Part shown: in pieces, positions 1 through 64,000 of the stretch
Layout of the letters: each line of letters begins with the position of its first letter
Numbering within the stretch: position 1 is the stretch's first letter
Made by a program: the position numbers and the translations under genes
Notes under the pieces: generated by a model
The model's input: the letters and a program-made list of their open reading frames with translations, nothing else
Database searches by the model: none
Told to the model about the DNA's origin: nothing
Source: Candidatus Buchananbacteria bacterium RIFCSPHIGHO2_02_FULL_39_17
Lineage (GTDB): Bacteria > Patescibacteriota > Patescibacteriia > Buchananbacterales > UBA6539
NCBI GenBank assembly: GCA_001817425.1
Contig: MHII01000012.1
Location: 77 to 64,076 of the forward strand
Reading direction: 5' to 3'
Length of the DNA: 64,000 nucleotides

Positions 1-89
1 TTCGTCAACTAAAATCATTGCCAAGAAATTAGATTTTTGGTAGAATTAAAGTGCTTCATTTTTAGCAGTTAATTTAATTATTTAAAAAT

Positions 90-2651
90 ATGGGATTAAA
101 TAATTTGTTAGTGGACAAGGTTTCCCTAAGGTTAAAACAGATTATTTTTGTTTTGACTTTGGTGATTATTTTTTTGCCTTTAGTCATGAATAGCAATTTC
201 TTTTTTCCTTTTATCATCATCAAAAACGTTTTTTTTCATATCTCAGTTGAGATTATTTTTGTTGCCTATTTAATTTTAGCCTACCTTGATCGTCAATACC
301 GTCCAAATTTTAATCGGATCACTTTAGTTTTTTTGGCCTTTGTCGCCGTGGCCATTATCAGCAGTTTGTTTGGTCTGGGTTTTTATCGAAGTTTTTGGGG
401 GAATTACGAAAGAATGGCCGGTTTATTTCATCTTTTTCATCTATTTTTATTTTTCTTTGTTTTAGCGAATGTCATCAAGTCAGACAAAGATTGGCATTCA
501 TTTTTTACCTTTTCGGTTTTTGCCAGCCTGGTTATGAGTTTTATTGCCTTGGGGCAATGGCTCGGTGTTCCTTTTTTACTTAAGTCTTCCGGCGGCAGTC
601 GGCTTTCCGGCACGGTTGGTAATCCGACTTTTTTTGCCGCCTATCTGCTTTTTCATTTATTTTTTCTCCTCTATTTTTTCGCCGCCGAAAAAAAATTTAA
701 CCTTAAATTATTTTCTTTAAGTTTTTTAGCGCTTGATGGTTTTTTAATTATTTCTTCAATTTTTGATTTATTAGCCAGGGCGTTAGTGACCAATGGCATG
801 GCAAAAAGCCTGGACTGGGGTTTATTTAATTTAATTAAAGTGCCATTTTTAGGCGAAGCCATGCGCAGTTTGTCTAGTAGCCCTGAATATCAGGCCTATC
901 TGCCGTATCGTCGCGGCATTATTATTTTTGTGATTTCTTATCTTATTTTTCAGGGGTTAATTCTTTTAATTTGGCTTTTCCGCTCTAAAAAATTTAGTGT
1001 CACCGCTTTAATTTTAGTTAGTTTTATTTTTGAATTTATCATCTTTTTTAATACCCAAACGCGTGGTGCGATTATTGGCTTAGCGATCGGAATTTTTATT
1101 TTAGCGCTGGCGGCGCTCTTTGTCATTAAGGACAAAAAATTAAAACTTGTCAGTTTGCTTTGCTTATTAATTATTTTAATTTCACCGCTGGCGCTTTATT
1201 TAGGCAGAGATACAGAACTAATTAGAAATATTGGTCCATTAAGTCGTTTGGCCACCATCTCGCCTACTAACATCACCACGGAATCGCGCTTACTGGCCTG
1301 GAATGCTAGCTGGCAAGGCTGGAAAGAAACGCCTAAGTCGTTATTGATCGGTTATGGTTTGGAGCATTATTATTATGCCTTTAACAAATATTTTCCGGTA
1401 AAAATTTATAAGGACGCCGGTTCTCAGGTTTGGTTTGACCGAGCCCACAATGTCATTTTTGATATTGGTGTCACGACCGGGATGATTGGTTTAGTGATTT
1501 ATCTTTCGCTTCTCATTTTTGCGATTTTAGCCCTGATTAAAAATTTTTCTCAAGAAAAATTTTTAAGTTCAAGCTGGCTTTGGGTTGGCTTAATTGTGGC
1601 TTATTTTATTCAGAACTTTTTTGTCTTTGACACTTTAAACAGTGAAATACCTTTTTATTTATTTTTAGCTTTTGTCGTATTTCTGACCGGCAAAAATGCG
1701 TTAGTCAATGATCATTCAGAAAAAAAATCAAATCCGAATTATATCTATCTTGCAACGCTAGTCGTAGTTCTAATTTTTATAACTTTTGCGATTAATGTCA
1801 AAACTTTATCGGCCAATAATTATATTTTTCAAGCGTTACGGCCGAAGGAGGGTACCAAGCAAACAGTTCAGGATTCAATTAAATTTTTTAAAACGGCGCT
1901 TGAAAAATCTTTAGTCGGTCGCTATGAAGTCAGGGAGCAACTCTCTTACTATCTTGATGGCTTGATTAAAAAAGACGATATTTCGCCAGCTTACGCCGCG
2001 GAATTAGTCGATTACGTCAGCGAAGAATTAAATAAAAGCATTGCTGAAGAACCTAAAAACGTTAGACATTACCTTTTACTGGCCACTTTTTATAATGGCA
2101 TGACTAAAGTTAACCAAAGATATCCGCAAAAAGCCATTGAATTATTTGAAAAAGAAGTTGACTTGAATGCCACCCGACCCCAGATTTATTATGAAACTGG
2201 ACAGGCCTATTTGTTTCTCAATAATATTGATGAAGCAATTAAATATTTCAACCGCGGTTTAGCGCTTGCCCCCTGGGTCATTGATGACAATTGGAATTTA
2301 TTAGTTATTTACACGCTTTTTGGCAAAGATGATTTAGCCCAAAACCAATATCAGAAAATGATTAATGAGTTGGGCTGGCAGCCGGACATTGATGATTATC
2401 AAAAATTAGTTGATTTGTATGTTAAGGTTAAAAAATTTGATCAAGCGATTCAGTTTCAGGAGAAAATTATTGAATCAGTAAAATCAGCGGATAATTTTGC
2501 CAAATTAGCAGCGCTTTACGCTAAAATTGGCAACAACATTAAGGCCAGAGAATTAACAGACATGGCTGTTAAGATTGATCCAAATTTTACCCAAGAATCA
2601 GAAAAATTTTTGCAGCTTTTAGAATCAGGAGAATTACTTAACAAAGAATAG
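90..2651 (+). CDS. Polytopic membrane protein, O-antigen ligase (Wzy_C)-like, with C-terminal TPR repeats
   Basis: Many hydrophobic helices in the first ~550 aa. C-terminal ~300 aa has TPR-like helical repeats (YYETGQAYLFLNNIDEAIKYFNRGLALAP). The architecture matches O-antigen ligase/PglL-like proteins fused to TPR domains. Confidence 0.45.
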   Translation: MGLNNLLVDKVSLRLKQIIFVLTLVIIFLPLVMNSNFFFPFIIIKNVFFHISVEIIFVAYLILAYLDRQYRPNFNRITLVFLAFVAVAIISSLFGLGFYRSFWGNYERMAGLFHLFHLFLFFFVLANVIKSDKDWHSFFTFSVFASLVMSFIALGQWLGVPFLLKSSGGSRLSGTVGNPTFFAAYLLFHLFFLLYFFAAEKKFNLKLFSLSFLALDGFLIISSIFDLLARALVTNGMAKSLDWGLFNLIKVPFLGEAMRSLSSSPEYQAYLPYRRGIIIFVISYLIFQGLILLIWLFRSKKFSVTALILVSFIFEFIIFFNTQTRGAIIGLAIGIFILALAALFVIKDKKLKLVSLLCLLIILISPLALYLGRDTELIRNIGPLSRLATISPTNITTESRLLAWNASWQGWKETPKSLLIGYGLEHYYYAFNKYFPVKIYKDAGSQVWFDRAHNVIFDIGVTTGMIGLVIYLSLLIFAILALIKNFSQEKFLSSSWLWVGLIVAYFIQNFFVFDTLNSEIPFYLFLAFVVFLTGKNALVNDHSEKKSNPNYIYLATLVVVLIFITFAINVKTLSANNYIFQALRPKEGTKQTVQDSIKFFKTALEKSLVGRYEVREQLSYYLDGLIKKDDISPAYAAELVDYVSEELNKSIAEEPKNVRHYLLLATFYNGMTKVNQRYPQKAIELFEKEVDLNATRPQIYYETGQAYLFLNNIDEAIKYFNRGLALAPWVIDDNWNLLVIYTLFGKDDLAQNQYQKMINELGWQPDIDDYQKLVDLYVKVKKFDQAIQFQEKIIESVKSADNFAKLAALYAKIGNNIKARELTDMAVKIDPNFTQESEKFLQLLESGELLNKE

Positions 2652-2713
2652 GTTAAGGTTAATCAGCAGACTAAATTAGATATTAATTTTCTTAATTTTC
2701 AGCCATAAAAAAC

Positions 2714-4969
2714 ATGGCTTTAATTTCTAAAAAAATTAGATTAAAATTTTTTTTATTTGTTTTTTTATTTCAATTTTTCGTGTTTTTTTATAATTCAGAT
2801 GTTTTGGCTAAAAATGAACAAATCGACTATCGTCTAGGCGAGGTTTTGTTAAAGTTTAAGGGCGATGAGGAGATCTATAAATTAAAATTTTCCGTCGAGA
2901 CTGACGTTGGGCAAATTATTAATCAATACACAAATTTCGGTGAAATTGAAAATATCAGCCCAAACTATTTAGTTAGGGCTACGGCTTTTCCTAATGACCC
3001 GGACTATTTGTTGCAGTGGTACTTAAATCCAATTAACGCGAAAGCGGCTTGGTCAAAAGCCTTGGTGGTCCGGGAACAGGAATTTAATAGTCGGCAGTCA
3101 GTCATTGCTGTTTTAGATAGCGGTGTTGATTTAAATCATCCAGATTTAAAAGGACAAATTTGGCGCAATAAAAAAGAAATCGCTAATGACCAAGTTGATA
3201 ATGATAATAATGGCTATACGGATGACATCACTGGTTGGGATTTTGTTGAATGGGATAATGATCCCAATCCATCTTTTACTTTCGGTTTTGATGAAAGTGC
3301 GATTAAGCATGGAACAATTGTCGCGAGTCTCGCCGCGGCGACCTCGCATAATAATCAGGGCATTGCCGGCGTTAGTTGGTTCAGCCAAATTATGCCCTTG
3401 CGCGTTTTAGACAGCAGTGGGGCTGGGGATATCTATACGGTTATTCAGGCGATTAATTATGCGGTTAGTAACGGCGCGGATATTATTAATATGAGTTTTA
3501 TTGGTAGCCATTTTGAAGCTAATTGGTTTTCGGCCATCAGAAATGCTTATAATAAAAATGTGTTGGTGGTGGCCGCGGCGGGTAATACTGATCCAGCGGT
3601 CAATGGCGTTAATCTTGATCTTCATAAGTATTATCCAGTTTGTTTTGACGGGGATAATGGTGAAAATTTTGTCATTGGCGTGGCGGCCGTAGGCAAGGAT
3701 CTAAAGAAATCAAGCTTTTCCAATTATGGCAGTTGTATTGACATTACGGCGCCAGGCGAGGATTTTTATGCGGCCCAGGTTTATAATCCTAAATTTAGCG
3801 GCTTTAGCAATTATTATGATGGCTATTGGTCCGGGACTTCACTGTCCGCGCCATTAGTCAGCGGTACCCTGGCTTTAATTAAGGCTTTGCGACCTTCTTT
3901 AACTGCCTCGCAAATCAGAGATTTTGTTTTTGAAGGTGCTTCTGATATTGATCAATACAATGCCGAATTTAAAAATAAATTGGGAGCGGGAATGCTTGAT
4001 GTGGCTAATGCAGTGGAAGTCACCTTGGGCAAAAGAGTGTCTAAAGAAAAGGGCGGTGAAGATAATTATATTTTGGTGGGCTTAGGTTCAGGATCTTTTC
4101 CGCAATTAAAGATTTTAAGAACTGATGGTTCAGTTTTTAAAGAATTTTACGCCTATAGTCCGACTTTTAACGGGGAAGTGAAAGTGGCGGCGGGCGATGT
4201 TAACGGTGATGGTCAAGATGAAGTGGTCACCGGAACCGGCAGTGGCGGCGGGCCTCATGTTCGGATTTTTAACATTGAAGGTCAGTTAATTTCCCAATTT
4301 TTTGCGGCTGATAAAAAATTGCGCGGTGGGATTAATATCGCCGTGGCTGACATCAATGGGGATAACATTGACGAAATTATTACTGGTGCGGGCAAGGGGA
4401 GCGAGCCAGAAGTTAAAATTTTTGACTCGCAAGGTAATCTTTTAAAAAAGTTTTTGGCTTATAACCAAACTTTTCGGGGCGGAGTTAAGGTTGCGGTCGC
4501 TGATTTTAACCATGACGGTAAGAACGATATTGTGACTGGGGCGGGCAGTGGCGGCGGGCCTCATGTTCGAGTTTTTAGTTCAGATGGCGAATTAATTTCC
4601 CAATTTTTTGCTTTTAATAAAAATTCTAGGGGTGGGGTTAATGTTGCCGTGGCTGACTTGCACGGTGACGGCCAGCCTGAAATTATTGCTGCGATTGAAA
4701 ATAATGCGGTGCCAGAAGTCAGGGTTTTTACTTATCTTGGTTCGCCGGCGGGCAGTTTTTTTGCCGCTAATCCGAATTCTTTAACCGGTGTTAATATTTC
4801 TGCCGGCGATGTTGACAATGACCGAATTGCCGAAGTTATTACCGGCTTAGGCGTTGGCGGCAATTCGGAAATTAAAATTTTTGATTTACAAGGGAAAACT
4901 AAATTTGAATTTTTTGCCCACACCTTAAATTATCTTGGCGGCGCTAGGACCGCTGTCTTGCGCTATTAA
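2714..4969 (+). CDS. Secreted subtilisin-like serine protease (peptidase S8) with C-terminal FG-GAP/VCBS-type repeats
   Basis: N-terminal signal/TM segment. Catalytic Asp (VLDSGVD), His (HGTIVASLAAA) and Ser (GTSLSAP) motifs. Five or more repeats of VADxNGDGxDEIxTGxGxGGGPHVRIF, typical FG-GAP. Confidence 0.8.
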   Translation: MALISKKIRLKFFLFVFLFQFFVFFYNSDVLAKNEQIDYRLGEVLLKFKGDEEIYKLKFSVETDVGQIINQYTNFGEIENISPNYLVRATAFPNDPDYLLQWYLNPINAKAAWSKALVVREQEFNSRQSVIAVLDSGVDLNHPDLKGQIWRNKKEIANDQVDNDNNGYTDDITGWDFVEWDNDPNPSFTFGFDESAIKHGTIVASLAAATSHNNQGIAGVSWFSQIMPLRVLDSSGAGDIYTVIQAINYAVSNGADIINMSFIGSHFEANWFSAIRNAYNKNVLVVAAAGNTDPAVNGVNLDLHKYYPVCFDGDNGENFVIGVAAVGKDLKKSSFSNYGSCIDITAPGEDFYAAQVYNPKFSGFSNYYDGYWSGTSLSAPLVSGTLALIKALRPSLTASQIRDFVFEGASDIDQYNAEFKNKLGAGMLDVANAVEVTLGKRVSKEKGGEDNYILVGLGSGSFPQLKILRTDGSVFKEFYAYSPTFNGEVKVAAGDVNGDGQDEVVTGTGSGGGPHVRIFNIEGQLISQFFAADKKLRGGINIAVADINGDNIDEIITGAGKGSEPEVKIFDSQGNLLKKFLAYNQTFRGGVKVAVADFNHDGKNDIVTGAGSGGGPHVRVFSSDGELISQFFAFNKNSRGGVNVAVADLHGDGQPEIIAAIENNAVPEVRVFTYLGSPAGSFFAANPNSLTGVNISAGDVDNDRIAEVITGLGVGGNSEIKIFDLQGKTKFEFFAHTLNYLGGARTAVLRY

Positions 4970-4978
4970 TTATCAGCG

Positions 4979-5428
4979 ATGATTAATTTTCAATTAGTTT
5001 TTAGAAATTATTTAGATCAGCACAAGCTTTTTAAACAGTTTGTCAAATTTTGTATTGTCGGTGGGACTTCGGCGGCATTTAATTTTTTGATTTACTATTC
5101 CGTGACGGAGTGGTTAGGGGTTTGGTACGTTTATTCTTCAATTGTTGCTTTTTTAATTTCTGCAGTATTTAATTTTTTGGCAAATAAAAACTGGACTTTT
5201 AGAAATACCGATATCGGCTGGGCGATGATAAACCAGTTAAGTAAATTCGCCACGGTGATGATCTCTGGCCTAATTATTAATACCGCCATTATTTATTTTT
5301 TAACTGATTGGTTCGGATTTGATTATCGTCTATCCTGGGTTTTTGCCACGGGCATAGTCACTTTTTGGAATTTTAGTTTCAATCGGTTTTGGACTTTTCG
5401 CCATCGTCAAAATTTATCCCTTGAATAA
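4979..5428 (+). CDS. GtrA family polysaccharide-synthesis membrane protein
   Basis: ~150 aa with 4 TM helices and the FVKFCIVGGTSAAFNFLIYY GtrA signature. Sits with GT2 and DUF2304 genes. Confidence 0.7.
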   Translation: MINFQLVFRNYLDQHKLFKQFVKFCIVGGTSAAFNFLIYYSVTEWLGVWYVYSSIVAFLISAVFNFLANKNWTFRNTDIGWAMINQLSKFATVMISGLIINTAIIYFLTDWFGFDYRLSWVFATGIVTFWNFSFNRFWTFRHRQNLSLE

Positions 5429-5526
5429 ATAAATTAGTTATTTTATAATTATAATAAAGGTTAAGATTAATACAGTGTTTGTTTAAAGGCATAAGATAAT
5501 ATTATACAAATTCATTTTGAGATTTT

Positions 5527-5560
5527 CCGCCCAAGGCGGATCCGCCTCTGGCGGAGAGGA
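5527..5560. mobile_element. GC-rich double-hairpin element, family 2, flanked by an 11-bp direct repeat
   Basis: ccgcccaaggcggatccgcctctggcggagagga lies between two copies of tttgagatttt (5516-5526 and 5561-5571). Confidence 0.65.
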
Positions 5561-5576
5561 TTTGAGATTTTAAACT

Positions 5577-6599
5577 ATGGCTAAAAAACCAATATTTGAA
5601 AAACCCAATATTTTAGTCACTGGCGGCGCTGGTTTTATCGGTTCGCACCTTTGCGACGAACTGATTAAAACCAGTAAAGTTATCTGCGTTGATAATTTTA
5701 TTTCCGGCGATGAAGTGAATATTGACCATTTGCTTCAGAATCCTGATTTTGAATTTATCAAACATGATATTAATCAACCTATTATTTTGGAAGATTATCG
5801 GGAATTGGAGAAATTCAAAATTAAATTTCAAGGGCTTCAGGAAATTTATCATCTGGCTTGCCCGACTTCACCGAAAGATTTTGAAAAAACAAAAATTGAA
5901 ACGGCTTTAGCTAATTCGGTTGGCACCAAAAATGTTTTGGATTTAGCCCTAAAATACAAAGCTAAATTTTTACTTGCTTCTTCGTCGGTCGTCTATGGCC
6001 CGAGAAACCAGAAAAATCTTTATTTTAAAGAAGATTATAACGGTGCAGTTAATCATTTGAGTCCCCGGGCTTGCTATGACGAGGGCAAAAGATTTGCTGA
6101 AACTTTGGCATGGACTTACGGTGAAGTTTATAATTTGGATACTAAAATTGCCAGAATTTTTCGGACCTATGGGCCTAAAATGAGACTAAAAACCGGCGAG
6201 ATGATTCCTGATTTTGTTTATAATGCCATCGAGGGAAGCGATTTGGTAATTTATGGGGATAAAAATTTTTCTTCTTCTTTTTGCCACGTGACTGATATTG
6301 TCGTTGGTTTAATGAAATTAATGAAGAGTTCGGAAAGCGGGCCATTTAATTTTGGCAGCGATATTGAATCAAAGTTAGTTGGTTTTGCCGAAAAAGTCAT
6401 TAACCTGACTGGTTCAAAATCAAAAATTATTTTTAAAGAGCCATTGCTTTTTATGACGCCGCTTGGCCTGCCGGATATTAGTTTAGCTAAAGAACGTTTA
6501 TCCTGGTTTCCCGTGGTTTTGCTTGATGAAGGCATTAAGGGGACGATTGATTATTTCAAAGCTTATCGGACGATTGTTCGCCCCGGCACTAAATTTTGA
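5577..6599 (+). CDS. NAD-dependent epimerase/dehydratase, UDP-glucuronate decarboxylase (UXS)-like
   Basis: Rossmann motif VTGGAGFIGSHLCDEL and SDR-family Y..K region (YDEGKR). Length and family fit UDP-xylose synthase-like enzymes. Confidence 0.65.
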   Translation: MAKKPIFEKPNILVTGGAGFIGSHLCDELIKTSKVICVDNFISGDEVNIDHLLQNPDFEFIKHDINQPIILEDYRELEKFKIKFQGLQEIYHLACPTSPKDFEKTKIETALANSVGTKNVLDLALKYKAKFLLASSSVVYGPRNQKNLYFKEDYNGAVNHLSPRACYDEGKRFAETLAWTYGEVYNLDTKIARIFRTYGPKMRLKTGEMIPDFVYNAIEGSDLVIYGDKNFSSSFCHVTDIVVGLMKLMKSSESGPFNFGSDIESKLVGFAEKVINLTGSKSKIIFKEPLLFMTPLGLPDISLAKERLSWFPVVLLDEGIKGTIDYFKAYRTIVRPGTKF

Positions 6600-6600
6600 T

Positions 6601-7296
6601 ATGAATGTCCAGGTTGTTATTCCGGCTTACAATGAAGCAAAAACAATTTTTGAAATTATTAGAAAACTTAAAGATCAAGTCAGTCAAATCATTACGGTTG
6701 ATGACGGTTCAACAGATGACACCGGTGAATTAGCCAAACAGGCCGGAGCAAAAGTCTTAACTCATTTTTTAAATCGTGGCCAGGGTGCAGCACTGCAAAC
6801 TGGCATTTCTTTTGCTTTGGCGAATGGGGCGGAAATTATTGTCACTTTTGACGCCGATGGTCAGCATAATCCCGATGAGATTGATCAGGTCATTAAACCA
6901 TTATTGTTGGGTGAGGTAGATGTAGTGCTGGGTTCAAGATTTCTGGAATCAAGAATTAAGAATCAAGAATTAAGAATCAAGAATGTTCCTTTAATGAGGT
7001 TCGTTGTCTTGAAACTGGCGGCTTGGTTTACCCGGCTTTATACTGGTCTTAAAGTGACCGATGCCCATAATGGTTTTCGGGCTTTTTCGGCAAAAGCCGC
7101 CAGTTTAATTGAAATTAAGCAAGACGGGATGGCGCATGCTTCAGAAATTATTGAACAAATTAAAAAACAAGGCCTAAAATTCAAAGAAGTGCCGGTGGAA
7201 ATTAATTATACCAACTACTCATTGGAGAAGGGTCAAAAGTTAAGCAATTCCTGGAGGATTGTTTGGGATTTAATCATTAAGAGAATATCAAAATGA
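6601..7296 (+). CDS. Glycosyltransferase family 2 (dolichyl-phosphate mannose/glucose synthase-like)
   Basis: VVIPAYNEAKTI, DDGSTDDT and DADGQH motifs. Likely start is ATG 6601, just after the upstream TGA; the ORF track extends it to 6523. Contains an in-frame heptamer repeat tract at 6959-6998. Confidence 0.8.
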   Translation: MNVQVVIPAYNEAKTIFEIIRKLKDQVSQIITVDDGSTDDTGELAKQAGAKVLTHFLNRGQGAALQTGISFALANGAEIIVTFDADGQHNPDEIDQVIKPLLLGEVDVVLGSRFLESRIKNQELRIKNVPLMRFVVLKLAAWFTRLYTGLKVTDAHNGFRAFSAKAASLIEIKQDGMAHASEIIEQIKKQGLKFKEVPVEINYTNYSLEKGQKLSNSWRIVWDLIIKRISK

Positions 7297-7679
7297 TTAT
7301 AAAAATAATTATTCTTTTGTTTGTTATTTTTGTTTTGTGGCGAACAACTTCTCGTTATTTAAGAGGCGATATCACGGTTCGCGAGTTGATGATTTGGGTT
7401 ATATTTTGGCTTTTAGTCGGTCTGGCCGTCGTTTTACCGCAAAAAACTGATATCATTGCTCAATGGCTGGGAGTCAGCCGCGGCGCTGATTTATTAGTTT
7501 ATTTGTCAATTATCGTTTTATTTTTTGTGGTTTTTAGAATTATTGTCAAATTGGAAAAGATTGATCAGGAGGTCACGAAAATAGTGAGGGAGGCAGCCTT
7601 AGAAAATGATAATAAATCCAAAGTTCAAAATCAAAATGTCAACTCAATGTCAAATGACAAAATTCAAAATAATATTTGA
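7293..7679 (+). CDS. Small membrane protein, DUF2304-like (GT2-associated)
   Basis: ~128 aa with 3 TM helices, 4-bp overlap with the upstream GT2. The GtrA-GT2-DUF2304 arrangement is common. Confidence 0.5.
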   Translation: MIIKIIILLFVIFVLWRTTSRYLRGDITVRELMIWVIFWLLVGLAVVLPQKTDIIAQWLGVSRGADLLVYLSIIVLFFVVFRIIVKLEKIDQEVTKIVREAALENDNKSKVQNQNVNSMSNDKIQNNI

Positions 7680-7714
7680 CATTTGGATTTTGGATTTGAT
7701 TTGACATTGGTCAT

Positions 7715-8791
7715 TTGGATTTTGTTATTTTGCGTATGGCCGACAGAGTATTAATTATCATTTTATGCTACAACGGCGCGGATTATCTCCGCGACTGTTT
7801 GTCTTCACTTAGTAAACTTAATTATTCTAAAGATAGTTTTGAAATTTTAGTCATTGACAACGCTTCAACTGATAATTCCGTTGCAACAATTAACAGTTTA
7901 CAATCAACAATTAACAATTTAATTTTAATTCAGAATAAAACTAATCTTGGTTTTGCCACCGGCAATAATATTGGCCTGCAATATGCCATTAACCATAATT
8001 TTGATTATGTTTATTTGTTAAACCAAGATACGGTGGTTGAGCCAGATTTTTTGGAAAAAGCTGTTGAAATCGGGGAGTCAGATATTCAAATCGGCGCGGT
8101 GCAATCAAAACTGCTTTTATTTCAAGATAAAACTAAAATTAACAGCATCGGCAATGAAATTCATTATTTAGGCTTTGGTTTTGCCGGCGGTTACCAGTTG
8201 CCAGATCAGGAGTTAGAAGTCAGAGAGATTACCTATAGTTCCGGCGCCGCCAGCCTGTACCGCATCTTAGCGTTAAAACAAGTTGGCCTCTTTAACCCTG
8301 ATTTTTTTATGTACCACGAAGATACTGATTTGGGCTGGCGGCTGTGGCTTTTTGGTTTTAAAATAATTTTAGCGCCAAAATCTGTGGTTTACCATAAATA
8401 TGAGTTTTCCCGCAGCATTCAAAAATATTATTTTATGGAACGGAACCGTTATTTGGTGCTTTTACAAAATTATAAATGGCAAACTTTGTTGTTAATTGGT
8501 CCAGCTTGCGCCTTGATGGATGTGGTGATGTTTTTTTACTCATTTTTTGCCGGCTGGTGGCGGGAAAATTTAAAAGTCTGCTGGTATTTTTGCCACCTAA
8601 AAAATTGGCAAAAAATAATAAAGACCAGACGTCGGGTCCAATCTAAACGAAAAATCACTGACCGGGAAATGGTTGAACGTTTTGTCGGTAAAATTGAGTT
8701 TCAGGATTTGGATAATCCGTTACTGACTAATTTAGTCAACCCGGTTTTTAATTTATATTGGCAAATAGTGAAGAGATTGATTTTTTGGTAG
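7715..8791 (+). CDS. Glycosyltransferase family 2 (rhamnosyltransferase-like)
   Basis: ILCYNGADYLRDCLSSL and DNASTDNS motifs plus a DxD-region. An alternative start is ATG 7736. Confidence 0.75.
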   Translation: MDFVILRMADRVLIIILCYNGADYLRDCLSSLSKLNYSKDSFEILVIDNASTDNSVATINSLQSTINNLILIQNKTNLGFATGNNIGLQYAINHNFDYVYLLNQDTVVEPDFLEKAVEIGESDIQIGAVQSKLLLFQDKTKINSIGNEIHYLGFGFAGGYQLPDQELEVREITYSSGAASLYRILALKQVGLFNPDFFMYHEDTDLGWRLWLFGFKIILAPKSVVYHKYEFSRSIQKYYFMERNRYLVLLQNYKWQTLLLIGPACALMDVVMFFYSFFAGWWRENLKVCWYFCHLKNWQKIIKTRRRVQSKRKITDREMVERFVGKIEFQDLDNPLLTNLVNPVFNLYWQIVKRLIFW

Positions 8792-8896
8792 GAAATAAAT
8801 TTTGAATTTTGAAATTTGAATTTTGAATCAATTTTGAATAACCGAATTTTGAAAAATTAAGATATTAGAATTTGAATCGAAATTCAAAATTAAAAA

Positions 8897-9238
8897 TTAG
8901 ATTTTTTTTACCTCTCTTTCTACCCATTTCTCGTATTCCAGATTAGACTCGGTTTTCCAACCCTCAATTAATGGAATTTTATAAGGGTGGAGTTTTTTTA
9001 TTTCATTTTTAACTTTTTGCCAGTTTTCTTTTTTAGTTTTAAAAATCGCCGCGATTTCTTGGTCATTAACAATTTTGCCTTGCCACCAATAACTTGATTT
9101 AATTGGGAAAAAATTGGCGCAAGCAATCAATCGCTTTTTTAATAATACCGAAGCGATTTTTTTCGCGGTTTTTAAATTAGGAAAAGTAGCGTAAATATTA
9201 ATAATCATATTTATTTGATTTTTTCTACTTGTTGTCAT
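8897..9238 (-). CDS. cutA: Divalent-cation tolerance protein CutA
   Basis: ~113 aa. The pattern IINIYATFPNLKTAKKIASVLLKKRLIACANFFP...YWWQGKI matches the CutA1 family. Confidence 0.65.
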   Translation of the reverse strand: MTTSRKNQINMIINIYATFPNLKTAKKIASVLLKKRLIACANFFPIKSSYWWQGKIVNDQEIAAIFKTKKENWQKVKNEIKKLHPYKIPLIEGWKTESNLEYEKWVEREVKKI

Positions 9239-9283
9239 CCTGAATTTATTTCAGGATCTCATTCAATAGATTCTGAAACAAGT

Positions 9284-9532
9284 TCAGAATGACACACTCT
9301 TGTCAATCAATTTTGCCATTTCCGTATCTTTGTCCGTCACCTTGCCTTCGCTGTGCGTGGTTAAAGTGATTTTCACTTTTTTGTAGCCGTAAATTAAAAT
9401 ATCAGGATGATGGTTATTCGCCTCGGCGATTTCCCCGACTTGATTGACAAAAGCCAAAGCTTCTTTAAAATTTTGAAATATAAATTCTTTAGTTAAACAA
9501 TTATTTTGATTGAGCCAGTTATCATTACTCAT
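9284..9532 (-). CDS. Pterin-4-alpha-carbinolamine dehydratase (PCD/DCoH)
   Basis: 82 aa with the conserved E..NHHPD motif (EANNHHPD). Confidence 0.8.
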   Translation of the reverse strand: MSNDNWLNQNNCLTKEFIFQNFKEALAFVNQVGEIAEANNHHPDILIYGYKKVKITLTTHSEGKVTDKDTEMAKLIDKSVSF

Positions 9533-9595
9533 ATTTTTAAATATTGGATGAGTGAGTTAAAAAATTTGACTTATTTTTTTATTCAAAATCCTCTT

Positions 9596-9791
9596 CAATT
9601 AACCTCGATCGACGCACAATAGATTTGAAAGTTCGATACGGTATTTCTTTACCATGAATTGGAACGATGACATTTAATGTCGGAATACTAATTTTGCGAT
9701 ACTTGGCATGACTGCCGCTTTGCGAAACAAAAAAGAAGCCCTTTTATTTAAGGACTTTTAGAACGGATTTAAGTGGAATTGGTCTAGGCAT
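9596..9791 (-). pseudogene. hicA: hicA-like toxin gene, frameshifted
   Basis: Minus-strand ATG at 9791 gives MPRPIPLKSVLKVLK then a stop. After a frame change the reading continues GFFFVSQSGSHAKYRKISIPTLNVIVPIHGKEIPYRTFKSIVRRSRLIEEDFE, the HicA/YcfA fold signature. The start overlaps the hicB stop codon; no coding frame is recorded for the feature, only the strand. Confidence 0.55.
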
Positions 9792-10002
9792 ATTTAAGTG
9801 TTACTGAGGCGATGGCTGGCTGTTCAATCCTGCTTGACTTAGGCAGTCTTTCATCTTCAAGATATAATTCTAAGGCATCTTGAAGATTATCAAGAGCCTC
9901 TTTTTTTGTATTACCAAAACTTGCCACGTCAACATCTAAACATTGAGAAACATAGTATTTACCCTCTTTCCAAATCACTGATTTTAAAGCTATTTTTTTC
10001 AT
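9784..10002 (-). CDS. hicB: HicB-family antitoxin
   Basis: MKKIALKSVIWKEGKYYVSQCLDVDVASFGNTKKEALDNLQDALELYLED is the HicB/UPF0150 N-domain pattern. The true start is probably the internal ATG at 10002; the ORF track starts at 10110. Confidence 0.6.
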   Translation of the reverse strand: MKKIALKSVIWKEGKYYVSQCLDVDVASFGNTKKEALDNLQDALELYLEDERLPKSSRIEQPAIASVTLKYA

Positions 10003-10195
10003 ACATTCTATTATACTAATTAAGAAAAAATAAGTCAAATTTTTGAGTGAATCGGATAACCGTATCGGGTGATGTAAATTTATTTTTTTAATCTTACTTT
10101 TAAAGAACAAAAATAAATTTATTTCACCTAACTATTATTATGCGAACTTGTTAATTTTTTTAAAAATTTTAGATCATTAATAATATTTTTTTATT

Positions 10196-10561
10196 TTACA
10201 CCTTAACAACTTCCTCGTCATCTGGTCGCCAAGCAGGATCAAATATGCATAAAAATTTTAAATCAGCATTTCCCTTATTTTTGAGATATTGTTTGGCGCT
10301 TGGTGGAATATAAATCGCTTGGCCGGGGTGCCCCTCGGCCGATTCATCATTGATATAGATTATCCCTTCTCCCTCTAAAATATAGTAAACCTCCGAAGTT
10401 TTCATTCTGTGAGGCAAGGAAATTTCGCCCGATTTGACAATGGCATGAGCTAAGCTGTAGCGAATTTTCAATTCCTCATTTTTTGGATGCAAAACTTCGC
10501 GCAAGATTGAATTATCGCCAGCAATAATTTCTGGACAATCTTTTAAGTCTTTTATTAGCAT
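10196..10561 (-). CDS. Cupin domain protein
   Basis: GEGIIYINDESAEGHPGQAIYIPPSAKQY is the cupin_2 two-motif pattern. Confidence 0.6.
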   Translation of the reverse strand: MLIKDLKDCPEIIAGDNSILREVLHPKNEELKIRYSLAHAIVKSGEISLPHRMKTSEVYYILEGEGIIYINDESAEGHPGQAIYIPPSAKQYLKNKGNADLKFLCIFDPAWRPDDEEVVKV

Positions 10562-10711
10562 ATTTTTATTATCTTAACATATTAAATTTATCACTTTTAA
10601 ATCTAAAAGTCCAATTGATTTTTAAAAAGAAATTTGCTAAAATTACTATATTATTTTTGTTTTTACATGATAAAACCTACAAGCTACTTTCTACAAGCTA
10701 CGAGCTAAAAT

Positions 10712-11860
10712 ATGAGAATTGCCATTATTACCCCCACTTTTCCGTCGTATGCCGGCGGCATTGGCAAGGTCGCGGCGTTTAACGCGCGAGAACTGAAAAA
10801 GCTTGGCCATCAGGTCACGGTTTTTACTCCTGACTATGAACCGGTTAAAGAAGAATTTACTGATTTAGAAATTAAGCGCATTAAGCCGCTTTTTAAATAT
10901 GGTAATGCCGCTTTTATTCCGGCTTTGGGTAAAATGCTCAAAGGTTTTGATATTATTCATCTCCATTATCCATTTTTCGGCGCCGCCGAAATTATTTGGC
11001 TCCATAATTCAAAATTCAAAATTCAAAATTCAAAATTGATTCTACATTACCATATGGATGTAGTCGGGCGCGGATGGTTAAAATTAATTTTCAAATTTCA
11101 CAATCAATTTATCTTGCCTAAAATTGTTAAAGCCGCGGATAAAATCATTTTCACTTCATTGGATTATAGTAAAAATTCAAATTTGGCAAAATGGTTGAAA
11201 AATCAGCCGTCAAAATTTGTGGCAATCCCCAACGGCGTTGACAGCCAAAATTTTTTACCTCAACTAAAAAGTCAAACCTTGCTGGAAAAATACCAGATTA
11301 ATCCTAGCGATAAAATTATCCTTTTTGTCGGCGGTTTAGACCAGGCGCATTATTTCAAAGGCATTGAATATTTACTCCAAGCGGTTTCGCGCCTGCGCCA
11401 AACCGCTTATTTTTGGAAATTAATCATTGTCGGCGAAGGTGATTTAAAAAATTATTATTCTGATTACGCCAATCAGTTAGGGCTTGATAATGAAGTAATA
11501 TTTAGTGGTTATGCTCCGGACGAGGATTTACCCAATTATTATAACTTGGCTGATGTTTGCGTTTTGCCCTCCATTGACAAATCTGAAGCTTTTGGCTTAG
11601 CTTTAATTGAGGCGATGGCGTGCGGAAAACCGGTCGTGGCAACAGATTTGGCCGGCGTGCGAAGCGTGGTTGAAGACGGGGTTAACGGGCTTTTGGCCCA
11701 GCCGAAAAATGCCGCTGATTTGGCGGCAAAAATTAATTATTTATTAATTAATCCCGAAATTGCCCAAGAGTTTGGCCACAACGGCCGGAAAAAAGTGGAA
11801 GAAGAGTATGAGTGGGGGAGGATCGGGAGAAAGCTAGATGAATTATATAAGAGTTTATAA
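10712..11860 (+). CDS. Glycosyltransferase family 4
   Basis: C-terminal EAFGLALIEAMACGKPVVATDLAGVRSVVEDGVNGLL (GT4 E-X7-E region). Contains an in-frame (attcaaa)x4 heptamer tract at 11006-11036, encoding NSKFKIQNSK. Confidence 0.8.
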   Translation: MRIAIITPTFPSYAGGIGKVAAFNARELKKLGHQVTVFTPDYEPVKEEFTDLEIKRIKPLFKYGNAAFIPALGKMLKGFDIIHLHYPFFGAAEIIWLHNSKFKIQNSKLILHYHMDVVGRGWLKLIFKFHNQFILPKIVKAADKIIFTSLDYSKNSNLAKWLKNQPSKFVAIPNGVDSQNFLPQLKSQTLLEKYQINPSDKIILFVGGLDQAHYFKGIEYLLQAVSRLRQTAYFWKLIIVGEGDLKNYYSDYANQLGLDNEVIFSGYAPDEDLPNYYNLADVCVLPSIDKSEAFGLALIEAMACGKPVVATDLAGVRSVVEDGVNGLLAQPKNAADLAAKINYLLINPEIAQEFGHNGRKKVEEEYEWGRIGRKLDELYKSL

Positions 11861-11866
11861 AAATTT

Positions 11867-11961
11867 CCCTCTTAAGATAAGAGGGGAGAGGGGAGTTATG
11901 AGTGTAAGTTTTAAAAAATTAATAACCCCATCCACCTCCCCCTTAATTTAAGGGGGGAGAG
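11867..11961. mobile_element. MITE-like derivative (~95 bp) of the DUF559 element, with hairpin termini and no ORF
   Basis: The left end ccctcttaagataagaggggagaggggagttatgag and right end taaccccatccacctcccccttaatttaaggggggagag closely match the two ends of the DUF559 element at 61224-61656. Only ~20 bp lies between them here. Confidence 0.6.
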
Positions 11962-13146
11962 ATGATAGATATGAAATTTTGTCTAATCCACTCACTATAT
12001 TATCCTTATGCCAAAGGCGGCGCTGAAGTGGTGGTTGAAATTATTTTAAATGAACTTTTGGCGCAAGGCCATCAAGTGATTTTAATTACTTTAGGTCGAA
12101 GAAAAGAAATTCAGCGTCAGGGCAATTTGATGATTTATCGGATTAATCCGTTTAATATTTTTTCTTTTTTAGATATTGACCGTCGGCCGATTTGGCTTCG
12201 GTTTATCTGGCATCCAATGGATGTTTTTAATATTTCCAGTTATTTTGCGGTTAAAAAAATTCTAAAACAGGAAACGCCAAAAGCGGTTTTAACCCATAAT
12301 CTCAAAGGCTTGGGTTACTTAATTCCTAAAGCGATTAGAAGAGTTGGGCTGAAGCAGATTCATACCATTCATGACGTTCAATTGTCTCGGCCGTCCGGCT
12401 TGATTTATTTTGGCCAGGAAAAGCCGTTTTTAATTTTAGATAAAATGTATGAAAAAATCGTTAAGCGGTTATTCGGCAATTCAGATGTGGTCATTTCGCC
12501 TTCGCGCTGGCTGATGGGCTATTATCAGGCGCGCGGGTTTTTTTATGAATCAAAAAAAATAATCTTGCCTAATCCGGTGATTTTTAAAAAAGTGGAAAAA
12601 AGGGATGAGACGATGGAGCAAGGCCAGGGTGGAAAAATTACTTTGCTTTATGTCGGCCAATGGGAGAGGCATAAAGGCATTTTATTTTTAGTTAACGCTT
12701 TAAAAAAGATTAAATTAGAAAATTGGCAGATTTTAATCGTTGGCAACGGCGGTGCCAAACTGAATTTAGAAAAACTGGTTGGCGGCGATTTACGTTTTAA
12801 GCTGGTTGGTTGGGTGGAGCCGGAGAAATTATCTGATTATTTTCGCCAATCCGATCTCACCCTTGTCCCGTCGCTTTGTTATGAAAATTCGCCGCAGGTG
12901 ATTAATGAAAGCTTAGTCGCCAATGTGCCAGTCGTGGCCGCGGATATCGGCGGCGTTTCGGAAATTGTCAAAGACAATTACAATGGATTTACTTTTGCGC
13001 CGGGAAACGAAAAAAACCTCATTGAGGTTTTGGAATATTTTTTGAGCCATCCCCAGTTTATCTCTGACTTAAAGCGAAATTGTTTTGTTTCGGTGCGGGA
13101 TTATTCAGTCGGTCATTATATTAAAAAATTGTTAAATTTGATTTAA
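11962..13146 (+). CDS. Glycosyltransferase family 4
   Basis: ENSPQVINESLVANVPVVAADIGGVSEIVKDNYNGFTF is a GT4 C-terminal motif. The start codon directly abuts the end of the MITE-like element. Confidence 0.75.
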   Translation: MIDMKFCLIHSLYYPYAKGGAEVVVEIILNELLAQGHQVILITLGRRKEIQRQGNLMIYRINPFNIFSFLDIDRRPIWLRFIWHPMDVFNISSYFAVKKILKQETPKAVLTHNLKGLGYLIPKAIRRVGLKQIHTIHDVQLSRPSGLIYFGQEKPFLILDKMYEKIVKRLFGNSDVVISPSRWLMGYYQARGFFYESKKIILPNPVIFKKVEKRDETMEQGQGGKITLLYVGQWERHKGILFLVNALKKIKLENWQILIVGNGGAKLNLEKLVGGDLRFKLVGWVEPEKLSDYFRQSDLTLVPSLCYENSPQVINESLVANVPVVAADIGGVSEIVKDNYNGFTFAPGNEKNLIEVLEYFLSHPQFISDLKRNCFVSVRDYSVGHYIKKLLNLI

Positions 13147-15242
13147 TTTTTTGAGTATTTGAAGATAAAAATTTTTCCCTCATCAATGTTAAAAATTTTA
13201 TCGGCAGTTTTGACGGCTTGTTGGCGGATTTTTTCCGAATTATTCCAGTATTGATTTAAAACAAAGTAAGCTTCGTTAACTTGGGCTTCGGCCATGGCTT
13301 TTGCCATGGTTTCTTTTTTTGCTCCTTGATAAATCATCTCTAAATATAAATCATAAAGTGTTTGTTTGGGGCCCATGGGCATGGAATAATAAAATTGATT
13401 GTCATAGTATTTTTTAAAGCCAAATTCTTTAATCGCTGCGGCGCCGATCATTTGATTGGCTAAAACAATATGCTCCGGCGCACTGATTTGTTCAATTAAA
13501 TTAACCGCTTTTAAATCAGAAGTGGAAACGTTGAAAAATTTTGCCGGTTCATACTGATTTAGCCGTGGATAGGAAAGATAAAAAGAAATCGTAAAAGTGC
13601 CGGTTAAAAATAAGATTAAAAAAGTTTTAGCGACTAAATTTTTAGTCCAGAATTTTTTGATTAGATAATAGCCACCGACAAAAAATATCGGCAGTAAGAT
13701 ATAAAAAACAATGGTCAAGAGCCGGCTGATAAAAGCATTCTTGTCATTGTCGCGTAAAGCCGAAAAGACCAAAAAATATTTTACGATTAAATAATTAATA
13801 AAAATAATGGCGGTGGCGGTTAGATAAGCGGCGTTATTTCTCAATAATTTATGTTTCGCCAAATAATATAACCCAACGCCGATAATTAAGCCGGCCATTA
13901 GAATTTTGTTTGTCAAAAAAAGATAAGCGAGGTCAAGCGGTAAATCAAAATGGTTAACCCAGCCAAAGATTTTAAAATCAGAGAGCTTGACCCCGATCGA
14001 ACTTAATTTTAAGGCCTCACCGTTAACAACTAAAGCCAGGGGAATAAATAAAGTAAAAACTAAGGCCGCCAAAACGTAAAGGCTTAAATGCCGGTGGTAG
14101 CTCTTATAAAGAATTTTAAAAAGCTGAAGTAAAAAAATAGTGATTAAAAGCGGAATGCCGGCTAGGGGGTGAATGGCAATCGTGGCAATGGTTAGAAGGT
14201 GCAAAACAATAGGCGAGAGTTGGTTGCGGAAATAAAGCAAGGACAAAAAAATTGTTAAAATAAAAAATAAATTAGCCAGATTTTGCGGGGCGGTCATAAT
14301 AAAACCAGCATAGGGGATGGCCAAGGGCAAAGCGGTTAAAACCAAGACGTAATTTTTTTTCAGCCAATGGGAAAAAACATAAAAAATCGTCAATGGCAAA
14401 AACAGTGAATATAAAACCGGCACTAGCCAGCGGTCTAAAAATTCAAAATTAATCAAAGTTAATTTATTTAAAAATATAATCAGCGCATATTGGCCAAGAT
14501 AGTAAAGCGGTTTTGGGCTAATCGTGCCGGTTTGGGCAATAATTTTTTCTGTGGCTTGGTGAATAAATGGATCAAAACCATAGCCAATTCGGTAGATAAT
14601 CGCGGCGACACTCGTGCTGAAAAAAGTGTGAATAATAATTAAAATTAAAGGCAGTTTAGTCCGATGAGACCGGAAAAGAAAAACAAGCAAGATTAAACTG
14701 GCAAAGAAATAGAGGGAAAAAATTTTAGGGGGAACAACTTGCCACGGCGACTGGATTGATTCTGTAGTTTGGCTCAAAAACAATAGCCAAAAGCCGAAAC
14801 TGATTAAAACGAGATATGAAATTACCAAAGCGGAATTACTTTTTGGCTCGCGCCGGCCATCAAATTGATCAAGATATTTTTTTATGATTTTTTTTAAGGA
14901 AAATTTTTCTCTGATTTCAATTTGATAATAGGGGATAAATAAAACAGCGGGGAGTAAAACCAGAACAAGATAAAAAACATAGTTATTAAATTGGTAAAAA
15001 TAAATTAGTAAGCCACCCAAAAAAGCAATAATGGTTGTAAGTAAAATTGAACCAAAAATAGTAGACCAGCCGCCTTTGTTAAAAAAAATCGAGCCAGTGA
15101 TTTGGCTGACGAAAAGCAAGTAGAATGTTCCTGTGATAATTCCCAAAATTAAAATTTGCCAGTTTTGTTGATTGAAAATCAAAACTAGACAAAGCAGAGA
15201 ACTTAAAGTCAGATATTTGATTTTACTGATTTTAGCCTCCAT
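13143..15242 (-). CDS. Large polytopic membrane protein, probable GT-C-type glycosyltransferase or related
   Basis: About 14 predicted TM helices followed by a ~200 aa soluble C-terminal domain. No specific catalytic motif was confirmed. Confidence 0.35.
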   Translation of the reverse strand: MEAKISKIKYLTLSSLLCLVLIFNQQNWQILILGIITGTFYLLFVSQITGSIFFNKGGWSTIFGSILLTTIIAFLGGLLIYFYQFNNYVFYLVLVLLPAVLFIPYYQIEIREKFSLKKIIKKYLDQFDGRREPKSNSALVISYLVLISFGFWLLFLSQTTESIQSPWQVVPPKIFSLYFFASLILLVFLFRSHRTKLPLILIIIHTFFSTSVAAIIYRIGYGFDPFIHQATEKIIAQTGTISPKPLYYLGQYALIIFLNKLTLINFEFLDRWLVPVLYSLFLPLTIFYVFSHWLKKNYVLVLTALPLAIPYAGFIMTAPQNLANLFFILTIFLSLLYFRNQLSPIVLHLLTIATIAIHPLAGIPLLITIFLLQLFKILYKSYHRHLSLYVLAALVFTLFIPLALVVNGEALKLSSIGVKLSDFKIFGWVNHFDLPLDLAYLFLTNKILMAGLIIGVGLYYLAKHKLLRNNAAYLTATAIIFINYLIVKYFLVFSALRDNDKNAFISRLLTIVFYILLPIFFVGGYYLIKKFWTKNLVAKTFLILFLTGTFTISFYLSYPRLNQYEPAKFFNVSTSDLKAVNLIEQISAPEHIVLANQMIGAAAIKEFGFKKYYDNQFYYSMPMGPKQTLYDLYLEMIYQGAKKETMAKAMAEAQVNEAYFVLNQYWNNSEKIRQQAVKTADKIFNIDEGKIFIFKYSKN

Positions 15243-15360
15243 TTTTTCATTTTATCAAAAATATTGAAATTTTGCTATAATATAAATAGAATTAAGAATC
15301 AAGAATCAAGAATCAAGAATTAAGGTCATTTTACTTTGATTTTTCATCTTTAATTTTAGC

Positions 15361-16932
15361 ATGTTCAAACCAATAACCATCTTAATTATTTTAGCCATTA
15401 TTTTTGGCGGTATTTATTTTTGGCTGGTAACACCAGTAGTGACTGACGCTAATTTATCGCTACGGTTTGATTGGCCGGATGAGGCCGCCAATTATTTTTG
15501 GATTAAAAATTATGCCCAAACCGGTCAGTTTGCCGTTTTTGAGCCATTGAATTTAGTCGCCAAAAACCAGATTCATCCGCGCAGTTTTAACGTCCGTGAC
15601 GACGGTTCATTAGTGCCCGGCAGTTTTTTGGGCTTGATTTTATTTTATGGTTTATTGGGAAAAGTTTTTGGCAGTTTATTAATAATTTATTTCACGCCAA
15701 TCTTTGCCGTTTTTGGCGCTTTAGCTTTTTATTCAATTATTAAAAAATTTTTTGATCAAAAAATTGCCTTGATTTCGGCCATTTTGCTTTTATTCCATCC
15801 GGCCTGGTGGTATTATTCAGTCACTTCACTTTTGCCTAACGTGGTATTTATTTCCCTAGTTTTAATCAGCCTTTATTTTTTATTAAAGATAGAAAAAACG
15901 AAATTTTTAAATTTAATTTTATCTGCTTTTTTCGCCGGCCTCGCCGTTTTAATCCGGCCCGCGGAGTTAGTTTGGCTCTTAGCCATTTATTTAGTCTTTA
16001 TCATTTACCAGCGAAAGAAATTAAACTTGATTAGGTTAACAATTTTTCTGGCTTTGATTTTTCTTTTGATTTTGCCCGTTTTATACCATCAGCAGATTTT
16101 ATTTGGTGATTTTTTAGTTTCCGGCTATGATCAGTTGCAAACAGATGAAATTAATTTTTGCCAGACTTGTAAAGTAGTCCAGTCAATTCTTTTGCCTTTT
16201 GGCTTTCATCCGGCTCAAGCAGTTTATAACTTTTGGACTCATTTTGTCAGCCGGTTTTGGTGGTGGTCGCTTTTAGCGATTTTAGGTTTAGTCGCTTACT
16301 TAGTGAACCAAAACCGGCAGAAAACGGAGATTTTTGTTTATCTCCTTTTAAGCTTGTTTGTTTTTGGCTGGCTGATTATTTATTACGGCAGTTGGCAGTT
16401 TTCTGATTTATTGACTGTTCATTTAAATACCTTGGGTCTATCTTATGTCCGCTATTTTTTGCCGCTTTATATTTTAGCTTTGCCATTTGTCGCTTTGGGT
16501 CTGCTTTGGCTGATTAGTATTTTTAAACATCAGTTTCAAACACTCGCCTTAATTATTTTAACCAGCATTTTATTTTATCATTCGGCTAACCTCGTGCTTT
16601 ATCAGAAAGCTGACAGTATTATGCCAGTGAGAAATCGGATTTTAAGTTATCAGCAGATTGCGAGTGAAGTTAATAATTTGACGCCGGCTGAATCAGTGAT
16701 TGTCACCATCAGAAAAGATAAAGTTTTTTTTCCCGAGCGCCGAGTGATTCACAGTTTTGACGCTTTAGCCGACAATCAGGAATTACAGGAAATCATTTTG
16801 CCGTTAATTAATCAGACAGCGGTCTATTATTATGCCTTAGAGCCAGAGTCATCATTAGAAGTCGGCAATTTAAAATTAGCAGAAATTAAAAAATTTGGTC
16901 AGGAAATTTTATATCAAGTACAATTAAAATAA
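15361..16932 (+). CDS. GT-C glycosyltransferase (family 39/83, ArnT/PMT-like)
   Basis: Polytopic, with an acidic DE motif in the first extracytoplasmic loop (RFDWPDEAANYFW), as in ArnT/PMT. Confidence 0.5.
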   Translation: MFKPITILIILAIIFGGIYFWLVTPVVTDANLSLRFDWPDEAANYFWIKNYAQTGQFAVFEPLNLVAKNQIHPRSFNVRDDGSLVPGSFLGLILFYGLLGKVFGSLLIIYFTPIFAVFGALAFYSIIKKFFDQKIALISAILLLFHPAWWYYSVTSLLPNVVFISLVLISLYFLLKIEKTKFLNLILSAFFAGLAVLIRPAELVWLLAIYLVFIIYQRKKLNLIRLTIFLALIFLLILPVLYHQQILFGDFLVSGYDQLQTDEINFCQTCKVVQSILLPFGFHPAQAVYNFWTHFVSRFWWWSLLAILGLVAYLVNQNRQKTEIFVYLLLSLFVFGWLIIYYGSWQFSDLLTVHLNTLGLSYVRYFLPLYILALPFVALGLLWLISIFKHQFQTLALIILTSILFYHSANLVLYQKADSIMPVRNRILSYQQIASEVNNLTPAESVIVTIRKDKVFFPERRVIHSFDALADNQELQEIILPLINQTAVYYYALEPESSLEVGNLKLAEIKKFGQEILYQVQLK

Positions 16933-16962
16933 TTTTTTAATTTCGAATATAGAAATTCAAAG

Positions 16963-17481
16963 TTGATGAAAAAAAATTTGATAGAACTAATTAATATGGT
17001 CTTAATTTTTTCGGCCATTGGCTTGATCTTGTGGTTAGTGAACCAAAATTTTCCGGCCTCTGGGGAACTTCAAATTAAATCAGCTTTAGCAAAAGATTTG
17101 CCGATGATTTCAAAATTAGGCCCAGAAGGCCGGATTAAGATTAAAGATAATTTGACGCTTGTTTTAGACGGTCCGGTTTATTTTGACTTGCGGTTTTTGC
17201 CATGGTTTAAAAAAGCTAGAATTTTTATTCAATATCAACCCAAGGGCAGAAATTTGGAAGGCTTAGGCCGGCAAATTGGTCCGGGTTTTAACTATGAAGT
17301 GCAAAAAGCTTTATTGATTTCTGATTTTGAGGATGGCTTTAGCCAAGCCGTATTTGATTTTGATTTGACCCGGGTCTATCAGCGAAAAAATATTACCCGT
17401 TTTTTAATTGAAACTAAACCAAGCAGTCAGTTGGCCGGAGAGCTAAGAATTAAGGAATTAAAAATAATTTTAAGCCGATGA
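16963..17481 (+). CDS. Hypothetical protein with N-terminal TM anchor
   Basis: ORF only; one N-terminal hydrophobic helix. Confidence 0.3.
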   Translation: MMKKNLIELINMVLIFSAIGLILWLVNQNFPASGELQIKSALAKDLPMISKLGPEGRIKIKDNLTLVLDGPVYFDLRFLPWFKKARIFIQYQPKGRNLEGLGRQIGPGFNYEVQKALLISDFEDGFSQAVFDFDLTRVYQRKNITRFLIETKPSSQLAGELRIKELKIILSR

Positions 17482-17681
17482 GGCTATTCAAAATTTTTCA
17501 ATCAAAGACAAAAATCTTTCCGGCAGTTGCAAAAATAATTTTTTATTATAGTTTTTTTATTTTTCTTATTCTTTTTTTATTAGATTATCTGGCGCCCGGA
17601 TTTGTCACGAATTATTTTAATCCAGTTTATCTATTGATTTTAGCTGTGATTTCAGGTATAATAATAATCCAAACAGATTAA
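17478..17681 (+). CDS. Small hypothetical membrane protein
   Basis: 67 aa with two hydrophobic helices; 4-bp overlap with the upstream ORF. Confidence 0.25.
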   Translation: MRLFKIFQSKTKIFPAVAKIIFYYSFFIFLILFLLDYLAPGFVTNYFNPVYLLILAVISGIIIIQTD

Positions 17682-17727
17682 TTTGCTTATTAGCTTATCT
17701 CGCTTACTTCTTAATCTTGCTTAATAT

Positions 17728-18180
17728 ATGATTAATGGAGTAGAAGTCAGAAAACTAAAAATTTACCATGATACGCGCGGCTGGTTAACTGAAATTTATC
17801 GGCAAGATGAAACTAACTATCGGCCGGTGATGGCCTATTTGTCGGAAACTAAGCCGGGCGTGGTCCGCGGGCCGCATGAACACAAAAATCAATCAGATTT
17901 TTTTGTTTTTTTGGCGGGCAAATTTAAATTATATTTGTGGGAAAACAGGAAAAACCAGAAAAATTACCGAAAATTTCAGACATTTATTGTCGGCGGGAAA
18001 AATCCGTGTTCGGTTTTAATCCCTCCGGGTGTAGTCCATGCCTATCAATGTGTCTCCCAACCCCCGGGTTTAATTGTTAATTTTCCTAACCGATTATTTA
18101 TGGGCAAGGGCAGAAAACAGAAAGTTGACGAAATCAGGTGGGAAGTTGATTTAAAATCGCCGTTTATCGTCAAAAATTAA
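17728..18180 (+). CDS. dTDP-4-dehydrorhamnose 3,5-epimerase-like cupin (RmlC-like)
   Basis: Cupin pattern HEHKNQSDFFVFLAGKFKLYLWEN...VLIPPGVVHAYQCVS. rmlB, rmlD and rmlA lie nearby. Shorter than canonical RmlC. Confidence 0.5.
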   Translation: MINGVEVRKLKIYHDTRGWLTEIYRQDETNYRPVMAYLSETKPGVVRGPHEHKNQSDFFVFLAGKFKLYLWENRKNQKNYRKFQTFIVGGKNPCSVLIPPGVVHAYQCVSQPPGLIVNFPNRLFMGKGRKQKVDEIRWEVDLKSPFIVKN

Positions 18181-18497
18181 TGATAAAAATTTACCATAAA
18201 TTAGTTTGTGATAAGATTCCAGAGATTTGTAAAAAAGATGATGAAAAGCCGGTTTATTATGTTTTAAGCCAGAAAAGATTCAGAGAGGAATTAAAAAAGA
18301 AATTAATTGAAGAAACTGAAGAATTGACCCGAGCCAAGAAATCAGAATTAAAAAATGAAATTATTGATGTGTACGAAATTTTATTGAATTTAGCCAGAGT
18401 TAATCGCCTGAAATGGTCTACGATTGAAAAGCACCGTTTAGAAAAAAATAAACCCGACCTCAAAGCAAGCTTTGAGGTATCTGGGCGGGGTTTTTAG
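18180..18497 (+). CDS. MazG/HisE-like nucleoside triphosphate pyrophosphohydrolase
   Basis: N-terminal KLVCDKIPEI resembles the KLVRDKIPEI signature of MazG-like all-alpha NTP-PPases. The 3' end runs into a GC-rich hairpin element. Confidence 0.45.
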   Translation: MIKIYHKLVCDKIPEICKKDDEKPVYYVLSQKRFREELKKKLIEETEELTRAKKSELKNEIIDVYEILLNLARVNRLKWSTIEKHRLEKNKPDLKASFEVSGRGF

Positions 18498-18646
18498 GAG
18501 CAGAGTCCCGCCACGGCGGGACGTATTGTTTTACAAACTCTCCTCATCCTCGGTCGCTTTAGACGACCGAGATATTCGGAGAACACCTAATAAAAAACGA
18601 GGCGGATTTAGGAAACGTTATTTTTTGGAAAAAAGCCAAAAATAGT

Positions 18647-20341
18647 ATGGAGTTTATTTTAACCCCAGTGGAAATCTGGCAATTGGCAGTAATTAAACTG
18701 TTTTTTTATTTATTTTTGATTTTTGGCATCATTTTATTTTTTAAATGGCCTAAGCCATTTTTATTTGTTTTATTAATCTCTTTATTTTTGGGGGGCACTT
18801 ATTTATTTTTAATTTGGCAGGCGCAATTGCCTTGGTGGAGTTTGCAGGGGGATGAGATTTTTGTCACTTCGTTTCTCCAGAAGGTCGCTTCCGGCAATTT
18901 CTTTTCTGATTTTTTTTATAAAAATTTGCCGTTATTTTATCCGCCGCTTTATTTTTGGCTGGTTGGCGGCTTAGCCTCATTTTTTAAGTTAAACGGCATA
19001 CAAGCGGCGCAGTTGGGCGTGGCTTTAGTTTTATTTTTATCGCCATTTTTAGTTTATTTTTGCCAAAAAATTTACTGGCGGCTTTCCAAAAAAGAAGGCA
19101 TTCCGGCCTGGAAATTAGCCGTTTTGACCGCCTCGGTTTTTCTGGTTTGGGATTGGACGGCGGTGATTTTAAAACCTTATGAATTCATTTCGGCGATTTT
19201 AATTGTTTTTTGGTCAATTTTTTTATTCCAGGATTTATATTTTAAAACTTTATCGCGGCTAAAAATTATCATCTATGGTCTGGGCGGCGGGCTTTTATTT
19301 TTGACTTTCCATTTCTGGTTTTTTCCTTTGGCTTTAGCAATTTTATTATTTAAATTATTTGTTGATGTTTCACATCTTTATTTTTACAGCCGCCTGAGCT
19401 TGATTGTCCTTTTAATCTTAATCATTGCTTGGCCGTTTTTATACCCTTTGATTAATTCGCTTTGGCAAAACGGCGGACAGAATTTTCAGCCCTTATTTTT
19501 TATCCCCAGCGATTTAAATTTAAAATTGCCATTTTTTGATTTTTCCATTTTAGGTTTAATTTCAATTTTTGGTTTGCTTTCAATAATTTTTTATTGGTCA
19601 AAACCGGCGGCTAAGGCGATGGGCATTTTGCTTGGTTCAATATATTTTTGGCAATTTCTGAATTTAATCGGCATTATCTTTTGGCAGGTTTCCGTTTTGC
19701 CGGCAAAACCTTTTTTGTTTTTAGGTACGGTAGTTTTAGATCTTGCTTTTGGTTATGGCATTATTCAGTGGCTGGAATCAAAAGGCGAAAACAAAAATCT
19801 GCAGACAGCCGCTTTCATTATTGGCTGGTTAGTTTTGTCAAGTCAGCTTTTGGGTGGAAATTTTGTTGATGATCCAGTTGTCCAGAAACGTTTGGTTGAA
19901 ATAAAAAAACCAATTCGTGAGGAATTTACCGATTTAATTAGAGAGCTTAAAACCGTTTCTAATTTAAATAATTTGGTTTTACTTTCAAGCAATATTCCGG
20001 AGATTTCGGCTTATTTGCCCTTGAATTATTACCTTAGCTATAATATCCATTTTTCTCATCCGGCGGCGAATTTTATTGATCGCTATAATTTTGTCACTGA
20101 TTTAGCGGCCAGTCAGAGTCCGGATCAATTTTATCAAAAAATAAAAAAAGCGCCGTTTCAGCCAATTGATAATTTATTATTTTTAAAAGGCAATGGTTTT
20201 TATCCAATCAATTTTTGGTACGAAAACTATCCAACCGGCGGTATTGAGCAAGAAATTAGAATTCCGTCTGACTTGATTAGTGAACAATATTTTGCTAAAA
20301 TTTTTGAAGACAAATACTTTGTTTTTTATAAGGTAAAATAA
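18647..20341 (+). CDS. Large polytopic membrane protein, GT-C-like
   Basis: More than 10 TM helices, a GDE motif in the first loop (WWSLQGDEIFVTSF), and a C-terminal soluble domain. Confidence 0.4.
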   Translation: MEFILTPVEIWQLAVIKLFFYLFLIFGIILFFKWPKPFLFVLLISLFLGGTYLFLIWQAQLPWWSLQGDEIFVTSFLQKVASGNFFSDFFYKNLPLFYPPLYFWLVGGLASFFKLNGIQAAQLGVALVLFLSPFLVYFCQKIYWRLSKKEGIPAWKLAVLTASVFLVWDWTAVILKPYEFISAILIVFWSIFLFQDLYFKTLSRLKIIIYGLGGGLLFLTFHFWFFPLALAILLFKLFVDVSHLYFYSRLSLIVLLILIIAWPFLYPLINSLWQNGGQNFQPLFFIPSDLNLKLPFFDFSILGLISIFGLLSIIFYWSKPAAKAMGILLGSIYFWQFLNLIGIIFWQVSVLPAKPFLFLGTVVLDLAFGYGIIQWLESKGENKNLQTAAFIIGWLVLSSQLLGGNFVDDPVVQKRLVEIKKPIREEFTDLIRELKTVSNLNNLVLLSSNIPEISAYLPLNYYLSYNIHFSHPAANFIDRYNFVTDLAASQSPDQFYQKIKKAPFQPIDNLLFLKGNGFYPINFWYENYPTGGIEQEIRIPSDLISEQYFAKIFEDKYFVFYKVK

Positions 20342-20428
20342 GTCAAAAATCAAAAATCAAAAGGCAAAAGTCAAAAGTTTAAGTCAAAATTCAAAAGCTG
20401 TAGTTTAATTACTTTTAACTTTTGAATT
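20342..20428. repeat. Partial copy of the caaaag-rich ~100-bp intergenic repeat that also flanks rmlA
   Basis: caaaaggcaaaagtcaaaag...acttttaacttttgaatt matches the start and end of the 22957-23059 arm. It ends ~6 bp before the HIT-gene ATG. Confidence 0.55.
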
Positions 20429-20431
20429 AAT

Positions 20432-20866
20432 ATGTCAGATTGTATTTTTTGTAAAATTGTGGCGGGTCAAATTCCGGCAGCTAAAATTTACGAGGACGAC
20501 AAAGTCTTGGCTTTTTTGGATATTAATCCGATCAATCCCGGCCATACTTTGGTTATTCCTAAAATTCATTTTTCCAATTTAACCCAAACGCCAGTTGAAG
20601 TTTCACAGAATTTAATTATGGTAATCAAAAAAATCAGTCCAGCCATCATGAAAGGCGTAGGCGCCCAAGGTTTTAATTTAGGGTTAAATAATGGTTCAAT
20701 CGCCGGCCAAATTATTTTTCATATGCATTTTCATTTAATACCGCGATTTGCCGATGATGGCCATAAACTTTGGTCTGGCCGGCAATATCAGCTAGGCGAA
20801 ATGGAAAAAGTTGCAGAAAACATAAAAAAATTCCTAATTCCTAATTCCTATTTCCTATATGGCTAA
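20432..20866 (+). CDS. HIT family hydrolase (histidine triad)
   Basis: HIT motif HMHFHLIP and the N-terminal CIFCKI zinc-binding-like motif. Confidence 0.8.
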   Translation: MSDCIFCKIVAGQIPAAKIYEDDKVLAFLDINPINPGHTLVIPKIHFSNLTQTPVEVSQNLIMVIKKISPAIMKGVGAQGFNLGLNNGSIAGQIIFHMHFHLIPRFADDGHKLWSGRQYQLGEMEKVAENIKKFLIPNSYFLYG

Positions 20867-21866
20867 GTTATTGGTAACAGGTGGAGCTGGCTTTATTGGC
20901 TCAAATTTTATCCATTATTGGTTGAAAACTCATCTTCAAGATGAGATTATTAATTTAGATAAATTGACTTACGCCGGCAATTTAGAGAACTTAAAAGACA
21001 TTGAAAAAAATCCAAATTATAAATTGGTGGTCGGCGATATTACTAACGTTGATATTGTTGGTAGTTTAGTTAAGGATTGCGATGCGGTCGTTCACTTGGC
21101 GGCGGAATCTCATGTTGACCGTTCAATTATGGATGCCGCTGAATTTATCCGGACCAATGTTTTAGGCACGCAAATTCTGCTTGACGCGGTTAAACAATAT
21201 GATAAACGTTTTCACCATGTTTCCACTGATGAAGTTTTCGGTGCCCTAACCCTAGAATCAAAAAATAAATTTAATGAAAATACGCCCTATCATCCAACTA
21301 GCCCTTACGCCGCTTCCAAAGCCGCTTCTGACCATTTAGTCAGGGCATTTATTTACACTCACAAAATTGCGGCGACTATCAGCAATTGTTCCAATAATTT
21401 TGGCCCATATCAATTCCCGGAAAAATTTATTCCCTTGGCCGTCACTAATTTGTTGGTCGGCAAAAAAATACCGGTGTATGGTGATGGCTTGTATGTCCGC
21501 GATTGGCTTTTTGTGGAAGATCATTGTCGCGGCATTGATTTAATTTTAGAGAAAGGGAGAATCGGTGAAACTTATTGCCTTGGCGGTATGACTAGTGAAA
21601 TCAATAATTTAGAGGTGATAAAAAAGATTTTAAAAATTTTAGGCGAAAGTGAAGATAAAATTGAGTTGGTCAAAGATCGGCCTGGGCACGACCGACGTTA
21701 TGCGATTAATTGGTCAAAGGCCAAACAAGAATTGGGCTACCAACCCCAGTTTGACTTTGACCGTTATTTAGAAAAAACTGTCCAATGGTATCAACAAAAC
21801 AAAAATTGGTGGCAAAATATTAAGTCCGGCAGTTATAAGGATTACTATGAAAAACAATATCAATAA
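20859..21866 (+). CDS. rmlB: dTDP-glucose 4,6-dehydratase
   Basis: MAKLLVTGGAGFIGSNFIHYWL, the catalytic YAASKAASDHLVRAF (Y..K) motif, and ~335 aa length. Confidence 0.9.
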   Translation: MAKLLVTGGAGFIGSNFIHYWLKTHLQDEIINLDKLTYAGNLENLKDIEKNPNYKLVVGDITNVDIVGSLVKDCDAVVHLAAESHVDRSIMDAAEFIRTNVLGTQILLDAVKQYDKRFHHVSTDEVFGALTLESKNKFNENTPYHPTSPYAASKAASDHLVRAFIYTHKIAATISNCSNNFGPYQFPEKFIPLAVTNLLVGKKIPVYGDGLYVRDWLFVEDHCRGIDLILEKGRIGETYCLGGMTSEINNLEVIKKILKILGESEDKIELVKDRPGHDRRYAINWSKAKQELGYQPQFDFDRYLEKTVQWYQQNKNWWQNIKSGSYKDYYEKQYQ

Positions 21867-22098
21867 AGATGATCAGTGATTTTAAAATAAAGTTGAGTTA
21901 CAAAGTAATCAAATAAATTAGAATTTTTAATTTTGATTTCCCGCAATTACGGGATCCTCGATTTTTCATCCCGCCACGGCGGGGGAAAAATCGGGACAAT
22001 TTTGAATATTAAAATATTGAATTATTCAATCAAAATTCTGATTTAAAAATTCAAAATTATTTAAACTTTAATCAGATAAAAAATTATTATCCTTATTT

Positions 22099-22953
22099 AT
22101 GGCCAATCAACGGAAAATCCTTATCCTTGGCGCAAACGGCATGCTGGGCCACGATCTGGCTGAAATTTTTTTTGATCAAAAACCAATTCTTTGGGATATG
22201 CCAAATCTTGATATTACTGATGAATTTGCGGTCAAACAAAAATTAGCTGATTTAATGCCTTCTTTAGTGATTAATGCCGCTGCCTATACTGACGTTGATG
22301 GTGCTCAAAATCAGCCAGATTTGGCGTTTAAGGTCAATGCCGACGCCATTGGCTACTTGGCAGTTGCCTGTCAGCAATTAGGGGCGATTTTGGTGCATTA
22401 CAGCACTGAATACGTTTTTTCCGGTAACAAGGATACTGGTTATCAAGAAGACGACAAAACTGATCCGTTAAATATTTATGGCCAGTCTAAAGCCAAAGGT
22501 GAAGAGATTTTAAAACAAAATTGTGAAATGTTTTATTTAATTCGTTCAAGCTGGCTTTACGGCCGTTCACCCCAAGTCGGCAAGCCGCGCGGCTTGAATT
22601 TCGTCCAAACTATGCTAAAATTGGCAGGTGAGGGTAAAGAGATTAATGTTGTTTCCGACCAGTTTGGCAAGCCGACTTATACTTTAGACTTAGCTAAAAA
22701 AACCCGGGAAATTATTGAAACTCAAAAGCCCTGCGGCATTTATCATGCGGTTAACGAAGGTGTTTGCAGCTGGTATGAATTTGCCAAAAAAATTTTTGAA
22801 ATAAAAAATATTTCCGCAAATTTAAATTCAATTAATTCAGATCAATATCCTTTGCCTACGCCACGGCCAAAATACAGCATTTTAGTTAACACCAAATTAG
22901 AGCCGTTGCGGAAGTGGGACGAGGCGTTGCGAGATTACCTACGGCAAAGTTAA
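22099..22953 (+). CDS. rmlD: dTDP-4-dehydrorhamnose reductase
   Basis: KILILGANGMLGHDL, YGQSKAKGEE, ~284 aa. Confidence 0.85.
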   Translation: MANQRKILILGANGMLGHDLAEIFFDQKPILWDMPNLDITDEFAVKQKLADLMPSLVINAAAYTDVDGAQNQPDLAFKVNADAIGYLAVACQQLGAILVHYSTEYVFSGNKDTGYQEDDKTDPLNIYGQSKAKGEEILKQNCEMFYLIRSSWLYGRSPQVGKPRGLNFVQTMLKLAGEGKEINVVSDQFGKPTYTLDLAKKTREIIETQKPCGIYHAVNEGVCSWYEFAKKIFEIKNISANLNSINSDQYPLPTPRPKYSILVNTKLEPLRKWDEALRDYLRQS

Positions 22954-22956
22954 AAG

Positions 22957-23059
22957 TCAAAAGGCAAAAGTCAAAATTGCAATTCAAAATTCAAAAGTAA
23001 AAAGTAATAATTTTGATTTTTAACTTGAACTTTTAATTTTTAACTTTTAACTTTTGAAT
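22957..23059. repeat. Left arm of the 103-bp inverted repeat enclosing rmlA
   Basis: Its reverse complement matches 23824-23926 at 102 of 103 positions. Built from caaaag/acttttaa units. Confidence 0.85.
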
Positions 23060-23064
23060 TTTTT

Positions 23065-23781
23065 ATGAAAGGCATAATTTTAGCCGGCGGGACCGGTTCG
23101 CGCTTGGATCCGCTGACTCGAGTCACCAATAAACATTTACTACCGATCTACGACCGGCCAATGATTTATTATCCGATTCAGACTTTAGTCAAAGCTGGCA
23201 TCACTGACATTATGATTGTTTCCGGCAAAGGCCATGCCGGGCAGTTTTTGGAATTACTTCAATCTGGTAAAGAATTGGGCGCGAAGTTTTCCTATGGCGT
23301 GCAAGAAGAAGCCGGCGGCATTGCCCAAGCCTTGGCCGTCTGCCAAGATTTTGCTGACAATGATAAAATTGTGGTAATGTTAGGCGATAATATTTTGCAA
23401 AATGATATTTCTAATGCCGTCAAAGATTTTGAAAAACAAGATAAGGGCTCAAAGATATTTTTAAAAGAAGTGGAAAATCCCAAATCTTTTGGCGTGGCGC
23501 AAATTGCCGGCGACAAAATCATTGAAATTGAAGAAAAACCAAAAAACCCCAAAACCAATTTAGCGGTTATTGGGGTTTATCTGTATGATAGTCAGGTTTG
23601 GCAAGTGATTAAAACTTTGAAACCTTCAGGGCGAGGCGAATTGGAAATCACTGATGTTAATAATTTTTACGTTAAAAAAGGGGAAATGACTTTTGAAATT
23701 TTGCGCGGCTGGTGGGGAGACGGAGGTGAGTCATTTGATAGTTTATTGGCGGCCGGGAATTTGGTTGCCAAGAAAAAATAA
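23065..23781 (+). CDS. rmlA: Glucose-1-phosphate thymidylyltransferase-like sugar-phosphate nucleotidyltransferase (short form)
   Basis: MKGIILAGGTGSRLDPLTRVTNKHLLPIYDRPMIYYPI is the nucleotidyltransferase signature. Adjacent to rmlB and rmlD. Confidence 0.7.
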   Translation: MKGIILAGGTGSRLDPLTRVTNKHLLPIYDRPMIYYPIQTLVKAGITDIMIVSGKGHAGQFLELLQSGKELGAKFSYGVQEEAGGIAQALAVCQDFADNDKIVVMLGDNILQNDISNAVKDFEKQDKGSKIFLKEVENPKSFGVAQIAGDKIIEIEEKPKNPKTNLAVIGVYLYDSQVWQVIKTLKPSGRGELEITDVNNFYVKKGEMTFEILRGWWGDGGESFDSLLAAGNLVAKKK

Positions 23782-23823
23782 TTTTTCAAGCACCAAATCC
23801 AAAATCACAAGCTCCAAATAATA

Positions 23824-23926
23824 ATTCAAAAGTTAAAAGTTAAAAATTAAAAGTTCAAGTTAAAAGTCAAAATTATTACTTTTTACTTTTGAATTTTGAA
23901 TTGCAATTTTGACTTTTGCCTTTTGA
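23824..23926. repeat. Right arm of the 103-bp inverted repeat enclosing rmlA
   Basis: Reverse complement of 22957-23059 with one mismatch. Confidence 0.85.
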
Positions 23927-23983
23927 ATTTTAACTTTGATGCTTATTTATAATTTGGAATTTATTTGAGATTTAATATTTCAA

Positions 23984-25357
23984 TTATTGAATTTCTAGTT
24001 GATAAATTCCCGCCGTTTGGCCAATTGCGCCTTGAAAATAAAGATTTTTTCCGTTTTGGTCCAGAAAAATCGAATTAATCTTTAAAGCTTCAACCAAGAT
24101 AATGTCATTTTTAATTTCGCCGCTACTATAATTTTCCAATGCTCGAATTTGATTGCCTGTTTGATAGATTAAATATGAACCGAGCGGATGCCAAATCACA
24201 TCATCAATCGTTTCGCTTAAGCGGGTGATTAATTCCTTTTCTTCACTTTTTAGATTAAGAACTTTTATTTCAAAATCAGTAAAGTACAACAACTGATTAA
24301 AATTTTTTGACCAAGATATTTTTTTTGCTTGATCGGTTAAGATGATGCTTTGGTTGATGTCGGCCGAGTCAAAAATTTGGCTTTTTATGACTAATAAGTC
24401 ATTATTTTTTTTATCTGATAAAATTAAAAAATTTTCTAAAGAATCTTTGAATTCATAAATAGAGAATTTTGGCAATTTTATTATTTTTAAATCATTTTCG
24501 CTACCATCCTCAATCGGTTTATTTTTTAAATAAATTTCGCCTTTTTCTTGGCTAATTAAGTAAAACTGATCATTAATAATTTCAAAATCAAAAACGTTAG
24601 CCTCCGCTAGATTGACGGTGTTGGCGATTAGATCGATTTGATAAAGCGCATTTTTCCTTAAACCATATAAGAAGAAATCATTATTTTTATTCCATTTAAT
24701 CTTTTCAAAATTTAACTTGGTTAGGGTCGTTAAATCCTTGATTTTTAAGGTTTCGGCATCTACGATCAAATATCGGTTAAAACTGCCGATGGTCATTTTT
24801 AAAAGCATTTTTGTTTTGTTCGGTGACCAACTGATAAATTCCAGTTGCTGATAATTTTTTTTATCAAATTTTTTAATATCAAGATTAACTTGATTTTTTA
24901 AGTTATAAATTTTTAGTTCTTCAATGCCGCGATTGATTACGGAGTAAATTATTTTTTCCTGATCCGGCACTAAAGAGAGTATATTAATTTCGCCGTTAAT
25001 GATATTAATGGGTAGGTTTTTTTTAAATAAAATAACATCTCTTTTGAAAGTGGTTAAATTGCTTTTAATTTCTAGTTTCTGTTGCCAGAAAGAATATCCG
25101 TTTTTTTTAATTTCTACGAGATATTGATCAGGTAAGAGGCGGCTAAAACGCGCTGGCGTTTGGCCTTGATATTTTTCGTCAAAATAAATTTCTGCTCCTT
25201 TTGGCATTGAATCAAGGTAGAGGATGCCGGTTTTTTCGAATTTATTTTTTTTGAAATTATAACGGTAGCCGGTGCTGTAAATAATTAAGGCTGGGGCAAT
25301 CGCCAAAAAAATGGCGAAAAATGAAAGGTATAAAATTCGGCGATATTTGAGATTCAT
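23984..25357 (-). CDS. Membrane-anchored PEGA-domain protein with a beta-propeller-like C-terminal region
   Basis: N-terminal TM helix, a PEGA-like segment (YLDSMPKGAEIYFDEKYQGQTPARF...YLVEIKKNGY), then a long beta-rich repeat region. Confidence 0.4.
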   Translation of the reverse strand: MNLKYRRILYLSFFAIFLAIAPALIIYSTGYRYNFKKNKFEKTGILYLDSMPKGAEIYFDEKYQGQTPARFSRLLPDQYLVEIKKNGYSFWQQKLEIKSNLTTFKRDVILFKKNLPINIINGEINILSLVPDQEKIIYSVINRGIEELKIYNLKNQVNLDIKKFDKKNYQQLEFISWSPNKTKMLLKMTIGSFNRYLIVDAETLKIKDLTTLTKLNFEKIKWNKNNDFFLYGLRKNALYQIDLIANTVNLAEANVFDFEIINDQFYLISQEKGEIYLKNKPIEDGSENDLKIIKLPKFSIYEFKDSLENFLILSDKKNNDLLVIKSQIFDSADINQSIILTDQAKKISWSKNFNQLLYFTDFEIKVLNLKSEEKELITRLSETIDDVIWHPLGSYLIYQTGNQIRALENYSSGEIKNDIILVEALKINSIFLDQNGKNLYFQGAIGQTAGIYQLEIQ

Positions 25358-25472
25358 AGGCAGCTTTTAGTTTGTAGGTTAATTAATTTGACTCTTGAAA
25401 AGAGGGAGAAAAAATGTTAGAATTAAGAGGTAAATAATAGTTAAATTTTAGCAGGAATTTAATTTTATTGCT

Positions 25473-26777
25473 ATGAGTAATTATTTAATCTCGGGCGGCC
25501 AAAAGCTGAAAGGCGCTTTGACGACTAATACTTCTAAAAACGCGGCCGTGGTTTTACTTAACGCCGCTTTGTTAAATCAGGGTCAAACCCATCTTTTAGG
25601 CGTGCCAAAAATTGAAGAAGTCTACCGAATAATTGAAGTTTTGAAAAGCATCGGCGTTGAATTTAAATGGTTTAATGGCCATAATTTATTAATTAAGCCG
25701 CCTAAACATTTTAAATTAAATCAGATTAATTATCAGTCAGCGATTAAGACCAGAAGCATTTTATTTTTGTTGGCCGCTTTGTCATCTTATCAAAAAAAAT
25801 ATCACGTGCCCCATCCCGGCGGCTGCGATTTAGGCTCAAGAACAGTCAAACCGCATCTTTTTGCTCTGGAGAATTTTGGCATTAAAATCAAAACTCAGCC
25901 GAAATATTACCAAATCACATTTAGTAAATTAAAGGCGGCTCGGGAAATTATTTTGTATGAATCCGGCGATACGGTAACAGGAAATGTGATGCTCGCCGCC
26001 GCCAAAATTCCCGGTAAAACCCTGATTAAATTTGCCTCTGCTAATTATCAGGTTTGTGAATTAGCTTATTTTTTGCAAAAGCTGGGCGTGAAAATCAAAG
26101 GCATTGGCACGACGACTTTGGAAATTTGGGGCAAAAAAAATATCAAGCAAAATATCAGTTATCATTTAAGCGAAGACCCGATTGAATCAATGCTTTTTTT
26201 GGCGATTGCGGCCACGACCAATTCGGTCATCACCATTCGTCGCTGTCCAATTGAATTTTTGAAACTGGAATTGCTTAAATTGGAAAAAATGGGGTTTAAA
26301 TATAAAATTTCGAAAACTTATTTAGCTGTTAATGGCAAGACGATCTTAGCCGACATTAAAACTTTTTCCAGCAAGCTTCGGGCACTAGCGGAAAAAATTT
26401 ATGCCCGGCCTTACCCGGGATTAAATATTGATAATCTGCCTTTCTTTGCGCCCATTGCCACCAAAGCCACTGGCAAGACTTTGATTTTTGATTGGGTTTA
26501 TGAAAACCGGGCAATTTATTATACTGAATTAAATCGCTTAGGCGCTAAAGTTGAATTAGCTGATCCCTACCGGGCGATTATTACCGGTCCGACTAATTTA
26601 AAAGCAGCGGAAATTGTTTGTCCACCGGCACTGCGACCAGCGACAATAATTTTAGTGGCGATGCTGGCCGCCAAAGGCAAATCGATTTTGAGAAATGTTT
26701 ATTCTATTGAACGCGGCTATGAGGATTTATGCCAGCGGTTAGCCAAAGTCGGCGCGAAGATTGAAAAAATTGATTAA
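25473..26777 (+). CDS. murA: UDP-N-acetylglucosamine 1-carboxyvinyltransferase
   Basis: The N-terminus ISGGQKLKGALTTNTSKNAAVVLLNAALL matches MurA. The active-site Cys region is HPGGCDLGSRTVKPH. Confidence 0.85.
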   Translation: MSNYLISGGQKLKGALTTNTSKNAAVVLLNAALLNQGQTHLLGVPKIEEVYRIIEVLKSIGVEFKWFNGHNLLIKPPKHFKLNQINYQSAIKTRSILFLLAALSSYQKKYHVPHPGGCDLGSRTVKPHLFALENFGIKIKTQPKYYQITFSKLKAAREIILYESGDTVTGNVMLAAAKIPGKTLIKFASANYQVCELAYFLQKLGVKIKGIGTTTLEIWGKKNIKQNISYHLSEDPIESMLFLAIAATTNSVITIRRCPIEFLKLELLKLEKMGFKYKISKTYLAVNGKTILADIKTFSSKLRALAEKIYARPYPGLNIDNLPFFAPIATKATGKTLIFDWVYENRAIYYTELNRLGAKVELADPYRAIITGPTNLKAAEIVCPPALRPATIILVAMLAAKGKSILRNVYSIERGYEDLCQRLAKVGAKIEKID

Positions 26778-26793
26778 TTTATTTTTTAAAAAA

Positions 26794-28092
26794 ATGCCAA
26801 ATAATCAAAATCAGAAACCAAAATCAAAATTTACTAAATTTTTTTTAGTCAGTTTATCGGCGACAATATTATTAATTTTAGTTTTTGTTTTTGGTTATGC
26901 TTTGGGCGATTTTTCTCTAGCAAAAAAAGTTGGTTTATTTGAAAAAGGCGGCCAGCTTTTAAATGCGGAAAAACTGCCTGATTATTTAAAAAATGATGTT
27001 AATTTTGATCAGTTCTGGCAGGTTTGGCGGTATCTTAAAGATAATTATGTTAAAACTAATATCACGGACACTCAACTTTTCTATGGCGCTTTAAGCGGTT
27101 TGGTCGGCGCTTTAAATGATCCTTACTCGGTATTTTTTGATCCAGAAATTTCAAGGAAGTTTAATCAGGAGCTGGCTGGCAGTTTTGAAGGCGTTGGCGC
27201 GGAAATCGGTTTGCGTGAAGGCCGATTGACCGTGATTGCCCCTCTGGCTGGAACGCCAGCGGATAAGGCCGGATTAAAAGCTGGAGATTTGATTGTGGAA
27301 ATTGACGGCAAAGATACTTCAGGCATTGCCCTTGACTATGCGGTGAGCCTAATTCGGGGCGAGAAAGGAACGAAAGTGGCTTTGACCGTTTACCGCAACG
27401 GCGATGATGAACCGCGGAAGCTTGAAATTATCCGCGATAAAATTGAAATTGACAGCGTCAGATTTTCGCGCAAAGATAAGACCGGCAAAAGCGAAGGGGA
27501 TGAAGGATTCGTCCTTAAGGAAGGCAACATCGCTTATGTTGAATTGCTCTACTTTAATGAAAACACTTTAGCTGATTGGAACCAGACGGTTCAAAATATT
27601 TTAGCCATTAATCCAAGCGGCATTATTTTAGATTTGCGCAATAATCCGGGCGGATTTTTGGGAACAGCCATTGAAGTCGCCGGTGAATGGGTAAATGGTA
27701 AAACCGTGGTGGCCGAGCAACTAAGAAGCGGCGAAAAAATTGAGCACAAAGCCAATCGCCAAGCGCGTTTCGTCGCTATTCCCACCGTAGTTTTAGTCAA
27801 TAAAGGCAGCGCTTCAGGGTCAGAAATCGTGGCCGGCGCTTTGCAGGATTATAAGGCGGCGACTATCGTCGGTGAAACAACTTTTGGCAAAGGTTCGGTC
27901 CAGGATTTAAAAGAGTTTTCTGACGGTTCGTCAGTCAAATTGACCATTGCCGAATGGCTGACGCCGAACGGCAAAAACATCAATGAGCAGGGGATTAAGC
28001 CGGATATTGAGGTGAAAATGACTAAAGAGGATTACGATGCGGACAAAGATCCGCAGTTAGATAAAGCCCTTGAAATTTTGCGGGCAAAATAA
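26794..28092 (+). CDS. ctpA: Carboxyl-terminal processing protease (peptidase S41)
   Basis: PDZ segment GLKAGDLIVEIDG and the S41 catalytic region GSASGSEIVAGALQDY. Start chosen at ATG 26794; the ORF track's 26761 overlaps murA. Confidence 0.8.
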   Translation: MPNNQNQKPKSKFTKFFLVSLSATILLILVFVFGYALGDFSLAKKVGLFEKGGQLLNAEKLPDYLKNDVNFDQFWQVWRYLKDNYVKTNITDTQLFYGALSGLVGALNDPYSVFFDPEISRKFNQELAGSFEGVGAEIGLREGRLTVIAPLAGTPADKAGLKAGDLIVEIDGKDTSGIALDYAVSLIRGEKGTKVALTVYRNGDDEPRKLEIIRDKIEIDSVRFSRKDKTGKSEGDEGFVLKEGNIAYVELLYFNENTLADWNQTVQNILAINPSGIILDLRNNPGGFLGTAIEVAGEWVNGKTVVAEQLRSGEKIEHKANRQARFVAIPTVVLVNKGSASGSEIVAGALQDYKAATIVGETTFGKGSVQDLKEFSDGSSVKLTIAEWLTPNGKNINEQGIKPDIEVKMTKEDYDADKDPQLDKALEILRAK

Positions 28093-28179
28093 AATTTAAT
28101 ATGAGTAAAAAAGAAAAATGGGAAATAATTGCTCACGAATATTATCGTGTAGTTTGTTTCCCATTTTTAGGTTAGTGAT

Positions 28180-29640
28180 ATGAAAATTAATATCGATCCA
28201 AAAGCTGAATTATTTGAGTGGGGGCCAATTGACGGTAAGTTAATTTATACGGATTATTTTAACGTTGCTTTTACTGAATATGCTAATAAAGTTTTTATTA
28301 GTTGGCCTGATATTTTATGGATTGGGCTTAAAGAAAAGGTAACGTGTATTATTGACTATGCTGAATTGAGAAAAAGCGGTGAAAGGAATTTTAAGGCTTT
28401 TATCTTAAACGATAAAAAATTCAAAAATAATTTTATTTGGTGGCAGAAGGCAGTAAAATCACTTTTAACTTTTCAAAAAAATATCAGTCAGAAATCATTA
28501 AAAAAAATGAGTCAAGAACAATTGGCCGACTGTTATGATCAATGGGCAAAATTATTTCTTGATTTTTGGACAATTGGCGAACTGCCAGAGCTAGCAGGTT
28601 GGGGTGGTGAGGTGATTTTAAAAAAGGCTTTAGAAAAATCAGTGCCAGAAAAATATCTCAGCACGGCTTTCGAAAAATTATTTGCCTTAGAAGAGCTTTC
28701 TTTTTACCAAAAATCGGAATTAGATTTATTAAAAATTGGCAAATTTTTGAATAATAAGTCAGTATTAGAAAACCAACTTGAGAATTATCAAAAAAATCAT
28801 TTTTGGATTTTAAATAGTTATTATCATACTAAAATTTTAAACAAAAATTATTTTAAAAATGAACTGCTTAATTATTCACCAAAGCTACGTAAAGAAAAAA
28901 TAGAGGAATTATCGGATTTGCCAAAAAAGGCAATGAAAGAAAAAAATAGAATTGCCAAAATATTTCAGCTAGATAAAAAAACTCTTAAAATAGCTAAACG
29001 CCTTAGTTTTTGTATGTGGTGGCAAGATTCGCGCAAGTTTTATATCTTTTTAGCTAATTATTATATTGATTTATTTTTAAAAGAATTTTCCAGTCGATTT
29101 AAAATTAATTTTGATGATTTACATTATTATAATTGTTACGAAATTTTAGATTTAGCTAAAAAAGGTAAAAAAATACCGACAACAGAAATCAAAAAACGTT
29201 ATAATAATTTGGTTGTTTATTACTCTAAAAATTATAACTCCTTAAAATATGTTTTTGGAAAAGAGGCGGCGGCAGTTACTTCAAAGTTTTTAAACGTTAA
29301 GGTTGATAAAAACATCGCCGAATTAAAAGGAGTGGTTGTGAGTCGTGGTCGCACTATTAAGGCTATAGTCAAGATCTTAACCAGCCCGTCTCAAGCTGAT
29401 AAGCTTAAGGAAGGCGAGATTTTAGTGGCGCCGATGACTTCCCCTGACTATATTTTGGCCATTAAAAAGGCCAGTGCCATTATTACCGATGTTGGTGGCA
29501 TGACTTCTCATGCCGCAGTGGTATCACGTGAATTAGGTATACCCTGTATTGCTGGAACAAAGATTGCCACAAAAGTTCTTAAAGATGGAGATTTGGTCGA
29601 GGTAAATACCAATAATGGAATAATCAAAAAATTAAAATAA
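28180..29640 (+). CDS. PEP-utilizing-enzyme mobile (phosphohistidine swivel) domain protein with a large unknown N-terminal domain
   Basis: The C-terminal ~90 aa carry GGMTSHAAVVSRELGIPCIAGT, the PEP-utilizers phospho-His motif. The N-terminal ~380 aa is helical with no recognised motif. Confidence 0.55.
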   Translation: MKINIDPKAELFEWGPIDGKLIYTDYFNVAFTEYANKVFISWPDILWIGLKEKVTCIIDYAELRKSGERNFKAFILNDKKFKNNFIWWQKAVKSLLTFQKNISQKSLKKMSQEQLADCYDQWAKLFLDFWTIGELPELAGWGGEVILKKALEKSVPEKYLSTAFEKLFALEELSFYQKSELDLLKIGKFLNNKSVLENQLENYQKNHFWILNSYYHTKILNKNYFKNELLNYSPKLRKEKIEELSDLPKKAMKEKNRIAKIFQLDKKTLKIAKRLSFCMWWQDSRKFYIFLANYYIDLFLKEFSSRFKINFDDLHYYNCYEILDLAKKGKKIPTTEIKKRYNNLVVYYSKNYNSLKYVFGKEAAAVTSKFLNVKVDKNIAELKGVVVSRGRTIKAIVKILTSPSQADKLKEGEILVAPMTSPDYILAIKKASAIITDVGGMTSHAAVVSRELGIPCIAGTKIATKVLKDGDLVEVNTNNGIIKKLK

Positions 29641-29648
29641 TTAATGAT

Positions 29649-30491
29649 ATGAAAAAGTTAACTGATTTAATATTAAAAAAAGCTAAGAAACAAAGAAAAA
29701 GAATTGGTATTGGAATTATAAAAATTGATAATGAAATTTTAACCAGCTTAAACAAAGCAAAGAAAATAGTTGATGTGGTTATTTATGGCAGAAAAATTCC
29801 TGGTCTTAATTGTATAGAATTTTTCGACTACGGTAAGGCAGCTAGACAGATGGTCAAAGATTTCAAGGAAGAAAAAATTGATCAATTCGTTCGAGGTCAA
29901 TTTGATGATTTTTATGTTACTGATGAATTTAAAAGACAATTTAATATTAATCCAAGGGAGAAAAGAATTGACGTGAGTTTTATGGAGGATGCAAGTGGGT
30001 GGCAATTTTTTATAACTGGTATATCAAATCCTGACCTCAACGATTTAAAAGATAAAATCAGAGTAATTACTGGTTTAACCGGTTGGCTTAAGAAGCAATT
30101 TGATCTGGAATTAAAAGTAGCAGCGATGGCAACTTGCCGGCCCGGCAGTTATGGTAAAAATAAAGAAATGGATAAAACTTATGATGAAGCTGAGGCAGTA
30201 GCAAAATATTTGAAAAGAAGAAATATTAATACTAGAAATGTCAATATAGAAATAGAAGAAGCTAAAAAATGGGGAGCTAACCTTGTTTTACCGGCGAGGG
30301 GAATGATTGGTAATCAGATTTTTAGAACCATTTTGTATCTAGGCGGCGGCAAAAATTATTTTTGTCCAACGATTTTTTCGGGCAAAGGAGTTTATGCCGA
30401 CAATTCACGGAATGAAAAAGATTGGTTTTATCATTTAATTTTTGCCCAGTATTTGGCGAATTATAAAAATTATGAAAGACAATCGGATTAA
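29649..30491 (+). CDS. Phosphate acetyl/butyryltransferase (PTA_PTB) family protein
   Basis: The C-terminus ANLVLPARGMIGNQIFRTILYLGGG...DNSRNEKD follows the PTA pattern (D/N-L-V...GN...G..D.SR). The N-terminus RIGIGIIKIDNEIL resembles PTA. Confidence 0.45.
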   Translation: MKKLTDLILKKAKKQRKRIGIGIIKIDNEILTSLNKAKKIVDVVIYGRKIPGLNCIEFFDYGKAARQMVKDFKEEKIDQFVRGQFDDFYVTDEFKRQFNINPREKRIDVSFMEDASGWQFFITGISNPDLNDLKDKIRVITGLTGWLKKQFDLELKVAAMATCRPGSYGKNKEMDKTYDEAEAVAKYLKRRNINTRNVNIEIEEAKKWGANLVLPARGMIGNQIFRTILYLGGGKNYFCPTIFSGKGVYADNSRNEKDWFYHLIFAQYLANYKNYERQSD

Positions 30492-30502
30492 ACTGATTAT
30501 TT

Positions 30503-31477
30503 TTGGCTCGCAATGACAAAATAAAAACTATGTCCAAATTCATCAAGCCATTTTCTCAACTTTCCAAAACCGACGTGAAAATTGCTGGCGGCAAGGGTGC
30601 GTCTTTAGGTGAGATGACGCATGCCAAAATTCCAGTGCCGCCAGGCTTTGTTGTATTAGCCCAAGCTTTTGACCGGTTTTTAGCGGAAACTGATTTAGTC
30701 GTGGAAGTGGAAGCGAATTTAAACAAAATAAATTATAAAGACACAAATTCCATTAACAAAGCATCAAATGTGATTCGCGATTTGATTCATGACTCAAAAA
30801 TGCCGCTTGATTTGCAAAAAGAAATTTTAGCGGAATTTAAAAAATTAAAAGCGAAGCTTGTCGCCGTTCGATCATCAGCCACAGCCGAAGATTCCTCTCA
30901 AGCGAGCTGGGCCGGAGAATTAGAAACATTTTTAAACACGACTGAGAAAAATTTATTAGGCAAAGTCAAACAATGCTGGTCATCGCTTTTTACACCTCGC
31001 GCAATTTTTTATCGCTTTGAAAAAGGATTGCGTAATTCTAAAGTATCTGTGGCGGCGGTGGTCCAGCAAATGGTTGATTCAGAAATTTCCGGCATTGCTT
31101 TTACCGTTCATCCCGTGACTAAAACTAAAAGTCAAATGATCATTGAAGCTGGCTGGGGTTTGGGTGAAGCCATAGTCTCTGGCCAGATTACGCCAGACAG
31201 TTATGTCATTGATAAAACAGATTTTTCCATTTTGGATATTAATGTATCGCAGCAAACAAAAATGTTAGTCAAAAAAGGCTCGGCTGGCGGCAATGTCTGG
31301 AAGCCAGTGCCAAAAAATCAGCAAGAAGCTCAAGTGTTATCTGGCAAACAAATAATCGAGCTAGCCAAAATTTGTGCTGGCATTGAAAAACATTACAAAA
31401 AACCGCAAGACATTGAGTGGGCATTTGCTAAAGGTAAATTTTATATTACCCAAAGCAGGCCGATTACGACGCTTTAA
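30503..31477 (+). CDS. PEP synthase / pyruvate phosphate dikinase N-terminal PEP/pyruvate-binding (ATP-grasp) domain protein
   Basis: IAGGKGASLGEM...PVPPGFVV and VAVRSSATAEDSSQASWAGELETFLN match the PPDK_N signature. It is a stand-alone domain here. Confidence 0.7.
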   Translation: MARNDKIKTMSKFIKPFSQLSKTDVKIAGGKGASLGEMTHAKIPVPPGFVVLAQAFDRFLAETDLVVEVEANLNKINYKDTNSINKASNVIRDLIHDSKMPLDLQKEILAEFKKLKAKLVAVRSSATAEDSSQASWAGELETFLNTTEKNLLGKVKQCWSSLFTPRAIFYRFEKGLRNSKVSVAAVVQQMVDSEISGIAFTVHPVTKTKSQMIIEAGWGLGEAIVSGQITPDSYVIDKTDFSILDINVSQQTKMLVKKGSAGGNVWKPVPKNQQEAQVLSGKQIIELAKICAGIEKHYKKPQDIEWAFAKGKFYITQSRPITTL

Positions 31478-31497
31478 TGAAAAATAACTTCCTCTTT

Positions 31498-31545
31498 CTC
31501 CCCCTTAAATTAAGGGGGGGGGTGAGAGGGGGTTAAATTTCAAAA
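31498..31545. repeat. Hairpin element related to the DUF559-element termini
   Basis: ctcccccttaaattaaggggggg followed by gagagggggtta, cf. 11936-11959 and 61634-61656. Confidence 0.5.
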
Positions 31546-31805
31546 TGATAATTATGCAAAAAATTTGGCGGAAAAATTTTGAAATTCAGCGGAGTCATCC
31601 GCTTTTAGCTTATGATGCGCTGAAAGTGTGTTATGAATATGGCACGATTCTGCTTGGCCGCAAATTTTTTACTGAAATATTTTGGGTTAACGAAGGAGTT
31701 AATAATACCGGTACTTATTTTATTAAGAGCGAATTAAGAAAAGCTGCGGAATTGACTTTAAAAAAAATTATCCATCATTCGGGGTTGGTGAAAAAAATAA
31801 ATTAA
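31545..31805 (+). CDS. Hypothetical small protein
   Basis: ORF only, 86 aa. Confidence 0.2.
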   Translation: MIIMQKIWRKNFEIQRSHPLLAYDALKVCYEYGTILLGRKFFTEIFWVNEGVNNTGTYFIKSELRKAAELTLKKIIHHSGLVKKIN

Positions 31806-31855
31806 GCAAAATAAGTTTTAAGCAAGATAAGCGAGATAAGCAAATCAAGCTAATT

Positions 31856-32128
31856 ATGACCAAGAGATTGAATTTAAAAATACACGGATTAGTTCAGGGC
31901 GTTGGTTTTCGCTATTTAAGTCGGAAAGAAGCGGAAAAACGCGGTTTTACCGGTTCTGTCCATAATATAAGGGATGGCGGCGTGGAGATTGTCGCTGAGG
32001 GCGAAGAGACTGACTTGAAAAAATTTATTGACTGGTGCTACAATGGAGTTGGATCCGTTCAGGTTTCCAAAATAGATATTAACTGGTCCGAGGCGACTGG
32101 TGAATTCAGGGATTTTTTGATAAGATAA
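31856..32128 (+). CDS. acyP: Acylphosphatase
   Basis: IHGLVQGVGFRY and GSVHNIRDGGVEIVAEGE are the two acylphosphatase signatures. Confidence 0.8.
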   Translation: MTKRLNLKIHGLVQGVGFRYLSRKEAEKRGFTGSVHNIRDGGVEIVAEGEETDLKKFIDWCYNGVGSVQVSKIDINWSEATGEFRDFLIR

Positions 32129-32139
32129 CGTAGATAATC

Positions 32140-32595
32140 ATGAGAAAGATTATGAAAGTAATTTTATTAAAAAATGTTTCAAATCTTGGAGAAGAAAACG
32201 AGATTAAAGAGGTGGCCATGGGCTATGCTCGTAATTTTTTATTTCCCCAAAATTTAGCAATTGAGGCGACGCCACAAGCCCTGGCTCAATTAGAAGAAAA
32301 AAAAGCTAAACAGGAAAAAGAGGCCGAGGCGGATTTAGCCGCCGCCGAAGCTTTAGCCCAAAAGATTGACGGTGAAAGTTTTGAAATTAAAGTTAAAGCG
32401 AGCGGAGCCGGGACTTTATATGCGGCGATTGCTCCGGCGAAAATTGTTTCAATCTTAAAGGCCAAGGGTTTTTCAGTCAGGCCAAATCAAATTATTTTAA
32501 AAACAGCGATGAAAGAAGTCGGCGAATACGAAGCTTTAATCCAATTAGATCACGGCTTAGAAGCCAAAGTGACATTAATTGTTAGTACTGAATAA
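32140..32595 (+). CDS. rplI: 50S ribosomal protein L9
   Basis: [40 protein letters not shown] is the L9 N-domain. ~150 aa. Confidence 0.85.
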
Positions 32596-32645
32596 TAGAG
32601 ATAAAAATTAGCTTTTTAGCTTCCTTAGCTTTTTAGGTAAAAAAT

Positions 32646-32684
32646 CTACAAGCTACAAGCTACAAGCTACAAGCTACAAGCTAA
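32646..32684. repeat. Tandem heptamer (ctacaag)x5 immediately upstream of the pyrG start
   Basis: ctacaagctacaagctacaagctacaagctacaagcta ends 4 bp before the pyrG ATG. The same ctacaagct motif lies upstream of GT4 (10686-10705) and at the edges of the in-frame palindromic elements in murD and fpg. Confidence 0.8.
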
Positions 32685-32688
32685 AACT

Positions 32689-34317
32689 ATGTCCAAATTT
32701 ATTTTTGTCATGGGCGGGGTGATGTCTGGAGTGGGTAAGGGCGTGACTGCCTCATCAATTGGTAAAATTCTTCAGGCCCGCGGTTACCAAGTGACAGCGA
32801 TCAAAATTGATCCATATATTAATGTTGACGCCGGCACCATGAATCCGACTGAACATGGTGAAGTTTTTGTGACTGAAGACGGCGATGAAACCGATCAAGA
32901 TATTGGCCATTATGAACGGTTTTTAAATACCAATATTTTGCGGGACAACTACATGACCACCGGTCGGGTTTATCAGTCAGTCATTGCTCGCGAAAGAAAT
33001 TTAGAATATGGCGGTAAATGCGTGGAAGTCGTGCCGCACATCCCCGAAGAAGTTATCGCCCGCATCAAAAAGGCCGGCACCAAAGCCAAGGCCGATATTA
33101 CCATCATTGAAATTGGCGGTACGGTTGGCGAGTACCAAAACATTTTGTTTTTAGAAGCGGCAAGAATGATGCATTACCGTACCCCGAAGGATGTTTTAAT
33201 AATTTTGGTGAGTTTTTTGCCGATTCCGGGCACTTTAGGCGAGATGAAAACCAAGCCGACCCAGTACGCGGTCCAGCAGCTAAATTCCGCCGGCATCCAG
33301 CCGGATTTTATTGTTTGCCGCTCGGCCAAGCCAATTGACGGCCCGCGGCGCAAAAAACTTTCAATTTTTTGCAACATCCATGAAACTGACGTGATTTCCA
33401 ATCCGGACGTTGATTCAATTTATGAAGTACCGTTGGTTTTAGAAAAAGAACGTTTGAGTGATAAAATTATCAAAAAACTTGAACTAAAAGCTAAAACTAA
33501 AGATTTGAAAGAATGGCAGAAAATGGTTCGGACATTAAAAACCGCCAGCAAAATAGTAAAGATTGGCATTGTGGGCAAATATTTTGCCACGGGCGATTTT
33601 ATTTTGCCTGATTCTTATATTTCTGTCATTGAATCCTTGAAACATGCCGCTTGTGCCGATAAAGTGAAACTAGTCATTGATTGGATTAATTCTGACGCCT
33701 ATGAGAAAAGTCCGTCCGCCGTTAAAGAGCTTAATGGTTATGATGGTATTGTCGTGCCCGGTGGTTTTGGCAGCCGAGGGGTTGAGGGAAAAATTTTAGC
33801 GATTAAATACGCTCGGGAAAATAAATTGCCGTTTTTGGGACTTTGCTACGGGATGCAGCTCGCCTCCATTGAATTTGCTCGAAACGTCGCCAAGCTGCCT
33901 GACGCTCACACGACCGAAATCAAGCCTAATGCTAAAAATCCGATTATTCATATTATGCCGGATCAGGCAGAAAAGTTAGCCCATAAAAATTATGGCAATA
34001 CCATGCGCTTGGGCGCTTATCCCTGTGTTTTAGATAAAGATTCCGTTAGTTTTAAGGCGTACGGTAAAAACCGGATTAGCGAGCGCCACCGTCATCGCTA
34101 TGAATTTAATAATGACTATCGAGCGCGCTTAACTAAAAAAGGTTTATTACTCGCCGGTCTTTCGCCAGACAAAAAATTAGTGGAAATTATTGAAATCAGC
34201 GGTCATCCATTTTTTGTTGGCACCCAGTTTCACCCGGAATTAAAATCGCGCCCGTTAGCGCCCCATCCACTATTTAAAGCGTTTATCGCCGCGGCCAAAG
34301 CAAGAATTAAGAATTGA
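32689..34317 (+). CDS. pyrG: CTP synthase
   Basis: MSKFIFVMGGVMSGVGKGVTASSIGKIL, a GATase domain with GLCYGMQL, ~542 aa. Confidence 0.95.
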   Translation: MSKFIFVMGGVMSGVGKGVTASSIGKILQARGYQVTAIKIDPYINVDAGTMNPTEHGEVFVTEDGDETDQDIGHYERFLNTNILRDNYMTTGRVYQSVIARERNLEYGGKCVEVVPHIPEEVIARIKKAGTKAKADITIIEIGGTVGEYQNILFLEAARMMHYRTPKDVLIILVSFLPIPGTLGEMKTKPTQYAVQQLNSAGIQPDFIVCRSAKPIDGPRRKKLSIFCNIHETDVISNPDVDSIYEVPLVLEKERLSDKIIKKLELKAKTKDLKEWQKMVRTLKTASKIVKIGIVGKYFATGDFILPDSYISVIESLKHAACADKVKLVIDWINSDAYEKSPSAVKELNGYDGIVVPGGFGSRGVEGKILAIKYARENKLPFLGLCYGMQLASIEFARNVAKLPDAHTTEIKPNAKNPIIHIMPDQAEKLAHKNYGNTMRLGAYPCVLDKDSVSFKAYGKNRISERHRHRYEFNNDYRARLTKKGLLLAGLSPDKKLVEIIEISGHPFFVGTQFHPELKSRPLAPHPLFKAFIAAAKARIKN

Positions 34318-34336
34318 GATAAAATAATTTATAACA

Positions 34337-34372
34337 GTAGAGACGCACAATTGTGCGTCTCTACTTTGTTTT
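34337..34372. terminator. Bidirectional intrinsic terminator between pyrG and rpmA
   Basis: Perfect 12-bp stem gtagagacgcac-aatt-gtgcgtctctac followed by a T-run. Confidence 0.6.
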
Positions 34373-34377
34373 CATTA

Positions 34378-34662
34378 TTATTTTTTGGTCGGAATTATGT
34401 TAACAAATTGAGCCGGCTTAAGTTTGCCGGTGAATCTTTTGATTTTTTTTTGATTAAATTGAATAAAGCCGCCAATGGCAGCATAAAGCGTGTCATCAGT
34501 GCCTTTTTTAACATTTTTTCCCGGTCTGAATTTAGCGCCTCGTTGGCGAACTAAAATACTGCCCGCTTGAGCAAACTCACCGGCAAAAAGTTTAATGCCT
34601 AATCTTTGGGCTTGAGAATCGCGTCCCAGGGCGGTTGAGCCGCCGGCTTTTTTATGAGCCAT
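34378..34662 (-). CDS. rpmA: 50S ribosomal protein L27
   Basis: [29 protein letters not shown]...[13 protein letters not shown] is the L27 signature. It has a C-terminal extension and no adjacent rplU. Confidence 0.9.
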
Positions 34663-34768
34663 ATTTAAAAAATTAAAAATTAAAATCTAAAATTTGAAAT
34701 ATGTTTTTAATATTATACCAAATCAACAAAATTGTCAAGAAGTTTTGATTAATATATACTGGAAAAGT

Positions 34769-35659
34769 ATGAAATTTAGATATTTTTTATTCATTTTAAC
34801 ATCATTTTTGTTATTAGCTGGTTGTCAATATATTAGTCGAGATAGGGCTAAAATAGAGCCAATAAGCCAAGATAGAGTAACACAGCAAGATAAGCGAGAT
34901 CAACCCACCTCTGCTGAAGCTTCGGTGGACAAGCAAGATAAGGCGCCAACTTCAGTGTCGACTTCTTTAACTCCGGTTTTAAATCAGCCTAATCAAAGAA
35001 ATTCTCAAGTAAAGACAGAAGAAGAAAAAGATCCAGTGCCGTCGGTAGAAATACCGGAATTATTAGTAAGTTTTTTAGACTATCCAGTGCCGTTTGCGCC
35101 GCAAGCGCCATATGGTGTTTGGGATGCTTTGCACCAAGAGGCCTGTGAAGAAGCGTCCATGATTATGGCAAAAGCTTATTTTAAAAACGAGAGTTTAAAT
35201 TCTCATTTAATGGAGCAAGAGATTTTAAATTTAATAAAGTGGGAGAAAGAAAATGGTTATCAAATTGATGTTTCTGCGGCAGAGGTAATAAAAATTTTGG
35301 GCGAATATTTTAGCCTTAAGGCAGAATTAGTCAGTGAGGTGACGGTGGAAAACATAAAAAGTCAGCTTCGGGCGGGAAAATTAATTATCGTGCCGGCGGC
35401 TGGCCGCAAATTAGGTAATCCTTATTTTCGTCAGCCCGGGCCGATTTACCATATGCTTTTGATTCGGGGTTTTGATGAAGCCAAAGGTGAATTTATTGTC
35501 AATGATCCTGGAACCAAACGGGGCGAAGCTTACCGCTATTCTTATCAAAAATTAATTTTGGCGGTTGCTGACTGGGATCACGAATTGGGCGGTGATGGTA
35601 TGTCGGAATTGGAGATGGCACAAGGCAGAAAAGTGATGATCGTGGTGAGTAAAAATTAG
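34769..35659 (+). CDS. Putative lipoprotein with a C39-like (papain-fold) peptidase domain
   Basis: Signal and lipobox-like MKFRYFLFILTSFLLLAGCQ. The C-terminal region with a conserved Cys/His context resembles peptidase_C39-like domains. Start taken at ATG 34769. Confidence 0.35.
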   Translation: MKFRYFLFILTSFLLLAGCQYISRDRAKIEPISQDRVTQQDKRDQPTSAEASVDKQDKAPTSVSTSLTPVLNQPNQRNSQVKTEEEKDPVPSVEIPELLVSFLDYPVPFAPQAPYGVWDALHQEACEEASMIMAKAYFKNESLNSHLMEQEILNLIKWEKENGYQIDVSAAEVIKILGEYFSLKAELVSEVTVENIKSQLRAGKLIIVPAAGRKLGNPYFRQPGPIYHMLLIRGFDEAKGEFIVNDPGTKRGEAYRYSYQKLILAVADWDHELGGDGMSELEMAQGRKVMIVVSKN

Positions 35660-35865
35660 ATTTTTACATTTTTTTTAATTTTAAAAGTGAATAAAGTTTC
35701 GGTGGGCAGGGCATCAGACCCTGCCCACCGACCAAAGGAGTATCCTCCTTTGGAATCCTCTTATGATTAGTGTTCGCTCGCTACCGCTCGCTCACAGATT
35801 TTATTATTGACTCCGCCTCATCCCTGCGGCAGAGACCGCAGGGTATTCGGCGGATTTGCATAATA

Positions 35866-35903
35866 AAATAAGCGAAGTCTTTATCCTTCGCTTATTTTAT
35901 TAT
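35866..35903. terminator. Bidirectional terminator hairpin in the convergent gap
   Basis: aaataagcgaag-tctttatc-cttcgcttattt stem-loop, with T-runs on both sides. Confidence 0.5.
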
Positions 35904-35915
35904 AATAATTTTTAA

Positions 35916-36242
35916 CTAGTTTGTTGGTGGAGCCAATTCAACTTTAAAGGTAATGGCAAAAGGGTTTTTAATTTCTGACCAACTGATATTTTTTTTGCTG
36001 GTTTTTGCTTCAATAGCGGCTAGGGCCTCATTAACTTTTTTTAAATCAATTGTATCGGGAGCGACTTCTTGTTTTAATAATATAATTTCTTTTGATTGGG
36101 CAATGGTTTGATAAAGATTATTATAGAGAAAATAGCCAAGCAACGTCAAAACGCCGATAATCATGATTAAAATTATCAAATAAATATACTTTAGAGAAAA
36201 AATAATTGGCGCAATTTTTATTTTTGGTAATTTTAATTTCAT
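35916..36242 (-). CDS. Hypothetical single-TM protein, last gene of the pilus assembly operon (PilP-like position)
   Basis: 108 aa with one TM helix. Lies downstream of pilO in the operon. Confidence 0.3.
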   Translation of the reverse strand: MKLKLPKIKIAPIIFSLKYIYLIILIMIIGVLTLLGYFLYNNLYQTIAQSKEIILLKQEVAPDTIDLKKVNEALAAIEAKTSKKNISWSEIKNPFAITFKVELAPPTN

Positions 36243-36245
36243 AAA

Positions 36246-36809
36246 TTAATTTTTGGTGGTAGTTTTTGAGAGAGAATAAATTTCTCCCGCCAGATTAGTA
36301 TTGATTATTTCCGGATTATTTCTATTAGCTGATTGGTTGCTAAAAGTGATGGCGGAAACATTAAAATAATATTTAAGGTTTTGTAAATCGCTTAAGTATT
36401 TTAAAGTATTAAGAAAACTACCTGTGGCATTAAGGGTCAAGGGGAGTGGTGAATAAAACTTTTTTTCCAAAGTTTTGTCTTGAGTGGGCTGAAGCTTAAT
36501 TATTTGGCTTAAGCCGTTTGCCGCGGCCACCCGCTCCAAAGCCGTAATAAATTCTAATTCTTCTCCTTCTTTAATGAAAGCGGCAGCCAATTTTTCTTGC
36601 TGGGGTTTAATTTTTTCGAAATCTTGAATAGTTTTTTTGAGGAGTTGCCCTCGAAGATATTTTTTTTCTAAATCAACTCTTTCCTGATAGACGGCATCAC
36701 TAATTTTTTTAATATCCCGGATTGTTGGTAAAATGATAAAATAAACAACAATAAAGGTAACACTTAAAACAGCGGCAACGGAAATAATTATTTTTCTTTT
36801 AACGCTCAT
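36246..36809 (-). CDS. pilO: Type IV pilus assembly protein PilO-like
   Basis: N-terminal TM helix followed by a coiled-coil. Position after pilM and pilN. Confidence 0.5.
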   Translation of the reverse strand: MSVKRKIIISVAAVLSVTFIVVYFIILPTIRDIKKISDAVYQERVDLEKKYLRGQLLKKTIQDFEKIKPQQEKLAAAFIKEGEELEFITALERVAAANGLSQIIKLQPTQDKTLEKKFYSPLPLTLNATGSFLNTLKYLSDLQNLKYYFNVSAITFSNQSANRNNPEIINTNLAGEIYSLSKTTTKN

Positions 36810-36811
36810 AA

Positions 36812-37336
36812 CTACGGTTTAATATTAATTGTTGCCTTAAAAGTAAAGTCGACATTGTCTTTTTTGAGCAAATTCTCTAAGGGGATGGCGACTTCCGCGA
36901 AAAGATTTGATTCTTCAAAATTTTCTTTTAACTGAATGAGATTTTGGCGAGTTTTGGCTAAACCCGTAATTAAAATTTTATTGTCTTTAATACTTAAATT
37001 GTATAAGCCAACATCAGCGGGGATGAGCTGGTTTAATTGTATAAAAAATTCTACCCAATCATGATAATTTTTCTGGATACTAATAACGGCACCGAGGTCT
37101 TGATTAAATTCTTTAATATCTTTATTAAAAATATTGGCATAACGGGTGGTCATTGTTGTTTGCGCAACGATTTGATTAAAATGGTTTTGCAGAATTAATT
37201 TAGTCATCAATAAAGCAATCGCGATAATAATTGTGATTAAAAGAATTAAGATGATTAAATCTTTAATCATCAGGTAAAGTTGGGTGAGGTGAAATTCTTG
37301 TTTTTTTACCGGTGGCAATAAATTAAGAGTGATCAT
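36812..37336 (-). CDS. pilN: Type IV pilus assembly protein PilN-like
   Basis: Short cytoplasmic N-terminus, one TM helix and a periplasmic domain. Overlaps the pilM stop. Confidence 0.5.
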   Translation of the reverse strand: MITLNLLPPVKKQEFHLTQLYLMIKDLIILILLITIIIAIALLMTKLILQNHFNQIVAQTTMTTRYANIFNKDIKEFNQDLGAVISIQKNYHDWVEFFIQLNQLIPADVGLYNLSIKDNKILITGLAKTRQNLIQLKENFEESNLFAEVAIPLENLLKKDNVDFTFKATINIKP

Positions 37337-38397
37337 ATAAATTTTTCTTTTTGTAAGCTTCTAAGGGCTAAACCGATGGCTGAAGTGTAAGATAAAATTT
37401 TATTTTTAGACAAGGAAATTTTTTTGTCTAAAGATAAATTATTTAGGGGATTTCCGATTTTAACCGGCAGGTTTAACATTTCTTTTAAAACTTCGTCAAT
37501 TTTAAGAAAATTAGCGCCACCGCCACAAATAATGATTTCACTAATTTCATTGCCGCTGACAAAATTAGTTTTATAGAAAATAATCGCTTTTTTTATTTGT
37601 TCGGCTAAATTATTTATTGATCCCATCAAAACTTTAAGCATCGCCCCTTCGCATTTTTCTCGATCAAGGCCGCAGACCAGTTTTGCTTTTTCGGCTTTTT
37701 TTTCATCCAGTTTGAGGGTTTTAGCGATTGCCTCAGTGATTTTATTACCTGAAATCGGCAGGCTGACCGTGAACTGAATCGTATTTTTGTCAAAAATAAT
37801 TAAGCCGGTTCGCATGGCTCCAAAATCGATAATAATCTTTGCCCCTTTTTCTTTTTCGGAAAGTAAACTTCTGACAATGGCGGCCGCTTCGATTTCTAAA
37901 ACATACGGCGTTAAGCCGCAATTCTGTAGAACTGAATAATAAGAATCAACTAGATTTTTCGGGGTGGCGCCAACTAAAACAGAAGACCAGTCACTGCCTT
38001 GTTCCAAGAGTTGCCAATCAAAATAGATTTCCTCTGGAGCAAGAGGAATATGATTAATAATTTCTTTTTCAATCAATTTTGGGGTTTCCTCCAAATTTTT
38101 TTTATTAATTTGGTTTGGTAGAGTTAGAACTTTAATAAAAGTTTTTGTTTCCGGCAAAACGGAAATAACATTTTTTGTTTTTATTTTTTGGCCAGCCGCA
38201 GTTTTAATCAGTTGTTGAATTAGTTTTATTAATTTATCCGGCTGTTGAATTTCACCATTAATAACAATATCATTTGGTACCGCTGATTCATTATAAGAAG
38301 TCAAGATTATTTTTTTGCCGATTTTTTTGCATTTTGCCAGTCTGATTGTTCGATCACTAAGATCTAAACCAAACGCCTGTTGCATTTGTCCAAACAT
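37333..38397 (-). CDS. pilM: Type IV pilus assembly protein PilM (actin-like ATPase fold)
   Basis: GLDLSDRTIRLAKCKK, IIIDFGAMRTGLIIFD and ICGGGANFLKIDEVL are PilM/FtsA-like motifs. Confidence 0.8.
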   Translation of the reverse strand: MFGQMQQAFGLDLSDRTIRLAKCKKIGKKIILTSYNESAVPNDIVINGEIQQPDKLIKLIQQLIKTAAGQKIKTKNVISVLPETKTFIKVLTLPNQINKKNLEETPKLIEKEIINHIPLAPEEIYFDWQLLEQGSDWSSVLVGATPKNLVDSYYSVLQNCGLTPYVLEIEAAAIVRSLLSEKEKGAKIIIDFGAMRTGLIIFDKNTIQFTVSLPISGNKITEAIAKTLKLDEKKAEKAKLVCGLDREKCEGAMLKVLMGSINNLAEQIKKAIIFYKTNFVSGNEISEIIICGGGANFLKIDEVLKEMLNLPVKIGNPLNNLSLDKKISLSKNKILSYTSAIGLALRSLQKEKFI

Positions 38398-38485
38398 AGG
38401 TTAAATTTTATTTCAATTATCTAAAATTATACCAATTAATTTATATCGCGGCAAATTTTAACGCCTGTATCCTAAATTCCTAACT

Positions 38486-38516
38486 CTCCGCCAGAGGCGG
38501 ACTCGCCTCTGGCGAG
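38486..38516. repeat. GC-rich double-hairpin element, family 2, inverted copy
   Basis: ctccgccagaggcggactcgcctctggcgag. Its reverse complement aligns with 5527-5560, sharing an identical second hairpin and a covarying first stem. Confidence 0.7.
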
Positions 38517-39731
38517 CTAATATTGTTCTTCCCAGTGATCAATTTGAATAATTGGTGCGGTGGTATTATAGCTTGGGTCAATTACCGGCAAAAAATTTTC
38601 CGGAACATAATTTAAAATAATTGAGCCGCCGCTGGCGGTGATCCGAGCGTCAAAACCAGTTAAGCTACCGTTAACCGTAAAATTTGTGCCCGAACTGGTT
38701 ATTTCCAAATCATCAGCCGCGTAAATTAGCCCATTAATAGTAATAGTGCCGCCGGCAGTGGTAAATTCCACGTCGTCTTTTGATAAAAGGCCGCCACCAT
38801 AGATTGGGTCAGCCGTCACCGTCACAATTTGGCCGGAGAGAGTGATTTCAATTTCTTCATCGGCGATTAAAACACCGTTAATCGTAAAATTTTTGCCGAT
38901 GATTTCCGCTTCACCCGTGACATAAATAATGCCATTTAAAGTCGTACCGCTAGGCAAATTTTTAAATTGAGTTTCGGTATAAACAGTGCCAGAGGCAAGA
39001 GCGCGGTTTTTCCAAGAATTCGGATCAGTTGAATCAAAATCAATTTGCAGCATATCAATCGTGGTCGTCGGCGCGCTTTGATAGCTCGTACCGTTTAGAG
39101 TTAAACGGCCGCCGGAAACAACATTAATCACATTGCTGGCGCTGACGATGCCGTCATTGACCACTACCTCCGCCCCTTGAACTTTAAAGACCTGATTGGC
39201 GTGGAGGCGGCCGCCGTTAGCCGTTAAGACAATGCCTGAACCAGTAAAAGTAAAATTGCCGTTTTGCTGGGAACCGCGGCCGCCAGCAAAAGAACTAAAT
39301 TCCCATTCTTCACTGCTACCAGTCGGCCGGGTGATATAAGATTTAACTACTCGTTGGGAAATGTTATCGGCAATTTGATAAGTTGAGGTGGAGATAATCC
39401 AAGCTTCAGCCGTGGCTGTGTTTTCTACTCTGACTTGATAACTGGCGTTCGTCTCGCCAAAAATATTTGTCCGGCTGATATTATTCGCGCTGCTTAAGGT
39501 GCCAGCGATAAAAGCATTTTTGGTTGCTTGATTGTTTTGAATTTTCCAAATCATTTCATTAATGCCGGTTTCCGCCAAATAATAATTTTTTGTCGCCAAA
39601 GATTGAACCACGGAAATCTTATTTTCCGAATTGGTTAATGACAAAAGATAAGAACCAGTCATTAAAAGAGCGGTTAAAGTTAAAATGGAAACGATTAAGA
39701 CAAAGCCCTGATTTTTTGTTTTTTTTGTCAT
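38517..39731 (-). CDS. Large prepilin-type (type IV pilin-like) protein
   Basis: N-terminal KNQGFVLIVSILTLTALLMTGSYLL is the class III signal plus hydrophobic helix, followed by a ~370 aa beta-rich domain. Confidence 0.6.
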   Translation of the reverse strand: MTKKTKNQGFVLIVSILTLTALLMTGSYLLSLTNSENKISVVQSLATKNYYLAETGINEMIWKIQNNQATKNAFIAGTLSSANNISRTNIFGETNASYQVRVENTATAEAWIISTSTYQIADNISQRVVKSYITRPTGSSEEWEFSSFAGGRGSQQNGNFTFTGSGIVLTANGGRLHANQVFKVQGAEVVVNDGIVSASNVINVVSGGRLTLNGTSYQSAPTTTIDMLQIDFDSTDPNSWKNRALASGTVYTETQFKNLPSGTTLNGIIYVTGEAEIIGKNFTINGVLIADEEIEITLSGQIVTVTADPIYGGGLLSKDDVEFTTAGGTITINGLIYAADDLEITSSGTNFTVNGSLTGFDARITASGGSIILNYVPENFLPVIDPSYNTTAPIIQIDHWEEQY

Positions 39732-39732
39732 T

Positions 39733-40311
39733 TTAGTTGTTTCTGGGATTGATTACGGCTTTCATTTCAATTTGTTCAGCGCCTTTATTTAAATTTAAAA
39801 TAATATTAATATTTGAATTGCCAAAAAAATCAAGGCTGGTAAAATTTTCACCGATTATTTTTTCTTCTAAGATATTTTGAGTCGGCGCGCCAAAGGAATC
39901 AACATCATTCCAGTGAACGTAAATTGAGGGATCAGCATCAAAGTAATAAACAATAGTTTGTCGTTTTAATTGGTTATTGGCCAGTAAATATTTGAGGTAT
40001 TGGATTTGGGAAGTCGTGTGGCCGTCCTCAAATTCCAGCTCGTGGGCTAATAAGTTAGGGTCGGTGTCATCGGACGGAAGCGTGGTGACAATTTCAGCCG
40101 CTTGACGAATTTCCCGGGACATTAAATCAAGAACAATTCTGGCGTTTTGCGATAATTCGGCTTTAATATTGCCCTTGCGGAAAACTTTCTGGTTTAAAAG
40201 AAAAGTTGAGCTGACAACCATAATAATTAGCATGCCGATAATTACCGCAATTAGAAGTTCGGTTAAAGTGAACCCCGCACCTTTTAGATATATATTTTGT
40301 GATTTAGCCAT
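39733..40311 (-). CDS. Prepilin-type N-terminal cleavage/methylation domain protein (pseudopilin)
   Basis: KGAGFTLTELLIAVIIGMLIIM, G-F-T-L-x-E. Confidence 0.65.
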   Translation of the reverse strand: MAKSQNIYLKGAGFTLTELLIAVIIGMLIIMVVSSTFLLNQKVFRKGNIKAELSQNARIVLDLMSREIRQAAEIVTTLPSDDTDPNLLAHELEFEDGHTTSQIQYLKYLLANNQLKRQTIVYYFDADPSIYVHWNDVDSFGAPTQNILEEKIIGENFTSLDFFGNSNINIILNLNKGAEQIEMKAVINPRNN

Positions 40312-40398
40312 TTAAAACAAATGAAAATATTAATATTGAAAAATTATTTTAAACGAATTATCTAAAGCGCGAAGCGCAATATCTAAAAGGTGCGGGGT
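40271..40398. repeat. Long-range inverted repeat around the start of prepilin gene 39733-40311
   Basis: Arm 40271-40290 aaccccgcaccttttagata lies in the coding sequence for YLKGAGFT. Arm 40379-40398 tatctaaaaggtgcggggtt is its perfect 20-bp complement. Spacer ~88 bp. Confidence 0.8.
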
Positions 40399-40856
40399 TA
40401 AAAATCAGAAATAGCTGAACTTAATTGGGTTGATTTTTCCGAGGTGCCAACTGTTGAGGGCCAAAAAACCGTTACCGTAATTTTTTTCAGTCCAGTATCG
40501 TTGGCGCTAACATTAAAATTACTGTCAAGATATTCAACAATTGTCTGTCTTTGAAAAGCGTAATAAAAATCAGTCGGATCACTTGATAATCTTTGTTTGG
40601 CTTCAATCGTGCCAGTGCTGATATTGTCGTAGCCTAGGCTGATGACTTCTTCAATTTTTGCCACGGCTAAATTAGAGGCGGTAGTTAATCTTTGGGCATC
40701 GCCGGTGATTTTCAAGCTTAAAGGGAAAATTTGAACCACGGCAAAAAGGCCAACCATTAAAATCATTGTGGCAATGGCCGCTTCAATAATGGTAAACCCC
40801 GCACTATGTTGGCGTAAGTTATTTTTGTCAATTTTTATAAATGATTTTTTAAACAT
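40398..40856 (-). CDS. Prepilin-type N-terminal cleavage/methylation domain protein (pseudopilin)
   Basis: RQHSAGFTIIEAAIATMILMVGLFAVVQIF. Confidence 0.65.
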   Translation of the reverse strand: MFKKSFIKIDKNNLRQHSAGFTIIEAAIATMILMVGLFAVVQIFPLSLKITGDAQRLTTASNLAVAKIEEVISLGYDNISTGTIEAKQRLSSDPTDFYYAFQRQTIVEYLDSNFNVSANDTGLKKITVTVFWPSTVGTSEKSTQLSSAISDF

Positions 40857-40922
40857 TACTATTTTTTTGATTATTCTTTATGAATTTTGGTATCTACTGA
40901 ATTAACGCCAACATAGTGCGGG
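40797..40922. repeat. Long-range inverted repeat around the start of prepilin gene 40398-40856
   Basis: ccccgcactatgttggcg (40797-40814, codes RQHSAG) and cgccaacatagtgcgggg (40905-40922) are an 18-bp perfect inverted repeat. The 90-bp spacer contains the ATG. Confidence 0.8.
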
Positions 40923-40936
40923 GTAAACCCTTGTTT

Positions 40937-41419
40937 TTAATCAATAACTTCAACATAGCCTGATGGTTTGATGTTTATCGTGGATATTTGACTTCTGGTG
41001 TTAGTCAAGGTAATTGAGCCGGTTTCCGCCACCCCGCCTGTCGGATTGAAACTGACTAAATCATTAGTCAGGCCAGAGATTTGACTGATGGAAACTTCAG
41101 TGTCTAAATTAACTTCTTTATTGACGTTACTGGTTTCCGAATTAACGATTTGATATTTTTTAGTTAGGGGAAAGAGTTTGAGCTGATAAATTTTTTGTTC
41201 CGTGACAGCTAATTGCTGGGTAAGCCGTAAATTGGTGGCTAAGACCCGAGCCTCACTTTTTAATTTGGTGTTTTTTTGGTAGTTGACAAAAAGCGGGGCG
41301 CTAATAATTGAAATAAAAGCGATAATACCTAAAACCGCAGCAAGCTCAGTAATCGTAAACCCCGCACTTTGTTGGCGTAGGTAATTTTTGTTTATTCTTT
41401 TGAAAATATTTTTAACTAT
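40937..41419 (-). CDS. Prepilin-type protein; reading frame intact but no ATG start (ATA at the aligned start position)
   Basis: Manual minus-strand translation gives IVKNIFKRINKNYLRQQSAGFTITELAAVLGIIAFISIISAPLF...GYVEVID*. It aligns codon for codon with MFKKSFIKIDKNNLRQHSAGFT of the neighbouring gene. It is absent from the ORF track because it lacks ATG. Confidence 0.45.
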   Translation of the reverse strand: MVKNIFKRINKNYLRQQSAGFTITELAAVLGIIAFISIISAPLFVNYQKNTKLKSEARVLATNLRLTQQLAVTEQKIYQLKLFPLTKKYQIVNSETSNVNKEVNLDTEVSISQISGLTNDLVSFNPTGGVAETGSITLTNTRSQISTINIKPSGYVEVID

Positions 41420-41486
41420 TTATCATTTATTAATTTATTTTTTGAACCTAAAATTTTGAGGAATAAATGCCAACATAGTGCGGGGT
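41360..41486. repeat. Long-range inverted repeat around the start of the prepilin reading frame 40937-41419
   Basis: ccccgcactttgttggc (41360-41376) against gccaacatagtgcgggg (41470-41486), 16 of 17 complementary. Spacer ~90 bp. Confidence 0.7.
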
Positions 41487-41533
41487 AAATCCTTTTTAAT
41501 TTATTTTGATCTATCGTCATTAAACTTTAACGC

Positions 41534-42613
41534 TTAAATTTGTTGGCTTAAGGAATAAATCGGCATAATGATGGCTACGGCCATACCACCGACGCCAATG
41601 CCTAGAACAACCATTAACAGCGGTTCAATAATTGATGGCAGATTTTCCATAGTTTGGGCGACATCATCTTCATAAAAAATTGCTGATTCTTCCAAAATAT
41701 CATCCAAGGCGCCAGTTTCTTCGCCGACGGCAATCATTTGTAAAACAACCGGCGGGAAAAGTTTAAGATGAGGTTTGAGTGATTCTTTAATGCTAATTCC
41801 TTTTTTGATTTTTTCTTTAGCAATGAGGAGGGCTTCCTGATACAAAGCGTTGCCTAAAACGCGGGAAGTAATTTCAAAAGATTGAACAATCGGGATGTCG
41901 GTTTTTAAAAGTGAGCTTAAAGTTCGGCAGAATCTTGCCAGATTAACTTTTTTAATAATTGAGCCGGCAACTGGGGTTTTAATCAGGAAAGAGTGAAATT
42001 GTTTTTTTCCGCCCGGGGTGGCGACAAAACGATTAAAAATAATGATTAATACCGCCAGGCCAATTAAGACAAAAATTCCGTACTTTAAAACAAACTCACT
42101 GCTAAAAATTAGAATTCGGGTCGCGAGAGGCAAGGCGACATTGAGTTCCTTAAAAACTCCGGAAATCGTCGGAATGACATAGATGAGCATCAGAATACCG
42201 ATAATAACCATCATGGCCATGACGATTGAAGGGTAGATCATGGCGCCTTTAACTTTAGCAATAATCTCGTGATCTTTTTTCATTTGGACAAATAATTCTT
42301 TTAAAACATCCTCTAATTTACCAGAAGCCTCGCCCGCTTTAACCATATTAATAAAAAGTTCGCCAAAAATTTTTTGATATTTCTCCAGACCAAGGGAAAG
42401 CAAATTGCCTTTTTCCACGCCTTGTTGCAGATCAACTAAAATTGTTTTGAATGTTTTTGAGGTGGTCTGCTCCGCTAAAGTTTTTAAAGCGACCGAAAGC
42501 GATATGCCTGACTTGAGCATCACTCCAAGCTGTTGAACAAAAAAAATCTTTTGCGACAAAGTAATTTTTCGCGGTTTAGTGATCCACTGAATTATTTTAT
42601 TGTTATTAGCCAT
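41534..42613 (-). CDS. pilC: Type IV pilus / type II secretion platform protein PilC (GspF family)
   Basis: Two GspF-type repeats, 3 TM helices, ~359 aa, adjacent to pilB. Confidence 0.85.
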   Translation of the reverse strand: MANNNKIIQWITKPRKITLSQKIFFVQQLGVMLKSGISLSVALKTLAEQTTSKTFKTILVDLQQGVEKGNLLSLGLEKYQKIFGELFINMVKAGEASGKLEDVLKELFVQMKKDHEIIAKVKGAMIYPSIVMAMMVIIGILMLIYVIPTISGVFKELNVALPLATRILIFSSEFVLKYGIFVLIGLAVLIIIFNRFVATPGGKKQFHSFLIKTPVAGSIIKKVNLARFCRTLSSLLKTDIPIVQSFEITSRVLGNALYQEALLIAKEKIKKGISIKESLKPHLKLFPPVVLQMIAVGEETGALDDILEESAIFYEDDVAQTMENLPSIIEPLLMVVLGIGVGGMAVAIIMPIYSLSQQI

Positions 42614-42620
42614 TTTTTAA

Positions 42621-44408
42621 TTAATCTTTGGTTACCCTCAAGACTTCCTCGATGGTGGTAATTCCTGATTTTGATTTAATAAAGCCATCCTCTAAAATTG
42701 TGAGCATGCCTTGGTCTTTTGCCATTTTTTGGATTTCTTTCGCCGGTGAATTTTTGAGAATTAATTCAGAAATTTCTGAACTGACATTCAAGACTTCGTA
42801 AATGCCGATTCGGCCGCGATAGCCGTTCTGGTTGCATTTTTTACAGCCTTTGCCGCGATAAAAAAGCAGGGATTCCTTGGTTTGTTTTTTCGTGACCAGA
42901 TTTTCTTTTTCCAGAGTTTCTAAAACTAAAGCAAAATTAATTTGTTTTTCCAACTCCGCCAATTCGGTTTTATTTAAAGTATAACTTTCCATACAGTCTT
43001 GGCAGATGCGTCGAACCAGCCGTTGAGCCACAATCATAATGCAAGTGGAAGCGACTAAAAAGGCGGGTACGCCCATTTCGCTTAAACGAGGCAAGGTGGT
43101 GGGCGCGTCATTGGTATGGAGAGTAGAAAGAACTAGGTGGCCGGTCAGGGACGCATGAATAGCAATTTCAGCGGTTTCGTTGTCCCTGATTTCACCCACC
43201 ATAATGATATTTGGGTCTTGACGCAGAAAGGACCGGAGGGCGGAAGCGAAAGTATAGCCGATTTTTGGATTGACTTGAGTTTGATTTAAACCCGGCATCC
43301 GGTATTCAATCGGATCTTCAATCGTGGTGATATTAATTTCCGGCTTATTTAAAATATTTAAAACCGCATAAAGGGTGGTGGTTTTTCCTGAACCAGTCGG
43401 GCCGGTGACCAAAATTAGACCATGGGGTTTTTTAATATTTTTTCTGACGACTTCTAAGGCGCGTCTTTGAAAACCAAGCTGCTCTAAGCTAATGACGCTG
43501 GTTTGCTCGTTTAAAGCGCGCAAGACTACTTTTTCCCCGTCGTAAGTTGGGATAATGGAAACACGGAAAGAAACTTTATATTCGTTGGTCGCGACTTTGA
43601 AACGGCCGTCTTGAGGCAGGCGGTGCTCGTCTAATTTAAGATTGGAAAGAATTTTAATTCTGGCGACGATGCCGGCGTGGACAGATTTAGGCAAAGTCAT
43701 CACTGGGCGCAAGACGCCGTCAATCCGATAGCGGACCACAACTTCTTTTTCGGTTGGTTCAATATGAATATCTGAAGCATTTTCTAAAATGGTGTATTCC
43801 AGGAGCGTGTCAACAATCCGAATCACTGGTAAGTCATGGGCTAATTCTTTTAACTTTGAGCCGCCTTCAGCTTCTTCACCAGTTTTTTCTTGATCCTTAG
43901 TTAATTCCTGAAACTCGGCTTTTAAGCCTTTATGATAAAGTTTTATTACTTCATTTAAACTCTCCGGCGTGGTTAAATAAATTTTTATCTCCAAGCCGGT
44001 TTTTTTTGATAAAAATTCAAAAAGTTGCAAATCAGTTGGATTTAAAGTGGCAATTTTTAATTCGGTGTCCGTTTTATTAAAAGCGATAATTTTATGGGTG
44101 GCGGCAAGCGGTTCAGGGATTAAAAATAAGATATCTTTTCTAACGGTTTCATTTTTTAAATTAATAAACGGCAAATTATAGTAATTTGCCGCTATTTGGT
44201 AGAGCTGTTCTTGACCGATGACTTTTTGGCTAACTAAGTAGTCCTCAAGGGTTTGGTTTCTTTTTTTTGCCTCTTCAAGATAAAGATCAAGCTCTTGAGC
44301 GCCAACGGTTTTGGTTTCAAGCAAGACTTTTTTTAATTGATCTTCTTTGAACATATTTTTGATTAAAGCAATCATTAAATCATGAAAACTATTGCGGTTT
44401 AGACACAA
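42621..44408 (-). CDS. pilB: Type IV pilus assembly ATPase PilB (GspE family)
   Basis: Walker A GPTGSGKTTTLYAVL, Walker B/Asp-box and His-box, and C-terminal CxxC pairs (CQDC...CKKC). Confidence 0.9.
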   Translation of the reverse strand: MCLNRNSFHDLMIALIKNMFKEDQLKKVLLETKTVGAQELDLYLEEAKKRNQTLEDYLVSQKVIGQEQLYQIAANYYNLPFINLKNETVRKDILFLIPEPLAATHKIIAFNKTDTELKIATLNPTDLQLFEFLSKKTGLEIKIYLTTPESLNEVIKLYHKGLKAEFQELTKDQEKTGEEAEGGSKLKELAHDLPVIRIVDTLLEYTILENASDIHIEPTEKEVVVRYRIDGVLRPVMTLPKSVHAGIVARIKILSNLKLDEHRLPQDGRFKVATNEYKVSFRVSIIPTYDGEKVVLRALNEQTSVISLEQLGFQRRALEVVRKNIKKPHGLILVTGPTGSGKTTTLYAVLNILNKPEINITTIEDPIEYRMPGLNQTQVNPKIGYTFASALRSFLRQDPNIIMVGEIRDNETAEIAIHASLTGHLVLSTLHTNDAPTTLPRLSEMGVPAFLVASTCIMIVAQRLVRRICQDCMESYTLNKTELAELEKQINFALVLETLEKENLVTKKQTKESLLFYRGKGCKKCNQNGYRGRIGIYEVLNVSSEISELILKNSPAKEIQKMAKDQGMLTILEDGFIKSKSGITTIEEVLRVTKD

Positions 44409-44847
44409 GGAGTGAGATTTTAGGGAAACTCAGGATTGATTGAGATTTTCTTGCTTCCATATTATACCATAATTTTAATTTTTGGAGAAATTCAAAGCCA
44501 TTTGTAGTTGGTAAGCGGTCTATTTGGGTGGACAAATTGCCAAATTATTATTATGATAGTATTATCAAGACTCATCAATATGCCCCGATATCGAGCATCG
44601 GGGCTGGTTAATCTTTTCGCGGCCGGAAAAGTACCTCGTCCCCGCCTGCCGCCCGCCCGTTTTTAACTTCGCCAAAGGCGAGTGGGGGCGGGTCACCTTA
44701 ACACATTTTTTAAGATTAAAATGGTTTAGCTGGGTTTAAATTTTAGTTTTATAATCCCCAATTAAACAGGCATTGGCGGGCAGGCTGCCCGCCGGATCTG
44801 CTAACTGGCGGAGAAGGCGGATTAAGATGGAAAAAAATTATTAAATT

Positions 44848-45219
44848 ATGCCGATTTTTCAACATCAATTTAGCCTGACTAAAACTTATTGGCGTGACCG
44901 GTTTATTCTGATTAATTTGGCTATCAGTTTAATTTTAAATGCCAGTCTTTGGTTTTTTTTATTTCAGCAAGCGATCAATTTATTTGAGCTAAAACCCCTT
45001 CATTATAATATTTATTTTGGCATTGACTTGTTCGGCCAGTGGTATCGCATATTTTTATTGCCTTTAATCGGTTTAATTTTTTATTTAATTAACTCAGCCA
45101 TTGGTTTAGTAATTTTTCAGAAAGAAAAAATTTTTAGTTACTTTTTGATTGGGACAAGCAGTTTTGTTCAATTGATTTTAATCATCGCCGCGATTTTTAT
45201 CGTTTACGTTAACTTATAA
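44848..45219 (+). CDS. Hypothetical membrane protein (4 TM)
   Basis: ORF with hydrophobic helices, immediately upstream of mraY. Confidence 0.3.
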   Translation: MPIFQHQFSLTKTYWRDRFILINLAISLILNASLWFFLFQQAINLFELKPLHYNIYFGIDLFGQWYRIFLLPLIGLIFYLINSAIGLVIFQKEKIFSYFLIGTSSFVQLILIIAAIFIVYVNL

Positions 45220-45223
45220 AATC

Positions 45224-46267
45224 ATGGCCACTAATTTTTTTATTATTAAAATTTTTCTTTTGACAACAGTTTCTTTTATTTTGACTTTAATTTGGACACC
45301 ATTTTTGACCCATCTTTTGTATAAGTTCCGGCTCGGCAAAGGCATCAGGGATGAAAAAGTTGCCCCGATTTTTGCCATGATTCATAAAAAGAAAGCGGGA
45401 ACGCCGACGATGGGCGGCGTTTTGGTTTGGGGGACAACTTTATTTTTAATTATTTCAATTTTTTATTTATCAAAAATTTTTGACGGGATTTTTAGTGGCT
45501 TGAATTTTTTATCTCGGAGCGAAACTCTTTTGCCCTTAGGGGCGTTAATTGCTTCAGCGATCGTTGGTTTAATTGATGATTTGTTTGACATTTGGCGGAT
45601 GGGCAAGGATGGCGGTGGCCTTAGAATGCGTCATCGCTTTATGATTTATGGATTGATTGCCGGGGTTGGCGCTTGGTGGTTTTTCTATAAATTGGGTTGG
45701 ACGATTTTATATGTGCCATTTTTTGGTTATTTGGATATTGGTCTTTGGTATATTCCTTTTTTTATTTTTATCATCATTGGGACCGCTCATGCCGTGAATT
45801 TAACTGACGGTTTGGACGGTTTGGCCGGCGGGACACTCTTAGCCGCTTTTAGCACTTACGGCGCAATTGCCTTTGCCCTTGGCCGTTACGATTTAGCAAC
45901 TTTTTGCGGGGTGATTGCCGGCGCGCTTTTGGCTTTTTTGTGGTTTAACATTAACCCGGCGCGGTTTTTCATGGGTGACACCGGTTCAATGTCACTTGGG
46001 GTCACTTTAGGCATTATTGCCATGCTCACTAACGCCGCTTTGCTTTTGCCAATTATTGGTTTTATTTTCGTGGTTGAAACAGTTTCGGTTTTAATTCAGA
46101 TGTTCTGGAAAAAAGTCTTTGGTCATAAACTTTTTCTTTCTTCGCCGCTTCATCATCACTTGGAGGCTATTGGCTGGCCAGAGCCAAAAATTGTGATGCG
46201 TTTTTGGGTCATTGCCGCGGTTTCATCAATTATTGGTTTAATTTTGTTTTTGGTGGATAAAGTGTAG
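45224..46267 (+). CDS. mraY: Phospho-N-acetylmuramoyl-pentapeptide transferase
   Basis: NAVNLTDGLDGLAGG, FMGDTGSMSLG and HHHLE motifs. Confidence 0.9.
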   Translation: MATNFFIIKIFLLTTVSFILTLIWTPFLTHLLYKFRLGKGIRDEKVAPIFAMIHKKKAGTPTMGGVLVWGTTLFLIISIFYLSKIFDGIFSGLNFLSRSETLLPLGALIASAIVGLIDDLFDIWRMGKDGGGLRMRHRFMIYGLIAGVGAWWFFYKLGWTILYVPFFGYLDIGLWYIPFFIFIIIGTAHAVNLTDGLDGLAGGTLLAAFSTYGAIAFALGRYDLATFCGVIAGALLAFLWFNINPARFFMGDTGSMSLGVTLGIIAMLTNAALLLPIIGFIFVVETVSVLIQMFWKKVFGHKLFLSSPLHHHLEAIGWPEPKIVMRFWVIAAVSSIIGLILFLVDKV

Positions 46268-46271
46268 AATT

Positions 46272-49007
46272 ATGAATAAAGAAGAAAGTAAAAAACAGAT
46301 TAAAAGGCTAGTGGAAAAATATCAAAATTTTACCCCAAGCCAAAAAAGAGAATGCAATGAATCAATGATTTGCAAAGATTTTGTTTTGCCTCTTTTTCAG
46401 GCGCTTGGCTGGGACGTTTATAATAATTTTGGCCACGAAGTGGCTTCGGAAGCGCAAATTTCAGGTAAAAGAGCCGATTATGCTTTTTATGTTAATGACG
46501 TGATAAAATTTTTTGTTGAAGCAAAAAAACCGTCGGTTGATTTACGGGAAGAAAAATTAGCCGAGCAGGCGGTATTTTATGCTTGGCACAAAAGCGTGCC
46601 TTGGGCAATATTGACGAATTTTGAAGTGATTAAAGTTTTTAACGCCGAATGGGACGAACCGGATGTGGAAAGAAGTCTAATTTTTGAAATCAATTACAAA
46701 GATTTTTTGCAAGACGAAAAATTGTGGTGGCTTTCCAAAGAATCAATGGAAAAAGGCGAGTTAGATCAATATGCGCAGGAAAATTTTAAAAAACCGAAAA
46801 GAGAACCAGTTGATAAGCAATTAGCTAACGATTTAGTCAGATGGCGGACAGCGTTATTTAGCGATCTTAGTCAATGGAATCGCGATAAAAATTTGGGTGA
46901 AAAAAATATTGCCAAGGCCGTCCAACAGTTATTGGACAGCTTTATTTTTATTCGCACGACTGAAGACAGAAAAATTGAAGGGGAACGGCTTCGGGAACTA
47001 GTCAGAAATTGGGAGGAAGAAAAAAAGACAATTAATTTAGGAGATGAGCTAAAAAAGTTATTCCAGCACTATAATGACGGTTATGATAGCAGATTATTTG
47101 AATTATCAGTCTGCGATAAATTGGAATATGAAGACAGCTTGTTTGCCGATGTAATCAAGCAACTATATAAAAATAAAAAAGGCATCCGTTATGATTTTGC
47201 GTCAATTAATGCTGATGTTTTAGGCAGTATTTACGAACAATATTTGGGACAAATTCAGGAAAGCGAAAAAAATAAAAGTAAAAGAAAATCTCAAGGGATT
47301 TATTATACGCCAAGATACATTGTTGATTATATTGTCAAAAATACTTTAGGCGAATTATTGAAAGGCAAGTCTGGCTTTGAGGCTTCAAAGATTAAAATAT
47401 TAGATCCGGCCTGCGGGTCAGGGTCATTTTTGATTAAAGCTTTTGAAGTTATAGATAATCATATTCAGAGAGAAAATAACCAGATAAACGCGCAAAAATT
47501 CACCAATTACGCCAGAAAGGTCGCGATTTTAACGGCAAATATCTATGGCGTTGACTTGGATGAAGAGGCCGTGGAAATTGCTCAATTAAATTTATTGCTA
47601 AAAGTTCTTGAACAAAGAGAGAAATTGCCAAATTTAGGACATAATATTGAAAACGGCAATTCTTTAATCTCTGGTGAACCAAAAGAATTGGAGAAATATT
47701 TTGGCAAGGGCTGGAAAGCCAAAAAGCCGTTTAACTGGGAAGAAAAATTTTCCGGTGTATTTAAGCAAGGCGGATTTGATGTGATTATTGGTAATCCGCC
47801 TTATATTGATTCGGAGGAGATGGTTAAAAATGATAAAAATTTTAGAATTTATTGCACTGAATTTTATGAAGGTGCTAAGGGGAATTGGGATATTTTTTGT
47901 ATATTTGTTGAAAAAGCATTAAACCTGTTGAGGGTAGGAGGTTATTTAGGAATGATTATTCCTAATAAGATACTATCTGCCGATTATGCTGATTCCGTTA
48001 GAAAAATGATAGAAGAATATTCAGTAGTTTCTATAAATGATTATTCAGGTATAAAAGTTTTTGGCGCCAGTGTCTATCCTATCGTTTTAATAATACAGAA
48101 ATTAAAACCTATACAAGATCATAAAATTATTGTCAATTCTTATACTATAGATAAGGAAGTTATTAAAATAGAGGATAGTAAAAAAATTAGTCAAACGATG
48201 CTGAAAGAATACAAAAATAGTTGGTCTCCTATATTTAATTATTCTGAGAATGAAAATTTTATTGATAGAATTACAAAAAGTAGTCAGAGATTAAAAGAAA
48301 TTTGTGATATTCACGGTGCCGCTACAGTAAATGAGGCCTATGAATTAAAAAAGATAGTCAAAAATTTAAAAGATGAAGATAAAGATGAATACTTTAAATT
48401 TATTAACACTGGAACTATTGATAGATATACCTCTCTGTGGGATCACCAAAAAACCCAATATATCAAAGCAAGCTATCTTAGGCCAGTAGTTATAAAGAAA
48501 AAATTACGTGAATTATTGCCTAACAGATATTTAGATTCAACAAAAAGTAAATTGATTGTAGCTGGTATGACAAAAAAGATGGAGTGTTTTTTTGACGAGC
48601 GTGGAGAATATTTAGCAGGTAAATCCACTACAATAATCGAAAACAATAAATTAGATCTTAAATTTATTTTAGCATTATTAAATAGTAAGTTGTTGACATT
48701 TATTTTTAAAAATATTTTTAAATCGCTATCTTTGCAAGGAGGGTATCTAAGGATAGGCGCCCCTCAAATTAAAGAGTTGCCAGTCATTATGGCGAATAAA
48801 AATGAAATGTCGGTAATTATAAAATTAACTGATAAAATTTTCATTTTAAACAAAAAATTTCAAACAATAGACCCTATTTTATACAAGGAAGAATATGAAG
48901 AAAAGAAAAAAGAAATTGAAAAAACCGACCGAGAAATTGACCAAAAAGTTTATGAGCTTTACGGCTTGATGGCGGAGGAGATTAAGATCGTGGAAGGAAA
49001 AAAATAA
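46272..49007 (+). CDS. MmeI-family type IIL/IIG restriction-modification enzyme (PD-ExK nuclease, gamma-class N6-adenine methyltransferase and TRD fused)
   Basis: The N-terminus ADYAFY...FVEAKKP gives a D-X10-E-X-K nuclease motif. Methyltransferase motif I is DPACGSGSFL and motif IV is GNPPY. Length is 911 aa; MmeI is about 919. The C-terminal half (~47850-48900) is visibly more AT-rich than the N-terminal half. Confidence 0.75.
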   Translation: MNKEESKKQIKRLVEKYQNFTPSQKRECNESMICKDFVLPLFQALGWDVYNNFGHEVASEAQISGKRADYAFYVNDVIKFFVEAKKPSVDLREEKLAEQAVFYAWHKSVPWAILTNFEVIKVFNAEWDEPDVERSLIFEINYKDFLQDEKLWWLSKESMEKGELDQYAQENFKKPKREPVDKQLANDLVRWRTALFSDLSQWNRDKNLGEKNIAKAVQQLLDSFIFIRTTEDRKIEGERLRELVRNWEEEKKTINLGDELKKLFQHYNDGYDSRLFELSVCDKLEYEDSLFADVIKQLYKNKKGIRYDFASINADVLGSIYEQYLGQIQESEKNKSKRKSQGIYYTPRYIVDYIVKNTLGELLKGKSGFEASKIKILDPACGSGSFLIKAFEVIDNHIQRENNQINAQKFTNYARKVAILTANIYGVDLDEEAVEIAQLNLLLKVLEQREKLPNLGHNIENGNSLISGEPKELEKYFGKGWKAKKPFNWEEKFSGVFKQGGFDVIIGNPPYIDSEEMVKNDKNFRIYCTEFYEGAKGNWDIFCIFVEKALNLLRVGGYLGMIIPNKILSADYADSVRKMIEEYSVVSINDYSGIKVFGASVYPIVLIIQKLKPIQDHKIIVNSYTIDKEVIKIEDSKKISQTMLKEYKNSWSPIFNYSENENFIDRITKSSQRLKEICDIHGAATVNEAYELKKIVKNLKDEDKDEYFKFINTGTIDRYTSLWDHQKTQYIKASYLRPVVIKKKLRELLPNRYLDSTKSKLIVAGMTKKMECFFDERGEYLAGKSTTIIENNKLDLKFILALLNSKLLTFIFKNIFKSLSLQGGYLRIGAPQIKELPVIMANKNEMSVIIKLTDKIFILNKKFQTIDPILYKEEYEEKKKEIEKTDREIDQKVYELYGLMAEEIKIVEGKK

Positions 49008-49011
49008 AAAT

Positions 49012-49554
49012 ATGAAACCGCAGGAAAACAATTTTGCTTATATTGACGGAGCCAATTTGCATAATGCTATTAAAGAATTAGGCTGGCAGCTCGACTATGT
49101 CAGGTTTAGAATTTGGCTTTCCGAAAAGTACGGTGTGAAAAGGGTTTACATTTTTATTGGTCTCATTGCTAAATATAAGGATTTATATACTTATTTACAG
49201 GAATCAGGTTTTACCCTTATCTTTAAAGAAGTAGTGTATGACGGCGGTGGGAAACCAAAAGGGAATTGTGACGCTGATTTAGTATTGCAGGCGGCGCGTG
49301 ATACTTATGAAAATAATTTTGAAAAGGTAATTATTGTCGCCAGTGATGGTGATTATGCTAGCTTAGTAAAGTTTTTATTAGAAAAATGGAAAATTTTAGC
49401 CTTGTTGTCGCCGAGTGAGGAAAAGAAATGCTCAATCCTTTTAAAAAGAACGGGAGTTAAAATCGCTTACCTTAAAGATCAGCAATCTATTTTAAGTTAT
49501 GGAAAAGAAAAAGCCCCCGGTAGGGACGGAACCCCACAAGGGTCTTTTTCGTAA
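49012..49554 (+). CDS. NYN-domain (LabA-like) nuclease
   Basis: YIDGANL, DADLV and ASDGDY acidic motifs in NYN order. 180 aa. Confidence 0.65.
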   Translation: MKPQENNFAYIDGANLHNAIKELGWQLDYVRFRIWLSEKYGVKRVYIFIGLIAKYKDLYTYLQESGFTLIFKEVVYDGGGKPKGNCDADLVLQAARDTYENNFEKVIIVASDGDYASLVKFLLEKWKILALLSPSEEKKCSILLKRTGVKIAYLKDQQSILSYGKEKAPGRDGTPQGSFS

Positions 49555-49596
49555 TGATTAATTATAGTATATCACATTTAAAATATTTGTCAAGGT

Positions 49597-51111
49597 ATGA
49601 ATTTCACGGGTAGAAAAGTGACGGTCATGGGTTTAGGGCTCCACGGTGGTGGAGTCTCTTGCGCTAACTGGCTGATAAAGCACGGCGCTAAAGTGACGGT
49701 GACTGATTTGAAAACCAAAGAAGAGCTTAAGCCATCTTTAGATAAGTTAGCGATCAAACGATCAAGCGATCAAACGATCAAGTTAGTGCTTGGATATCAC
49801 CGTGAAAATGATTTTAGAAATGCTGATCTAATTGTTCAAAACCCGGGTGTGCCAAGGGAATCAAAATATTTGGCAATTGCCAAAAAATCTGGCGTGCCAA
49901 TTGAAAATGAAGCCAGCCTTTTTTTTAAATATTGTCCGGCAAAAATTATCGGCGTCACAGGAACGCGTGGCAAATCAACCACGTCAAGCTTAATTTATCA
50001 ACTTCTAAAAGTTAAAAGCTATCCCGACGTAAAGTCGGGATCCCGACCGAAGCGTCGGGACAAACTACAAGCTCGTAAAGTCTGGCTGGCCGGACTGCCC
50101 CAAAAGCCGATGTTAGAAATTTTAGATCAAATTAAGCCTAATGATTTGGTGGTTTTAGAGCTTTCCAGCTGGCAATTAGAAATTTTAGGCGAACAAAAAT
50201 TAAGTCCGCAAATCGCGGTTCTGACTAATATTTATCCCGATCATTTAAATCGCTATTTGGGTATGGCTGATTACGTTAAAGCTAAAATCAACATTTTTCA
50301 GTGGCAAAATAAAAATGATTTTGTCGTTTTGAATTTAGATAATTTTGAAACAAAAAAACTTGGCGGAAAAGTCAGGGCCAAAAGATTTTTGTTTTCCAAA
50401 AAATATTTTGCCGAACAAAACGGCAGCTTTATTAAAAATAAACAAATTTTTTTCCGAAAAGACGGCAAAACTTACAAACTTACTAACTTATCAACTTATA
50501 AACTTATTGGCGAGCACAATTTAGAAAATTTTTTGGCCGCGATCACGGTTGCCGGAATTTTTGGTGTTAAACCAAAAGAAATAACGGCGGCTTTGAATAA
50601 GTTTAAGGGTTTGCCGGGGCGAATTGAGTTAATCAGGGAAAAAAACGGCGTAAAATATATTAATGACACAACCGCGACCACGCCTGATGCCACCATGGCC
50701 GCTCTAAAAATATTTTTAGAGCGGCAAATCCCAAATTCTAAATCCCAAACCCTAAGTAAATTCAAAATTCAAAATTCAAGATTCAAAATTATTCTGATAG
50801 CTGGAGGAGCGTCAAAAAATATTCCTATTCAAAAATATCAAGAGTTAGCCGCAATGATAAAAAAAACTTGTAAGGCCGTGATTCTATTTGAGGGGGAAGG
50901 GAGCGATCAGATGGCCAAAGATTTAAAGGCCATAAAATTTAGAGAATTAGTGACCAATGTTTTAGGGATGTCTTCAGCGGTTGGCATTGCTAATAATTTT
51001 TCGCAAACAGGCGATATCATTTTACTCTCTCCGTCTTCAGCTTCGTTTGGTTTGTTTATTAATGAATTTGATCAGGGTGATCAATTTAATAAGATAGTTT
51101 CTGATATTTAA
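49597..51111 (+). CDS. murD: UDP-N-acetylmuramoylalanine--D-glutamate ligase
   Basis: KVTVMGLGLHGGGVSCANWL, the P-loop GVTGTRGKSTTSSL, and the Mur ligase C-domain. Three in-frame repeat insertions: 49745-49778, 50011-50071 and 50757-50793. Confidence 0.85.
   Translation: MNFTGRKVTVMGLGLHGGGVSCANWLIKHGAKVTVTDLKTKEELKPSLDKLAIKRSSDQTIKLVLGYHRENDFRNADLIVQNPGVPRESKYLAIAKKSGVPIENEASLFFKYCPAKIIGVTGTRGKSTTSSLIYQLLKVKSYPDVKSGSRPKRRDKLQARKVWLAGLPQKPMLEILDQIKPNDLVVLELSSWQLEILGEQKLSPQIAVLTNIYPDHLNRYLGMADYVKAKINIFQWQNKNDFVVLNLDNFETKKLGGKVRAKRFLFSKKYFAEQNGSFIKNKQIFFRKDGKTYKLTNLSTYKLIGEHNLENFLAAITVAGIFGVKPKEITAALNKFKGLPGRIELIREKNGVKYINDTTATTPDATMAALKIFLERQIPNSKSQTLSKFKIQNSRFKIILIAGGASKNIPIQKYQELAAMIKKTCKAVILFEGEGSDQMAKDLKAIKFRELVTNVLGMSSAVGIANNFSQTGDIILLSPSSASFGLFINEFDQGDQFNKIVSDI
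50011..50071. mobile_element. GC-rich double-hairpin element, family 1, inserted in frame in murD
   Basis: aaaagctatcccgacgtaaagtcgggatcccgaccgaagcgtcgggacaaactacaagct has two hairpins sharing the tcccgac/gtcggga stem and ctacaagct at its edges. It encodes KSYPDVKSGSRPKRRDKLQA, which is absent from canonical MurD. Confidence 0.7.
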
Positions 51112-51172
51112 GGCAAATTAATTATGATGTTTAATTCTAAATTATTGATTTTTAATTTTTAATTTTGAAACA

Positions 51173-52348
51173 ATGAATCGTCTTTTATTAGTTAGAAGAA
51201 AATTTAACCGCCGAAAAAATTTTAATCCATTTTCCAAGATTAAAATACGAAATTTTATCGGCAAGCCGGACTTAGTGCTGTTAGGAACTATTTTTGTTAT
51301 TTTAATTTTTGGTCTAGTAATGCTGACTTCCGCTTCAAGTATTAAATCTTATCGCGAATTCAACAGCACTTATTATTTATTTTTTCACCAAATCATTTTT
51401 GGTCTTTTGCCCGGCACGATTTTATTTTTTTGGTTGAGTCGCGTCTCGTATCACTTGTGGGAAAAATATTCTGTTTTGTTTTTTATTTTGAGCCTGATTA
51501 TTTTAGGTTTAGTTTTTATTCCTGGTTTAAGTTTAGAAATTGGGGAAACGAAAAGTTGGCTAAAAATTTTTGGCGCTTCAGTTCAGCCGTCAGAAATCAT
51601 TAAACTCTTTTTGATTTTATCGCTTGCTGGCTGGTTTTCCTATCGTGGTCGGGAAAAAAATCAGGACTTTTGGAATGGTTTGATACCTTTTGTTTTTATT
51701 TTAGGTCTGATTTCTTTACCCATCGCTTTACAGCCGGATTTAGGCACTTTGGTTGTCGTGGCCGTTATCGCTTTAAGCATTTATTTTGTTGCTGGTGCTA
51801 AAATTAGCCATCTGCTTGGTTTAGCGGCGGTTGGCCTTGGCCTTTTTGGTATTTTGATCTTTCAAACGCCTTATCGGGCCGAGAGATTAATGACTTTTTT
51901 AAATCCGGAACTTGATCCGCAGGGGATTGGTTACCAAATTAATCAAGCTTTACTCGCGGTTGGTTCTGGCGGTTTTTTTGGTTTAGGCTTTGGCCAATCA
52001 CGGCAAAAATTCGCCTATTTGCCCGAAGTCATTGGTGATTCAATTTTTGCGATTATTGCTGAAGAACTTGGTTTTATTATCAGCCTTAGTTTGATTTTTT
52101 TACTGGTTTTTTTTGCTTATCGGGGCCTTAAGTTGGCGCGGGGAATTAATGATGAATATGGTAAATTAATTGTCACCGGCATAATTGCCTGGTTTATTTT
52201 TCAATCTTTTTTTAACATCGCCGTGATGATTGGTTTAATGCCTTTAACCGGCATTCCGTTGCCATTTGTCAGTTATGGCGGTACGGCTTTAGCCACGCTT
52301 TTGGCGGCAACCGGAATTTTAGCTAATATTTCGCGGCAGGCCTCTTAA
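51173..52348 (+). CDS. ftsW: Cell division protein FtsW (SEDS family)
   Basis: 10-TM SEDS pattern. The conserved GIPLPFVSYGGTA region near the C-terminus. Confidence 0.85.
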   Translation: MNRLLLVRRKFNRRKNFNPFSKIKIRNFIGKPDLVLLGTIFVILIFGLVMLTSASSIKSYREFNSTYYLFFHQIIFGLLPGTILFFWLSRVSYHLWEKYSVLFFILSLIILGLVFIPGLSLEIGETKSWLKIFGASVQPSEIIKLFLILSLAGWFSYRGREKNQDFWNGLIPFVFILGLISLPIALQPDLGTLVVVAVIALSIYFVAGAKISHLLGLAAVGLGLFGILIFQTPYRAERLMTFLNPELDPQGIGYQINQALLAVGSGGFFGLGFGQSRQKFAYLPEVIGDSIFAIIAEELGFIISLSLIFLLVFFAYRGLKLARGINDEYGKLIVTGIIAWFIFQSFFNIAVMIGLMPLTGIPLPFVSYGGTALATLLAATGILANISRQAS

Positions 52349-52389
52349 TTAATCTTGATTTTTTCTCTCAAATTTGCTATTTTTAAAGC

Positions 52390-53442
52390 ATGAAAATTGT
52401 ATTTTCCGGGGGTGGCACCTTAGGTTCAGTCAGCCCCTTAATTGCTATTTTTCAAGAATTTAAAAAACAGCGGCCCGACGCTGAATTTTTGTGGCTTGCC
52501 ACGAGAAATGGTCCGGAGCAAAATTTAATCACCAGCTATGGCATACCCTTGAAAAAGATTTTTGCTGGAAAATTCCGCCGTTATTTTAGCTGGGAAAATT
52601 TTTTTAATCCGATTTTTGTTATTTTAGGTTTTTTTCAGGCATTTTTTATTTTGTTTAAATTTAAACCAGAGGCGGTCATTGCCGCCGGCGGCTTTATCGC
52701 TGTGCCCGTGGCTTTTGCCGCTTGGCTTTTGAAAAAACCAGTTTTCATCCACCAACAAGATATTGTCGCCGGTTTGGCCAATCGGCTAATGGCGCCGTGG
52801 GCAAAAAAAATAACGGTTACTTTTGAAAAATCATTGAAGGATTTTTCTAGCCAGAAAACGGTTTTAACCGGTAATCCAGTCAGAAATGATTTAGTGGCGC
52901 TAGATCGGAAGACTTCATGTGAGTTTTTTAAATTTGATCCCAATCTGCCGGTGGTTTTAATTATTGGCGGCAGCACGGGCGCTTTAAATTTGAATAATCT
53001 AGTTTTAGCCAGCATTAGTCAGTTAGTTGAATTTTGCCAAGTGATTCATTTAACTGGCGGTAAAATCAGTCAGCAATTTAAACATCCGCGCTATCAAGCT
53101 TTTGATTTTTTAACTCAAGATTTGAAGCAAGTTTATGCCGCCTGTGATTTAGTGGTGAGCCGAGGCGGAATGTCAGTCTTAACGGAGTTAGCCTATTTAA
53201 AAAAATCGGCCATTATTATCCCGATTTCTCAAAGTCACCAAGAAAATAATGCAATTGAATTTTTTCGCAATAATGCCGCTTTATTTTTGGCCGAAAAAAA
53301 TTTAACGCCTCAGAATTTTATTTCAGCTGTTAAGGAGGTAATTGGTAATCAGTCACTTTTAAGTAATTTAAGCCGGAATATTGGTAAAATGATGCCGACA
53401 GATGCAGCGACCAACATTGTCCGTTTAATTTTAAGTTTATAA
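52390..53442 (+). CDS. murG: Undecaprenyldiphospho-muramoylpentapeptide beta-N-acetylglucosaminyltransferase
   Basis: MKIVFSGGGTLGSVSPLIAI and a GT28 C-domain containing GGSTGA. Confidence 0.85.
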   Translation: MKIVFSGGGTLGSVSPLIAIFQEFKKQRPDAEFLWLATRNGPEQNLITSYGIPLKKIFAGKFRRYFSWENFFNPIFVILGFFQAFFILFKFKPEAVIAAGGFIAVPVAFAAWLLKKPVFIHQQDIVAGLANRLMAPWAKKITVTFEKSLKDFSSQKTVLTGNPVRNDLVALDRKTSCEFFKFDPNLPVVLIIGGSTGALNLNNLVLASISQLVEFCQVIHLTGGKISQQFKHPRYQAFDFLTQDLKQVYAACDLVVSRGGMSVLTELAYLKKSAIIIPISQSHQENNAIEFFRNNAALFLAEKNLTPQNFISAVKEVIGNQSLLSNLSRNIGKMMPTDAATNIVRLILSL

Positions 53443-53628
53443 TCAAATTAAACGGGAAGAAATAGAAGATAACTAAAATAGATTAAAAAATTCCAAATTC
53501 TAAATCCTAAATTATAAATAATATTAAAATTCAAATTTACAAATTTAAAAAAGTTTTATTCGTTTGGATTTTAGTTATTGGGATTTATTTAGGATTTAGT
53601 GCTTAGAATTTAGGATTTATCTTTATTT
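53443..53628. repeat. AT-rich palindromic element (ctaaatcc-unit inverted repeats) upstream of the patatin gene
   Basis: aattctaaatcctaaa...tttaggatttagtgcttagaatttaggattta. Shares its 3' ~30 bp with the element at 54538-54678. Both end ~5 bp before an ATG. Confidence 0.7.
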
Positions 53629-54537
53629 ATGTCTGACGACCAGTTAAAGAATAATAATTTAAAGCAAGAAAATATTCAAATTAAGAGAAAAACAGTCGGT
53701 TTAGCCGTTGGCGGCGGGTTTATCCGTTCAACGGCGGCCATTGGCGCCATTGAGGTCTTGCAGGAAAATAATATTCCGATTGATTTGGTTTCTGGTTGCA
53801 GTTCCGGGGCGGCGGTGGCCAGCGCCTATGCCGCTGGGACTCTAAGGCAATTTAAAGAGAGATTAATCCGCGGTCCGCGGCGAGAATATTGGCGAATTAT
53901 TTTTGAGCCAACCGTTCCGAAAGAGGGCTTACTGAAGGGAGAGCGCAATCGTAGATTTTTTGAAGAATTTGTCGGCGATAAAAATTTTTCTGATTTGCAA
54001 AAAAAGCTTTTAATTTTGACTACGGATTTAATCAGTATGAAAGAGGTGGTAGTTGATTCCGGACGAGTCGGACGGGCGATTCAGGCCGCGACTTCGGTTC
54101 CCGGAGTTTTTGTTCCAGTGAAGGATGGTAGTCGAATTTTAGTTGATGGCGGTAATTTTAATATTATCCCCTCAAAAATTTTATATCAAAAAGGCGTTGA
54201 TTATGTAATTGCCATTCATACGGCCCAACTGCCAAATCTAATTACTCGTTTTTTGTCAAACTTTAAACATCTTCATAAAAGAGACCAGATAATTGAACAG
54301 AAAAAAATTAAAAATCTGGATTTAAATATTTTGCAAATTGTTTTGCGAGCTGTAAAAATTTCCAGTGGTCAAATTAAGAATTTTTATTATTCAAATTTTC
54401 CTTACGATGCCTTGATTATTCCAGATATCACCGGGATAAAGCGCTGGCATATTGGCCGAGTCAACTATTTAGTTAATCAGGGTCGGAAAGCGGCTGAAGC
54501 GATGCTGCCGAAAATAAAAAGCGATTTAGGATTATAA
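53629..54537 (+). CDS. Patatin-like phospholipase
   Basis: Oxyanion GGGFIRS, nucleophile GCSSG (GxSxG), and the catalytic Asp in VDGGN. Confidence 0.8.
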   Translation: MSDDQLKNNNLKQENIQIKRKTVGLAVGGGFIRSTAAIGAIEVLQENNIPIDLVSGCSSGAAVASAYAAGTLRQFKERLIRGPRREYWRIIFEPTVPKEGLLKGERNRRFFEEFVGDKNFSDLQKKLLILTTDLISMKEVVVDSGRVGRAIQAATSVPGVFVPVKDGSRILVDGGNFNIIPSKILYQKGVDYVIAIHTAQLPNLITRFLSNFKHLHKRDQIIEQKKIKNLDLNILQIVLRAVKISSGQIKNFYYSNFPYDALIIPDITGIKRWHIGRVNYLVNQGRKAAEAMLPKIKSDLGL

Positions 54538-54678
54538 CTTAAAATTCTAAATTCTAAATCCGAAATCCTAAACAAATTCCAAATTCTAAACTCCAATTTT
54601 TTAAACAGTTTGTAATTTGTGATTTTGGATATTGTGATTTACTTAGAATTTAGTGCTTAGAATTTAGGATTTAATATT
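54538..54678. repeat. AT-rich palindromic element upstream of murC, paralogous to 53443-53628
   Basis: aaattctaaattctaaatccgaaatcctaaa...cttagaatttagtgcttagaatttaggattta. Confidence 0.7.
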
Positions 54679-56076
54679 ATGTTTGTTGATTTGGCAAAAA
54701 TTAAAAGGATCTATTTTATTGGTATTAAAGGGGTGGCAATGACTGGTTTGGCGGTGATTTGCCAAAAAATGGGTAAAGAAATTTTTGGTTCTGATGTGGC
54801 AGAAAAATTTATTACGGATAAAATTTTAGAAAAAAATCAGATTAAATCTTTTGAAAATTTTTCGATAACTAATTTAAATTGCCAGCCGGATTTAGTGGTT
54901 TTGGGCACATCTTTTAGTGATGAAAACCCTGAAGTGATTGAGGCAAAAAAGAGGAAAATAAAAATAATTTTTGATTCAGAGCTTCGGGGGCTATTAAGCC
55001 AAAAAAAAGAAACTATTGCGGTTGCGGGCATTCACGGCAAGACAACGACTACCGCCATGCTGGCTTATTTATTTTCAAAAGCCGGACTAAAACCGAGTTA
55101 TTTAATTGGTACCGGCGCGGTGCCTGATTTAGGCGGCAATTCAGATTGGGGGGTGGGGGATTATTTTATTGTTGAGGGCGATGAATATAGCCGAAGCAAA
55201 TACGATACAACGCCGAAATTTTTAGACTTGGAGCCAAAAATCAGCGTGATTACTAATATTGAATGGGAGCATGTTGATATTTATCCTGATTTGTCAGCAG
55301 TTGAAAAAGCTTTCACCGCCTTAGTTGAAAAAACTAAAGATTTAATTGTTGTCTGCGGCGATTGGCCTTCAGTCAAAAAAATTATTAAAAATAGCGATAA
55401 AAAAGTTGTGACTTATGGCTTGGGGGCGGATAATCTCTGGCAAGCGTTTGATCTTAAGCAACAATCTGACGGCACAATTTTTAAAATTAGAAAAGAAGGC
55501 GTTCGCTTAGGGGAGTTTAAAATTAAACTTTTTGGAGAGCATAATGCTTTAAACGCTCTTTCAGCCATTATTGTTGGTTTAGAGTTGGGCCTAGAGTTAG
55601 AACAAATTAAGCAGATTTTGAAAGATTTTTCCGGAGCGGAAAGGCGTTTTGATGTTTTAGAAAATAAGGGTGTCATTTTCGTTGATGATTATGGTCATCA
55701 CCCAAGTGAAATAAAAACCACGCTTAAAGCCGTTCGCCAACGTTATCCTAAAAATCAAATTTGGTGCGTATTTCAGCCCCACATGGCATCACGAACAAAA
55801 GCATTCTTAGCTGAATTCGCCCGGAGTTTTAGCGAAGTTGATCAAGTGATTTTTGCTGATATTTTTGCTTCAGCCAGAGAAAAATCTTTAGCGATTACGG
55901 CCAGAGATTTAACCAATGAAACCAAAAAATACCAGACTTCAGCGATTTACGGCGGCAGTTTGGATGAAATTACCAAATATTTAAAAAATAATTTAAAGCC
56001 GGGAATGATTTTAGTCACCATGGGCGCGGGGGATGTGTATAAAATTAGAGATAAACTAATTAATTTTAAATTTTGA
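54679..56076 (+). CDS. murC: UDP-N-acetylmuramate--L-alanine ligase
   Basis: IYFIGIKGVAMTGLAV, the P-loop GIHGKTTTTAMLA, and the DDYGHHP region. Confidence 0.9.
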   Translation: MFVDLAKIKRIYFIGIKGVAMTGLAVICQKMGKEIFGSDVAEKFITDKILEKNQIKSFENFSITNLNCQPDLVVLGTSFSDENPEVIEAKKRKIKIIFDSELRGLLSQKKETIAVAGIHGKTTTTAMLAYLFSKAGLKPSYLIGTGAVPDLGGNSDWGVGDYFIVEGDEYSRSKYDTTPKFLDLEPKISVITNIEWEHVDIYPDLSAVEKAFTALVEKTKDLIVVCGDWPSVKKIIKNSDKKVVTYGLGADNLWQAFDLKQQSDGTIFKIRKEGVRLGEFKIKLFGEHNALNALSAIIVGLELGLELEQIKQILKDFSGAERRFDVLENKGVIFVDDYGHHPSEIKTTLKAVRQRYPKNQIWCVFQPHMASRTKAFLAEFARSFSEVDQVIFADIFASAREKSLAITARDLTNETKKYQTSAIYGGSLDEITKYLKNNLKPGMILVTMGAGDVYKIRDKLINFKF

Positions 56077-56176
56077 AATTCGAATTTTGATTCAATATCT
56101 TAATATTTTAATTTTTAAAAATTCAGATATTCAAAATTGATTCAAAATTCAAAATTAAAAATTCAGATTTTTACGT

Positions 56177-57145
56177 ATGCTATTCAAACTCAAAGAAAAA
56201 TTACCAGAGATCAAAGAAAATGAGCCATTAGTGCCGCATACGACTTATAAAATTGGCGGGCCAGCCAAGTATTTCTTTGAAGCAAAAAATAATTCAGATT
56301 TAATCAAAGCTTTACGGGCCGCTGATCAATTTAAATTAAAATATTTTGTTTTAGGCGGCGGCAGTAATATTTTATTTTCTGACAATGGTTTTGACGGGTT
56401 AGTGATTAAACAAAGTAACGATGATTTTGAAATTAAAGGCAATAAAATTTTTGCCGAATCCGGAGCTGATGTCCAAAAAGTGCTGATGGCCACCTTAGAC
56501 GCTGGTTTAATTGGCTGGAGCTGGGCTGGCGGTTTGCCTGGCACCATTGGCGGGGCGATTCGGGGCAATGCTGGCGCTTATGGCAAAGGTATGTCGGATA
56601 TTACTGAATCAACGGAACTTTATTATCAGGGAAAAGTCCAATTTTTTTCCCGTGAGCAAATGAAATTTTCTTACCGTCACAGCATTGCCAAAATTATTCC
56701 CTGTGTGCTCATTGCCGCAGTTTTGAAATTAGAAAAAGGTGATGTGATAAAAGATCGAGCGCAGGTTAAAGATTATATTGATTATCGAATTAGAACTCAG
56801 CCGCTTGATTGCCCTAATGTCGGCTGTATTTTTAAAAATATTGATTTAACTAAAATTCAAGTTGATAAAGAAAGAATTAAAAAAAAGTTAGATATCACAG
56901 AAGTTGAATGGCAAAAGGCGACTAAGTATAATAAACTGCCGGTTAGTTTTATTTTTGAAAAAATGAATTTAAAAGGCAAAACTATGGGCGGAGCGCAGGT
57001 TTCAGAAAAGCATGGGGCTTTTATCATTAATATCGGCAAAGCCAAAGCCGAACACGTAGTGATGTTAATGTCAGACTTAAAAATGCGAGTTAGAAATGAA
57101 TTGGGTATTGCTTTAGAAGAAGAAATTGAATTAGTCGGTTTTTAG
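56177..57145 (+). CDS. murB: UDP-N-acetylenolpyruvoylglucosamine reductase
   Basis: FAD-binding N-domain HTTYKIGGPAKYF, GGGSNILF and C-terminal MurB motifs. Confidence 0.85.
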   Translation: MLFKLKEKLPEIKENEPLVPHTTYKIGGPAKYFFEAKNNSDLIKALRAADQFKLKYFVLGGGSNILFSDNGFDGLVIKQSNDDFEIKGNKIFAESGADVQKVLMATLDAGLIGWSWAGGLPGTIGGAIRGNAGAYGKGMSDITESTELYYQGKVQFFSREQMKFSYRHSIAKIIPCVLIAAVLKLEKGDVIKDRAQVKDYIDYRIRTQPLDCPNVGCIFKNIDLTKIQVDKERIKKKLDITEVEWQKATKYNKLPVSFIFEKMNLKGKTMGGAQVSEKHGAFIINIGKAKAEHVVMLMSDLKMRVRNELGIALEEEIELVGF

Positions 57146-57359
57146 TAGTATGCGAACCCGCCCAAGTTTTTTGTACAGCAAAAAATTTAGGCGGGTGAAT
57201 GCGCACATACGAATAATTTTATTGTATACGAATGGCGACACGCGAATAATTCGTAGGATTGGTAGATTCGCATATATTCGTAGATTCGTATTATATATAA
57301 TTAGATAAAAAAAGGTAACTCCTGATGAGTGAGTTACCATTAATTTTCCGGCGGCCGCG

Positions 57360-58097
57360 TTAAGGCCTTTTACTTTTGGCGAGTGCTTTTTCAATCAATT
57401 CTACTAATTCAGCTTCAAATTGATGAATTTGGCAGACCCCAGCATAACCAGAAGCTATTAGATCAGTGTGGAAATTAACATCAGGATTATAGGTTAAGAC
57501 AAGAAAAGGAGCAGCCACCCTTTCATTATCCAATCTTTCTAAAAGTTGGTACAAATTGATATACTGGCTGTCATGAACAACCAGAATATCAGGTTTGACT
57601 TCCTTAGTCATTAGATCAATGCGATTATTTTCCACGACAATCGTTACCTGAAAACCAAAACTCTCTAGAAAACTGGGTAAGGTGTAACGCATCCAGCCAT
57701 CAGTGTTCACCAAGAGCACAGAGATTTTTTTCCGTCCCAAAATTTTTTTGACGGCCGGCAAAAACATCTGGTCGTAGGGAATTGGTTTGGCAATAACCTC
57801 AACAAACCCCAGTTGCCGAAATTTTTCGCGTTCGGCTTCATCGCCCAGTCCCGTCACTAAAATTACGGGAGTAGTTATTCCTTCCTTGCGCAGTCTTGCC
57901 AAAAGATCAGTGCCGCACATCTTAGGCATTTTTTGGTCTGTGATCACCAAAGCAAAAGGTTGAGTCTCTGCCTTTAATATTTTAAAGGTTTCTTGGCCAT
58001 CAGGGGCGGTGACGACCTCATATCCTGCCTGCTTTAATTGATTTTCTGTTAATTCTCTTAAAGCTGCATTATCGTCAACTAAAAGAATTCTGTCCAT
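57360..58097 (-). CDS. Response regulator with receiver domain plus a second degenerate receiver-like domain, no output domain
   Basis: N-terminal REC with LLVDDN, a D in ITDQKMP and a conserved K (AKP). The second half has REC-like topology but lacks the canonical acidic pocket. Confidence 0.65.
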   Translation of the reverse strand: MDRILLVDDNAALRELTENQLKQAGYEVVTAPDGQETFKILKAETQPFALVITDQKMPKMCGTDLLARLRKEGITTPVILVTGLGDEAEREKFRQLGFVEVIAKPIPYDQMFLPAVKKILGRKKISVLLVNTDGWMRYTLPSFLESFGFQVTIVVENNRIDLMTKEVKPDILVVHDSQYINLYQLLERLDNERVAAPFLVLTYNPDVNFHTDLIASGYAGVCQIHQFEAELVELIEKALAKSKRP

Positions 58098-58221
58098 AGT
58101 TTTTCCTCCTAAGTCAAAGGACGAATTATTTTCTTAACTTAATAATATAGCTTAATAATCAACTCTTGTCAATATATTAAAAATTTTGTAAAATATTACC
58201 ACTATTTTGACTATTTAATTT

Positions 58222-60951
58222 ATGAAGTTATTTAATCTTATCCTCGGTAACCTTAATGAAAAATTAATCAAAGATTTAAAACAGCAAGTTTTGGTGATTA
58301 ATCATTTAGAAGAAAAAATTTCCGTTTTGACTGACGAACAATTAAAAGAAAAAACAACGTTTTTTAAGGAAGAATTAACCAAAGGAAAAACTTCAGATGA
58401 TATTTTGTCCGAGGCTTTCGCTTGCGTCCGGGAAGCTGCCAAGCGCACCATTGGTCAGCGCCATTATGATGTCCAGTTCTTGACGGGCATTGTTTTAAAC
58501 CAGGGCCAAATTGCCGAGCAAAAAACCGGCGAAGGAAAAACTCTTTCCGCCACTTTGCCGCTTTATTTAAACGCTTTGATTGGCAAAGGCTGCCATCTAG
58601 TGACGGTCAATGATTATCTCTCGCGGCGTGACTGCGGCTGGATGGGACCGGTTTATCATTTTTTAGGCTTAAGTTGTGGCGTCATTATCCATGAAACCGC
58701 TTTTTTATACGATCCAAGTTATAGTGACGAAAATGCCACGGACGAGAGGTTAATCCATTTACGGCCGGTTTCTAGAAAAGAGGCTTATCTGGCGGATATC
58801 ACTTATGGCACGAATAATGAATTTGGTTTTGATTATTTGCGCGATAATATGGTTTCAAGCTTAGACCAAATGGTTCAGCGCGATCTGCATTACGCTATTG
58901 TTGATGAGGTTGACAGTATTTTGATTGATGAGGCGAGAACGCCTTTAATCATTTCGGCACCGGATATGGATTCCACTGATAAATATTATCAGTTTGCCAA
59001 ATTAGTGACGCAATTAAAAGAAAATGAAGATTATAATATTGATGAAAAAATGCAGGCCGCGACTTTGACCGAAAACGGCATTACCAAAATGGAGAAATGG
59101 TTAGGGGTGGAAAATATTTATACGGAAGGCGGCATTAGCGAAGTTCATCATCTTGAGCAGGCTTTACGCGCCCAGACTTTATTTAAGCGCGATCGTGATT
59201 ATGTGGTGAAAGACGGTGAAGTGATTATTGTTGACGAATTTACGGGGCGGATGATGTTTGGCCGGCGCTACAGCGAAGGTCTGCATCAGGCAATTGAAGC
59301 CAAAGAGGGCGTCCAGATTCAGCGTGAAAGCCGGACTTTGGCGACGATTACTTTTCAAAATTATTTTCGTTTGTATCACAAATTAGCCGGTATGACCGGT
59401 ACGGCCGCCACCGAGTCCGAAGAATTTTCCAAAATTTATAATTTAGACGTTACCGTTATCCCCACCCATCAGCCAATGGTCAGGCAGGATTTGGCGGACC
59501 GGATTTATAAAAATCAAGAAGCAAAGTTTCAGGCGGTTGTCCAAGAAGTGAAAGAGCGTCACCAAAAAGGCCAGCCAGTTTTAGTTGGCACAATTTCTAT
59601 TGAAAAAAATGAATTGATCGCGGCTATGCTTAAGCGTGAAGGCGTGGAACTCCAAGTTTTAAACGCGAAATTTCACGAAAAAGAGGCGCAAATTATTGCT
59701 CAAGCCGGCCAGTTTGGCGCGGTGACGGTGGCCACGAATATGGCCGGACGCGGGGTGGACATTAAATTGGGCGGTGACCCATTTGACGAAAAAGAAGAAA
59801 AAAAAGTTAAAGAGGCTGGCGGTCTTTTGATTTTAGGCACCGAGCGTCATGAATCGCGCCGGATTGACAATCAATTGCGCGGTCGAGCCGGACGGCAAGG
59901 GGACCCTGGGGCGTCGCAATTTTATGTTTCTTTAGATGATGATTTAATGCGGATTTTTGGTGGTAGCCGGATTAAAGGAGTGATGGAACGTTTAGGCGTG
60001 CCGGATGAGATGCCGATTGAAAATAAAATGGTTTCGCATTCACTTGAGTCAGCCCAAAAAAAAGTGGAAGGTTTTCATTTTGATACCCGTAAGCATTTAG
60101 TGGAGTATGATGACGTTTTAAACAAACACCGGGAAACGATTTATAAAAAACGACGGGATATTTTAACCGGCGAAAATCTTAAAGAACAAATTTTAAAACT
60201 AATCAGAGAAGAGATTTCCGAAGTGGTTAATTTCCACACTCAAGCTGGCGACGAGACGACTTGGAATATGGAGGAGATTTACGAAGTGACCAATACGATT
60301 TTTCCGGTTACTTCCGGCGTGCGGCTGAAATTAAATGAAATTCAAGAAGAGGCGGGAAATTTATTGGCCGATCAAAGCAGCCGCGGCCGATTGATTAATT
60401 ATTTATATAAATTAGCCGTTGTCAGTTATAATTATTTAGAAGAACAAATTAGTCAGGTCTTAGGCCAAAAAGAAGCGATGAGAAATGTAGAAAAGGGGAT
60501 GATGATTCGCAGTATTGATATGTTGTGGATTGAACATTTGGAAGCCCTAGATCATCTGCGCGCCGGTATTGGTTTGCGCGGTTATGGCCAAAGGGATCCT
60601 TTAATTGAATACAAAAAAGAAGCCTTTGGGCTTTTTAAGGAATTATTAGTGATGATTAGAAAACAGGTGGTTTATAGTATTTATAAAGTCGGCGTGGCGA
60701 CTAAAGTCGCGCCGTCAATGATGGAGCAGATTCCGGGCTTAACTTTTTCCGCGCCGGCGAAAACCATGGAAAAAGATTCTTCACCAATTTTATCGGCGGC
60801 TAATGGCAAAACGCCGCAACAACGCGAAGTTGAGTCGCGCCAAGCCGGGCTGATTAATGACCAGTCCCATTACCACGGCCAAAAAGTCGGCCGCAATGAC
60901 CCCTGCCCGTGCGGTTCGGGACGTAAATTTAAGAAATGCCATGGAAAATAA
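58222..60951 (+). CDS. secA: Preprotein translocase ATPase SecA
   Basis: DEAD motor with GEGKTL Walker A and VDEVDSILIDEARTPLIIS, and a C-terminal zinc finger CPCGSGRKFKKCHG. Confidence 0.95.
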   Translation: MKLFNLILGNLNEKLIKDLKQQVLVINHLEEKISVLTDEQLKEKTTFFKEELTKGKTSDDILSEAFACVREAAKRTIGQRHYDVQFLTGIVLNQGQIAEQKTGEGKTLSATLPLYLNALIGKGCHLVTVNDYLSRRDCGWMGPVYHFLGLSCGVIIHETAFLYDPSYSDENATDERLIHLRPVSRKEAYLADITYGTNNEFGFDYLRDNMVSSLDQMVQRDLHYAIVDEVDSILIDEARTPLIISAPDMDSTDKYYQFAKLVTQLKENEDYNIDEKMQAATLTENGITKMEKWLGVENIYTEGGISEVHHLEQALRAQTLFKRDRDYVVKDGEVIIVDEFTGRMMFGRRYSEGLHQAIEAKEGVQIQRESRTLATITFQNYFRLYHKLAGMTGTAATESEEFSKIYNLDVTVIPTHQPMVRQDLADRIYKNQEAKFQAVVQEVKERHQKGQPVLVGTISIEKNELIAAMLKREGVELQVLNAKFHEKEAQIIAQAGQFGAVTVATNMAGRGVDIKLGGDPFDEKEEKKVKEAGGLLILGTERHESRRIDNQLRGRAGRQGDPGASQFYVSLDDDLMRIFGGSRIKGVMERLGVPDEMPIENKMVSHSLESAQKKVEGFHFDTRKHLVEYDDVLNKHRETIYKKRRDILTGENLKEQILKLIREEISEVVNFHTQAGDETTWNMEEIYEVTNTIFPVTSGVRLKLNEIQEEAGNLLADQSSRGRLINYLYKLAVVSYNYLEEQISQVLGQKEAMRNVEKGMMIRSIDMLWIEHLEALDHLRAGIGLRGYGQRDPLIEYKKEAFGLFKELLVMIRKQVVYSIYKVGVATKVAPSMMEQIPGLTFSAPAKTMEKDSSPILSAANGKTPQQREVESRQAGLINDQSHYHGQKVGRNDPCPCGSGRKFKKCHGK

Positions 60952-61249
60952 TATGGAAAATTTAGAAGAGAGAATCCAAAAAATTGAAGAGCGCAATCTG
61001 CGGGTGGAAGCCGATAAAACTTGGGAACAGAGCTGGACACGACGCGCTTTATTAGCGATTTTTAGCTATGTTGCCGTTGGGGCATATCTTCAGGCGATTC
61101 AAATCCCGCGGCCGTGGATTAACGCCATTGTGCCAGCCGCGGCGTTTATGATTCAGACCTTAACCTTGCCGTTTTTCAAAAAACTTTGGCTAAAATTTTT
61201 TTCTAAAAATGATTTTTTAAATCCCCCTCTTAAAGGTAAGAGGGGTTAG
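60941..61249 (+). CDS. Small hypothetical membrane protein
   Basis: ~100 aa with 2 TM helices. Overlaps the secA stop. Its last codons run into the left hairpin of the DUF559 element. Confidence 0.3.
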   Translation: MENNMENLEERIQKIEERNLRVEADKTWEQSWTRRALLAIFSYVAVGAYLQAIQIPRPWINAIVPAAAFMIQTLTLPFFKKLWLKFFSKNDFLNPPLKGKRG

Positions 61250-61656
61250 GGGAGTTATGAAGTATAATTATCATTATAATAACCATAAATTAAAAACTTT
61301 AAGACGAAACTTACGACAGAACCAAACTGATGCCAAAAAATTAATTTGGTCAAAACTTAGGAATAAACAATTAAATGATTTGAAATTTTATAGACAATAC
61401 AGTATTGGCTCGTATATTTTAGATTTTTATTGTCCTAAAAAGAGATTAGCGATAGAGATTGACGGCGGACAGCATAACGAAACAATTAATCTAAAAAAAG
61501 ATAATGTGCGATCAGAATATTTAAAACATCAGGACGTTAAGGTTATAAGATTTTAGAATAATGATATTATAAATAATTTAGAAGGAGTATTTGAAAAAAT
61601 TAAAGAAGCAGTATCGTTAATAACCCCCTCCATCTCCCCCTTATATTAAGGGGGAG
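61224..61656 (+). mobile_element. Mini mobile element with hairpin termini carrying a DUF559 (Vsr-like endonuclease-fold) gene
   Basis: The left end cccctcttaaaggtaagaggggttaggggagttATG and right end taaccccctccatctcccccttatattaagggggag are palindromic. The same two ends occur back to back at 11867-11961 without the ORF. Confidence 0.6.
61257..61649 (+). pseudogene. DUF559 endonuclease-domain gene interrupted by an in-frame TAG at the conserved RFW motif
   Basis: YRQYSIGSYILDFYCPKKRLAIEIDGGQHNE...DVKVIRF*NNDIINNLEGVFEKIKEAVSL. DUF559 proteins normally read RFWN followed by a tail, so TAG replaces the Trp codon. Confidence 0.55.
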
Positions 61657-61699
61657 AATAATAATAGGCGGCAAAATATTTTAATTTTGAAATTTAATA

Positions 61700-62452
61700 T
61701 TGAACAAATCTAAATTTATGGAAAATATCATTAAAGTCAAAAATGTGGAAATCGGCAAAGGTTTTGTCGTCATGGCCGGGCCCTGCGCCATTGAATCTTT
61801 GGCACAATTGGAAAAAACCGCGGAACTAATTAAAAAAAATACCCAGATCTTGCGCGGCGGGGCTTATAAGCCGCGGACTAAACCAAGTAGTTTTCAGGGA
61901 CTTAAAGAAGAAGGCTTGAAATTATTAAAGCAAGTCGGCGATAGATTGAATCTGCCGACCATAACAGAAATTTTAGATCCGCGGGAAGTAGCGTTAGTTG
62001 CAAGTTTTGTTGATATATTTCAAGTGGGCACCCGCAATATGGCAAATTACGCGTTATTAAAAGAAATCGGCAAAAGCGGCAAGCCCGTAATGTTAAAACG
62101 GGGAATGTCGGCAACAATTAACGAATGGCTTTCCGCCGCGGAATACATTTTTGCCGAAGGCAATCAACAAGTGATTTTGTGCGAGCGGGGGATAAGAACT
62201 TTTATGACCGAAACCCGTTTTACTTTGGATTTGGCCGGGGCGATGCTCGCGAAACAAAAATCCGGTTTGCCGGTTATTATTGATCCATCGCATGCCACCG
62301 GTATTCCAGCTTTAATTCCACCCATGGTCAAGGCGGCCAAAGCCGCGGGTTTTGATGGGATTATGGTGGAAGTTCATTATAATCCGAGTCAGGCCAAATG
62401 CGACGCCGAGCAAGCTCTGACACCCGACCAATTTAATGAAATGTTTCAATAA
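61700..62452 (+). CDS. 3-deoxy-7-phosphoheptulonate (DAHP) synthase, class I-beta core
   Basis: MAGPCAIES, LRGGAYKPRTKPSSFQGL, KRGMSAT, ILCERGIRTF and DPSH match Thermotoga/Bacillus-type DAHPS more closely than KDO8PS. The likely start is ATG 61718. Confidence 0.75.
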   Translation: MNKSKFMENIIKVKNVEIGKGFVVMAGPCAIESLAQLEKTAELIKKNTQILRGGAYKPRTKPSSFQGLKEEGLKLLKQVGDRLNLPTITEILDPREVALVASFVDIFQVGTRNMANYALLKEIGKSGKPVMLKRGMSATINEWLSAAEYIFAEGNQQVILCERGIRTFMTETRFTLDLAGAMLAKQKSGLPVIIDPSHATGIPALIPPMVKAAKAAGFDGIMVEVHYNPSQAKCDAEQALTPDQFNEMFQ

Positions 62453-62958
62453 TTTTTTTTAGCCATTGACATTTAATTAATGTTTTGATATATTTATTTT
62501 ACAGTTTTAGAATAAATGAGATGGGATTGGAAAAACTTGGATTTCCGGCAATGCAAACATTAGTCATTACTTTATTTTATTCAATTTTTCTTCTAGTTTG
62601 GATTTTGCTTTTAATTTATAGTATTGGACAATTTTGGAGATAAAAAAGGAGAAAATGACAATGAAGAATGCTATTCTCTCATTTGTCCCTTATGCACCTT
62701 GGATCAGAGAATTCACATCAAAAATGTCCAGAAGACAAAGTTTGTTTTTTGGGTAATGCATATTTTGATGTCATTCTCATGGGTACTAATCGCTATTGCG
62801 GTTATATCCGCCGTAGTTTACGGCATTTGACCAAGATAATCTGCTCTTGTTCAATAAGTTAGGGCAGATTTACCACATCAAAAGATTTGGTGCGGCTTTT
62901 TTATTTTATAAAAAAATGATAGGATATATTAGCAATTTAATTTCCTAACTTCTAAATC

Positions 62959-63948
62959 ATGCCTGAATTACCGGAAGTGGAAACTCTACGCCGCGAATTA
63001 AATTCAGCGATTAAAGGTAAAACCATTAAATCAGCAGAAATCAAATGGCCGAAAATGGTTAAGCCATTAACGCCGCTTGAGTTTGCCAAAAAAATAAAAG
63101 GCAAAAAAATCACGGCTATTAATCGCCGCGCCAAGGTTTTGATTTTATTTTTATCTGATGGTAATTTTTTACTCATCCATTTGAAACTCACAGGCCAACT
63201 CATTTATCAACCTAAAAAGCTACAAGCTATCCCGACGTTGCCGATGCGAAGATCGGCATTCCGACTTTACGTCGGAACAAGTCGGGATCCCGACCGAAGC
63301 GTCGGGACAAGCTATAAGCTAATCATCGGTGGTCACCCGCTTCCGCTTCGCTTCAGCGAGGCGAGTCCGCAAAAAGGCGGCACCGAAAATCTGCCCAATA
63401 AATTTACTCATATTATTATTACTTTTAACGATAGTTCAAAATTATTTTTTAATGATTTGCGAAAATTTGGCTGGATGCGGATAGTTAATAAGTTAGAAGT
63501 TGATAAGTTGTTAAGTGAGTACGGGGTTGAGCCTTTGACAAAAGAATTTAATTTGAAAAAATTTAAAGAAATATTAAAGAGATATCCGAACCGGAAAATT
63601 AAGCAGATTTTAATGGACCAAAGTTTAATCGCCGGGATTGGCAATATTTATTGCGACGAAAGTTGTTTTGGCGCGAAAATCTTGCCCACCAGAATCATTC
63701 AAACTTTAAAGGAAGAAGAAATTAAATTACTTTATCGCTGTATCCCAAAACTTTTAAAATTTGCCATTTCAAAAAAAGGTACATCAGCCAATACTTATAT
63801 CCAGCTTGACGGTAAGCCAGGCGGTATGGAGCCATATTTAAAAGTTTACGCTCGAAAAGGGGAGAAGTGCAAAAGGTGCGCCGGTGAAATTAAGAGAATT
63901 AAATTAAACGGCCGCGGCACTCATTTTTGTCCAAATTGCCAAAAATAA
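62959..63948 (+). CDS. mutM: Formamidopyrimidine-DNA glycosylase (Fpg/MutM)
   Basis: N-terminal MPELPEVE with the catalytic Pro2 and Glu3, an H2TH region, and a C-terminal zinc finger CKRC...CPNC. Carries ~170 bp of in-frame GC-rich palindromic insertions at 63216-63385. Confidence 0.85.
   Translation: MPELPEVETLRRELNSAIKGKTIKSAEIKWPKMVKPLTPLEFAKKIKGKKITAINRRAKVLILFLSDGNFLLIHLKLTGQLIYQPKKLQAIPTLPMRRSAFRLYVGTSRDPDRSVGTSYKLIIGGHPLPLRFSEASPQKGGTENLPNKFTHIIITFNDSSKLFFNDLRKFGWMRIVNKLEVDKLLSEYGVEPLTKEFNLKKFKEILKRYPNRKIKQILMDQSLIAGIGNIYCDESCFGAKILPTRIIQTLKEEEIKLLYRCIPKLLKFAISKKGTSANTYIQLDGKPGGMEPYLKVYARKGEKCKRCAGEIKRIKLNGRGTHFCPNCQK
63216..63320. mobile_element. GC-rich hairpin element, family 1, expanded copy, inserted in frame in fpg
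   Basis: aaaagctacaagctatcccgacg...gtcgggatcccgaccgaagcgtcgggacaagctataagct. Its 3' 40 bp are nearly identical to the murD copy and its edges carry ctacaagct. Confidence 0.7.
63349..63385. repeat. Family-2-like double hairpin inside the fpg coding sequence
   Basis: cgcttcagcgaggcgagtccgcaaaaaggcgg follows the ggcgag-tccgcNNNNNggcgg layout of 38486-38516 and 5527-5560. Confidence 0.5.
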
Positions 63949-64000
63949 AAAGGCTTAATATTTTAAGCCTTTGGATAAAGAACGTTATAGGTTTTGATTA

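What the first reader, a model, noticed from the sequence alone, without database searches (positions are those of the whole stretch)
5516..5571. 34-bp GC-rich double-hairpin element flanked by an 11-bp direct repeat (putative target-site duplication), with an inverted paralogue showing stem covariation
ccgcccaaggcggatccgcctctggcggagagga sits between two copies of tttgagatttt, as if inserted with target duplication.

A paralogue at 38486-38516 lies in the opposite orientation. Read as its reverse complement it is ctcgccagaggcgag-tccgcctctggcggag. The second hairpin is identical between the two copies. The first stem differs, ccgcc/ggcgg against ctcgcc/ggcgag, with compensatory changes, so pairing is preserved.

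The size, the paired inverted hairpins and the duplication are reminiscent of REP/REPIN elements mobilised by RAYT (IS200-like) transposases. No such transposase is in this window.
Basis: seen in the sequence. Interest (0 to 1): 0.6.

Follow-up and report, generated by a model that had tools for sequence, protein, structure and literature searches.

The report
Tiny double-hairpin mobile DNA insert
The two GC-rich double hairpins are solo copies of a 30-base selfish insertion element whose near-identical copies occur across many uncultured bacterial phyla, even in frame inside essential genes, and which I could not find described in the literature available here.

Summary
The core is 30 nt (5526-5555; second copy 38487-38516) and forms two adjacent 6-bp GC hairpins. 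Most are low-GC MAGs of Patescibacteria, Omnitrophota, PVC phyla and others. The consensus is TTT|TCCGCC-NRA-GGCGGA-TCCGCC-TYY-GGCGGA|AAA.

Only four loop positions vary, and the outer stem pairs covary within each hairpin. The element enters as an exact 30-nt unit without target duplication. This is shown against intact tRNA paralogues and as 10-aa insertions in homologous proteins. At least 44% of copies lie inside long ORFs, 41 of 49 in the frame that reads SAxGGSAxGG.

The 11-nt flanking repeat is therefore probably not a target-site duplication. Copy 1 sits in an 8-nt periodic array. Orthologous spacers in relatives lack the element.

The REP/RAYT reading is not supported. Y1 transposases occur in 2 of 119 loci and none in the window. 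The recurrent partner is a small GIY-YIG nuclease that forms tRNA-gene cassettes. The hairpin is enriched 45-fold just upstream of these genes.

The mechanism of mobilisation is inferred, not shown.

The parts
5526..5555 (.). Copy 1 of the 30-nt double-hairpin core: TCCGCC-CAA-GGCGGA | TCCGCC-TCT-GGCGGA. It lies in the 148-nt spacer between the GtrA-like gene (4979-5428) and the UDP-sugar dehydratase/epimerase gene (5577-6599).
   Evidence: 58.5 bits, E 7e-18
5516..5526 (+). Left copy of the 11-nt direct repeat TTTGAGATTTT. Its last T is also the first base of the core. It reads as part of an 8-nt periodic array, TTCATTTT GAGATTTT.
5556..5560 (+). GAGGA spacer between the core and the right repeat. 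Its first three bases (GAG) are shared with copy 2. Together with the end of the core it gives a Shine-Dalgarno-like GGAGAGGA 16 nt upstream of the ATG.
5561..5571 (+). Right copy of TTTGAGATTTT. The array continues as GAGGATTT GAGATTTT, and the ATG follows 5 nt later.
38487..38516 (.). Copy 2 of the core: on the + strand TCCGCC-AGA-GGCGGA | CTCGCC-TCT-GGCGAG. It abuts the TAG stop (38517-38519) of the minus-strand 404-aa ORF and lies 90 nt upstream of pilM (37333-38397, minus strand). One hairpin carries the compensated CT/AG variant.
   Evidence: 46.6 bits

Best explanation
Both sites are solo copies of a 30-nt GC-rich double-hairpin insertion element, a miniature selfish mobile DNA. Near-identical copies are scattered through many uncultured bacterial lineages.

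Shown here:
- The element is a fixed unit, TCCGCC-NRA-GGCGGA-TCCGCC-TYY-GGCGGA.
- It enters DNA as exactly 30 nt, normally without duplicating the target. The insertion point follows a T (usually TT or TTT) and often precedes purines.
- It is found in spacers, in the D- and anticodon loops of tRNA gene remnants, at the tip of other palindromes, and in frame in protein genes, where it reads as SAxGGSAxGG.
- Each 6-bp stem keeps its pairing through compensatory changes. Pairing between the two hairpins is not kept.

Inferred:
- The two hairpins, probably in single-stranded or extruded DNA, are what the mobilising enzyme recognises.
- The enzyme acts in trans.
- The best candidate partner is a family of 80-100-aa GIY-YIG nucleases. 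These sit in tRNA-gene cassettes and carry the same hairpin 9-60 nt upstream of their start codon. None is encoded in this window.

In the window:
- Copy 1 landed in a short 8-nt periodic array in the leader of the sugar dehydratase gene. This most likely explains the 11-nt repeat.
- Copy 2 sits just after a stop codon in a type IV pilus gene cluster.
- Any effect on mRNA folding or translation would be a by-product.
For: Family and consensus:
- 111 low-GC copies share the consensus, with only positions 7, 8, 23 and 24 variable.

Structure:
- The two-hairpin model has 99% of cells paired. The outer pair is U-A in 91-94 copies and C-G in 14, with 2-4 broken. No shuffle out of 500 reaches the observed value.
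- The long-hairpin model has 3 compensated and 15 broken pairs and is not better than shuffles.

Exact 30-nt insertion without duplication:
- Against intact tRNA paralogues.
- As clean 10-aa insertions at different sites of homologous proteins: RecG-like, PyrG, Asx-tRNA synthetase-like, and the T9SS C-terminal domain.

Coding copies:
- 49 copies lie in stop-free ORFs of at least 250 aa, 41 of them in frame 0.
- TGA loops occur in copies outside long ORFs, apart from L044, where the TGA interrupts a T9SS domain.

The window itself:
- The orthologous GtrA-dehydratase spacer in relatives at 76-81% protein identity is 72-75 nt and has no GC element.
- Both window copies are fixed in all strain-level contigs.

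GIY-YIG link:
- It is the top recurrent neighbour family, present in 12 of 119 loci and within 200 nt in 6.
- In the reverse test, 80 metagenomic GIY-YIG loci show 16 hairpin matches in the 80 nt upstream of the ORFs against 16 in the other 282 kb. That is a 45-fold enrichment, Poisson P 2e-21.
Against: - No mobilising enzyme is demonstrated, and none is encoded in the window.
- Copy 1 does have an 11-nt flanking repeat that chance gives at only 0.2-0.5% of positions. A duplication at this particular insertion cannot be excluded.
- No true empty site was found in a close relative. The nearest relative is at 81% protein identity.
- The search pattern fixed CGCC/GGCG, so part of the apparent conservation is by construction. 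Related variants exist (TCAGCC/GGCTGA, CCAGCC/GGCTGG).
- Most solo copies have no GIY-YIG gene nearby.
- The copy number in this genome is unknown beyond 2 per 64 kb.
Confidence: 0.75

Rival explanations
1. REP/REPIN-type element mobilised in trans by a RAYT (IS200-like Y1 transposase) encoded elsewhere in the genome.
For: It is a GC-rich palindromic doublet inserted without a TSD, as in single-strand Y1 transposition. RAYTs are single-copy, so absence from a 64-kb window is weak evidence. Y1_Tnp genes occur in 2 of 119 neighbourhoods: L115 (122.6 bits) and L126 (27.8 bits). L126 is from an Omnitrophota MAG with at least 5 copies.
Against: - Near-identical sequence occurs across many phyla, unlike species-specific REPs.
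- At least 44% of copies lie inside long ORFs.
- There is no conserved 5' GTAG-like tetranucleotide, only T-rich flanks.
- The REPIN long-hairpin pairing is not maintained.
- Y1 genes are not a recurrent neighbour, whereas GIY-YIG genes are.
- No Y1 homologue is present in the window.
Confidence: 0.1
2. The 11-nt repeat at copy 1 is a genuine duplication made at insertion. It could come from a TSD-making transposase. It could also be the footprint of a larger cassette of the form direct repeat - hairpins - GIY-YIG gene - direct repeat that later lost its gene.
For: The repeat is rare by chance (0.2-0.5%). The right copy is offset by 5 nt, as in GIY-YIG cassettes, where a duplicated 12-47-nt target segment flanks hairpins plus gene. 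The spacer in relatives is shorter, and L130 reaches the ATG 11 nt after a shared CATTTT, as a single-copy site would.
Against: Every insertion of this family that could be resolved is an exact 30 nt with no duplication. Only 6% of copies have flanking repeats of 8 nt or more, and those lie in short-period arrays. The flanks of copy 1 read as an 8-nt periodic array, and relatives have similar arrays in the same spacer. Copy 2 has no flanking repeat.
Confidence: 0.2
3. A cis-acting RNA structure selected in place, such as a terminator, attenuator, mRNA stabiliser or translation control element for the flanking genes.
For: Both copies are intergenic. One lies 16 nt upstream of a start codon and the other directly after a stop codon. 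Both fold strongly (z -3.5 to -5.7).
Against: - No U-tract follows, and the consensus scan finds no terminator-like site.
- There is no Rfam match.
- Stems are conserved in sequence while loops vary, and the same 30 nt sits inside coding regions and tRNA remnants in unrelated phyla.
- Orthologous spacers lack it.
Confidence: 0.07
4. A protein-binding or DNA-uptake signal, or a sequencing or assembly artefact.
For: The symmetry is dyadic. The host lineages are thought to be naturally competent. Short contigs break inside the element.
Against: - Whole-unit insertions in frame in genes are not how uptake sequences accumulate.
- The same sequence across phyla is unlikely for a lineage-specific uptake signal.
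- The element is present in independent assemblies, long-read MAGs and a closed chromosome.
- Stop codons in the loops are largely avoided in coding copies.
Confidence: 0.03

Closest known systems
Double-hairpin elements (DHEs) of Allomyces mitochondrial DNA (Paquin, Laforest and Lang 2000, as cited in PMC2800124 and PMC4478555)
   Same: Both are short GC-rich elements in an AT-rich genome that fold into two adjacent hairpins. Both are scattered in spacers and inside genes and lack flanking duplications (PMC2800124). From my own knowledge, one Allomyces DHE coincides with the border of a mobile endonuclease-gene insertion that duplicates part of its target gene. This parallels the GIY-YIG/tRNA cassettes seen here.
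   Different: This element is bacterial, not mitochondrial. It has a fixed 30 nt length and is near-identical across many phyla. It shows a strong frame bias that yields a benign decapeptide. There is no sequence relationship to the Allomyces elements.
Yeast mitochondrial GC clusters (for example GC42; PMC4478555)
   Same: Both have conserved stems and variable loops, vary in copy number, and show rapid turnover. Endonucleases have been proposed as helpers for GC clusters.
   Different: GC clusters are flanked by short AG/ACT repeats read as TSDs and are species-restricted. The element here inserts without duplication.
Rickettsia palindromic elements (RPE; background in PMC1779305)
   Same: Both are palindromic selfish DNA inserted in frame into protein-coding genes without destroying them. 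Both are open in all frames.
   Different: RPEs are 100-150 bp and confined to Rickettsia. This element is 30 nt and crosses phyla.
REP/REPIN elements with RAYT transposases (PMC5581495, PMC3184786)
   Same: Both are GC-rich extragenic palindromes that occur as doublets and probably use hairpin recognition on single-stranded DNA.
   Different: REPs are species-specific, extragenic, carry a conserved 5' tetranucleotide and are tied to a flanked RAYT gene. None of these features holds here.
Free-standing GIY-YIG homing endonucleases in tRNA gene clusters (phage T4 SegB; PMC2330249)
   Same: A GIY-YIG nuclease gene sits among or next to tRNA genes, with preferential inheritance of the flanking tRNA region.
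   Different: The proteins here are 80-100 aa, a catalytic domain only. They are chromosomal in uncultured bacteria, duplicate part of the target tRNA, and carry GC palindromes in the remnant's loops.
PARCELs, palindromic amphipathic repeat coding elements (PMC2996958)
   Same: Both are palindromic coding sequences that give similar peptides from either strand and are horizontally distributed among distant microbes.
   Different: PARCELs are longer tandem intragenic repeats encoding amphipathic helices. They are not single 30-nt hairpin units.

Membership tests
REP/REPIN-RAYT | Short imperfect GC-rich palindrome able to form a hairpin | tested here: met
   Two perfect 6-bp hairpins
REP/REPIN-RAYT | Extragenic location | tested here: not met
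   The window copies are extragenic, but 49 of 111 family copies lie inside ORFs of at least 250 aa and are clean insertions in homologous proteins
REP/REPIN-RAYT | Sequence specific to a species or genus and co-evolving with its RAYT | tested here: not met
   Near-identical 30-mers occur in Patescibacteria, Omnitrophota, PVC, Bacteroidota/Ignavibacteria and other MAGs
REP/REPIN-RAYT | REPIN: two inverted REPs pairing with each other into one long hairpin | tested here: not met
   The long-hairpin model has 3 compensated and 15 broken outer pairs and is not above shuffles. Loop complementarity is at chance level
REP/REPIN-RAYT | A RAYT (Y1 transposase) gene in the genome, usually flanked by REPs | tested here: inconclusive
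   None in the 64-kb window. Y1_Tnp occurs in 2 of 119 8-kb neighbourhoods.
MITE / TSD-making DNA transposon | Target-site duplication of fixed length at every copy | tested here: not met
   At least 10 resolved insertions are exact 30 nt. 93% of copies have no flanking repeat of 8 nt or more
MITE / TSD-making DNA transposon | Terminal inverted repeats matching a parent IS | not tested
   The element is a palindrome, but no parent IS was found in any neighbourhood
Intrinsic terminator | GC hairpin followed directly by a U-tract | tested here: not met
   No terminator-like site at either copy. The family consensus has A-rich 3' flanks
Organellar double-hairpin / GC-cluster elements (by mode of behaviour) | GC-rich double hairpin with conserved stems and variable loops, dispersed in an AT-rich genome, including genes | tested here: met
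Organellar double-hairpin / GC-cluster elements (by mode of behaviour) | Resident of fungal or animal mitochondrial DNA, confined to close relatives | tested here: not met
   Bacterial MAGs from many phyla
Known structured RNA family (Rfam 15) | Match at the gathering score | tested here: not met
   No hit for the window. The best local hits score 17 bits or less against cut-offs of 40 or more

The most novel reading that the evidence does not exclude
The 30-nt double hairpin may be the DNA partner of a previously unrecognised mobile system. In this reading, minimal (80-100 aa) GIY-YIG nucleases recognise or create the hairpin-bearing site. They home into tRNA genes while carrying a replacement tRNA segment. 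They also scatter solo hairpin units across the genome, including in frame into essential genes. The system would move between distant phyla that share habitats: Patescibacteria, Omnitrophota, PVC and others.
Probability: 0.3. Interest if true: 0.85.

Novelty: new variant of a known kind. Interest (0 to 1): 0.74.

Why it matters
If correct, a single 30-nt sequence marks genetic exchange among very distant uncultured phyla that share habitats. It also shows that streamlined Patescibacteria genomes tolerate selfish insertions inside aminoacyl-tRNA synthetases, CTP synthase and other core genes.

The element has practical consequences. It adds a decapeptide to annotated proteins, breaks short-read contigs, and disrupts tRNA gene calls.

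The statistical link to minimal GIY-YIG nucleases in tRNA-gene cassettes gives a testable lead to a structure-recognising nuclease and to how hairpin elements of this kind move. That question is still open for their mitochondrial counterparts.

Tried and rejected
- **Rfam.** Searches at the gathering score and at permissive E-values found nothing relevant.
- **Terminator and promoter scans.** No terminator-like site at either copy.
- **TSD as a family feature.** Rejected (and the resolved insertions).
- **One long hairpin (REPIN-like).** Rejected by pair counts, although thermodynamics alone prefers it for RNA.
- **Removal at the RNA level (mini-intron).** Rejected because of the 41:4:4 frame bias. 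Stop codons in the loops are largely avoided in coding copies, with L044 as one exception.
- **Phage vector.** Only about 3-5 genuine copies in 2.9 million viral contigs, and none in the GenBank phage collection.
- **Plasmids of cultured bacteria.** Only chance-level hits.
- **Y1/RAYT neighbours.** Found in 2 of 119 loci.
- **Empty site.** The nearest relative is at 81% protein identity, so only absence could be shown, not a clean empty site. Strain-level contigs are all identical.
- **Homology between the two window copies beyond the core.** Only GAG is shared.
- **First GIY-YIG alignment.** It was too diverse for the locus search. A three-sequence alignment worked.
- **Literature.** Seven searches and four papers gave no description of this element.

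Full report
**1. What is in the window**

The sequence is as reported. TTTGAGATTTT lies at 5516-5526 and again at 5561-5571. Between the two copies lie TCCGCCcaaGGCGGA, TCCGCCtctGGCGGA and then GAGGA. These are the only two exact copies of the 11-mer in 64 kb.

The site lies in the 148-nt spacer between a GtrA-like gene (4979-5428) and a UDP-sugar dehydratase/epimerase gene (5577-6599). Both genes are on the + strand.

The second copy, 38487-38516, abuts the TAG stop of a minus-strand 404-aa ORF and lies 90 nt upstream of pilM.

A hairpin enumeration shows two perfect 6-bp stems with 3-nt loops at each site. It also shows that copy 2 can form one 11-bp hairpin. Folding as DNA gives the two hairpins for copy 1. 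Folding as RNA prefers one long interrupted hairpin.

The window is AT-rich (34-40% GC). It comes from a Rifle aquifer Patescibacteria MAG, GCA_001817295.1 contig MHIB01000037.1. Its closest named relatives are Candidatus Buchananbacteria.

**2. A large family**

I scanned one genome per species for YYCGCCNNNGGCGRRYYCGCCNNNGGCGRR.

A dozen hits in GC-rich genomes look like chance or coding repeats. The rest are low-GC MAGs or SAGs of the following groups:
- many Patescibacteria classes;
- Omnitrophota;
- Kiritimatiellae, Verrucomicrobia, Lentisphaerae and Planctomycetes;
- Ignavibacteria and Bacteroidota;
- MAGs labelled Gammaproteobacteria, and others.

They include long-read MAGs and one closed chromosome.

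The consensus of 111 copies is TTT|TCCGCC-NRA-GGCGGA-TCCGCC-TYY-GGCGGA|AAA. Only loop positions 7, 8, 23 and 24 vary freely. The pattern itself fixed CGCC/GGCG, so that part of the conservation is by construction. The TC/GA ends, A9, T22 and the flanks were not fixed.

A covariance model built from the family finds just the two copies in the window. It scores both strands almost equally, so orientation cannot be assigned.

**3. Structure**

The search pattern allowed 16 combinations at the outer two pairs of each hairpin. Observed were TC/GA 179, CC/GG 23 (3.2 expected under independence), CT/AG 4 (0.09 expected) and TT/AA 1. Only 15 of 222 were unpaired.

On the alignment, the two-hairpin model has 99% of cells paired. 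Each outer pair shows 14 double changes, and no shuffle out of 500 reaches the observed covariation.

The single long hairpin shows 3 double changes and 15 broken pairs at the same ends, and is not above shuffles. Loop 1 and loop 2 are no more complementary than their composition predicts.

It supports two separate hairpins, not a REPIN-like long hairpin. G-T pairs are not favoured over C-A mismatches (1 versus 6). This hints weakly at DNA rather than RNA pairing.

**4. How it inserts**

Several copies lie in tRNA gene remnants next to an intact paralogue, which gives the empty site directly:

| Site | Empty-site junction |
|---|---|
| D-loop | CAGTT\|GGTTA |
| D-loop | GGTTG\|AAGGC |
| Anticodon loop | CTTT\|GAA |
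| Anticodon loop | CTTTT\|AAGG, in three tRNA-Lys loci |
| D-loop | GCT\|CAG, GCT\|CAA, GGCT\|GAGT |
| Anticodon stem/loop junction | AGTT\|GGCT |

In every case the insertion is exactly 30 nt with no duplication.

Forty-nine copies lie in stop-free ORFs of at least 250 aa in low-GC loci. Forty-one of them are in the frame that reads SAxGGSAxGG.

Alignments of homologous proteins from different loci show clean 10-aa insertions at different positions. The proteins are a RecG-like helicase, CTP synthase, an Asx-tRNA synthetase-like enzyme and T9SS C-terminal domains. In the T9SS domain the same NPF|NP site was hit twice.

Loops reading TGA occur in copies outside long ORFs. The exception is one T9SS domain that the TGA interrupts. 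The element is therefore translated, not spliced out. The frame bias is best explained by selection for a harmless flexible peptide.

**5. The 11-nt repeat**

Across the family, 93% of copies have no flanking direct repeat of 8 nt or more. The 6% that do, against 1.7% of controls, sit in short-period AT-rich arrays.

The flanks of copy 1 read as such an array: TTCATTTT GAGATTTT [core] GAGGATTT GAGATTTT. The window's spacers are full of similar arrays.

The repeat is nevertheless rare by chance, at 0.2-0.5% of positions.

Relatives at 76-81% protein identity keep the gene order. Their spacers are 72-75 nt, carry no GC element, and have their own short-period arrays just upstream of the ATG. This shows the element is an insertion but cannot show the exact empty site.

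I judge insertion into a pre-existing array more likely than a duplication, at roughly 4 to 1. One alternative is that the repeat is the footprint of a larger cassette.

**6. What moves it**

I clustered all ORFs in the 119 neighbourhoods. The most recurrent family is a small GIY-YIG protein (PF01541), found in 12 loci and within 200 nt of the element in 6. Y1 transposases appear in two loci and not in the window.

In the adjacent cases the layout is: tRNA 5' fragment carrying the element in a loop, then 5-11 more tRNA bases, then the GIY-YIG ORF, then an intact copy of the same tRNA.

As a reverse test I collected 80 metagenomic loci encoding this nuclease:
- 62 lie within 300 nt of a same-strand tRNA gene, usually immediately upstream of it.
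- 46 of 72 evaluable loci duplicate at least 12 nt of the tRNA region.
- 41 of 72 have a GC-rich hairpin in the 150 nt upstream.
- The YYCGCCnnnGGCGRR hairpin occurs 16 times in the 80 nt upstream of the ORFs, against 16 times in the remaining 282 kb. That is a 45-fold enrichment with P of 2e-21.

Other palindromes occupy the same position. They include CCTGCCTGCCGGCAGGCAGG and the compensated variants TCAGCC/GGCTGA and CCAGCC/GGCTGG.

The association is solid. That the nuclease mobilises solo units is an inference. Most solo copies, including both in the window, have no such gene nearby.

**7. Other tests**

- There is no Rfam match.
- There is no terminator-like site.
- The element is almost absent from viral contigs.
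- It is absent from the phage and plasmid collections of cultured organisms.
- Both window copies are identical in all strain-level contigs. Three short contigs end inside the element, as expected for a repeat.

**8. Comparison and novelty**

By behaviour, the closest known things are:
- mitochondrial double-hairpin elements and GC clusters, which have conserved stems and variable loops, no duplication in Allomyces, and suspected endonuclease help (PMC2800124, PMC4478555);
- Rickettsia palindromic elements, which insert in frame in genes.

It is not a member of REP/RAYT, of MITEs, or of any Rfam family by the tests above.

Seven literature searches and four papers on Patescibacteria introns, rRNA insertions, gene exchange and prokaryotic MITEs did not mention it. 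That library is incomplete, so prior description cannot be excluded.

I rate it a new variant of a known kind. The new features are near-identity across phyla, a fixed 30-nt unit that codes a benign decapeptide from either strand, and the link to tRNA-targeting minimal GIY-YIG cassettes.

Noticed in passing
window 22945-23063 and 23820-23938: Two 119-nt low-complexity arms (AAAGTCAAAAG-type), 97% complementary, flank an rmlA-like nucleotidyl transferase ORF (23065-23781) within an rml-type sugar gene cluster.
   Followed up: partly
window 11919-11956, 31481-31540, 61617-61654: A second palindromic repeat family...CTCCCCCTT-AAnTT-AAGGGGGAG..., with extended C/G-run arms. MAGs L127 and L128 carry the same arms with the 30-nt core sitting in the apex loop.
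   Followed up: partly
window 44570-44830: A GC-rich, strongly folding intergenic region (-99.7 kcal/mol, z -3.1) with no Rfam match. A single hairpin, TTCGCCAAAGGCGAG (44667-44681), caps one helix and may be a half element or part of an unannotated RNA.
   Followed up: partly
window, many spacers, e.g. 8794-8832, 20346-20397, 32633-32686, 50726-50788: Intergenic regions are full of short-period AT-rich arrays (AAATTCAAAATTC, CAAGCTA, AAGAATC and similar) that recur across the window in both orientations.
   Followed up: no
L142-L221 (metagenomic loci): Small 80-100-aa GIY-YIG genes are overwhelmingly tRNA-associated. 62 of 80 lie within 300 nt of a same-strand tRNA, and most have a duplicated tRNA 5' segment upstream. 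I found no description of this cassette type.
   Followed up: partly
L142, L143, L158, L176, L186, L194, L195, L202, L210: A different palindrome, about 19-22 nt, of the form CCTGCCTGCC|GGCAGGCAGG, sits in the D-loop or anticodon loop of the tRNA remnant upstream of GIY-YIG genes. This is the same position the double hairpin occupies elsewhere.
   Followed up: no
L067 6650-7350 (closed Kerfeldbacteria chromosome CP181398.1): One tRNA-Gln remnant carries three separate hairpin insertions. They are a degenerate single hairpin in the D-loop, the 30-nt core in the anticodon loop (present twice, flanking a GIY-YIG gene plus an intact tRNA-Gln), and a 53-nt AT-richer double hairpin in the T arm.
   Followed up: partly
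L044 around 1239: A Bacteroidota T9SS C-terminal domain is interrupted by the element with an in-frame TGA in loop 1, at the same NPF|NP site hit in L070. It could be a pseudogene or a recoding case.
   Followed up: no
L009, L010, L229: Short metagenomic contigs of the same strain begin or end inside the element at both window sites, as expected for a repeat that breaks short-read assembly.
   Followed up: no
L058 4828-7080: A Saccharibacteria ValRS-like ORF carries the element near its N-terminus. It also contains a histidine-phosphatase-like segment (RHGETDWN...) in the middle of the synthetase and ends shortly after a KMS motif.
   Followed up: no

What the first reader, a model, noticed from the sequence alone, without database searches (positions are those of the whole stretch)
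6959..6998. Heptanucleotide tandem repeats embedded in frame in two glycosyltransferases and in murD: possible contingency tracts or a selfish in-frame microsatellite
The GT2 gene carries (gaatcaa/gaattaa)x5, 35 bp, encoding RIKNQELRIKN. The GT4 gene at 11006-11036 carries (attcaaa)x4 encoding NSKFKIQNSK. murD at 50757-50793 carries the same attcaaa unit x4, encoding KFKIQNSRFKI, and also has an octamer (cgatcaaa/g)x4 at 49745-49778. Related units (aatcaag x4 at 15291-15325) fill intergenic spacers.

Gain or loss of one 7-bp unit would shift the frame. In surface glycosyltransferases that is the classic architecture of phase-variable contingency loci. Presence of the same unit in essential murD argues for a spreading repeat that is only tolerated when total length keeps the frame.
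Basis: seen in the sequence. Interest (0 to 1): 0.5.

Follow-up and report, generated by a model that had tools for sequence, protein, structure and literature searches.

The report
Seven-base microsatellites inside CPR bacterial genes
A groundwater Candidatus Buchananbacteria genome is peppered with short 7-base tandem repeats, a few of which survive in frame inside tolerant loops of two glycosyltransferases and MurD; they are mostly stable by-products of a genome-wide repeat habit, although one natural variant has lost 14 bases and broken a surface-sugar gene.

Summary
The repeats are real. The GT2 tract lies at 6946-6984, not 6959-6998. It is 39 bp: a perfect 14-mer x2.8, or an imperfect 7-mer x5.6.

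Period-7 arrays are hugely over-represented in the window: 17 against 0.06 expected. They are 20 times denser in intergenic spacers than in genes. The genome is a Candidatus Buchananbacteria MAG (CPR/Patescibacteria).

This matches the known class of genomes rich in heptanucleotide long simple sequence repeats (Mrazek 2007), apparently not yet described for CPR.

Coding tracts sit in permissive loops:
- GT2: +7-8 aa in a low-confidence coil.
- MurD: +13 aa.
- GT4: no length change. A native Lys-rich loop has become a perfect array.

All coding tracts use a stop-free sense orientation.

Across 12-23 near-identical public contigs, every array is length-invariant except one. Contig ERZ27254845:k141_1124244 lacks exactly one 14-bp unit in GT2, which truncates it to 145 aa. 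So slippage occurs and can switch this surface-glycan gene off, but at low frequency. GT4 and murD show no variation.

Orthologous GT2 and GT4 loops in other heptamer-rich relatives carry independent arrays with different units. This argues for local genesis, not a spreading element.

Verdict: ordinary kind, new host lineage. The contingency reading is weakly supported for GT2 only.

The parts
6946..6984 (+). GT2 coding tract: (GAATCAAGAATTAA)x2.8, equal to an imperfect heptamer x5.6; 39 bp; encodes ESRIKNQELRIKN (aa 116-128 of 231)
   Evidence: It is +7-8 aa relative to most orthologues. In the AF2 model it is a coil with pLDDT 66-74, below 50 at residues 120-122. A 25-bp allele (-14 bp) occurs in one public contig.
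6601..7296 (+). GT2 gene (PF00535). It lies between the GtrA-like and epimerase genes upstream and DUF2304 downstream, and is probably a polyprenyl-phosphate sugar synthase.
   Evidence: JGI names for orthologues include 'polyprenyl-phospho-N-acetylgalactosaminyl synthase'.
11006..11037 (+). GT4 coding tract: perfect (AATTCAA)x4.6; 32 bp; encodes NSKFKIQNSKL (aa 99-109 of 382)
   Evidence: It is not an insertion: 70 of 88 orthologues have the same 32-aa HYPFFG..HYHMD segment. DNA period-7 identity is 0.88 here against 0.25-0.38 in array-poor relatives. It is invariant in all contigs.
10712..11860 (+). GT4 glycosyltransferase gene (PF13439 + PF00534)
50726..50790 (+). murD coding tract: 14-mer (AAATCCCAAACCCT)x2.1 followed by (AAATTCA)x4.7; encodes QIPNSKSQTLSKFKIQNSRFKI
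   Evidence: It is a +13 aa insertion in a variable loop before the conserved IILIAGG, measured against the closest homologue. It is invariant in 13 loci.
49749..49782 (+). murD octamer tract (CGATCAAA/G)x3.9-4; encodes LAIKRSSDQTIK
   Evidence: The peptide is shared with the closest homologue P0133 (LFIKRSSDQAIK) and is +5 aa against other homologues.
50468..50507 (+). murD octamer tract (AAACTTAT)x5; encodes KTYKLTNLSTYKLI; no net length change against homologues
49597..51111 (+). murD gene of the dcw cluster (MurD-like_N, Mur_ligase_M, Mur_ligase_C)
7885..7919 (+). Second GT2 gene (7736-8791): imperfect (AACAATT)x5 coding tract, ATINSLQSTINNL
20829..20857 (+). (AATTCCT)x4.1 forming the C-terminal 10 codons of the HIT gene and overlapping the start of the next gene
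15288..15324 (+). Intergenic array with the same GAATCAA/GAATTAA units as the GT2 tract, in a divergent promoter region
8798..8899 (+). Intergenic AATTCAA-family arrays (reverse-complement orientation followed by forward) that fold into a hairpin
   Evidence: Fold z-score -3.4.
10677..10707 (+). (CTACAAG)x4.4 ending 4 nt before the GT4 start codon
32646..32683 (+). Perfect (CTACAAG)x5.4 ending 5 nt before the CTP synthase start codon
20340..20397 (+). Intergenic (AAGTCAA)x8.4 array
53488..53619 (+). Intergenic array plus inverted array (AAATTCT ... ATTTAGG) forming a hairpin between murG and the patatin gene
   Evidence: Fold z-score -4.4.
54542..54673 (+). Intergenic array plus inverted array (AAATTCT ... 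TTAGAAT) forming a hairpin between the patatin gene and murC
   Evidence: Fold z-score -4.7.
56062..56165 (+). Intergenic AATTTTA and ATTCAAA arrays between murC and murB

Best explanation
The in-frame tracts are the coding-region survivors of a genome-wide population of heptanucleotide microsatellites, with some octanucleotide ones. This Candidatus Buchananbacteria lineage is one of the sporadically distributed bacterial lineages rich in heptanucleotide long simple sequence repeats.

Inferred origin. Arrays arise locally when AT-rich proto-repeats are expanded and homogenised by slipped-strand mispairing or intra-array template switching. They are not inserted as a mobile element.

Shown filter. 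Arrays fill intergenic spacers freely. Inside genes selection leaves only arrays that meet three conditions:
1. The unit has no stop codon in the sense orientation.
2. The net length change is a whole number of codons. It is 0 codons in GT4, about +7-8 aa in GT2 and +13 aa in MurD.
3. The position is a structurally permissive, length-variable surface loop.

Shown stability. At 4-6 units the arrays are stable on the time scale that separates co-occurring strains. Whole-unit slippage does happen occasionally. One natural allele has lost one 14-bp unit of the GT2 tract and truncates the enzyme.

Inferred consequence. That truncation inactivates the GT2. The tracts are therefore mainly mutational by-products. 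They lengthen loops and occasionally knock out a gene. They are not dedicated high-frequency switches.
For: Enrichment:
- Period-7 arrays: 17 observed against 0.06 expected. Period 8: 5 against 0.16.
- 12 of the 17 lie in the 10.5% of the window that is intergenic. Density is 17.9 against 0.87 per 10 kb, p = 6.6e-9.
- The same unit families occur in genes and in spacers, on both strands in spacers.

Coding constraints:
- AATTCAA is stop-free in all three sense frames and has stops in all three antisense frames. Coding copies are all in the sense orientation.
- The GT2 tract sits between the conserved LGSRFL and IPxxRxxxLKLA motifs, where loop length varies among 120 orthologues. In the AF2 model it is a low-confidence coil.
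- The MurD heptamer tract is a +13 aa insertion in a variable loop.
- The GT4 tract has no length change. Orthologues encode WL..(K/S)KFK.Q(G).K with non-repetitive DNA.

Local genesis:
- Orthologous GT2 loops carry arrays of different units: AAAGTTC in L025, AAACCTA/CAACCTA in L027, and a degenerate 14-mer in L028.
- The L027 GT4 loop carries ACTCAAA-like units.
- Their nearest relatives have short loops.

Lineage pattern: array density is 2.7-5.9 per 10 kb in this and a few other lineages, 0-0.5 in other Buchananbacteria, and 0 in most other phyla.

Stability: all arrays are invariant across strain contigs except a single -14 bp event.

Precedent: heptanucleotide LSSRs are over-represented, phylogenetically sporadic and mostly intergenic. 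A polymerase-slippage hypothesis has been proposed for them (Mrazek 2007, as summarised in PMC4679880, and PMC4692102).
Against: - The mechanism that favours period 7 is not shown here or anywhere else.
- A perfect 14-mer array in GT2 seems old at the insertion level, because the related P0014 and P0016 share the long loop. That implies ongoing homogenisation, which in a coding region should pass through out-of-frame states. This fits a dispensable or switchable gene better than a purely passive tract.
- The only array-length change found anywhere happens to fall in a surface-glycan gene.
- Consensus contigs hide minority alleles, so within-population heterogeneity could be much higher than I can see.
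Confidence: 0.7

Rival explanations
1. The GT2 tract, and perhaps the GT4 tract, is a true contingency locus. Reversible slipped-strand gain or loss of 7- or 14-bp units switches a surface-glycan enzyme ON and OFF in the population, as in NeuO of E. coli K1 or the H. influenzae LOS genes.
For: - The unit length is not divisible by 3 and lies inside the ORF.
- A natural -14 bp allele removes exactly one perfect unit and truncates the GT2. The 145-aa product loses the invariant TDxHNGFRA and DGMAHASE motifs.
- It is the only array-length change seen in about 60 kb compared across strains.
- The gene belongs to a GtrA / GT2 / DUF2304 / GT-C-type surface glycosylation cluster.
- The 25-bp allele keeps 1.8 units, so reversion is possible in principle.
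- Heptanucleotide coding switches are known: in NeuO the gene is ON only when the repeat number is divisible by 3 (PMC13001214).
Against: - Only 1 of 12 distinct contigs differs, and only one truncated product exists in the whole protein collection. By contrast, neuO has 3-53 repeats among 64 genomes, 65.6% of them OFF.
- The tract is short (2.8 perfect units), lies mid-gene and has essentially one ON length. The next in-phase codon would be TAA (and the sequence).
- The GT4 tract is perfect but invariant, and orthologues encode the same stretch without repeats.
- The same kind of tract sits in essential murD and in the HIT gene.
Confidence: 0.18
2. The tracts are copies of a small selfish or mobile repeat that inserts into new sites, including genes, and persists only where it keeps the reading frame.
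For: - Identical units recur at unlinked loci. AATTCAA is in GT4, murD and at least 4 spacers. GAATCAA/GAATTAA is in GT2 and in the spacer at 15288.
- In L025 the unit AAAGTTC is in both GT2 genes.
- One 119-nt array-built segment exists as two 97% identical inverted copies.
Against: - The GT4 tract is not an insertion.
- Arrays have no conserved ends, no fixed length and no target-site duplication.
- Unit sequences form a graded family differing by single substitutions.
- Orthologous sites in other genomes carry different units.
- No transposase or other element gene is associated with them.
Confidence: 0.06
3. The DNA periodicity is secondary to selection on the peptide. Lys/Ser/Gln-rich 7-residue repeats such as KFKIQNS are selected as functional basic loops, for example for membrane or lipid-carrier contact.
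For: - The GT4 loop is conserved as a Lys-rich segment of fixed length across orthologues.
- GT4 and MurD encode the same KFKIQNS peptide.
Against: - The same nucleotide units fill non-coding spacers on both strands.
- Synonymous positions are identical between units, which peptide selection does not require.
- Most GT2 and MurD orthologues lack the segment altogether.
Confidence: 0.04

Closest known systems
Genomes rich in heptanucleotide long simple sequence repeats (LSSRs; Mrazek, Guo & Shah 2007). Examples: STRR heptamers of heterocystous cyanobacteria, GGGAATC repeats of Xanthomonas, TAACTGA repeats of marine Beggiatoaceae.
   Same: - Period 7 dominates over all other periods.
- Arrays have 2-9 units and are overwhelmingly intergenic.
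- There are several unit sequences per genome.
- Phylogenetic distribution is sporadic.
- Some arrays lie directly upstream of start codons.
- Some occur as inverted pairs.
- A few occur inside ORFs at peripheral or tolerant positions. MacGregor lists a MurG example.
(PMC4679880; PMC4692102; window data.)
   Different: - The host is a CPR/Patescibacteria genome, and I found no published description for this group.
- Units are AT-rich and varied, not a single dominant heptamer.
- Coding arrays here are internal loop insertions in conserved enzymes, rather than lying at protein termini.
NeuO O-acetyltransferase of E. coli K1 (CUS-3 prophage): a heptanucleotide (AAGACTC)n coding-region phase switch
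   Same: - A 7-bp unit lies inside the ORF of a surface-polysaccharide-modifying enzyme.
- The frame is kept only for certain unit numbers.
- The repeat is translated into a 7-residue periodic peptide.
(PMC13001214.)
   Different: - NeuO tracts lie at the 5' end, are long (3-53 units), differ between almost all strains (65.6% OFF) and vary within cultures.
- Here the tracts are 4-6 units, lie mid-gene, and differ in only 1 of 12 contigs for GT2 and in none for GT4 and murD.
Haemophilus influenzae hepta- and octanucleotide SSR loci (hmw promoters, TonB-dependent receptor ORFs)
   Same: SSRs with 7- or 8-bp units are associated with surface functions. Frameshifted alleles are seen among strains (PMC2651432).
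   Different: Those tracts have 6-38 units and vary between strains. They occur in a genome where SSRs are concentrated in contingency genes, not spread through every spacer.
Borg tandem repeats that create in-frame amino-acid repeats (Schoelmerich et al. 2023, PMC9879509)
   Same: Pervasive, recently formed, independently arising tandem repeats occur both between genes and in frame within genes. In genes they add low-complexity or disordered loop segments (abstract).
   Different: Known from general knowledge of that paper rather than from reading it here: Borg genic repeats have unit lengths divisible by 3. Here the unit is 7 or 8 bp, so only certain total lengths keep the frame.

Membership tests
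SSR-mediated phase-variable contingency locus | Tandem repeat with unit length not divisible by 3, inside the ORF (or in the promoter), so that unit gain or loss changes expression | tested here: met
   Units of 7, 8 and 14 bp lie inside the GT2, GT4 and murD ORFs.
SSR-mediated phase-variable contingency locus | Frequent unit-number polymorphism among closely related strains or within a population | tested here: not met
   - GT2: 1 of 12 distinct contigs differs (-14 bp), and only one truncated product is on record.
- GT4 and murD: no variant in any contig inspected. Neighbour-gene look-ups found 11 and 23 contigs respectively, with normal gene lengths in every complete copy shown.
- Only consensus assemblies were available. 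Minority alleles in reads could not be examined.
SSR-mediated phase-variable contingency locus | Long, perfect tract (typically at least 6-10 units) giving high slippage rates, usually near the 5' end of the gene | tested here: not met
   - GT2: 2.8 perfect 14-mers, at aa 116 of 231.
- GT4: 4.6 perfect 7-mers, at aa 99 of 382.
- murD: 4.7 units at 92%, at aa 388 of 504.

SSR-mediated phase-variable contingency locus | The gene encodes a surface or host-interaction function whose loss is tolerated | tested here: inconclusive
   GT2 and GT4 lie in a surface-glycan cluster, and a truncated GT2 allele exists in nature. murD of the dcw cluster and the HIT gene do not fit.
SSR-mediated phase-variable contingency locus | Reversible ON/OFF switching demonstrated | not testable with these tools
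   This needs read-level or culture data. The organism is uncultured.
Genome rich in heptanucleotide LSSRs (Mrazek 2007 class; STRR-like) | Period-7 arrays longer and more numerous than the genome's composition predicts, exceeding other periods | tested here: met
   17 observed against 0.06 expected. Period 7 is the commonest period among 46 arrays.
Genome rich in heptanucleotide LSSRs (Mrazek 2007 class; STRR-like) | Predominantly intergenic location | tested here: met
   Arrays are 20 times denser in intergenic DNA. 13.5% of intergenic bases are covered against 1.0% of coding bases.
Genome rich in heptanucleotide LSSRs (Mrazek 2007 class; STRR-like) | Lineage-specific, sporadic phylogenetic distribution | tested here: met
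   Arrays are rich in the window, L025-L028, L032, L077 and L089. They are nearly absent in the other Buchananbacteria (L040, L041, L043) and in most of about 80 loci from other phyla. Only windows of 4-20 kb per genome were sampled.
Small mobile repeat (MITE / REP-like element) | Copies with conserved ends and length, often terminal inverted repeats and target-site duplication | tested here: not met
   - Arrays differ in unit, copy number and boundaries.
- The GT4 tract replaces native sequence without any length change.
- Only one long duplicated segment exists: a 119-nt inverted repeat.
In-frame amino-acid tandem repeats of the Borg type | Genic repeat unit length divisible by 3 | tested here: not met
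   Units are 7, 8 or 14 bp.

The most novel reading that the evidence does not exclude
The GT2 tract may be the first simple-sequence-repeat phase switch seen in a CPR/Patescibacteria bacterium. Slippage in 14-bp steps would toggle a PpgS/GtrB-like polyprenyl-phosphate sugar synthase, and so a surface-glycan decoration relevant to host attachment or phage adsorption.

More broadly, a lineage-specific heptamer-generating process would act as an evolvability mechanism. It repeatedly writes new 7-residue-periodic loops into the same permissive sites of conserved enzymes: independent arrays with different units sit in the orthologous GT2 and GT4 loops.
Probability: 0.17. Interest if true: 0.7.

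Novelty: new member of a known kind. Interest (0 to 1): 0.38.

Why it matters
CPR bacteria are uncultured, ultra-small episymbionts. Their surface glycans probably mediate host contact and phage susceptibility, and no mechanism of phenotypic switching is documented for them.

Three points make this a usable case:
- Some CPR lineages are rich in heptanucleotide repeats.
- Such repeats are written in frame into loops of conserved enzymes.
- One natural allele knocks out a glycan gene by whole-unit slippage.

Existing metagenome reads can test directly whether SSR-based variation operates in CPR. The contrast between heptamer-rich and heptamer-poor sister lineages within one candidate phylum is also a natural comparison for the unanswered question of why 7 bp is the favoured microsatellite period in bacteria.

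If the tracts prove stable, the finding is simply another example of a known genomic habit. It also gives a practical caution: such tracts cause split or truncated gene calls in MAGs.

Tried and rejected
- Chance or low complexity in an AT-rich genome: rejected by Markov and dinucleotide shuffles.
- Assembly artefact: rejected for the arrays themselves, which are identical in more than 10 independent assemblies. For the -14 bp allele I cannot exclude an assembly or library artefact. However, the tract (39 bp) is far shorter than the final k-mer (141) and than read length. The deletion is exactly one unit. The contig is otherwise an ordinary member of the population, with 10 SNPs in 21 kb.
- My first home-made repeat detector was too strict and too noisy at short periods. 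I replaced it with TRF.
It returned only 11 loci, none from the same species, so it added no alleles.
- Protein-exact look-ups of GT2, GT4 and MurD are biased towards intact alleles. I repeated the census through the neighbouring genes DUF2304, GT4b and NYN.
- A search with the truncated 145-aa product for other OFF alleles found only the one known contig.
- A single ancestral insertion shared by all long-loop GT2 orthologues was considered, because four lineages have the same loop length. The NJ tree without the loop puts only the window, P0014 and P0016 together. P0025 and P0127 have short-loop nearest relatives.
- A simple 21-bp duplication as the origin of the GT2 tract was rejected. The tract is perfect at period 14 but has two mismatches at period 21 (read from the sequence).
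- Literature searches for SSRs or phase variation in Patescibacteria or Parcubacteria found nothing relevant.
Full report
**Origin of the window.**
The MurD, GT4 and GT2 proteins are exact matches to proteins of Candidatus Buchananbacteria MAGs from groundwater (OGY43410.1, OGY49269.1 and others). The window is 99.9% identical to contig MHIB01000037.1 of GCA_001817295.1 and to many ENA and JGI metagenome contigs. GC content is about 36-37%. Called genes cover 89.5% of the window.

**Checking the observation.**
The GT2 tract is GAATCAAGAATTAAGAATCAAGAATTAAGAATCAAGAAT at 6946-6984.
- It is 39 bp, a perfect 14-mer x2.8 or an 87% heptamer x5.6.
- The interval I was given, 6959-6998, starts 13 bp inside the tract and runs 14 bp beyond it.
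- It lies in frame in a PF00535 GT2 gene (6601-7296) and encodes ESRIKNQELRIKN.

The other tracts are as described:
- GT4: 11006-11037, perfect (AATTCAA)x4.6.
- murD heptamer: 50758-50790, (AAATTCA)x4.7.
- murD octamer: 49749-49782.
- Intergenic: 15288-15324, with the same GAATCAA/GAATTAA units as the GT2 tract.

murD also has a 14-mer x2.1 at 50726-50755 and a second octamer x5 at 50468-50507. The second GT2 gene and the C-terminus of a HIT gene carry heptamer tracts too.

The repeats are far beyond chance. At TRF score >=40 there are 17 period-7 arrays. Third-order Markov shuffles gave a mean of 0.06 and a maximum of 1 in 50. For period 8 the figures are 5 against 0.16.

**The tracts belong to a genome-wide phenomenon.**
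Of the 17 strong heptamer arrays, 12 lie in the 10.5% of the window that is intergenic. That is 17.9 against 0.87 per 10 kb, a 20-fold difference (p = 6.6e-9). Arrays cover 13.5% of intergenic bases and 1.0% of coding bases.

Units form a few related AT-rich families:
- AATTCAA, in at least six places on both strands.
- GAATCAA/GAATTAA.
- AAGTCAA.
- AAATTCT.
- CTACAAG.

Many spacers hold an array followed by its reverse complement and fold into long hairpins, with z-scores of -3.4 to -5.7.

The habit is lineage-specific:

| Loci | Period-7 arrays per 10 kb |
|---|---|
| Window | 2.7 |
| Several related Parcubacteria contigs (L025-L028, L032) | 4.4-5.9 |
| A 46% GC uncultured bacterium (L077) | 4.8 |
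| A 67% GC Thermoanaerobaculia MAG (L089) | 3.4 |
| Three other Buchananbacteria species (L040, L041, L043) | 0-0.5 |
| Most of about 80 loci from other phyla, including low-GC archaea | 0 |

This matches the published class of genomes rich in long simple sequence repeats. In that class heptanucleotides are the most abundant unit, the distribution across taxa is sporadic, and most arrays are intergenic. A link to the stretch of DNA held by the polymerase has been proposed but not shown (Mrazek 2007, as summarised in PMC4679880, and PMC4692102). I found no paper describing this for Patescibacteria.

**What the coding tracts are: GT2.**
Among 120 orthologues the segment between LGSRFL and IPxxRxxxLKLA is usually 12 residues. 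The window has 20. In an AlphaFold model (mean pLDDT 85.9) the tract is a coil between strand 108-112 and helix 131-148. Its pLDDT is 66-74 and falls below 50 at residues 120-122.

Long loops arose several times. A neighbour-joining tree built without the loop groups the window only with P0014 and P0016. P0025, P0127, P0066 and others have short-loop nearest relatives.

Where I could read the DNA, the long loops of other lineages are also heptamer arrays, but with different units:
- (AAAGTTC)x4.9 in Parcubacteria GW2011_GWA2_38_13 (L025, L026).
- (AAACCTA/CAACCTA)x5.1 in L027.
- A degenerate 14-mer in L028.

**What the coding tracts are: GT4.**
The tract is not an insertion. In 70 of 88 orthologues the HYPFFG..HYHMD segment has the same 32 residues, and the loop is Lys-rich throughout. 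The consensus is WLYKRKFKKQGAKIVL, and some relatives read SSKFKAQGSKL.

The DNA of that loop has a period-7 identity of 0.25-0.38 in array-poor Buchananbacteria, 0.66 in L027 and 0.88 in the window. A native loop has therefore been homogenised into a perfect array without any change in length. Starting from a guessed codon sequence for an SSKFKAQGSKL-like ancestor (I did not read that DNA), only a handful of GC-to-AT changes would be needed. This step is inference.

**What the coding tracts are: MurD.**
- The heptamer tract is a +13 aa insertion in a variable loop just before the conserved IILIAGG.
- The first octamer tract is +5 aa, and its peptide is shared with the closest homologue (62% identity).
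- The second octamer causes no length change.

**Orientation and frame.**
AATTCAA has no stop codon in any sense frame and has stops in all three antisense frames. Its coding copies are all in the sense orientation. In the GT2 frame the next in-phase codon after the tract would be TAA, so the array is at its maximum stop-free length (and the sequence).

**Is the unit number polymorphic?**
I compared 24 strain loci, 99.7-100% identical, covering window 700-61111. Only one repeat-length difference appeared. Contig ERZ27254845:k141_1124244 lacks exactly one 14-bp unit of the GT2 tract, giving 25 bp instead of 39. The gene is then called as a 145-aa and a 100-aa ORF. The 145-aa product keeps the DXD region but loses the invariant TDxHNGFRA and DGMAHASE motifs, so loss of function is inferred.

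Protein-exact look-ups pre-select intact alleles, so I repeated the census through neighbouring genes:

| Neighbour used | Contigs found | Result |
|---|---|---|
| DUF2304 | 11 | One truncated GT2 (the same contig) |
| GT4b | 11 | GT4 has its normal length wherever it is complete |
| NYN | 23 | MurD is always 504 or 518 aa; the 518-aa form is a longer N-terminal gene call, associated with a 1-bp difference upstream of murD |

Tract lengths extracted from every locus are invariant for all 20 arrays tested, apart from GT2. There, one of 12 distinct contigs is short. A search of the whole protein collection with the truncated product found only that one record.

For comparison, the heptanucleotide switch of neuO has 3-53 repeats among 64 E. 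coli genomes, 65.6% of them OFF, and it varies within a culture (PMC13001214).

**Interpretation.**
The best-supported reading is that these are coding-region survivors of a lineage-specific heptanucleotide microsatellite process. Selection has filtered them by stop-free orientation, whole-codon length change and loop permissiveness. They are stable at 4-6 units, but rare whole-unit slippage can inactivate a gene.

It is not supported as mobility, for three reasons:
- The GT4 tract is not inserted.
- Orthologous loops carry different units.
- There are no element boundaries.

The contingency idea is not supported for GT4 or murD. For GT2 it remains possible but weak. Three points favour it:
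- The -14 bp allele is real-looking.
- It falls in a GtrA / GT2 / DUF2304 / GT-C-type surface-glycosylation cluster.
- The array is still perfect although the loop insertion seems to predate the split from P0014 and P0016, which hints at continuing slippage.

Against it, the frequency is low, the tract is short and mid-gene, and it has effectively one ON length.

**Limits.**
- All polymorphism evidence comes from consensus assemblies. Minority alleles, reversibility and the authenticity of the 25-bp allele at read level could not be tested.
- Genome-wide statements rest on a 64-kb window and on samples of 4-20 kb from other genomes.
- The cause of the 7-bp preference is unknown.

Noticed in passing
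window 22945-23063 and 23820-23938: A 119-nt segment built from heptamer arrays is present as two inverted copies, 97% complementary. They flank the 717-bp rmlA-like NTP-transferase gene (23065-23781) of the dTDP-sugar operon. Each arm is itself a hairpin. Recombination between the arms would invert the gene, which could be another route to surface-glycan variation. The two strain contigs that cover it have the same orientation.
   Followed up: partly
window 10677-10707, 32646-32683 and 25364-25377 (- strand): CTACAAG arrays end 4-5 nt before the ATG of GT4 and of CTP synthase, both reading CTACAAGCTAAAA(n)ATG. I saw no obvious Shine-Dalgarno sequence in the 4-5 nt between array and ATG (not scanned for). 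A degenerate dimer lies 6 nt before the start of the PEGA-domain gene. This resembles the TAACTGA repeats directly upstream of start codons in marine Beggiatoaceae (PMC4679880), which were proposed to bind a translational regulator.
   Followed up: partly
window 8792-8900, 53470-53619, 54538-54678, 56077-56176; also L077, L089, L095: Intergenic spacers often hold a heptamer array followed by its reverse complement. These fold into long imperfect hairpins with z-scores of -3.4 to -5.7. The same architecture (array plus inverted array) appears in unrelated heptamer-rich genomes of very different GC content, for example AGTTGGC...GCCAACC in a 67% GC Thermoanaerobaculia MAG. The function (terminator, mRNA stabiliser or mere by-product) is unknown.
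   Followed up: partly
L025 3652-3685 and 4871-4904; L027 2526-2561 and 6586-6616: In other heptamer-rich Parcubacteria the orthologous GT2 loop, the second GT2 gene and the GT4 loop also carry in-frame heptamer arrays. Their units are specific to each genome: AAAGTTC twice in L025, and AAACCTA and ACTCAAA in L027.
   Followed up: yes
window 45224-49554: The dcw cell-wall cluster is interrupted. An MmeI/Eco57I-like N6-methyltransferase-restriction fusion (46272-49007, 911 aa) and a NYN-domain gene (49012-49554) sit between mraY and murD. A patatin-like phospholipase gene (53629-54537) sits between murG and murC.
   Followed up: no
window 50017-50079 (MurD aa 141-161): MurD carries a further lineage-specific insertion of about 18 aa (SYPDVKSGSRPKRRDKLQARK) that is not repetitive DNA. 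The closest homologue has a shorter version.
   Followed up: no
window 11952: A 1-bp deletion polymorphism in the spacer between the two GT4 genes is shared by four strain contigs (L011, L012, L015, L017). It is the only other indel in the well-aligned strain comparison.
   Followed up: no
window 31300-32130, compared with L023 and L024: There is a locally divergent patch with several small indels and many SNPs between strain contigs (98.3% identity in L024). It lies upstream of the ribosomal protein L9 gene, around the small hypothetical and acylphosphatase genes. This contrasts with about 99.9% identity elsewhere.
   Followed up: no
L040, L041, L043 compared with the window: Other Buchananbacteria species with similar GC content (38-43%) have almost no heptamer arrays in 14-21 kb around the same gene cluster. 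The repeat habit therefore differs sharply between species of one candidate phylum.
   Followed up: partly

What the first reader, a model, noticed from the sequence alone, without database searches (positions are those of the whole stretch)
11867..11961. 95-bp MITE-like element made of the two DUF559-element termini, abutting the GT4 start codon
Both termini of the DUF559 element sit back to back here: ccctcttaagataagaggggagaggggagttatgag, a ~20-bp remnant, then taaccccatccacctcccccttaatttaaggggggagag. It ends immediately before the ATG at 11962 of a glycosyltransferase, so the element now supplies that gene's immediate upstream context, with possible promoter or terminator effects. It is direct evidence for internal deletion of the DUF559 element.
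Basis: seen in the sequence. Interest (0 to 1): 0.6.

Follow-up and report, generated by a model that had tools for sequence, protein, structure and literature searches.

The report
ORF-less hairpin doublet of DUF559 element
The 95 bp between two glycosyltransferase genes is a gene-less copy of the two hairpin ends that normally flank a small DUF559 nuclease gene, and it belongs to a repeat family found in many bacterial phyla that I could not find described in the literature searched.

Summary
Window 11867-11961 matches both ends of the DUF559 gene region at 61225-61657: 32/36 positions on the left, 37/43 on the right, z about 11 each. Each end is a G+C hairpin plus a conserved arm (GGGGAGTTA / TAACCCCNTCC), and the two ends are imperfect inverted repeats.

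The architecture is widespread. A hairpin-only scan of 185,579 species genomes hit at least 100 loci in many phyla, and the un-queried arm recurred. I found 35 short doublets of the same build. In 69 DUF559 loci chosen by protein alone, 55% have strong hairpins on both sides, against 12% of control windows with one.

Relatives show an insertion. The closest relative without the element has 4 nt between the two GT4 genes; others carry a VanZ gene there. The conserved GT4 start is ATG 11971, not 11962.

"MITE-like" fits the anatomy but not the definition: there is no target duplication, and DUF559 is not a known transposase. "Direct evidence of internal deletion" is overstated; only a weak 3' remnant supports it (p about 0.007). 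No promoter or + strand terminator consensus was found.

The closest analogue is a REPIN/RAYT system with a Vsr-fold nuclease in the RAYT position. The mechanism is inferred.

The parts
11867..11885 (+). Left hairpin CCCTCTTA-AGA-TAAGAGGG. In most strains 11866 is C, which extends the stem.
   Evidence: Homologous to 61225-61244. Across 23 doublets this hairpin is 95% paired, and 5 of 10 pairs show compensatory changes.
11890..11898 (+). Left arm GGGGAGTTA. It overlaps the former DUF559 start ATG at 11898-11900.
   Evidence: The same arm precedes the ATG of many DUF559 genes and occurs in all 35 doublets.
11899..11922 (+). 24-nt A+T-rich spacer between the arms. It may be a remnant of the DUF559 3' coding end.
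   Evidence: the 3' part matches the last 45 nt of the DUF559 ORF with p about 0.007; the 5' part is not significant.
11923..11933 (+). Right arm TAACCCCATCC, roughly complementary to the left arm.
   Evidence: An arm of the form TAAC[CT][CT]C... preceded 70 of the hairpin hits, although it was not part of the search pattern.
11936..11959 (+). Right hairpin CTCCCCCTTAA-TT-TAAGGGGGGAG. Its 3' arm is a G-run containing GGAG, 11 nt before ATG 11971.
11962..11970 (+). Tail ATGATAGAT. It is absent from relatives and resembles the ATAATAATA that follows the right hairpin of the full-length copy and of L047. It contains the in-frame upstream ATG 11962.
11898..11951 (+). 17-codon mini-ORF MSVSFKKLITPSTSPLI*. 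It joins the DUF559 start to the DUF559 C-terminal tail and stop, in frame.
   Evidence: Compare the DUF559 C-terminus ...LITPSISPLY*.
10712..11860 (+). Upstream GT4 glycosyltransferase. Its C-terminus ...LYKSL* is the same as in relatives.
11971..13146 (+). Downstream GT4 glycosyltransferase, with its conserved start MKFCLIHSLY.
   Evidence: NCBI calls the 391-aa form (L010).
61225..61657 (+). Gene-bearing relative of the element: left hairpin 61225-61244, arm 61249-61257, DUF559 pseudogene 61257-61649, right arm 61621-61631, right hairpin 61633-61657.
31485..31535 (+). Solo unit of the same family with the arms on the outside: TAACTTCCTC-hairpin-GAGGGGGTTA, one long palindrome.
   Evidence: The 81-nt stretch 31470-31550 that contains it folds at -36.7 kcal/mol, z -6.0.

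Best explanation
Window 11867-11961, possibly extending to 11970, is the gene-less "doublet" form of a hairpin-repeat module that typically flanks DUF559 (Vsr-fold, PD-(D/E)XK) nuclease genes.

A unit is a 9-10 bp G+C hairpin plus a conserved arm. Two units face each other: hairpin-GGGGAGTTA ... TAACCCCNTCC-hairpin. The gene, when present, sits between the arms.

Shown:
- The doublet is homologous to both ends of the DUF559 pseudogene unit 49 kb away.
- The same architecture recurs in many phyla.
- Doublets are discrete repeated units with sharp ends.
- The doublet occupies a junction that in relatives is either 4 nt long or holds a VanZ gene.

Inferred:
- The module is a selfish, nuclease-associated repeat that spreads at the DNA level.
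- The most likely route is that the DUF559 nuclease cuts or nicks the palindromic arm junction, and repair then copies from another copy, using the roughly 35-bp hairpin-plus-arm ends as portable homology. This is homing-like.
- Gene-less doublets are either decay products or the substrate.
- This copy is probably immobile here, because the only DUF559 gene in the window is dead.
- Its present effect is passive. It separates two formerly abutting or overlapping cistrons by 110 nt. It places two stable stem-loops in the intercistronic RNA. It donates an in-frame ATG (11962) and a GGAG-containing G-run, held in the right stem, 11 nt before the real start at 11971.
For: 1. Homology to both termini: 32/36 and 37/43 positions, z about 11. 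Imperfect inverted repeats at the ends of both the doublet and the full unit, z about 5.
2. The pattern CTCCCCCTTANNTTAAGGGGG has 19 specified bases, so by my arithmetic about 4 chance hits are expected in 596 Gb. It hit at least 100 stretches in candidate phyla radiation bacteria, Nitrospirota, Delta- and Gammaproteobacteria and Dehalococcoidia. 70 of the hits carry the un-queried arm.
3. 35 doublets with spacers of 0-53 nt share the identical architecture.
4. Two L033 copies share one block whose homology begins and ends at the outer hairpin edges.
5. In 69 DUF559 loci selected by protein similarity only:
   - 67% have a strong hairpin upstream, 74% have one at the stop, and 55% have both. 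Among control windows, 12% have one. P is at most 6e-16.
   - 37 of 70 have a significant upstream/downstream inverted repeat.
   - Protein similarity correlates with flank similarity: Mantel rho 0.38 upstream and 0.35 downstream, p at most 0.001.
6. The left hairpin covaries: 22 double-sided changes against 7.1 +/- 2.4 in shuffles, with few G-U pairs. I read this as a palindrome acting at the DNA level.
7. Relatives:
   - L195 (77% identical GT4) has GT1 stop-AAAA-ATG GT2.
   - P0002, P0003 and P0017 (all >=70% identical) have an overlapping VanZ gene between the two GT4 genes; in P0015 (69%) VanZ is separated from GT2 by two minus-strand genes.
8. The DUF559 copy is decaying. All strains have TAG at the W100 codon, and some also have a 1-nt deletion.
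9. Vsr-fold nucleases are already known as homing endonucleases (PMC2677866, PMC3239194).
Against: - No nuclease activity, target or mobility has been shown for any DUF559 protein. The closest solved structure, 3HRL, is an uncharacterised structural-genomics entry.
- No target-site duplication, and no occupied/empty polymorphism among close strains.
- Units flank DUF559 genes in several arrangements: arms inside, arms outside, direct repeats, and a whole doublet beside the gene. This does not fit a single fixed insertion point.
- Most units in the genome scan are solo, with no DUF559 gene nearby: only 6 of 113 hits had a DUF559 match within 120 nt by the automated count, or about 7 counting near-misses.
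- The Mantel correlation could reflect host relatedness rather than co-mobility.
- Shine-Dalgarno-like motifs precede only 7 of 45 long ORFs in the window by a crude first-ATG count, so the "donated ribosome-binding site" may be irrelevant.
Confidence: 0.62

Rival explanations
1. The reverse direction. Doublets, and solo hairpin units, are the primary repeat: a REP/REPIN-like population maintained by some other means. This copy never held a gene. DUF559 genes are secondary invaders or residents that settle inside or beside such repeats.
For: - The commonest spacer length is 11 nt (7 of 35), and spacers of 0-2 nt exist. None of these can hold gene remnants.
- Most units are solo and have no DUF559 gene nearby.
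- DUF559 genes also lie next to complete doublets rather than inside them, as in L117, L120, L123 and L131.
- The 5' part of the window spacer shows no similarity to the gene.
Against: - The window spacer's 3' part does resemble the DUF559 3' coding end (p about 0.007).
- The mini-ORF keeps the DUF559 start and stop in frame.
- The neighbouring full copy is visibly decaying, which is the expected route to a gene-less remnant.
Confidence: 0.3
2. A host regulatory element. The two stem-loops are an intercistronic RNA structure selected for its effect on the glycosyltransferase operon, as an mRNA stabiliser, an attenuator, a terminator without a U tract, or a translational gate. Any resemblance to DUF559 flanks would be incidental to that role.
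For: - The hairpins are stable and fixed in all strains sampled.
- The G-run with GGAG lies 11 nt before ATG 11971 and is locked in the right stem. The 17-codon ORF ends in that hairpin's loop, so translating it would open the stem.
- From my own knowledge, REP sequences in E. coli operons stabilise upstream mRNA.
Against: - No Rfam family reaches its threshold.
- No + strand terminator or promoter consensus.
- Orthologous operons in relatives lack the element entirely and use 4-nt or overlapping junctions.
- The same sequence occurs at unrelated loci and in unrelated phyla.
- Compensatory changes are almost all C-G to U-A with few G-U pairs, which does not point to selection on one RNA strand.
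Confidence: 0.06
3. Chance resemblance between unrelated G+C hairpins in an A+T-rich genome.
For: Short C-run/G-run hairpins with TTA/TAA loops are compositionally simple.
Against: - z about 11 for each terminus against dinucleotide shuffles.
- The non-palindromic arms also match: GGGGAGTTATGA and TTAATAACCCC each occur only at these two places in 64 kb, with at most one mismatch allowed.
- The un-queried arm recurs in 70 hits across phyla.
Confidence: 0.01

Closest known systems
REPIN / REP elements with their RAYT gene (Bertels and Rainey 2011; PMC3116915, PMC3337134)
   Same: - Two short hairpin-forming units in inverted orientation, separated by a short spacer.
- Solo units, doublets and clusters coexist.
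- A small nuclease-type gene sits flanked by its own repeat units.
- Doublets are multicopy within some genomes.
   Different: - The flanked gene is DUF559 (PF04480, Vsr-fold PD-(D/E)XK), not an IS200/IS605-type tyrosine (HUH) transposase.
- There is no GTAG/CGTC head; the conserved arm is GGGGAGTTA/TAACCCCCTC.
- A PD-(D/E)XK nuclease cannot by itself rejoin DNA, so the copying mechanism cannot be the RAYT one.
- REPIN-RAYT systems are described as mostly vertically inherited (abstract of 10.1101/2022.05.22.493013). This hairpin recurs almost unchanged across distant phyla.
Bacterial MITEs, for example Correia elements of Neisseria (Correia comparison from my own knowledge)
   Same: - About 100 bp, with terminal inverted repeats and no gene.
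- Shares termini with a longer gene-bearing unit.
- Sits immediately upstream of a gene, where it can alter the 5' context.
   Different: - No target-site duplication was seen.
- The longer unit does not encode a recognised transposase.
- No promoter-like site was found in the element.
Free-standing Vsr-like (EDxHD) homing endonuclease genes, such as I-Bth0305I and the "fractured gene" endonucleases (PMC3239194, PMC2677866)
   Same: - A small Vsr-fold nuclease gene behaving as a selfish insert.
- A cycle of invasion, decay and loss would explain a pseudogene copy and a gene-less remnant in one genome.
   Different: - Those endonucleases sit in introns, or between intein halves, of specific host genes and target that gene.
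- Here the gene sits in a portable hairpin cassette found in intergenic DNA at many unrelated sites.
- No cleavage data exist for DUF559.
E. coli K-12 ycjD (DUF559)
   Same: - The window protein matches the YcjD-type NCBIfam model NF007294 (E 1.7e-27).
- ycjD is preceded by a long hairpin that overlaps its start.
- It ends ...SPSP* with the stop in a CCCTCTCCC/GAGCGAGGGGG hairpin-like motif.
- It is followed by a fragment ending GGGTTAGGGGCTGTATGAG, which resembles the window's left arm GGGGTTAGGGGAGTTATGAAG (sequence read).
- It sits where other E. coli lineages carry the eefRABCD operon (PMC12817139). This parallels the missing VanZ gene here.
   Different: - The E. coli hairpins have different sequences.
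- No doublets were sought in E. coli.
- The function of YcjD is unknown.

Membership tests
MITE | Small (under about 500 bp) and without a transposase gene | tested here: met
   95-104 bp. The only ORF is a 17-codon mini-ORF.
MITE | Terminal inverted repeats | tested here: met
   The left end aligned to the reverse complement of the right end gives an imperfect match of about 35 nt, z 5.0.
MITE | Termini shared with a longer, gene-bearing element | tested here: met
   32/36 and 37/43 positions match the ends of 61225-61657.
MITE | Target-site duplication flanking the insert | tested here: not met
   No direct repeat flanks 11867-11961 or 61225-61657, nor the two L033 copies.
MITE | Multiple dispersed copies in the genome | tested here: inconclusive
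   Only 64 kb of this genome was available: one doublet, one full unit and one solo unit. The feature is met in other genomes: L033 has 2 copies, L104 has 2, and the Uhrbacteria genome JACPJN01 has 7 loci.
MITE | The parent element encodes a transposase that mobilises it | tested here: not met
   The parent ORF is DUF559 (PF04480, E 3.8e-34). Its nearest structure is 3HRL, an endonuclease-like protein. There is no transposase domain.
REPIN/RAYT system | Two hairpin-forming REP units in inverted orientation with a short spacer | tested here: met
REPIN/RAYT system | A cognate RAYT (IS200/IS605-like tyrosine transposase) flanked by the units | tested here: not met
   The flanked gene is DUF559 in the window and in the protein-selected loci.
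REPIN/RAYT system | A conserved GTAG/CGTC tetranucleotide at the foot of the hairpin (from my own knowledge of the family) | tested here: not met
   The conserved flank is TAAC.../...GTTA.
Intrinsic terminator | G+C hairpin followed by a T/U run on the transcribed strand | tested here: not met
   No + strand site in the element. Only the left hairpin read on the - strand fits, with tail AAATTTTTAT.
Free-standing homing endonuclease gene | Occupied and empty alleles of one site, with cleavage of the empty allele | not testable with these tools
   All close strains are occupied at both sites. An element-free junction was seen only in a relative with 77% identical GT4.
DUF559 (PF04480), for the ORF at 61257-61649 | Match to the family profile above the curated cut-off | tested here: met
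   117.3 bits against a cut-off of 20.6. The ORF is interrupted by TAG at codon 100.
Known RNA family (Rfam 15) | Score at or above a family's gathering threshold | tested here: not met
   No hits over the whole window. Below threshold there are only generic hairpin matches to microRNA models.

The most novel reading that the evidence does not exclude
DUF559 genes and their hairpin-plus-arm repeats form a pan-bacterial selfish system that I could not find described in the literature searched. In this reading a Vsr-fold nuclease, not a transposase, is the protein partner of REPIN-like doublets. The window's 95-bp element would be one of its non-autonomous members. Because E. coli K-12 ycjD carries related motifs, the system would be directly testable in a model organism.
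Probability: 0.35. Interest if true: 0.8.

Novelty: new variant of a known kind. Interest (0 to 1): 0.55.

Why it matters
DUF559 is one of the commonest uncharacterised small nuclease families. Its genes were flagged statistically as enriched among predicted inversion targets (PMC9881135), without explanation.

A conserved hairpin-plus-arm cassette around these genes, together with free doublets and solo units in many phyla, gives DUF559 a concrete candidate substrate. It also points to a class of short bacterial repeats whose partner protein is a Vsr-fold nuclease.

Two practical consequences follow:
- These cassettes create false N- and C-terminal extensions. Here they account for "MID" on the GT4 protein and "NPPLKGKRG" on the protein upstream of the full copy.
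- They can mislead start-codon calls.

At this particular locus the consequence is modest: an operon junction was pulled apart and given new 5' context.

Tried and rejected
1. **Translational coupling as a general design.** In the window's full copy, an upstream ORF reads through the left hairpin and stops at TAG 7 nt before the DUF559 ATG. Across DUF559 loci, only 15% have a long upstream ORF ending within 50 nt of the start, against 8% of controls. I dropped this as a general mechanism.
2. **Solo units as gene-end terminators or stop-codon donors.** Only 10 of 57 units have a same-strand ORF of at least 80 codons ending in the unit, and 19 of 57 have one on the opposite strand. There is no consistent relation.
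3. **L047 (a Buchananbacteria relative) as proof of deletion.** Its doublet has a 53-nt spacer that looked by eye like a DUF559 3' remnant. The alignment is not significant (z 0.45), and the site is not orthologous to anything in the window.
4. **An empty allele among close strains.** None was found at either site.
5. **Similarity to annotated plasmids and phages.** No match.
6. **Rfam.** Nothing.
7. **Literature.** Searches for DUF559, PF04480, YcjD, MITEs in candidate phyla radiation bacteria, and REPIN plus Vsr returned no description of this cassette.
8. **A donated Shine-Dalgarno sequence as a firm claim.** I weakened this, because only 7 of 45 long ORFs in the window have such a motif by a crude count.

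Full report
**Source and setting**

The window is 99.9% identical to contig MHIB01000037.1 of assembly GCA_001817295.1. Orthologues of its genes are named Candidatus Buchananbacteria, a member of the candidate phyla radiation.

The finding lies in the 101-nt gap between two co-directional family-4 glycosyltransferase genes. These are GT4-1 at 10712-11860 and GT4-2 at 11962/11971-13146.

The sequence is as quoted.

- The left core, 11867-11901, matches 61225-61260 at 32/36 positions.
- The right core, 11919-11961, matches 61617-61658 at 37/43 positions.
- Each match lies about 11 standard deviations above dinucleotide shuffles.
- The non-palindromic arms, GGGGAGTTATGA and TTAATAACCCC, occur only at these two places in 64 kb. 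The match is therefore not just "two G+C hairpins".

The element has five parts:

- a left hairpin at 11867-11885;
- a left arm, GGGGAGTTA, at 11890-11898;
- a 24-nt spacer;
- a right arm, TAACCCCATCC, at 11923-11933;
- a right hairpin at 11936-11959.

The two ends are imperfect inverted repeats (z 5). A 17-codon ORF at 11898-11951 joins the DUF559 start codon to the DUF559 C-terminal tail and its stop in the hairpin loop, in frame.

A third relative lies at 31485-31535. It is a single hairpin with both arms on the outside, forming one long palindrome. The 81-nt stretch containing it folds at -36.7 kcal/mol, z -6.

**The "DUF559 element" is a real and widespread unit**

The ORF at 61257-61649 is a clear DUF559 protein: PF04480, E 3.8e-34, with 3HRL as the nearest structure. 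It carries TAG in place of the conserved Trp codon in every strain recovered, and some strains also have a 1-nt deletion. It is a decaying pseudogene.

I selected 80 DUF559 loci from metagenomes by protein similarity alone; 69 were non-redundant and usable.

- 67% have a strong hairpin within 70 nt upstream.
- 74% have one at the stop codon.
- 55% have both.
- 12% of control windows from the same loci have such a hairpin (P at most 6e-16).
- In 37 of 70 loci, the upstream and downstream flanks share a significant inverted repeat.

The typical layout is hairpin-(TTAG)GGGAGTTA-ATG ... TAACTCCCTCC-hairpin. The stop codon often falls in the arm's TAA or in the hairpin loop.

More distant DUF559 proteins carry different hairpin sequences in the same layout. 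Protein similarity correlates with flank similarity: Mantel rho 0.38 upstream and 0.35 downstream, p at most 0.001.

**Gene-less forms are common**

I scanned one genome per species (185,579 species) for the right hairpin alone, CTCCCCCTTANNTTAAGGGGG. By my arithmetic, about 4 hits would be expected by chance.

- The scan returned at least 100 stretches. They come from candidate phyla radiation lineages, Nitrospirota, Delta- and Gammaproteobacteria, Dehalococcoidia and others.
- 70 hits carry the un-queried arm TAACCCCCTC just upstream.
- The automated count found a DUF559 match within 120 nt of only 6 of 113 hits.

Across all loci I found 35 doublets with the window's architecture. Their spacers run from 0 to 53 nt, with a mode of 11 nt and a cluster at 21-31 nt.

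In L033, two doublets 1.8 kb apart share one block, and their homology starts and stops exactly at the outer hairpin edges. That is the behaviour of a discrete repeated unit.

The left hairpin, which was never part of a search pattern, is 95% paired across 23 doublets. It shows 22 double-sided compensatory changes, against 7.1 +/- 2.4 in shuffles, and very few G-U pairs. I read this as selection on a DNA palindrome rather than on one RNA strand.

**The element is an insertion at this junction**

- All near-identical strains carry the element.
- The closest relative without it is L195, whose GT4-2 is 77% identical. Its junction reads GT4-1 stop-AAAA-ATG AAA TTT TGT.
- More distant relatives (P0002, P0003, P0017) have a VanZ-like gene overlapping both neighbours. 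In P0015, VanZ is separated from GT4-2 by two minus-strand genes.
- More than 60 orthologues begin MK[IF]CLIHSLY. The real start is therefore ATG 11971, which is also NCBI's call.
- ATG 11962 and the "MID" extension lie in DNA unique to this lineage.
- The 9 nt after the right hairpin, ATGATAGAT, resemble the ATAATAATA that follows the right hairpin of the full copy and of a relative's doublet. The element may therefore run to 11970 and directly abut the true start.

**Local effects**

- The consensus scan finds no promoter-like site in the element and no + strand terminator-like site.
- Rfam finds nothing.
- What the sequence does show is that two cistrons, abutting or overlapping in relatives, are now 110 nt apart.
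- Two stable stem-loops sit between them.
- A G-run with GGAG, locked in the right stem, lies 11 nt before ATG 11971.
- The mini-ORF ends in that hairpin's loop.
- Whether any of this matters is inference. Shine-Dalgarno-like motifs are uncommon in this window by a crude count, preceding 7 of 45 long ORFs.

**Direction of derivation**

In favour of deletion:
- The 3' part of the spacer resembles the DUF559 3' coding end (p about 0.007, low-complexity sequence).
- The reading frame is preserved.
- The neighbouring copy is decaying.

Against deletion, or neutral:
- The 5' part of the spacer shows nothing.
- Many doublets elsewhere have spacers too short to hold remnants.
- DUF559 genes also sit beside complete doublets, and between units in direct or arms-outside arrangements.

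I put deletion ahead of "never had a gene", but not by much.

**Mechanism**

A 130-residue PD-(D/E)XK nuclease can cut but cannot rejoin DNA, so classical transposition is unlikely.

The best-supported model is homing-like and has three steps:
1. The nuclease recognises the palindromic arm junction.
2. A break or nick forms.
3. Repair copies from another unit, using the roughly 35-bp ends as portable homology.

Vsr-fold nucleases are established homing endonucleases (PMC2677866, PMC3239194). Every step specific to DUF559 is inferred.

**Comparison with known systems**

The architecture is closest to REPIN/RAYT systems (PMC3116915, PMC3337134). The partner gene, the conserved flank and the phyletic spread all differ, and the RAYT membership features fail. 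MITE membership fails on target-site duplication and on a transposase in the parent element.

I found no description of this cassette in the searchable literature. Two papers touch on it indirectly:
- One lists DUF559 genes as enriched among predicted inversion targets (PMC9881135).
- Another notes that E. coli ycjD (DUF559) sits where other lineages carry the eefRABCD operon (PMC12817139).

Reading the K-12 sequence, ycjD itself is preceded by a long hairpin and ends with its stop in a CCCTCTCCC...GAGGGGG motif. It is followed by a fragment ending GGGTTAGGGGCTGTATGAG, which resembles the window's left arm.

**Verdict**

- Locally this is an ordinary, probably inert, repeat insertion.
- Its interest lies in the family it belongs to.

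Noticed in passing
window 61257-61649: The DUF559 ORF has TAG where the family has a conserved Trp (RF*NND), in every strain recovered. Five of eight strain contigs also carry a 1-nt deletion at about 61458. The window matches the contigs without that deletion, although it is otherwise closest to MHIB01000037.1.
   Followed up: yes
window 60857-61249: The ORF upstream of the full DUF559 unit reads through the left hairpin and stops at the TAG in GGTTAGGGG, 7 nt before the DUF559 ATG. Its last residues, NPPLKGKRG, are therefore encoded by the repeat. Gene callers give it 98 or 117 aa.
   Followed up: partly
window 31485-31535: A solo palindromic unit of the same family lies between two co-directional genes (30503-31477 and 31545-31805). 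It folds markedly better on the + strand (-36.7 versus -26.8 kcal/mol for 31470-31550) because of G-T/G-U pairs.
   Followed up: partly
window 11860-11971, compared with L197, L199, L209: Relatives carry a VanZ-like gene (PF04892, about 125 aa) overlapping both GT4 genes. It is missing here and in L195. This parallels the published observation that E. coli ycjD (DUF559) sits where other lineages have eefRABCD (PMC12817139).
   Followed up: partly
L109 4341-4700: Six or more identical 60-bp tandem copies of arm-plus-hairpin (gcataagtcggacgcatcaTAACCCCCTCTAACTCCCCCTTATCTTAAGGGGGAGGATCT) lie at a contig end. This is either a true tandem amplification or an assembly artefact.
   Followed up: no
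L212 (E. coli K-12 NC_000913.3, 1351280-1351860): ycjD is preceded by a 16-bp-stem hairpin overlapping its GTG start, and its stop lies in a CCCTCTCCC/GAGCGAGGGGG motif. It is followed by a duplicated DUF559 3' fragment ending GGGTTAGGGGCTGTATGAG, which resembles the window's left arm.
   Followed up: partly
window 22945-23063 and 23820-23938: A 119-nt inverted repeat, 97% complementary and made of A+T-rich AAAGTCAAAAG-type motifs, brackets a 238-aa nucleotidyltransferase-like ORF at 23065-23781. Related A+T-rich repeats are scattered through the window (families D1-D11).
   Followed up: no
window 11866 and 11952-11957: The element is polymorphic among strains. T/C at 11866 (C extends the left stem), and G6 versus G5 in the right stem (G5 removes a bulge).
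   Followed up: yes
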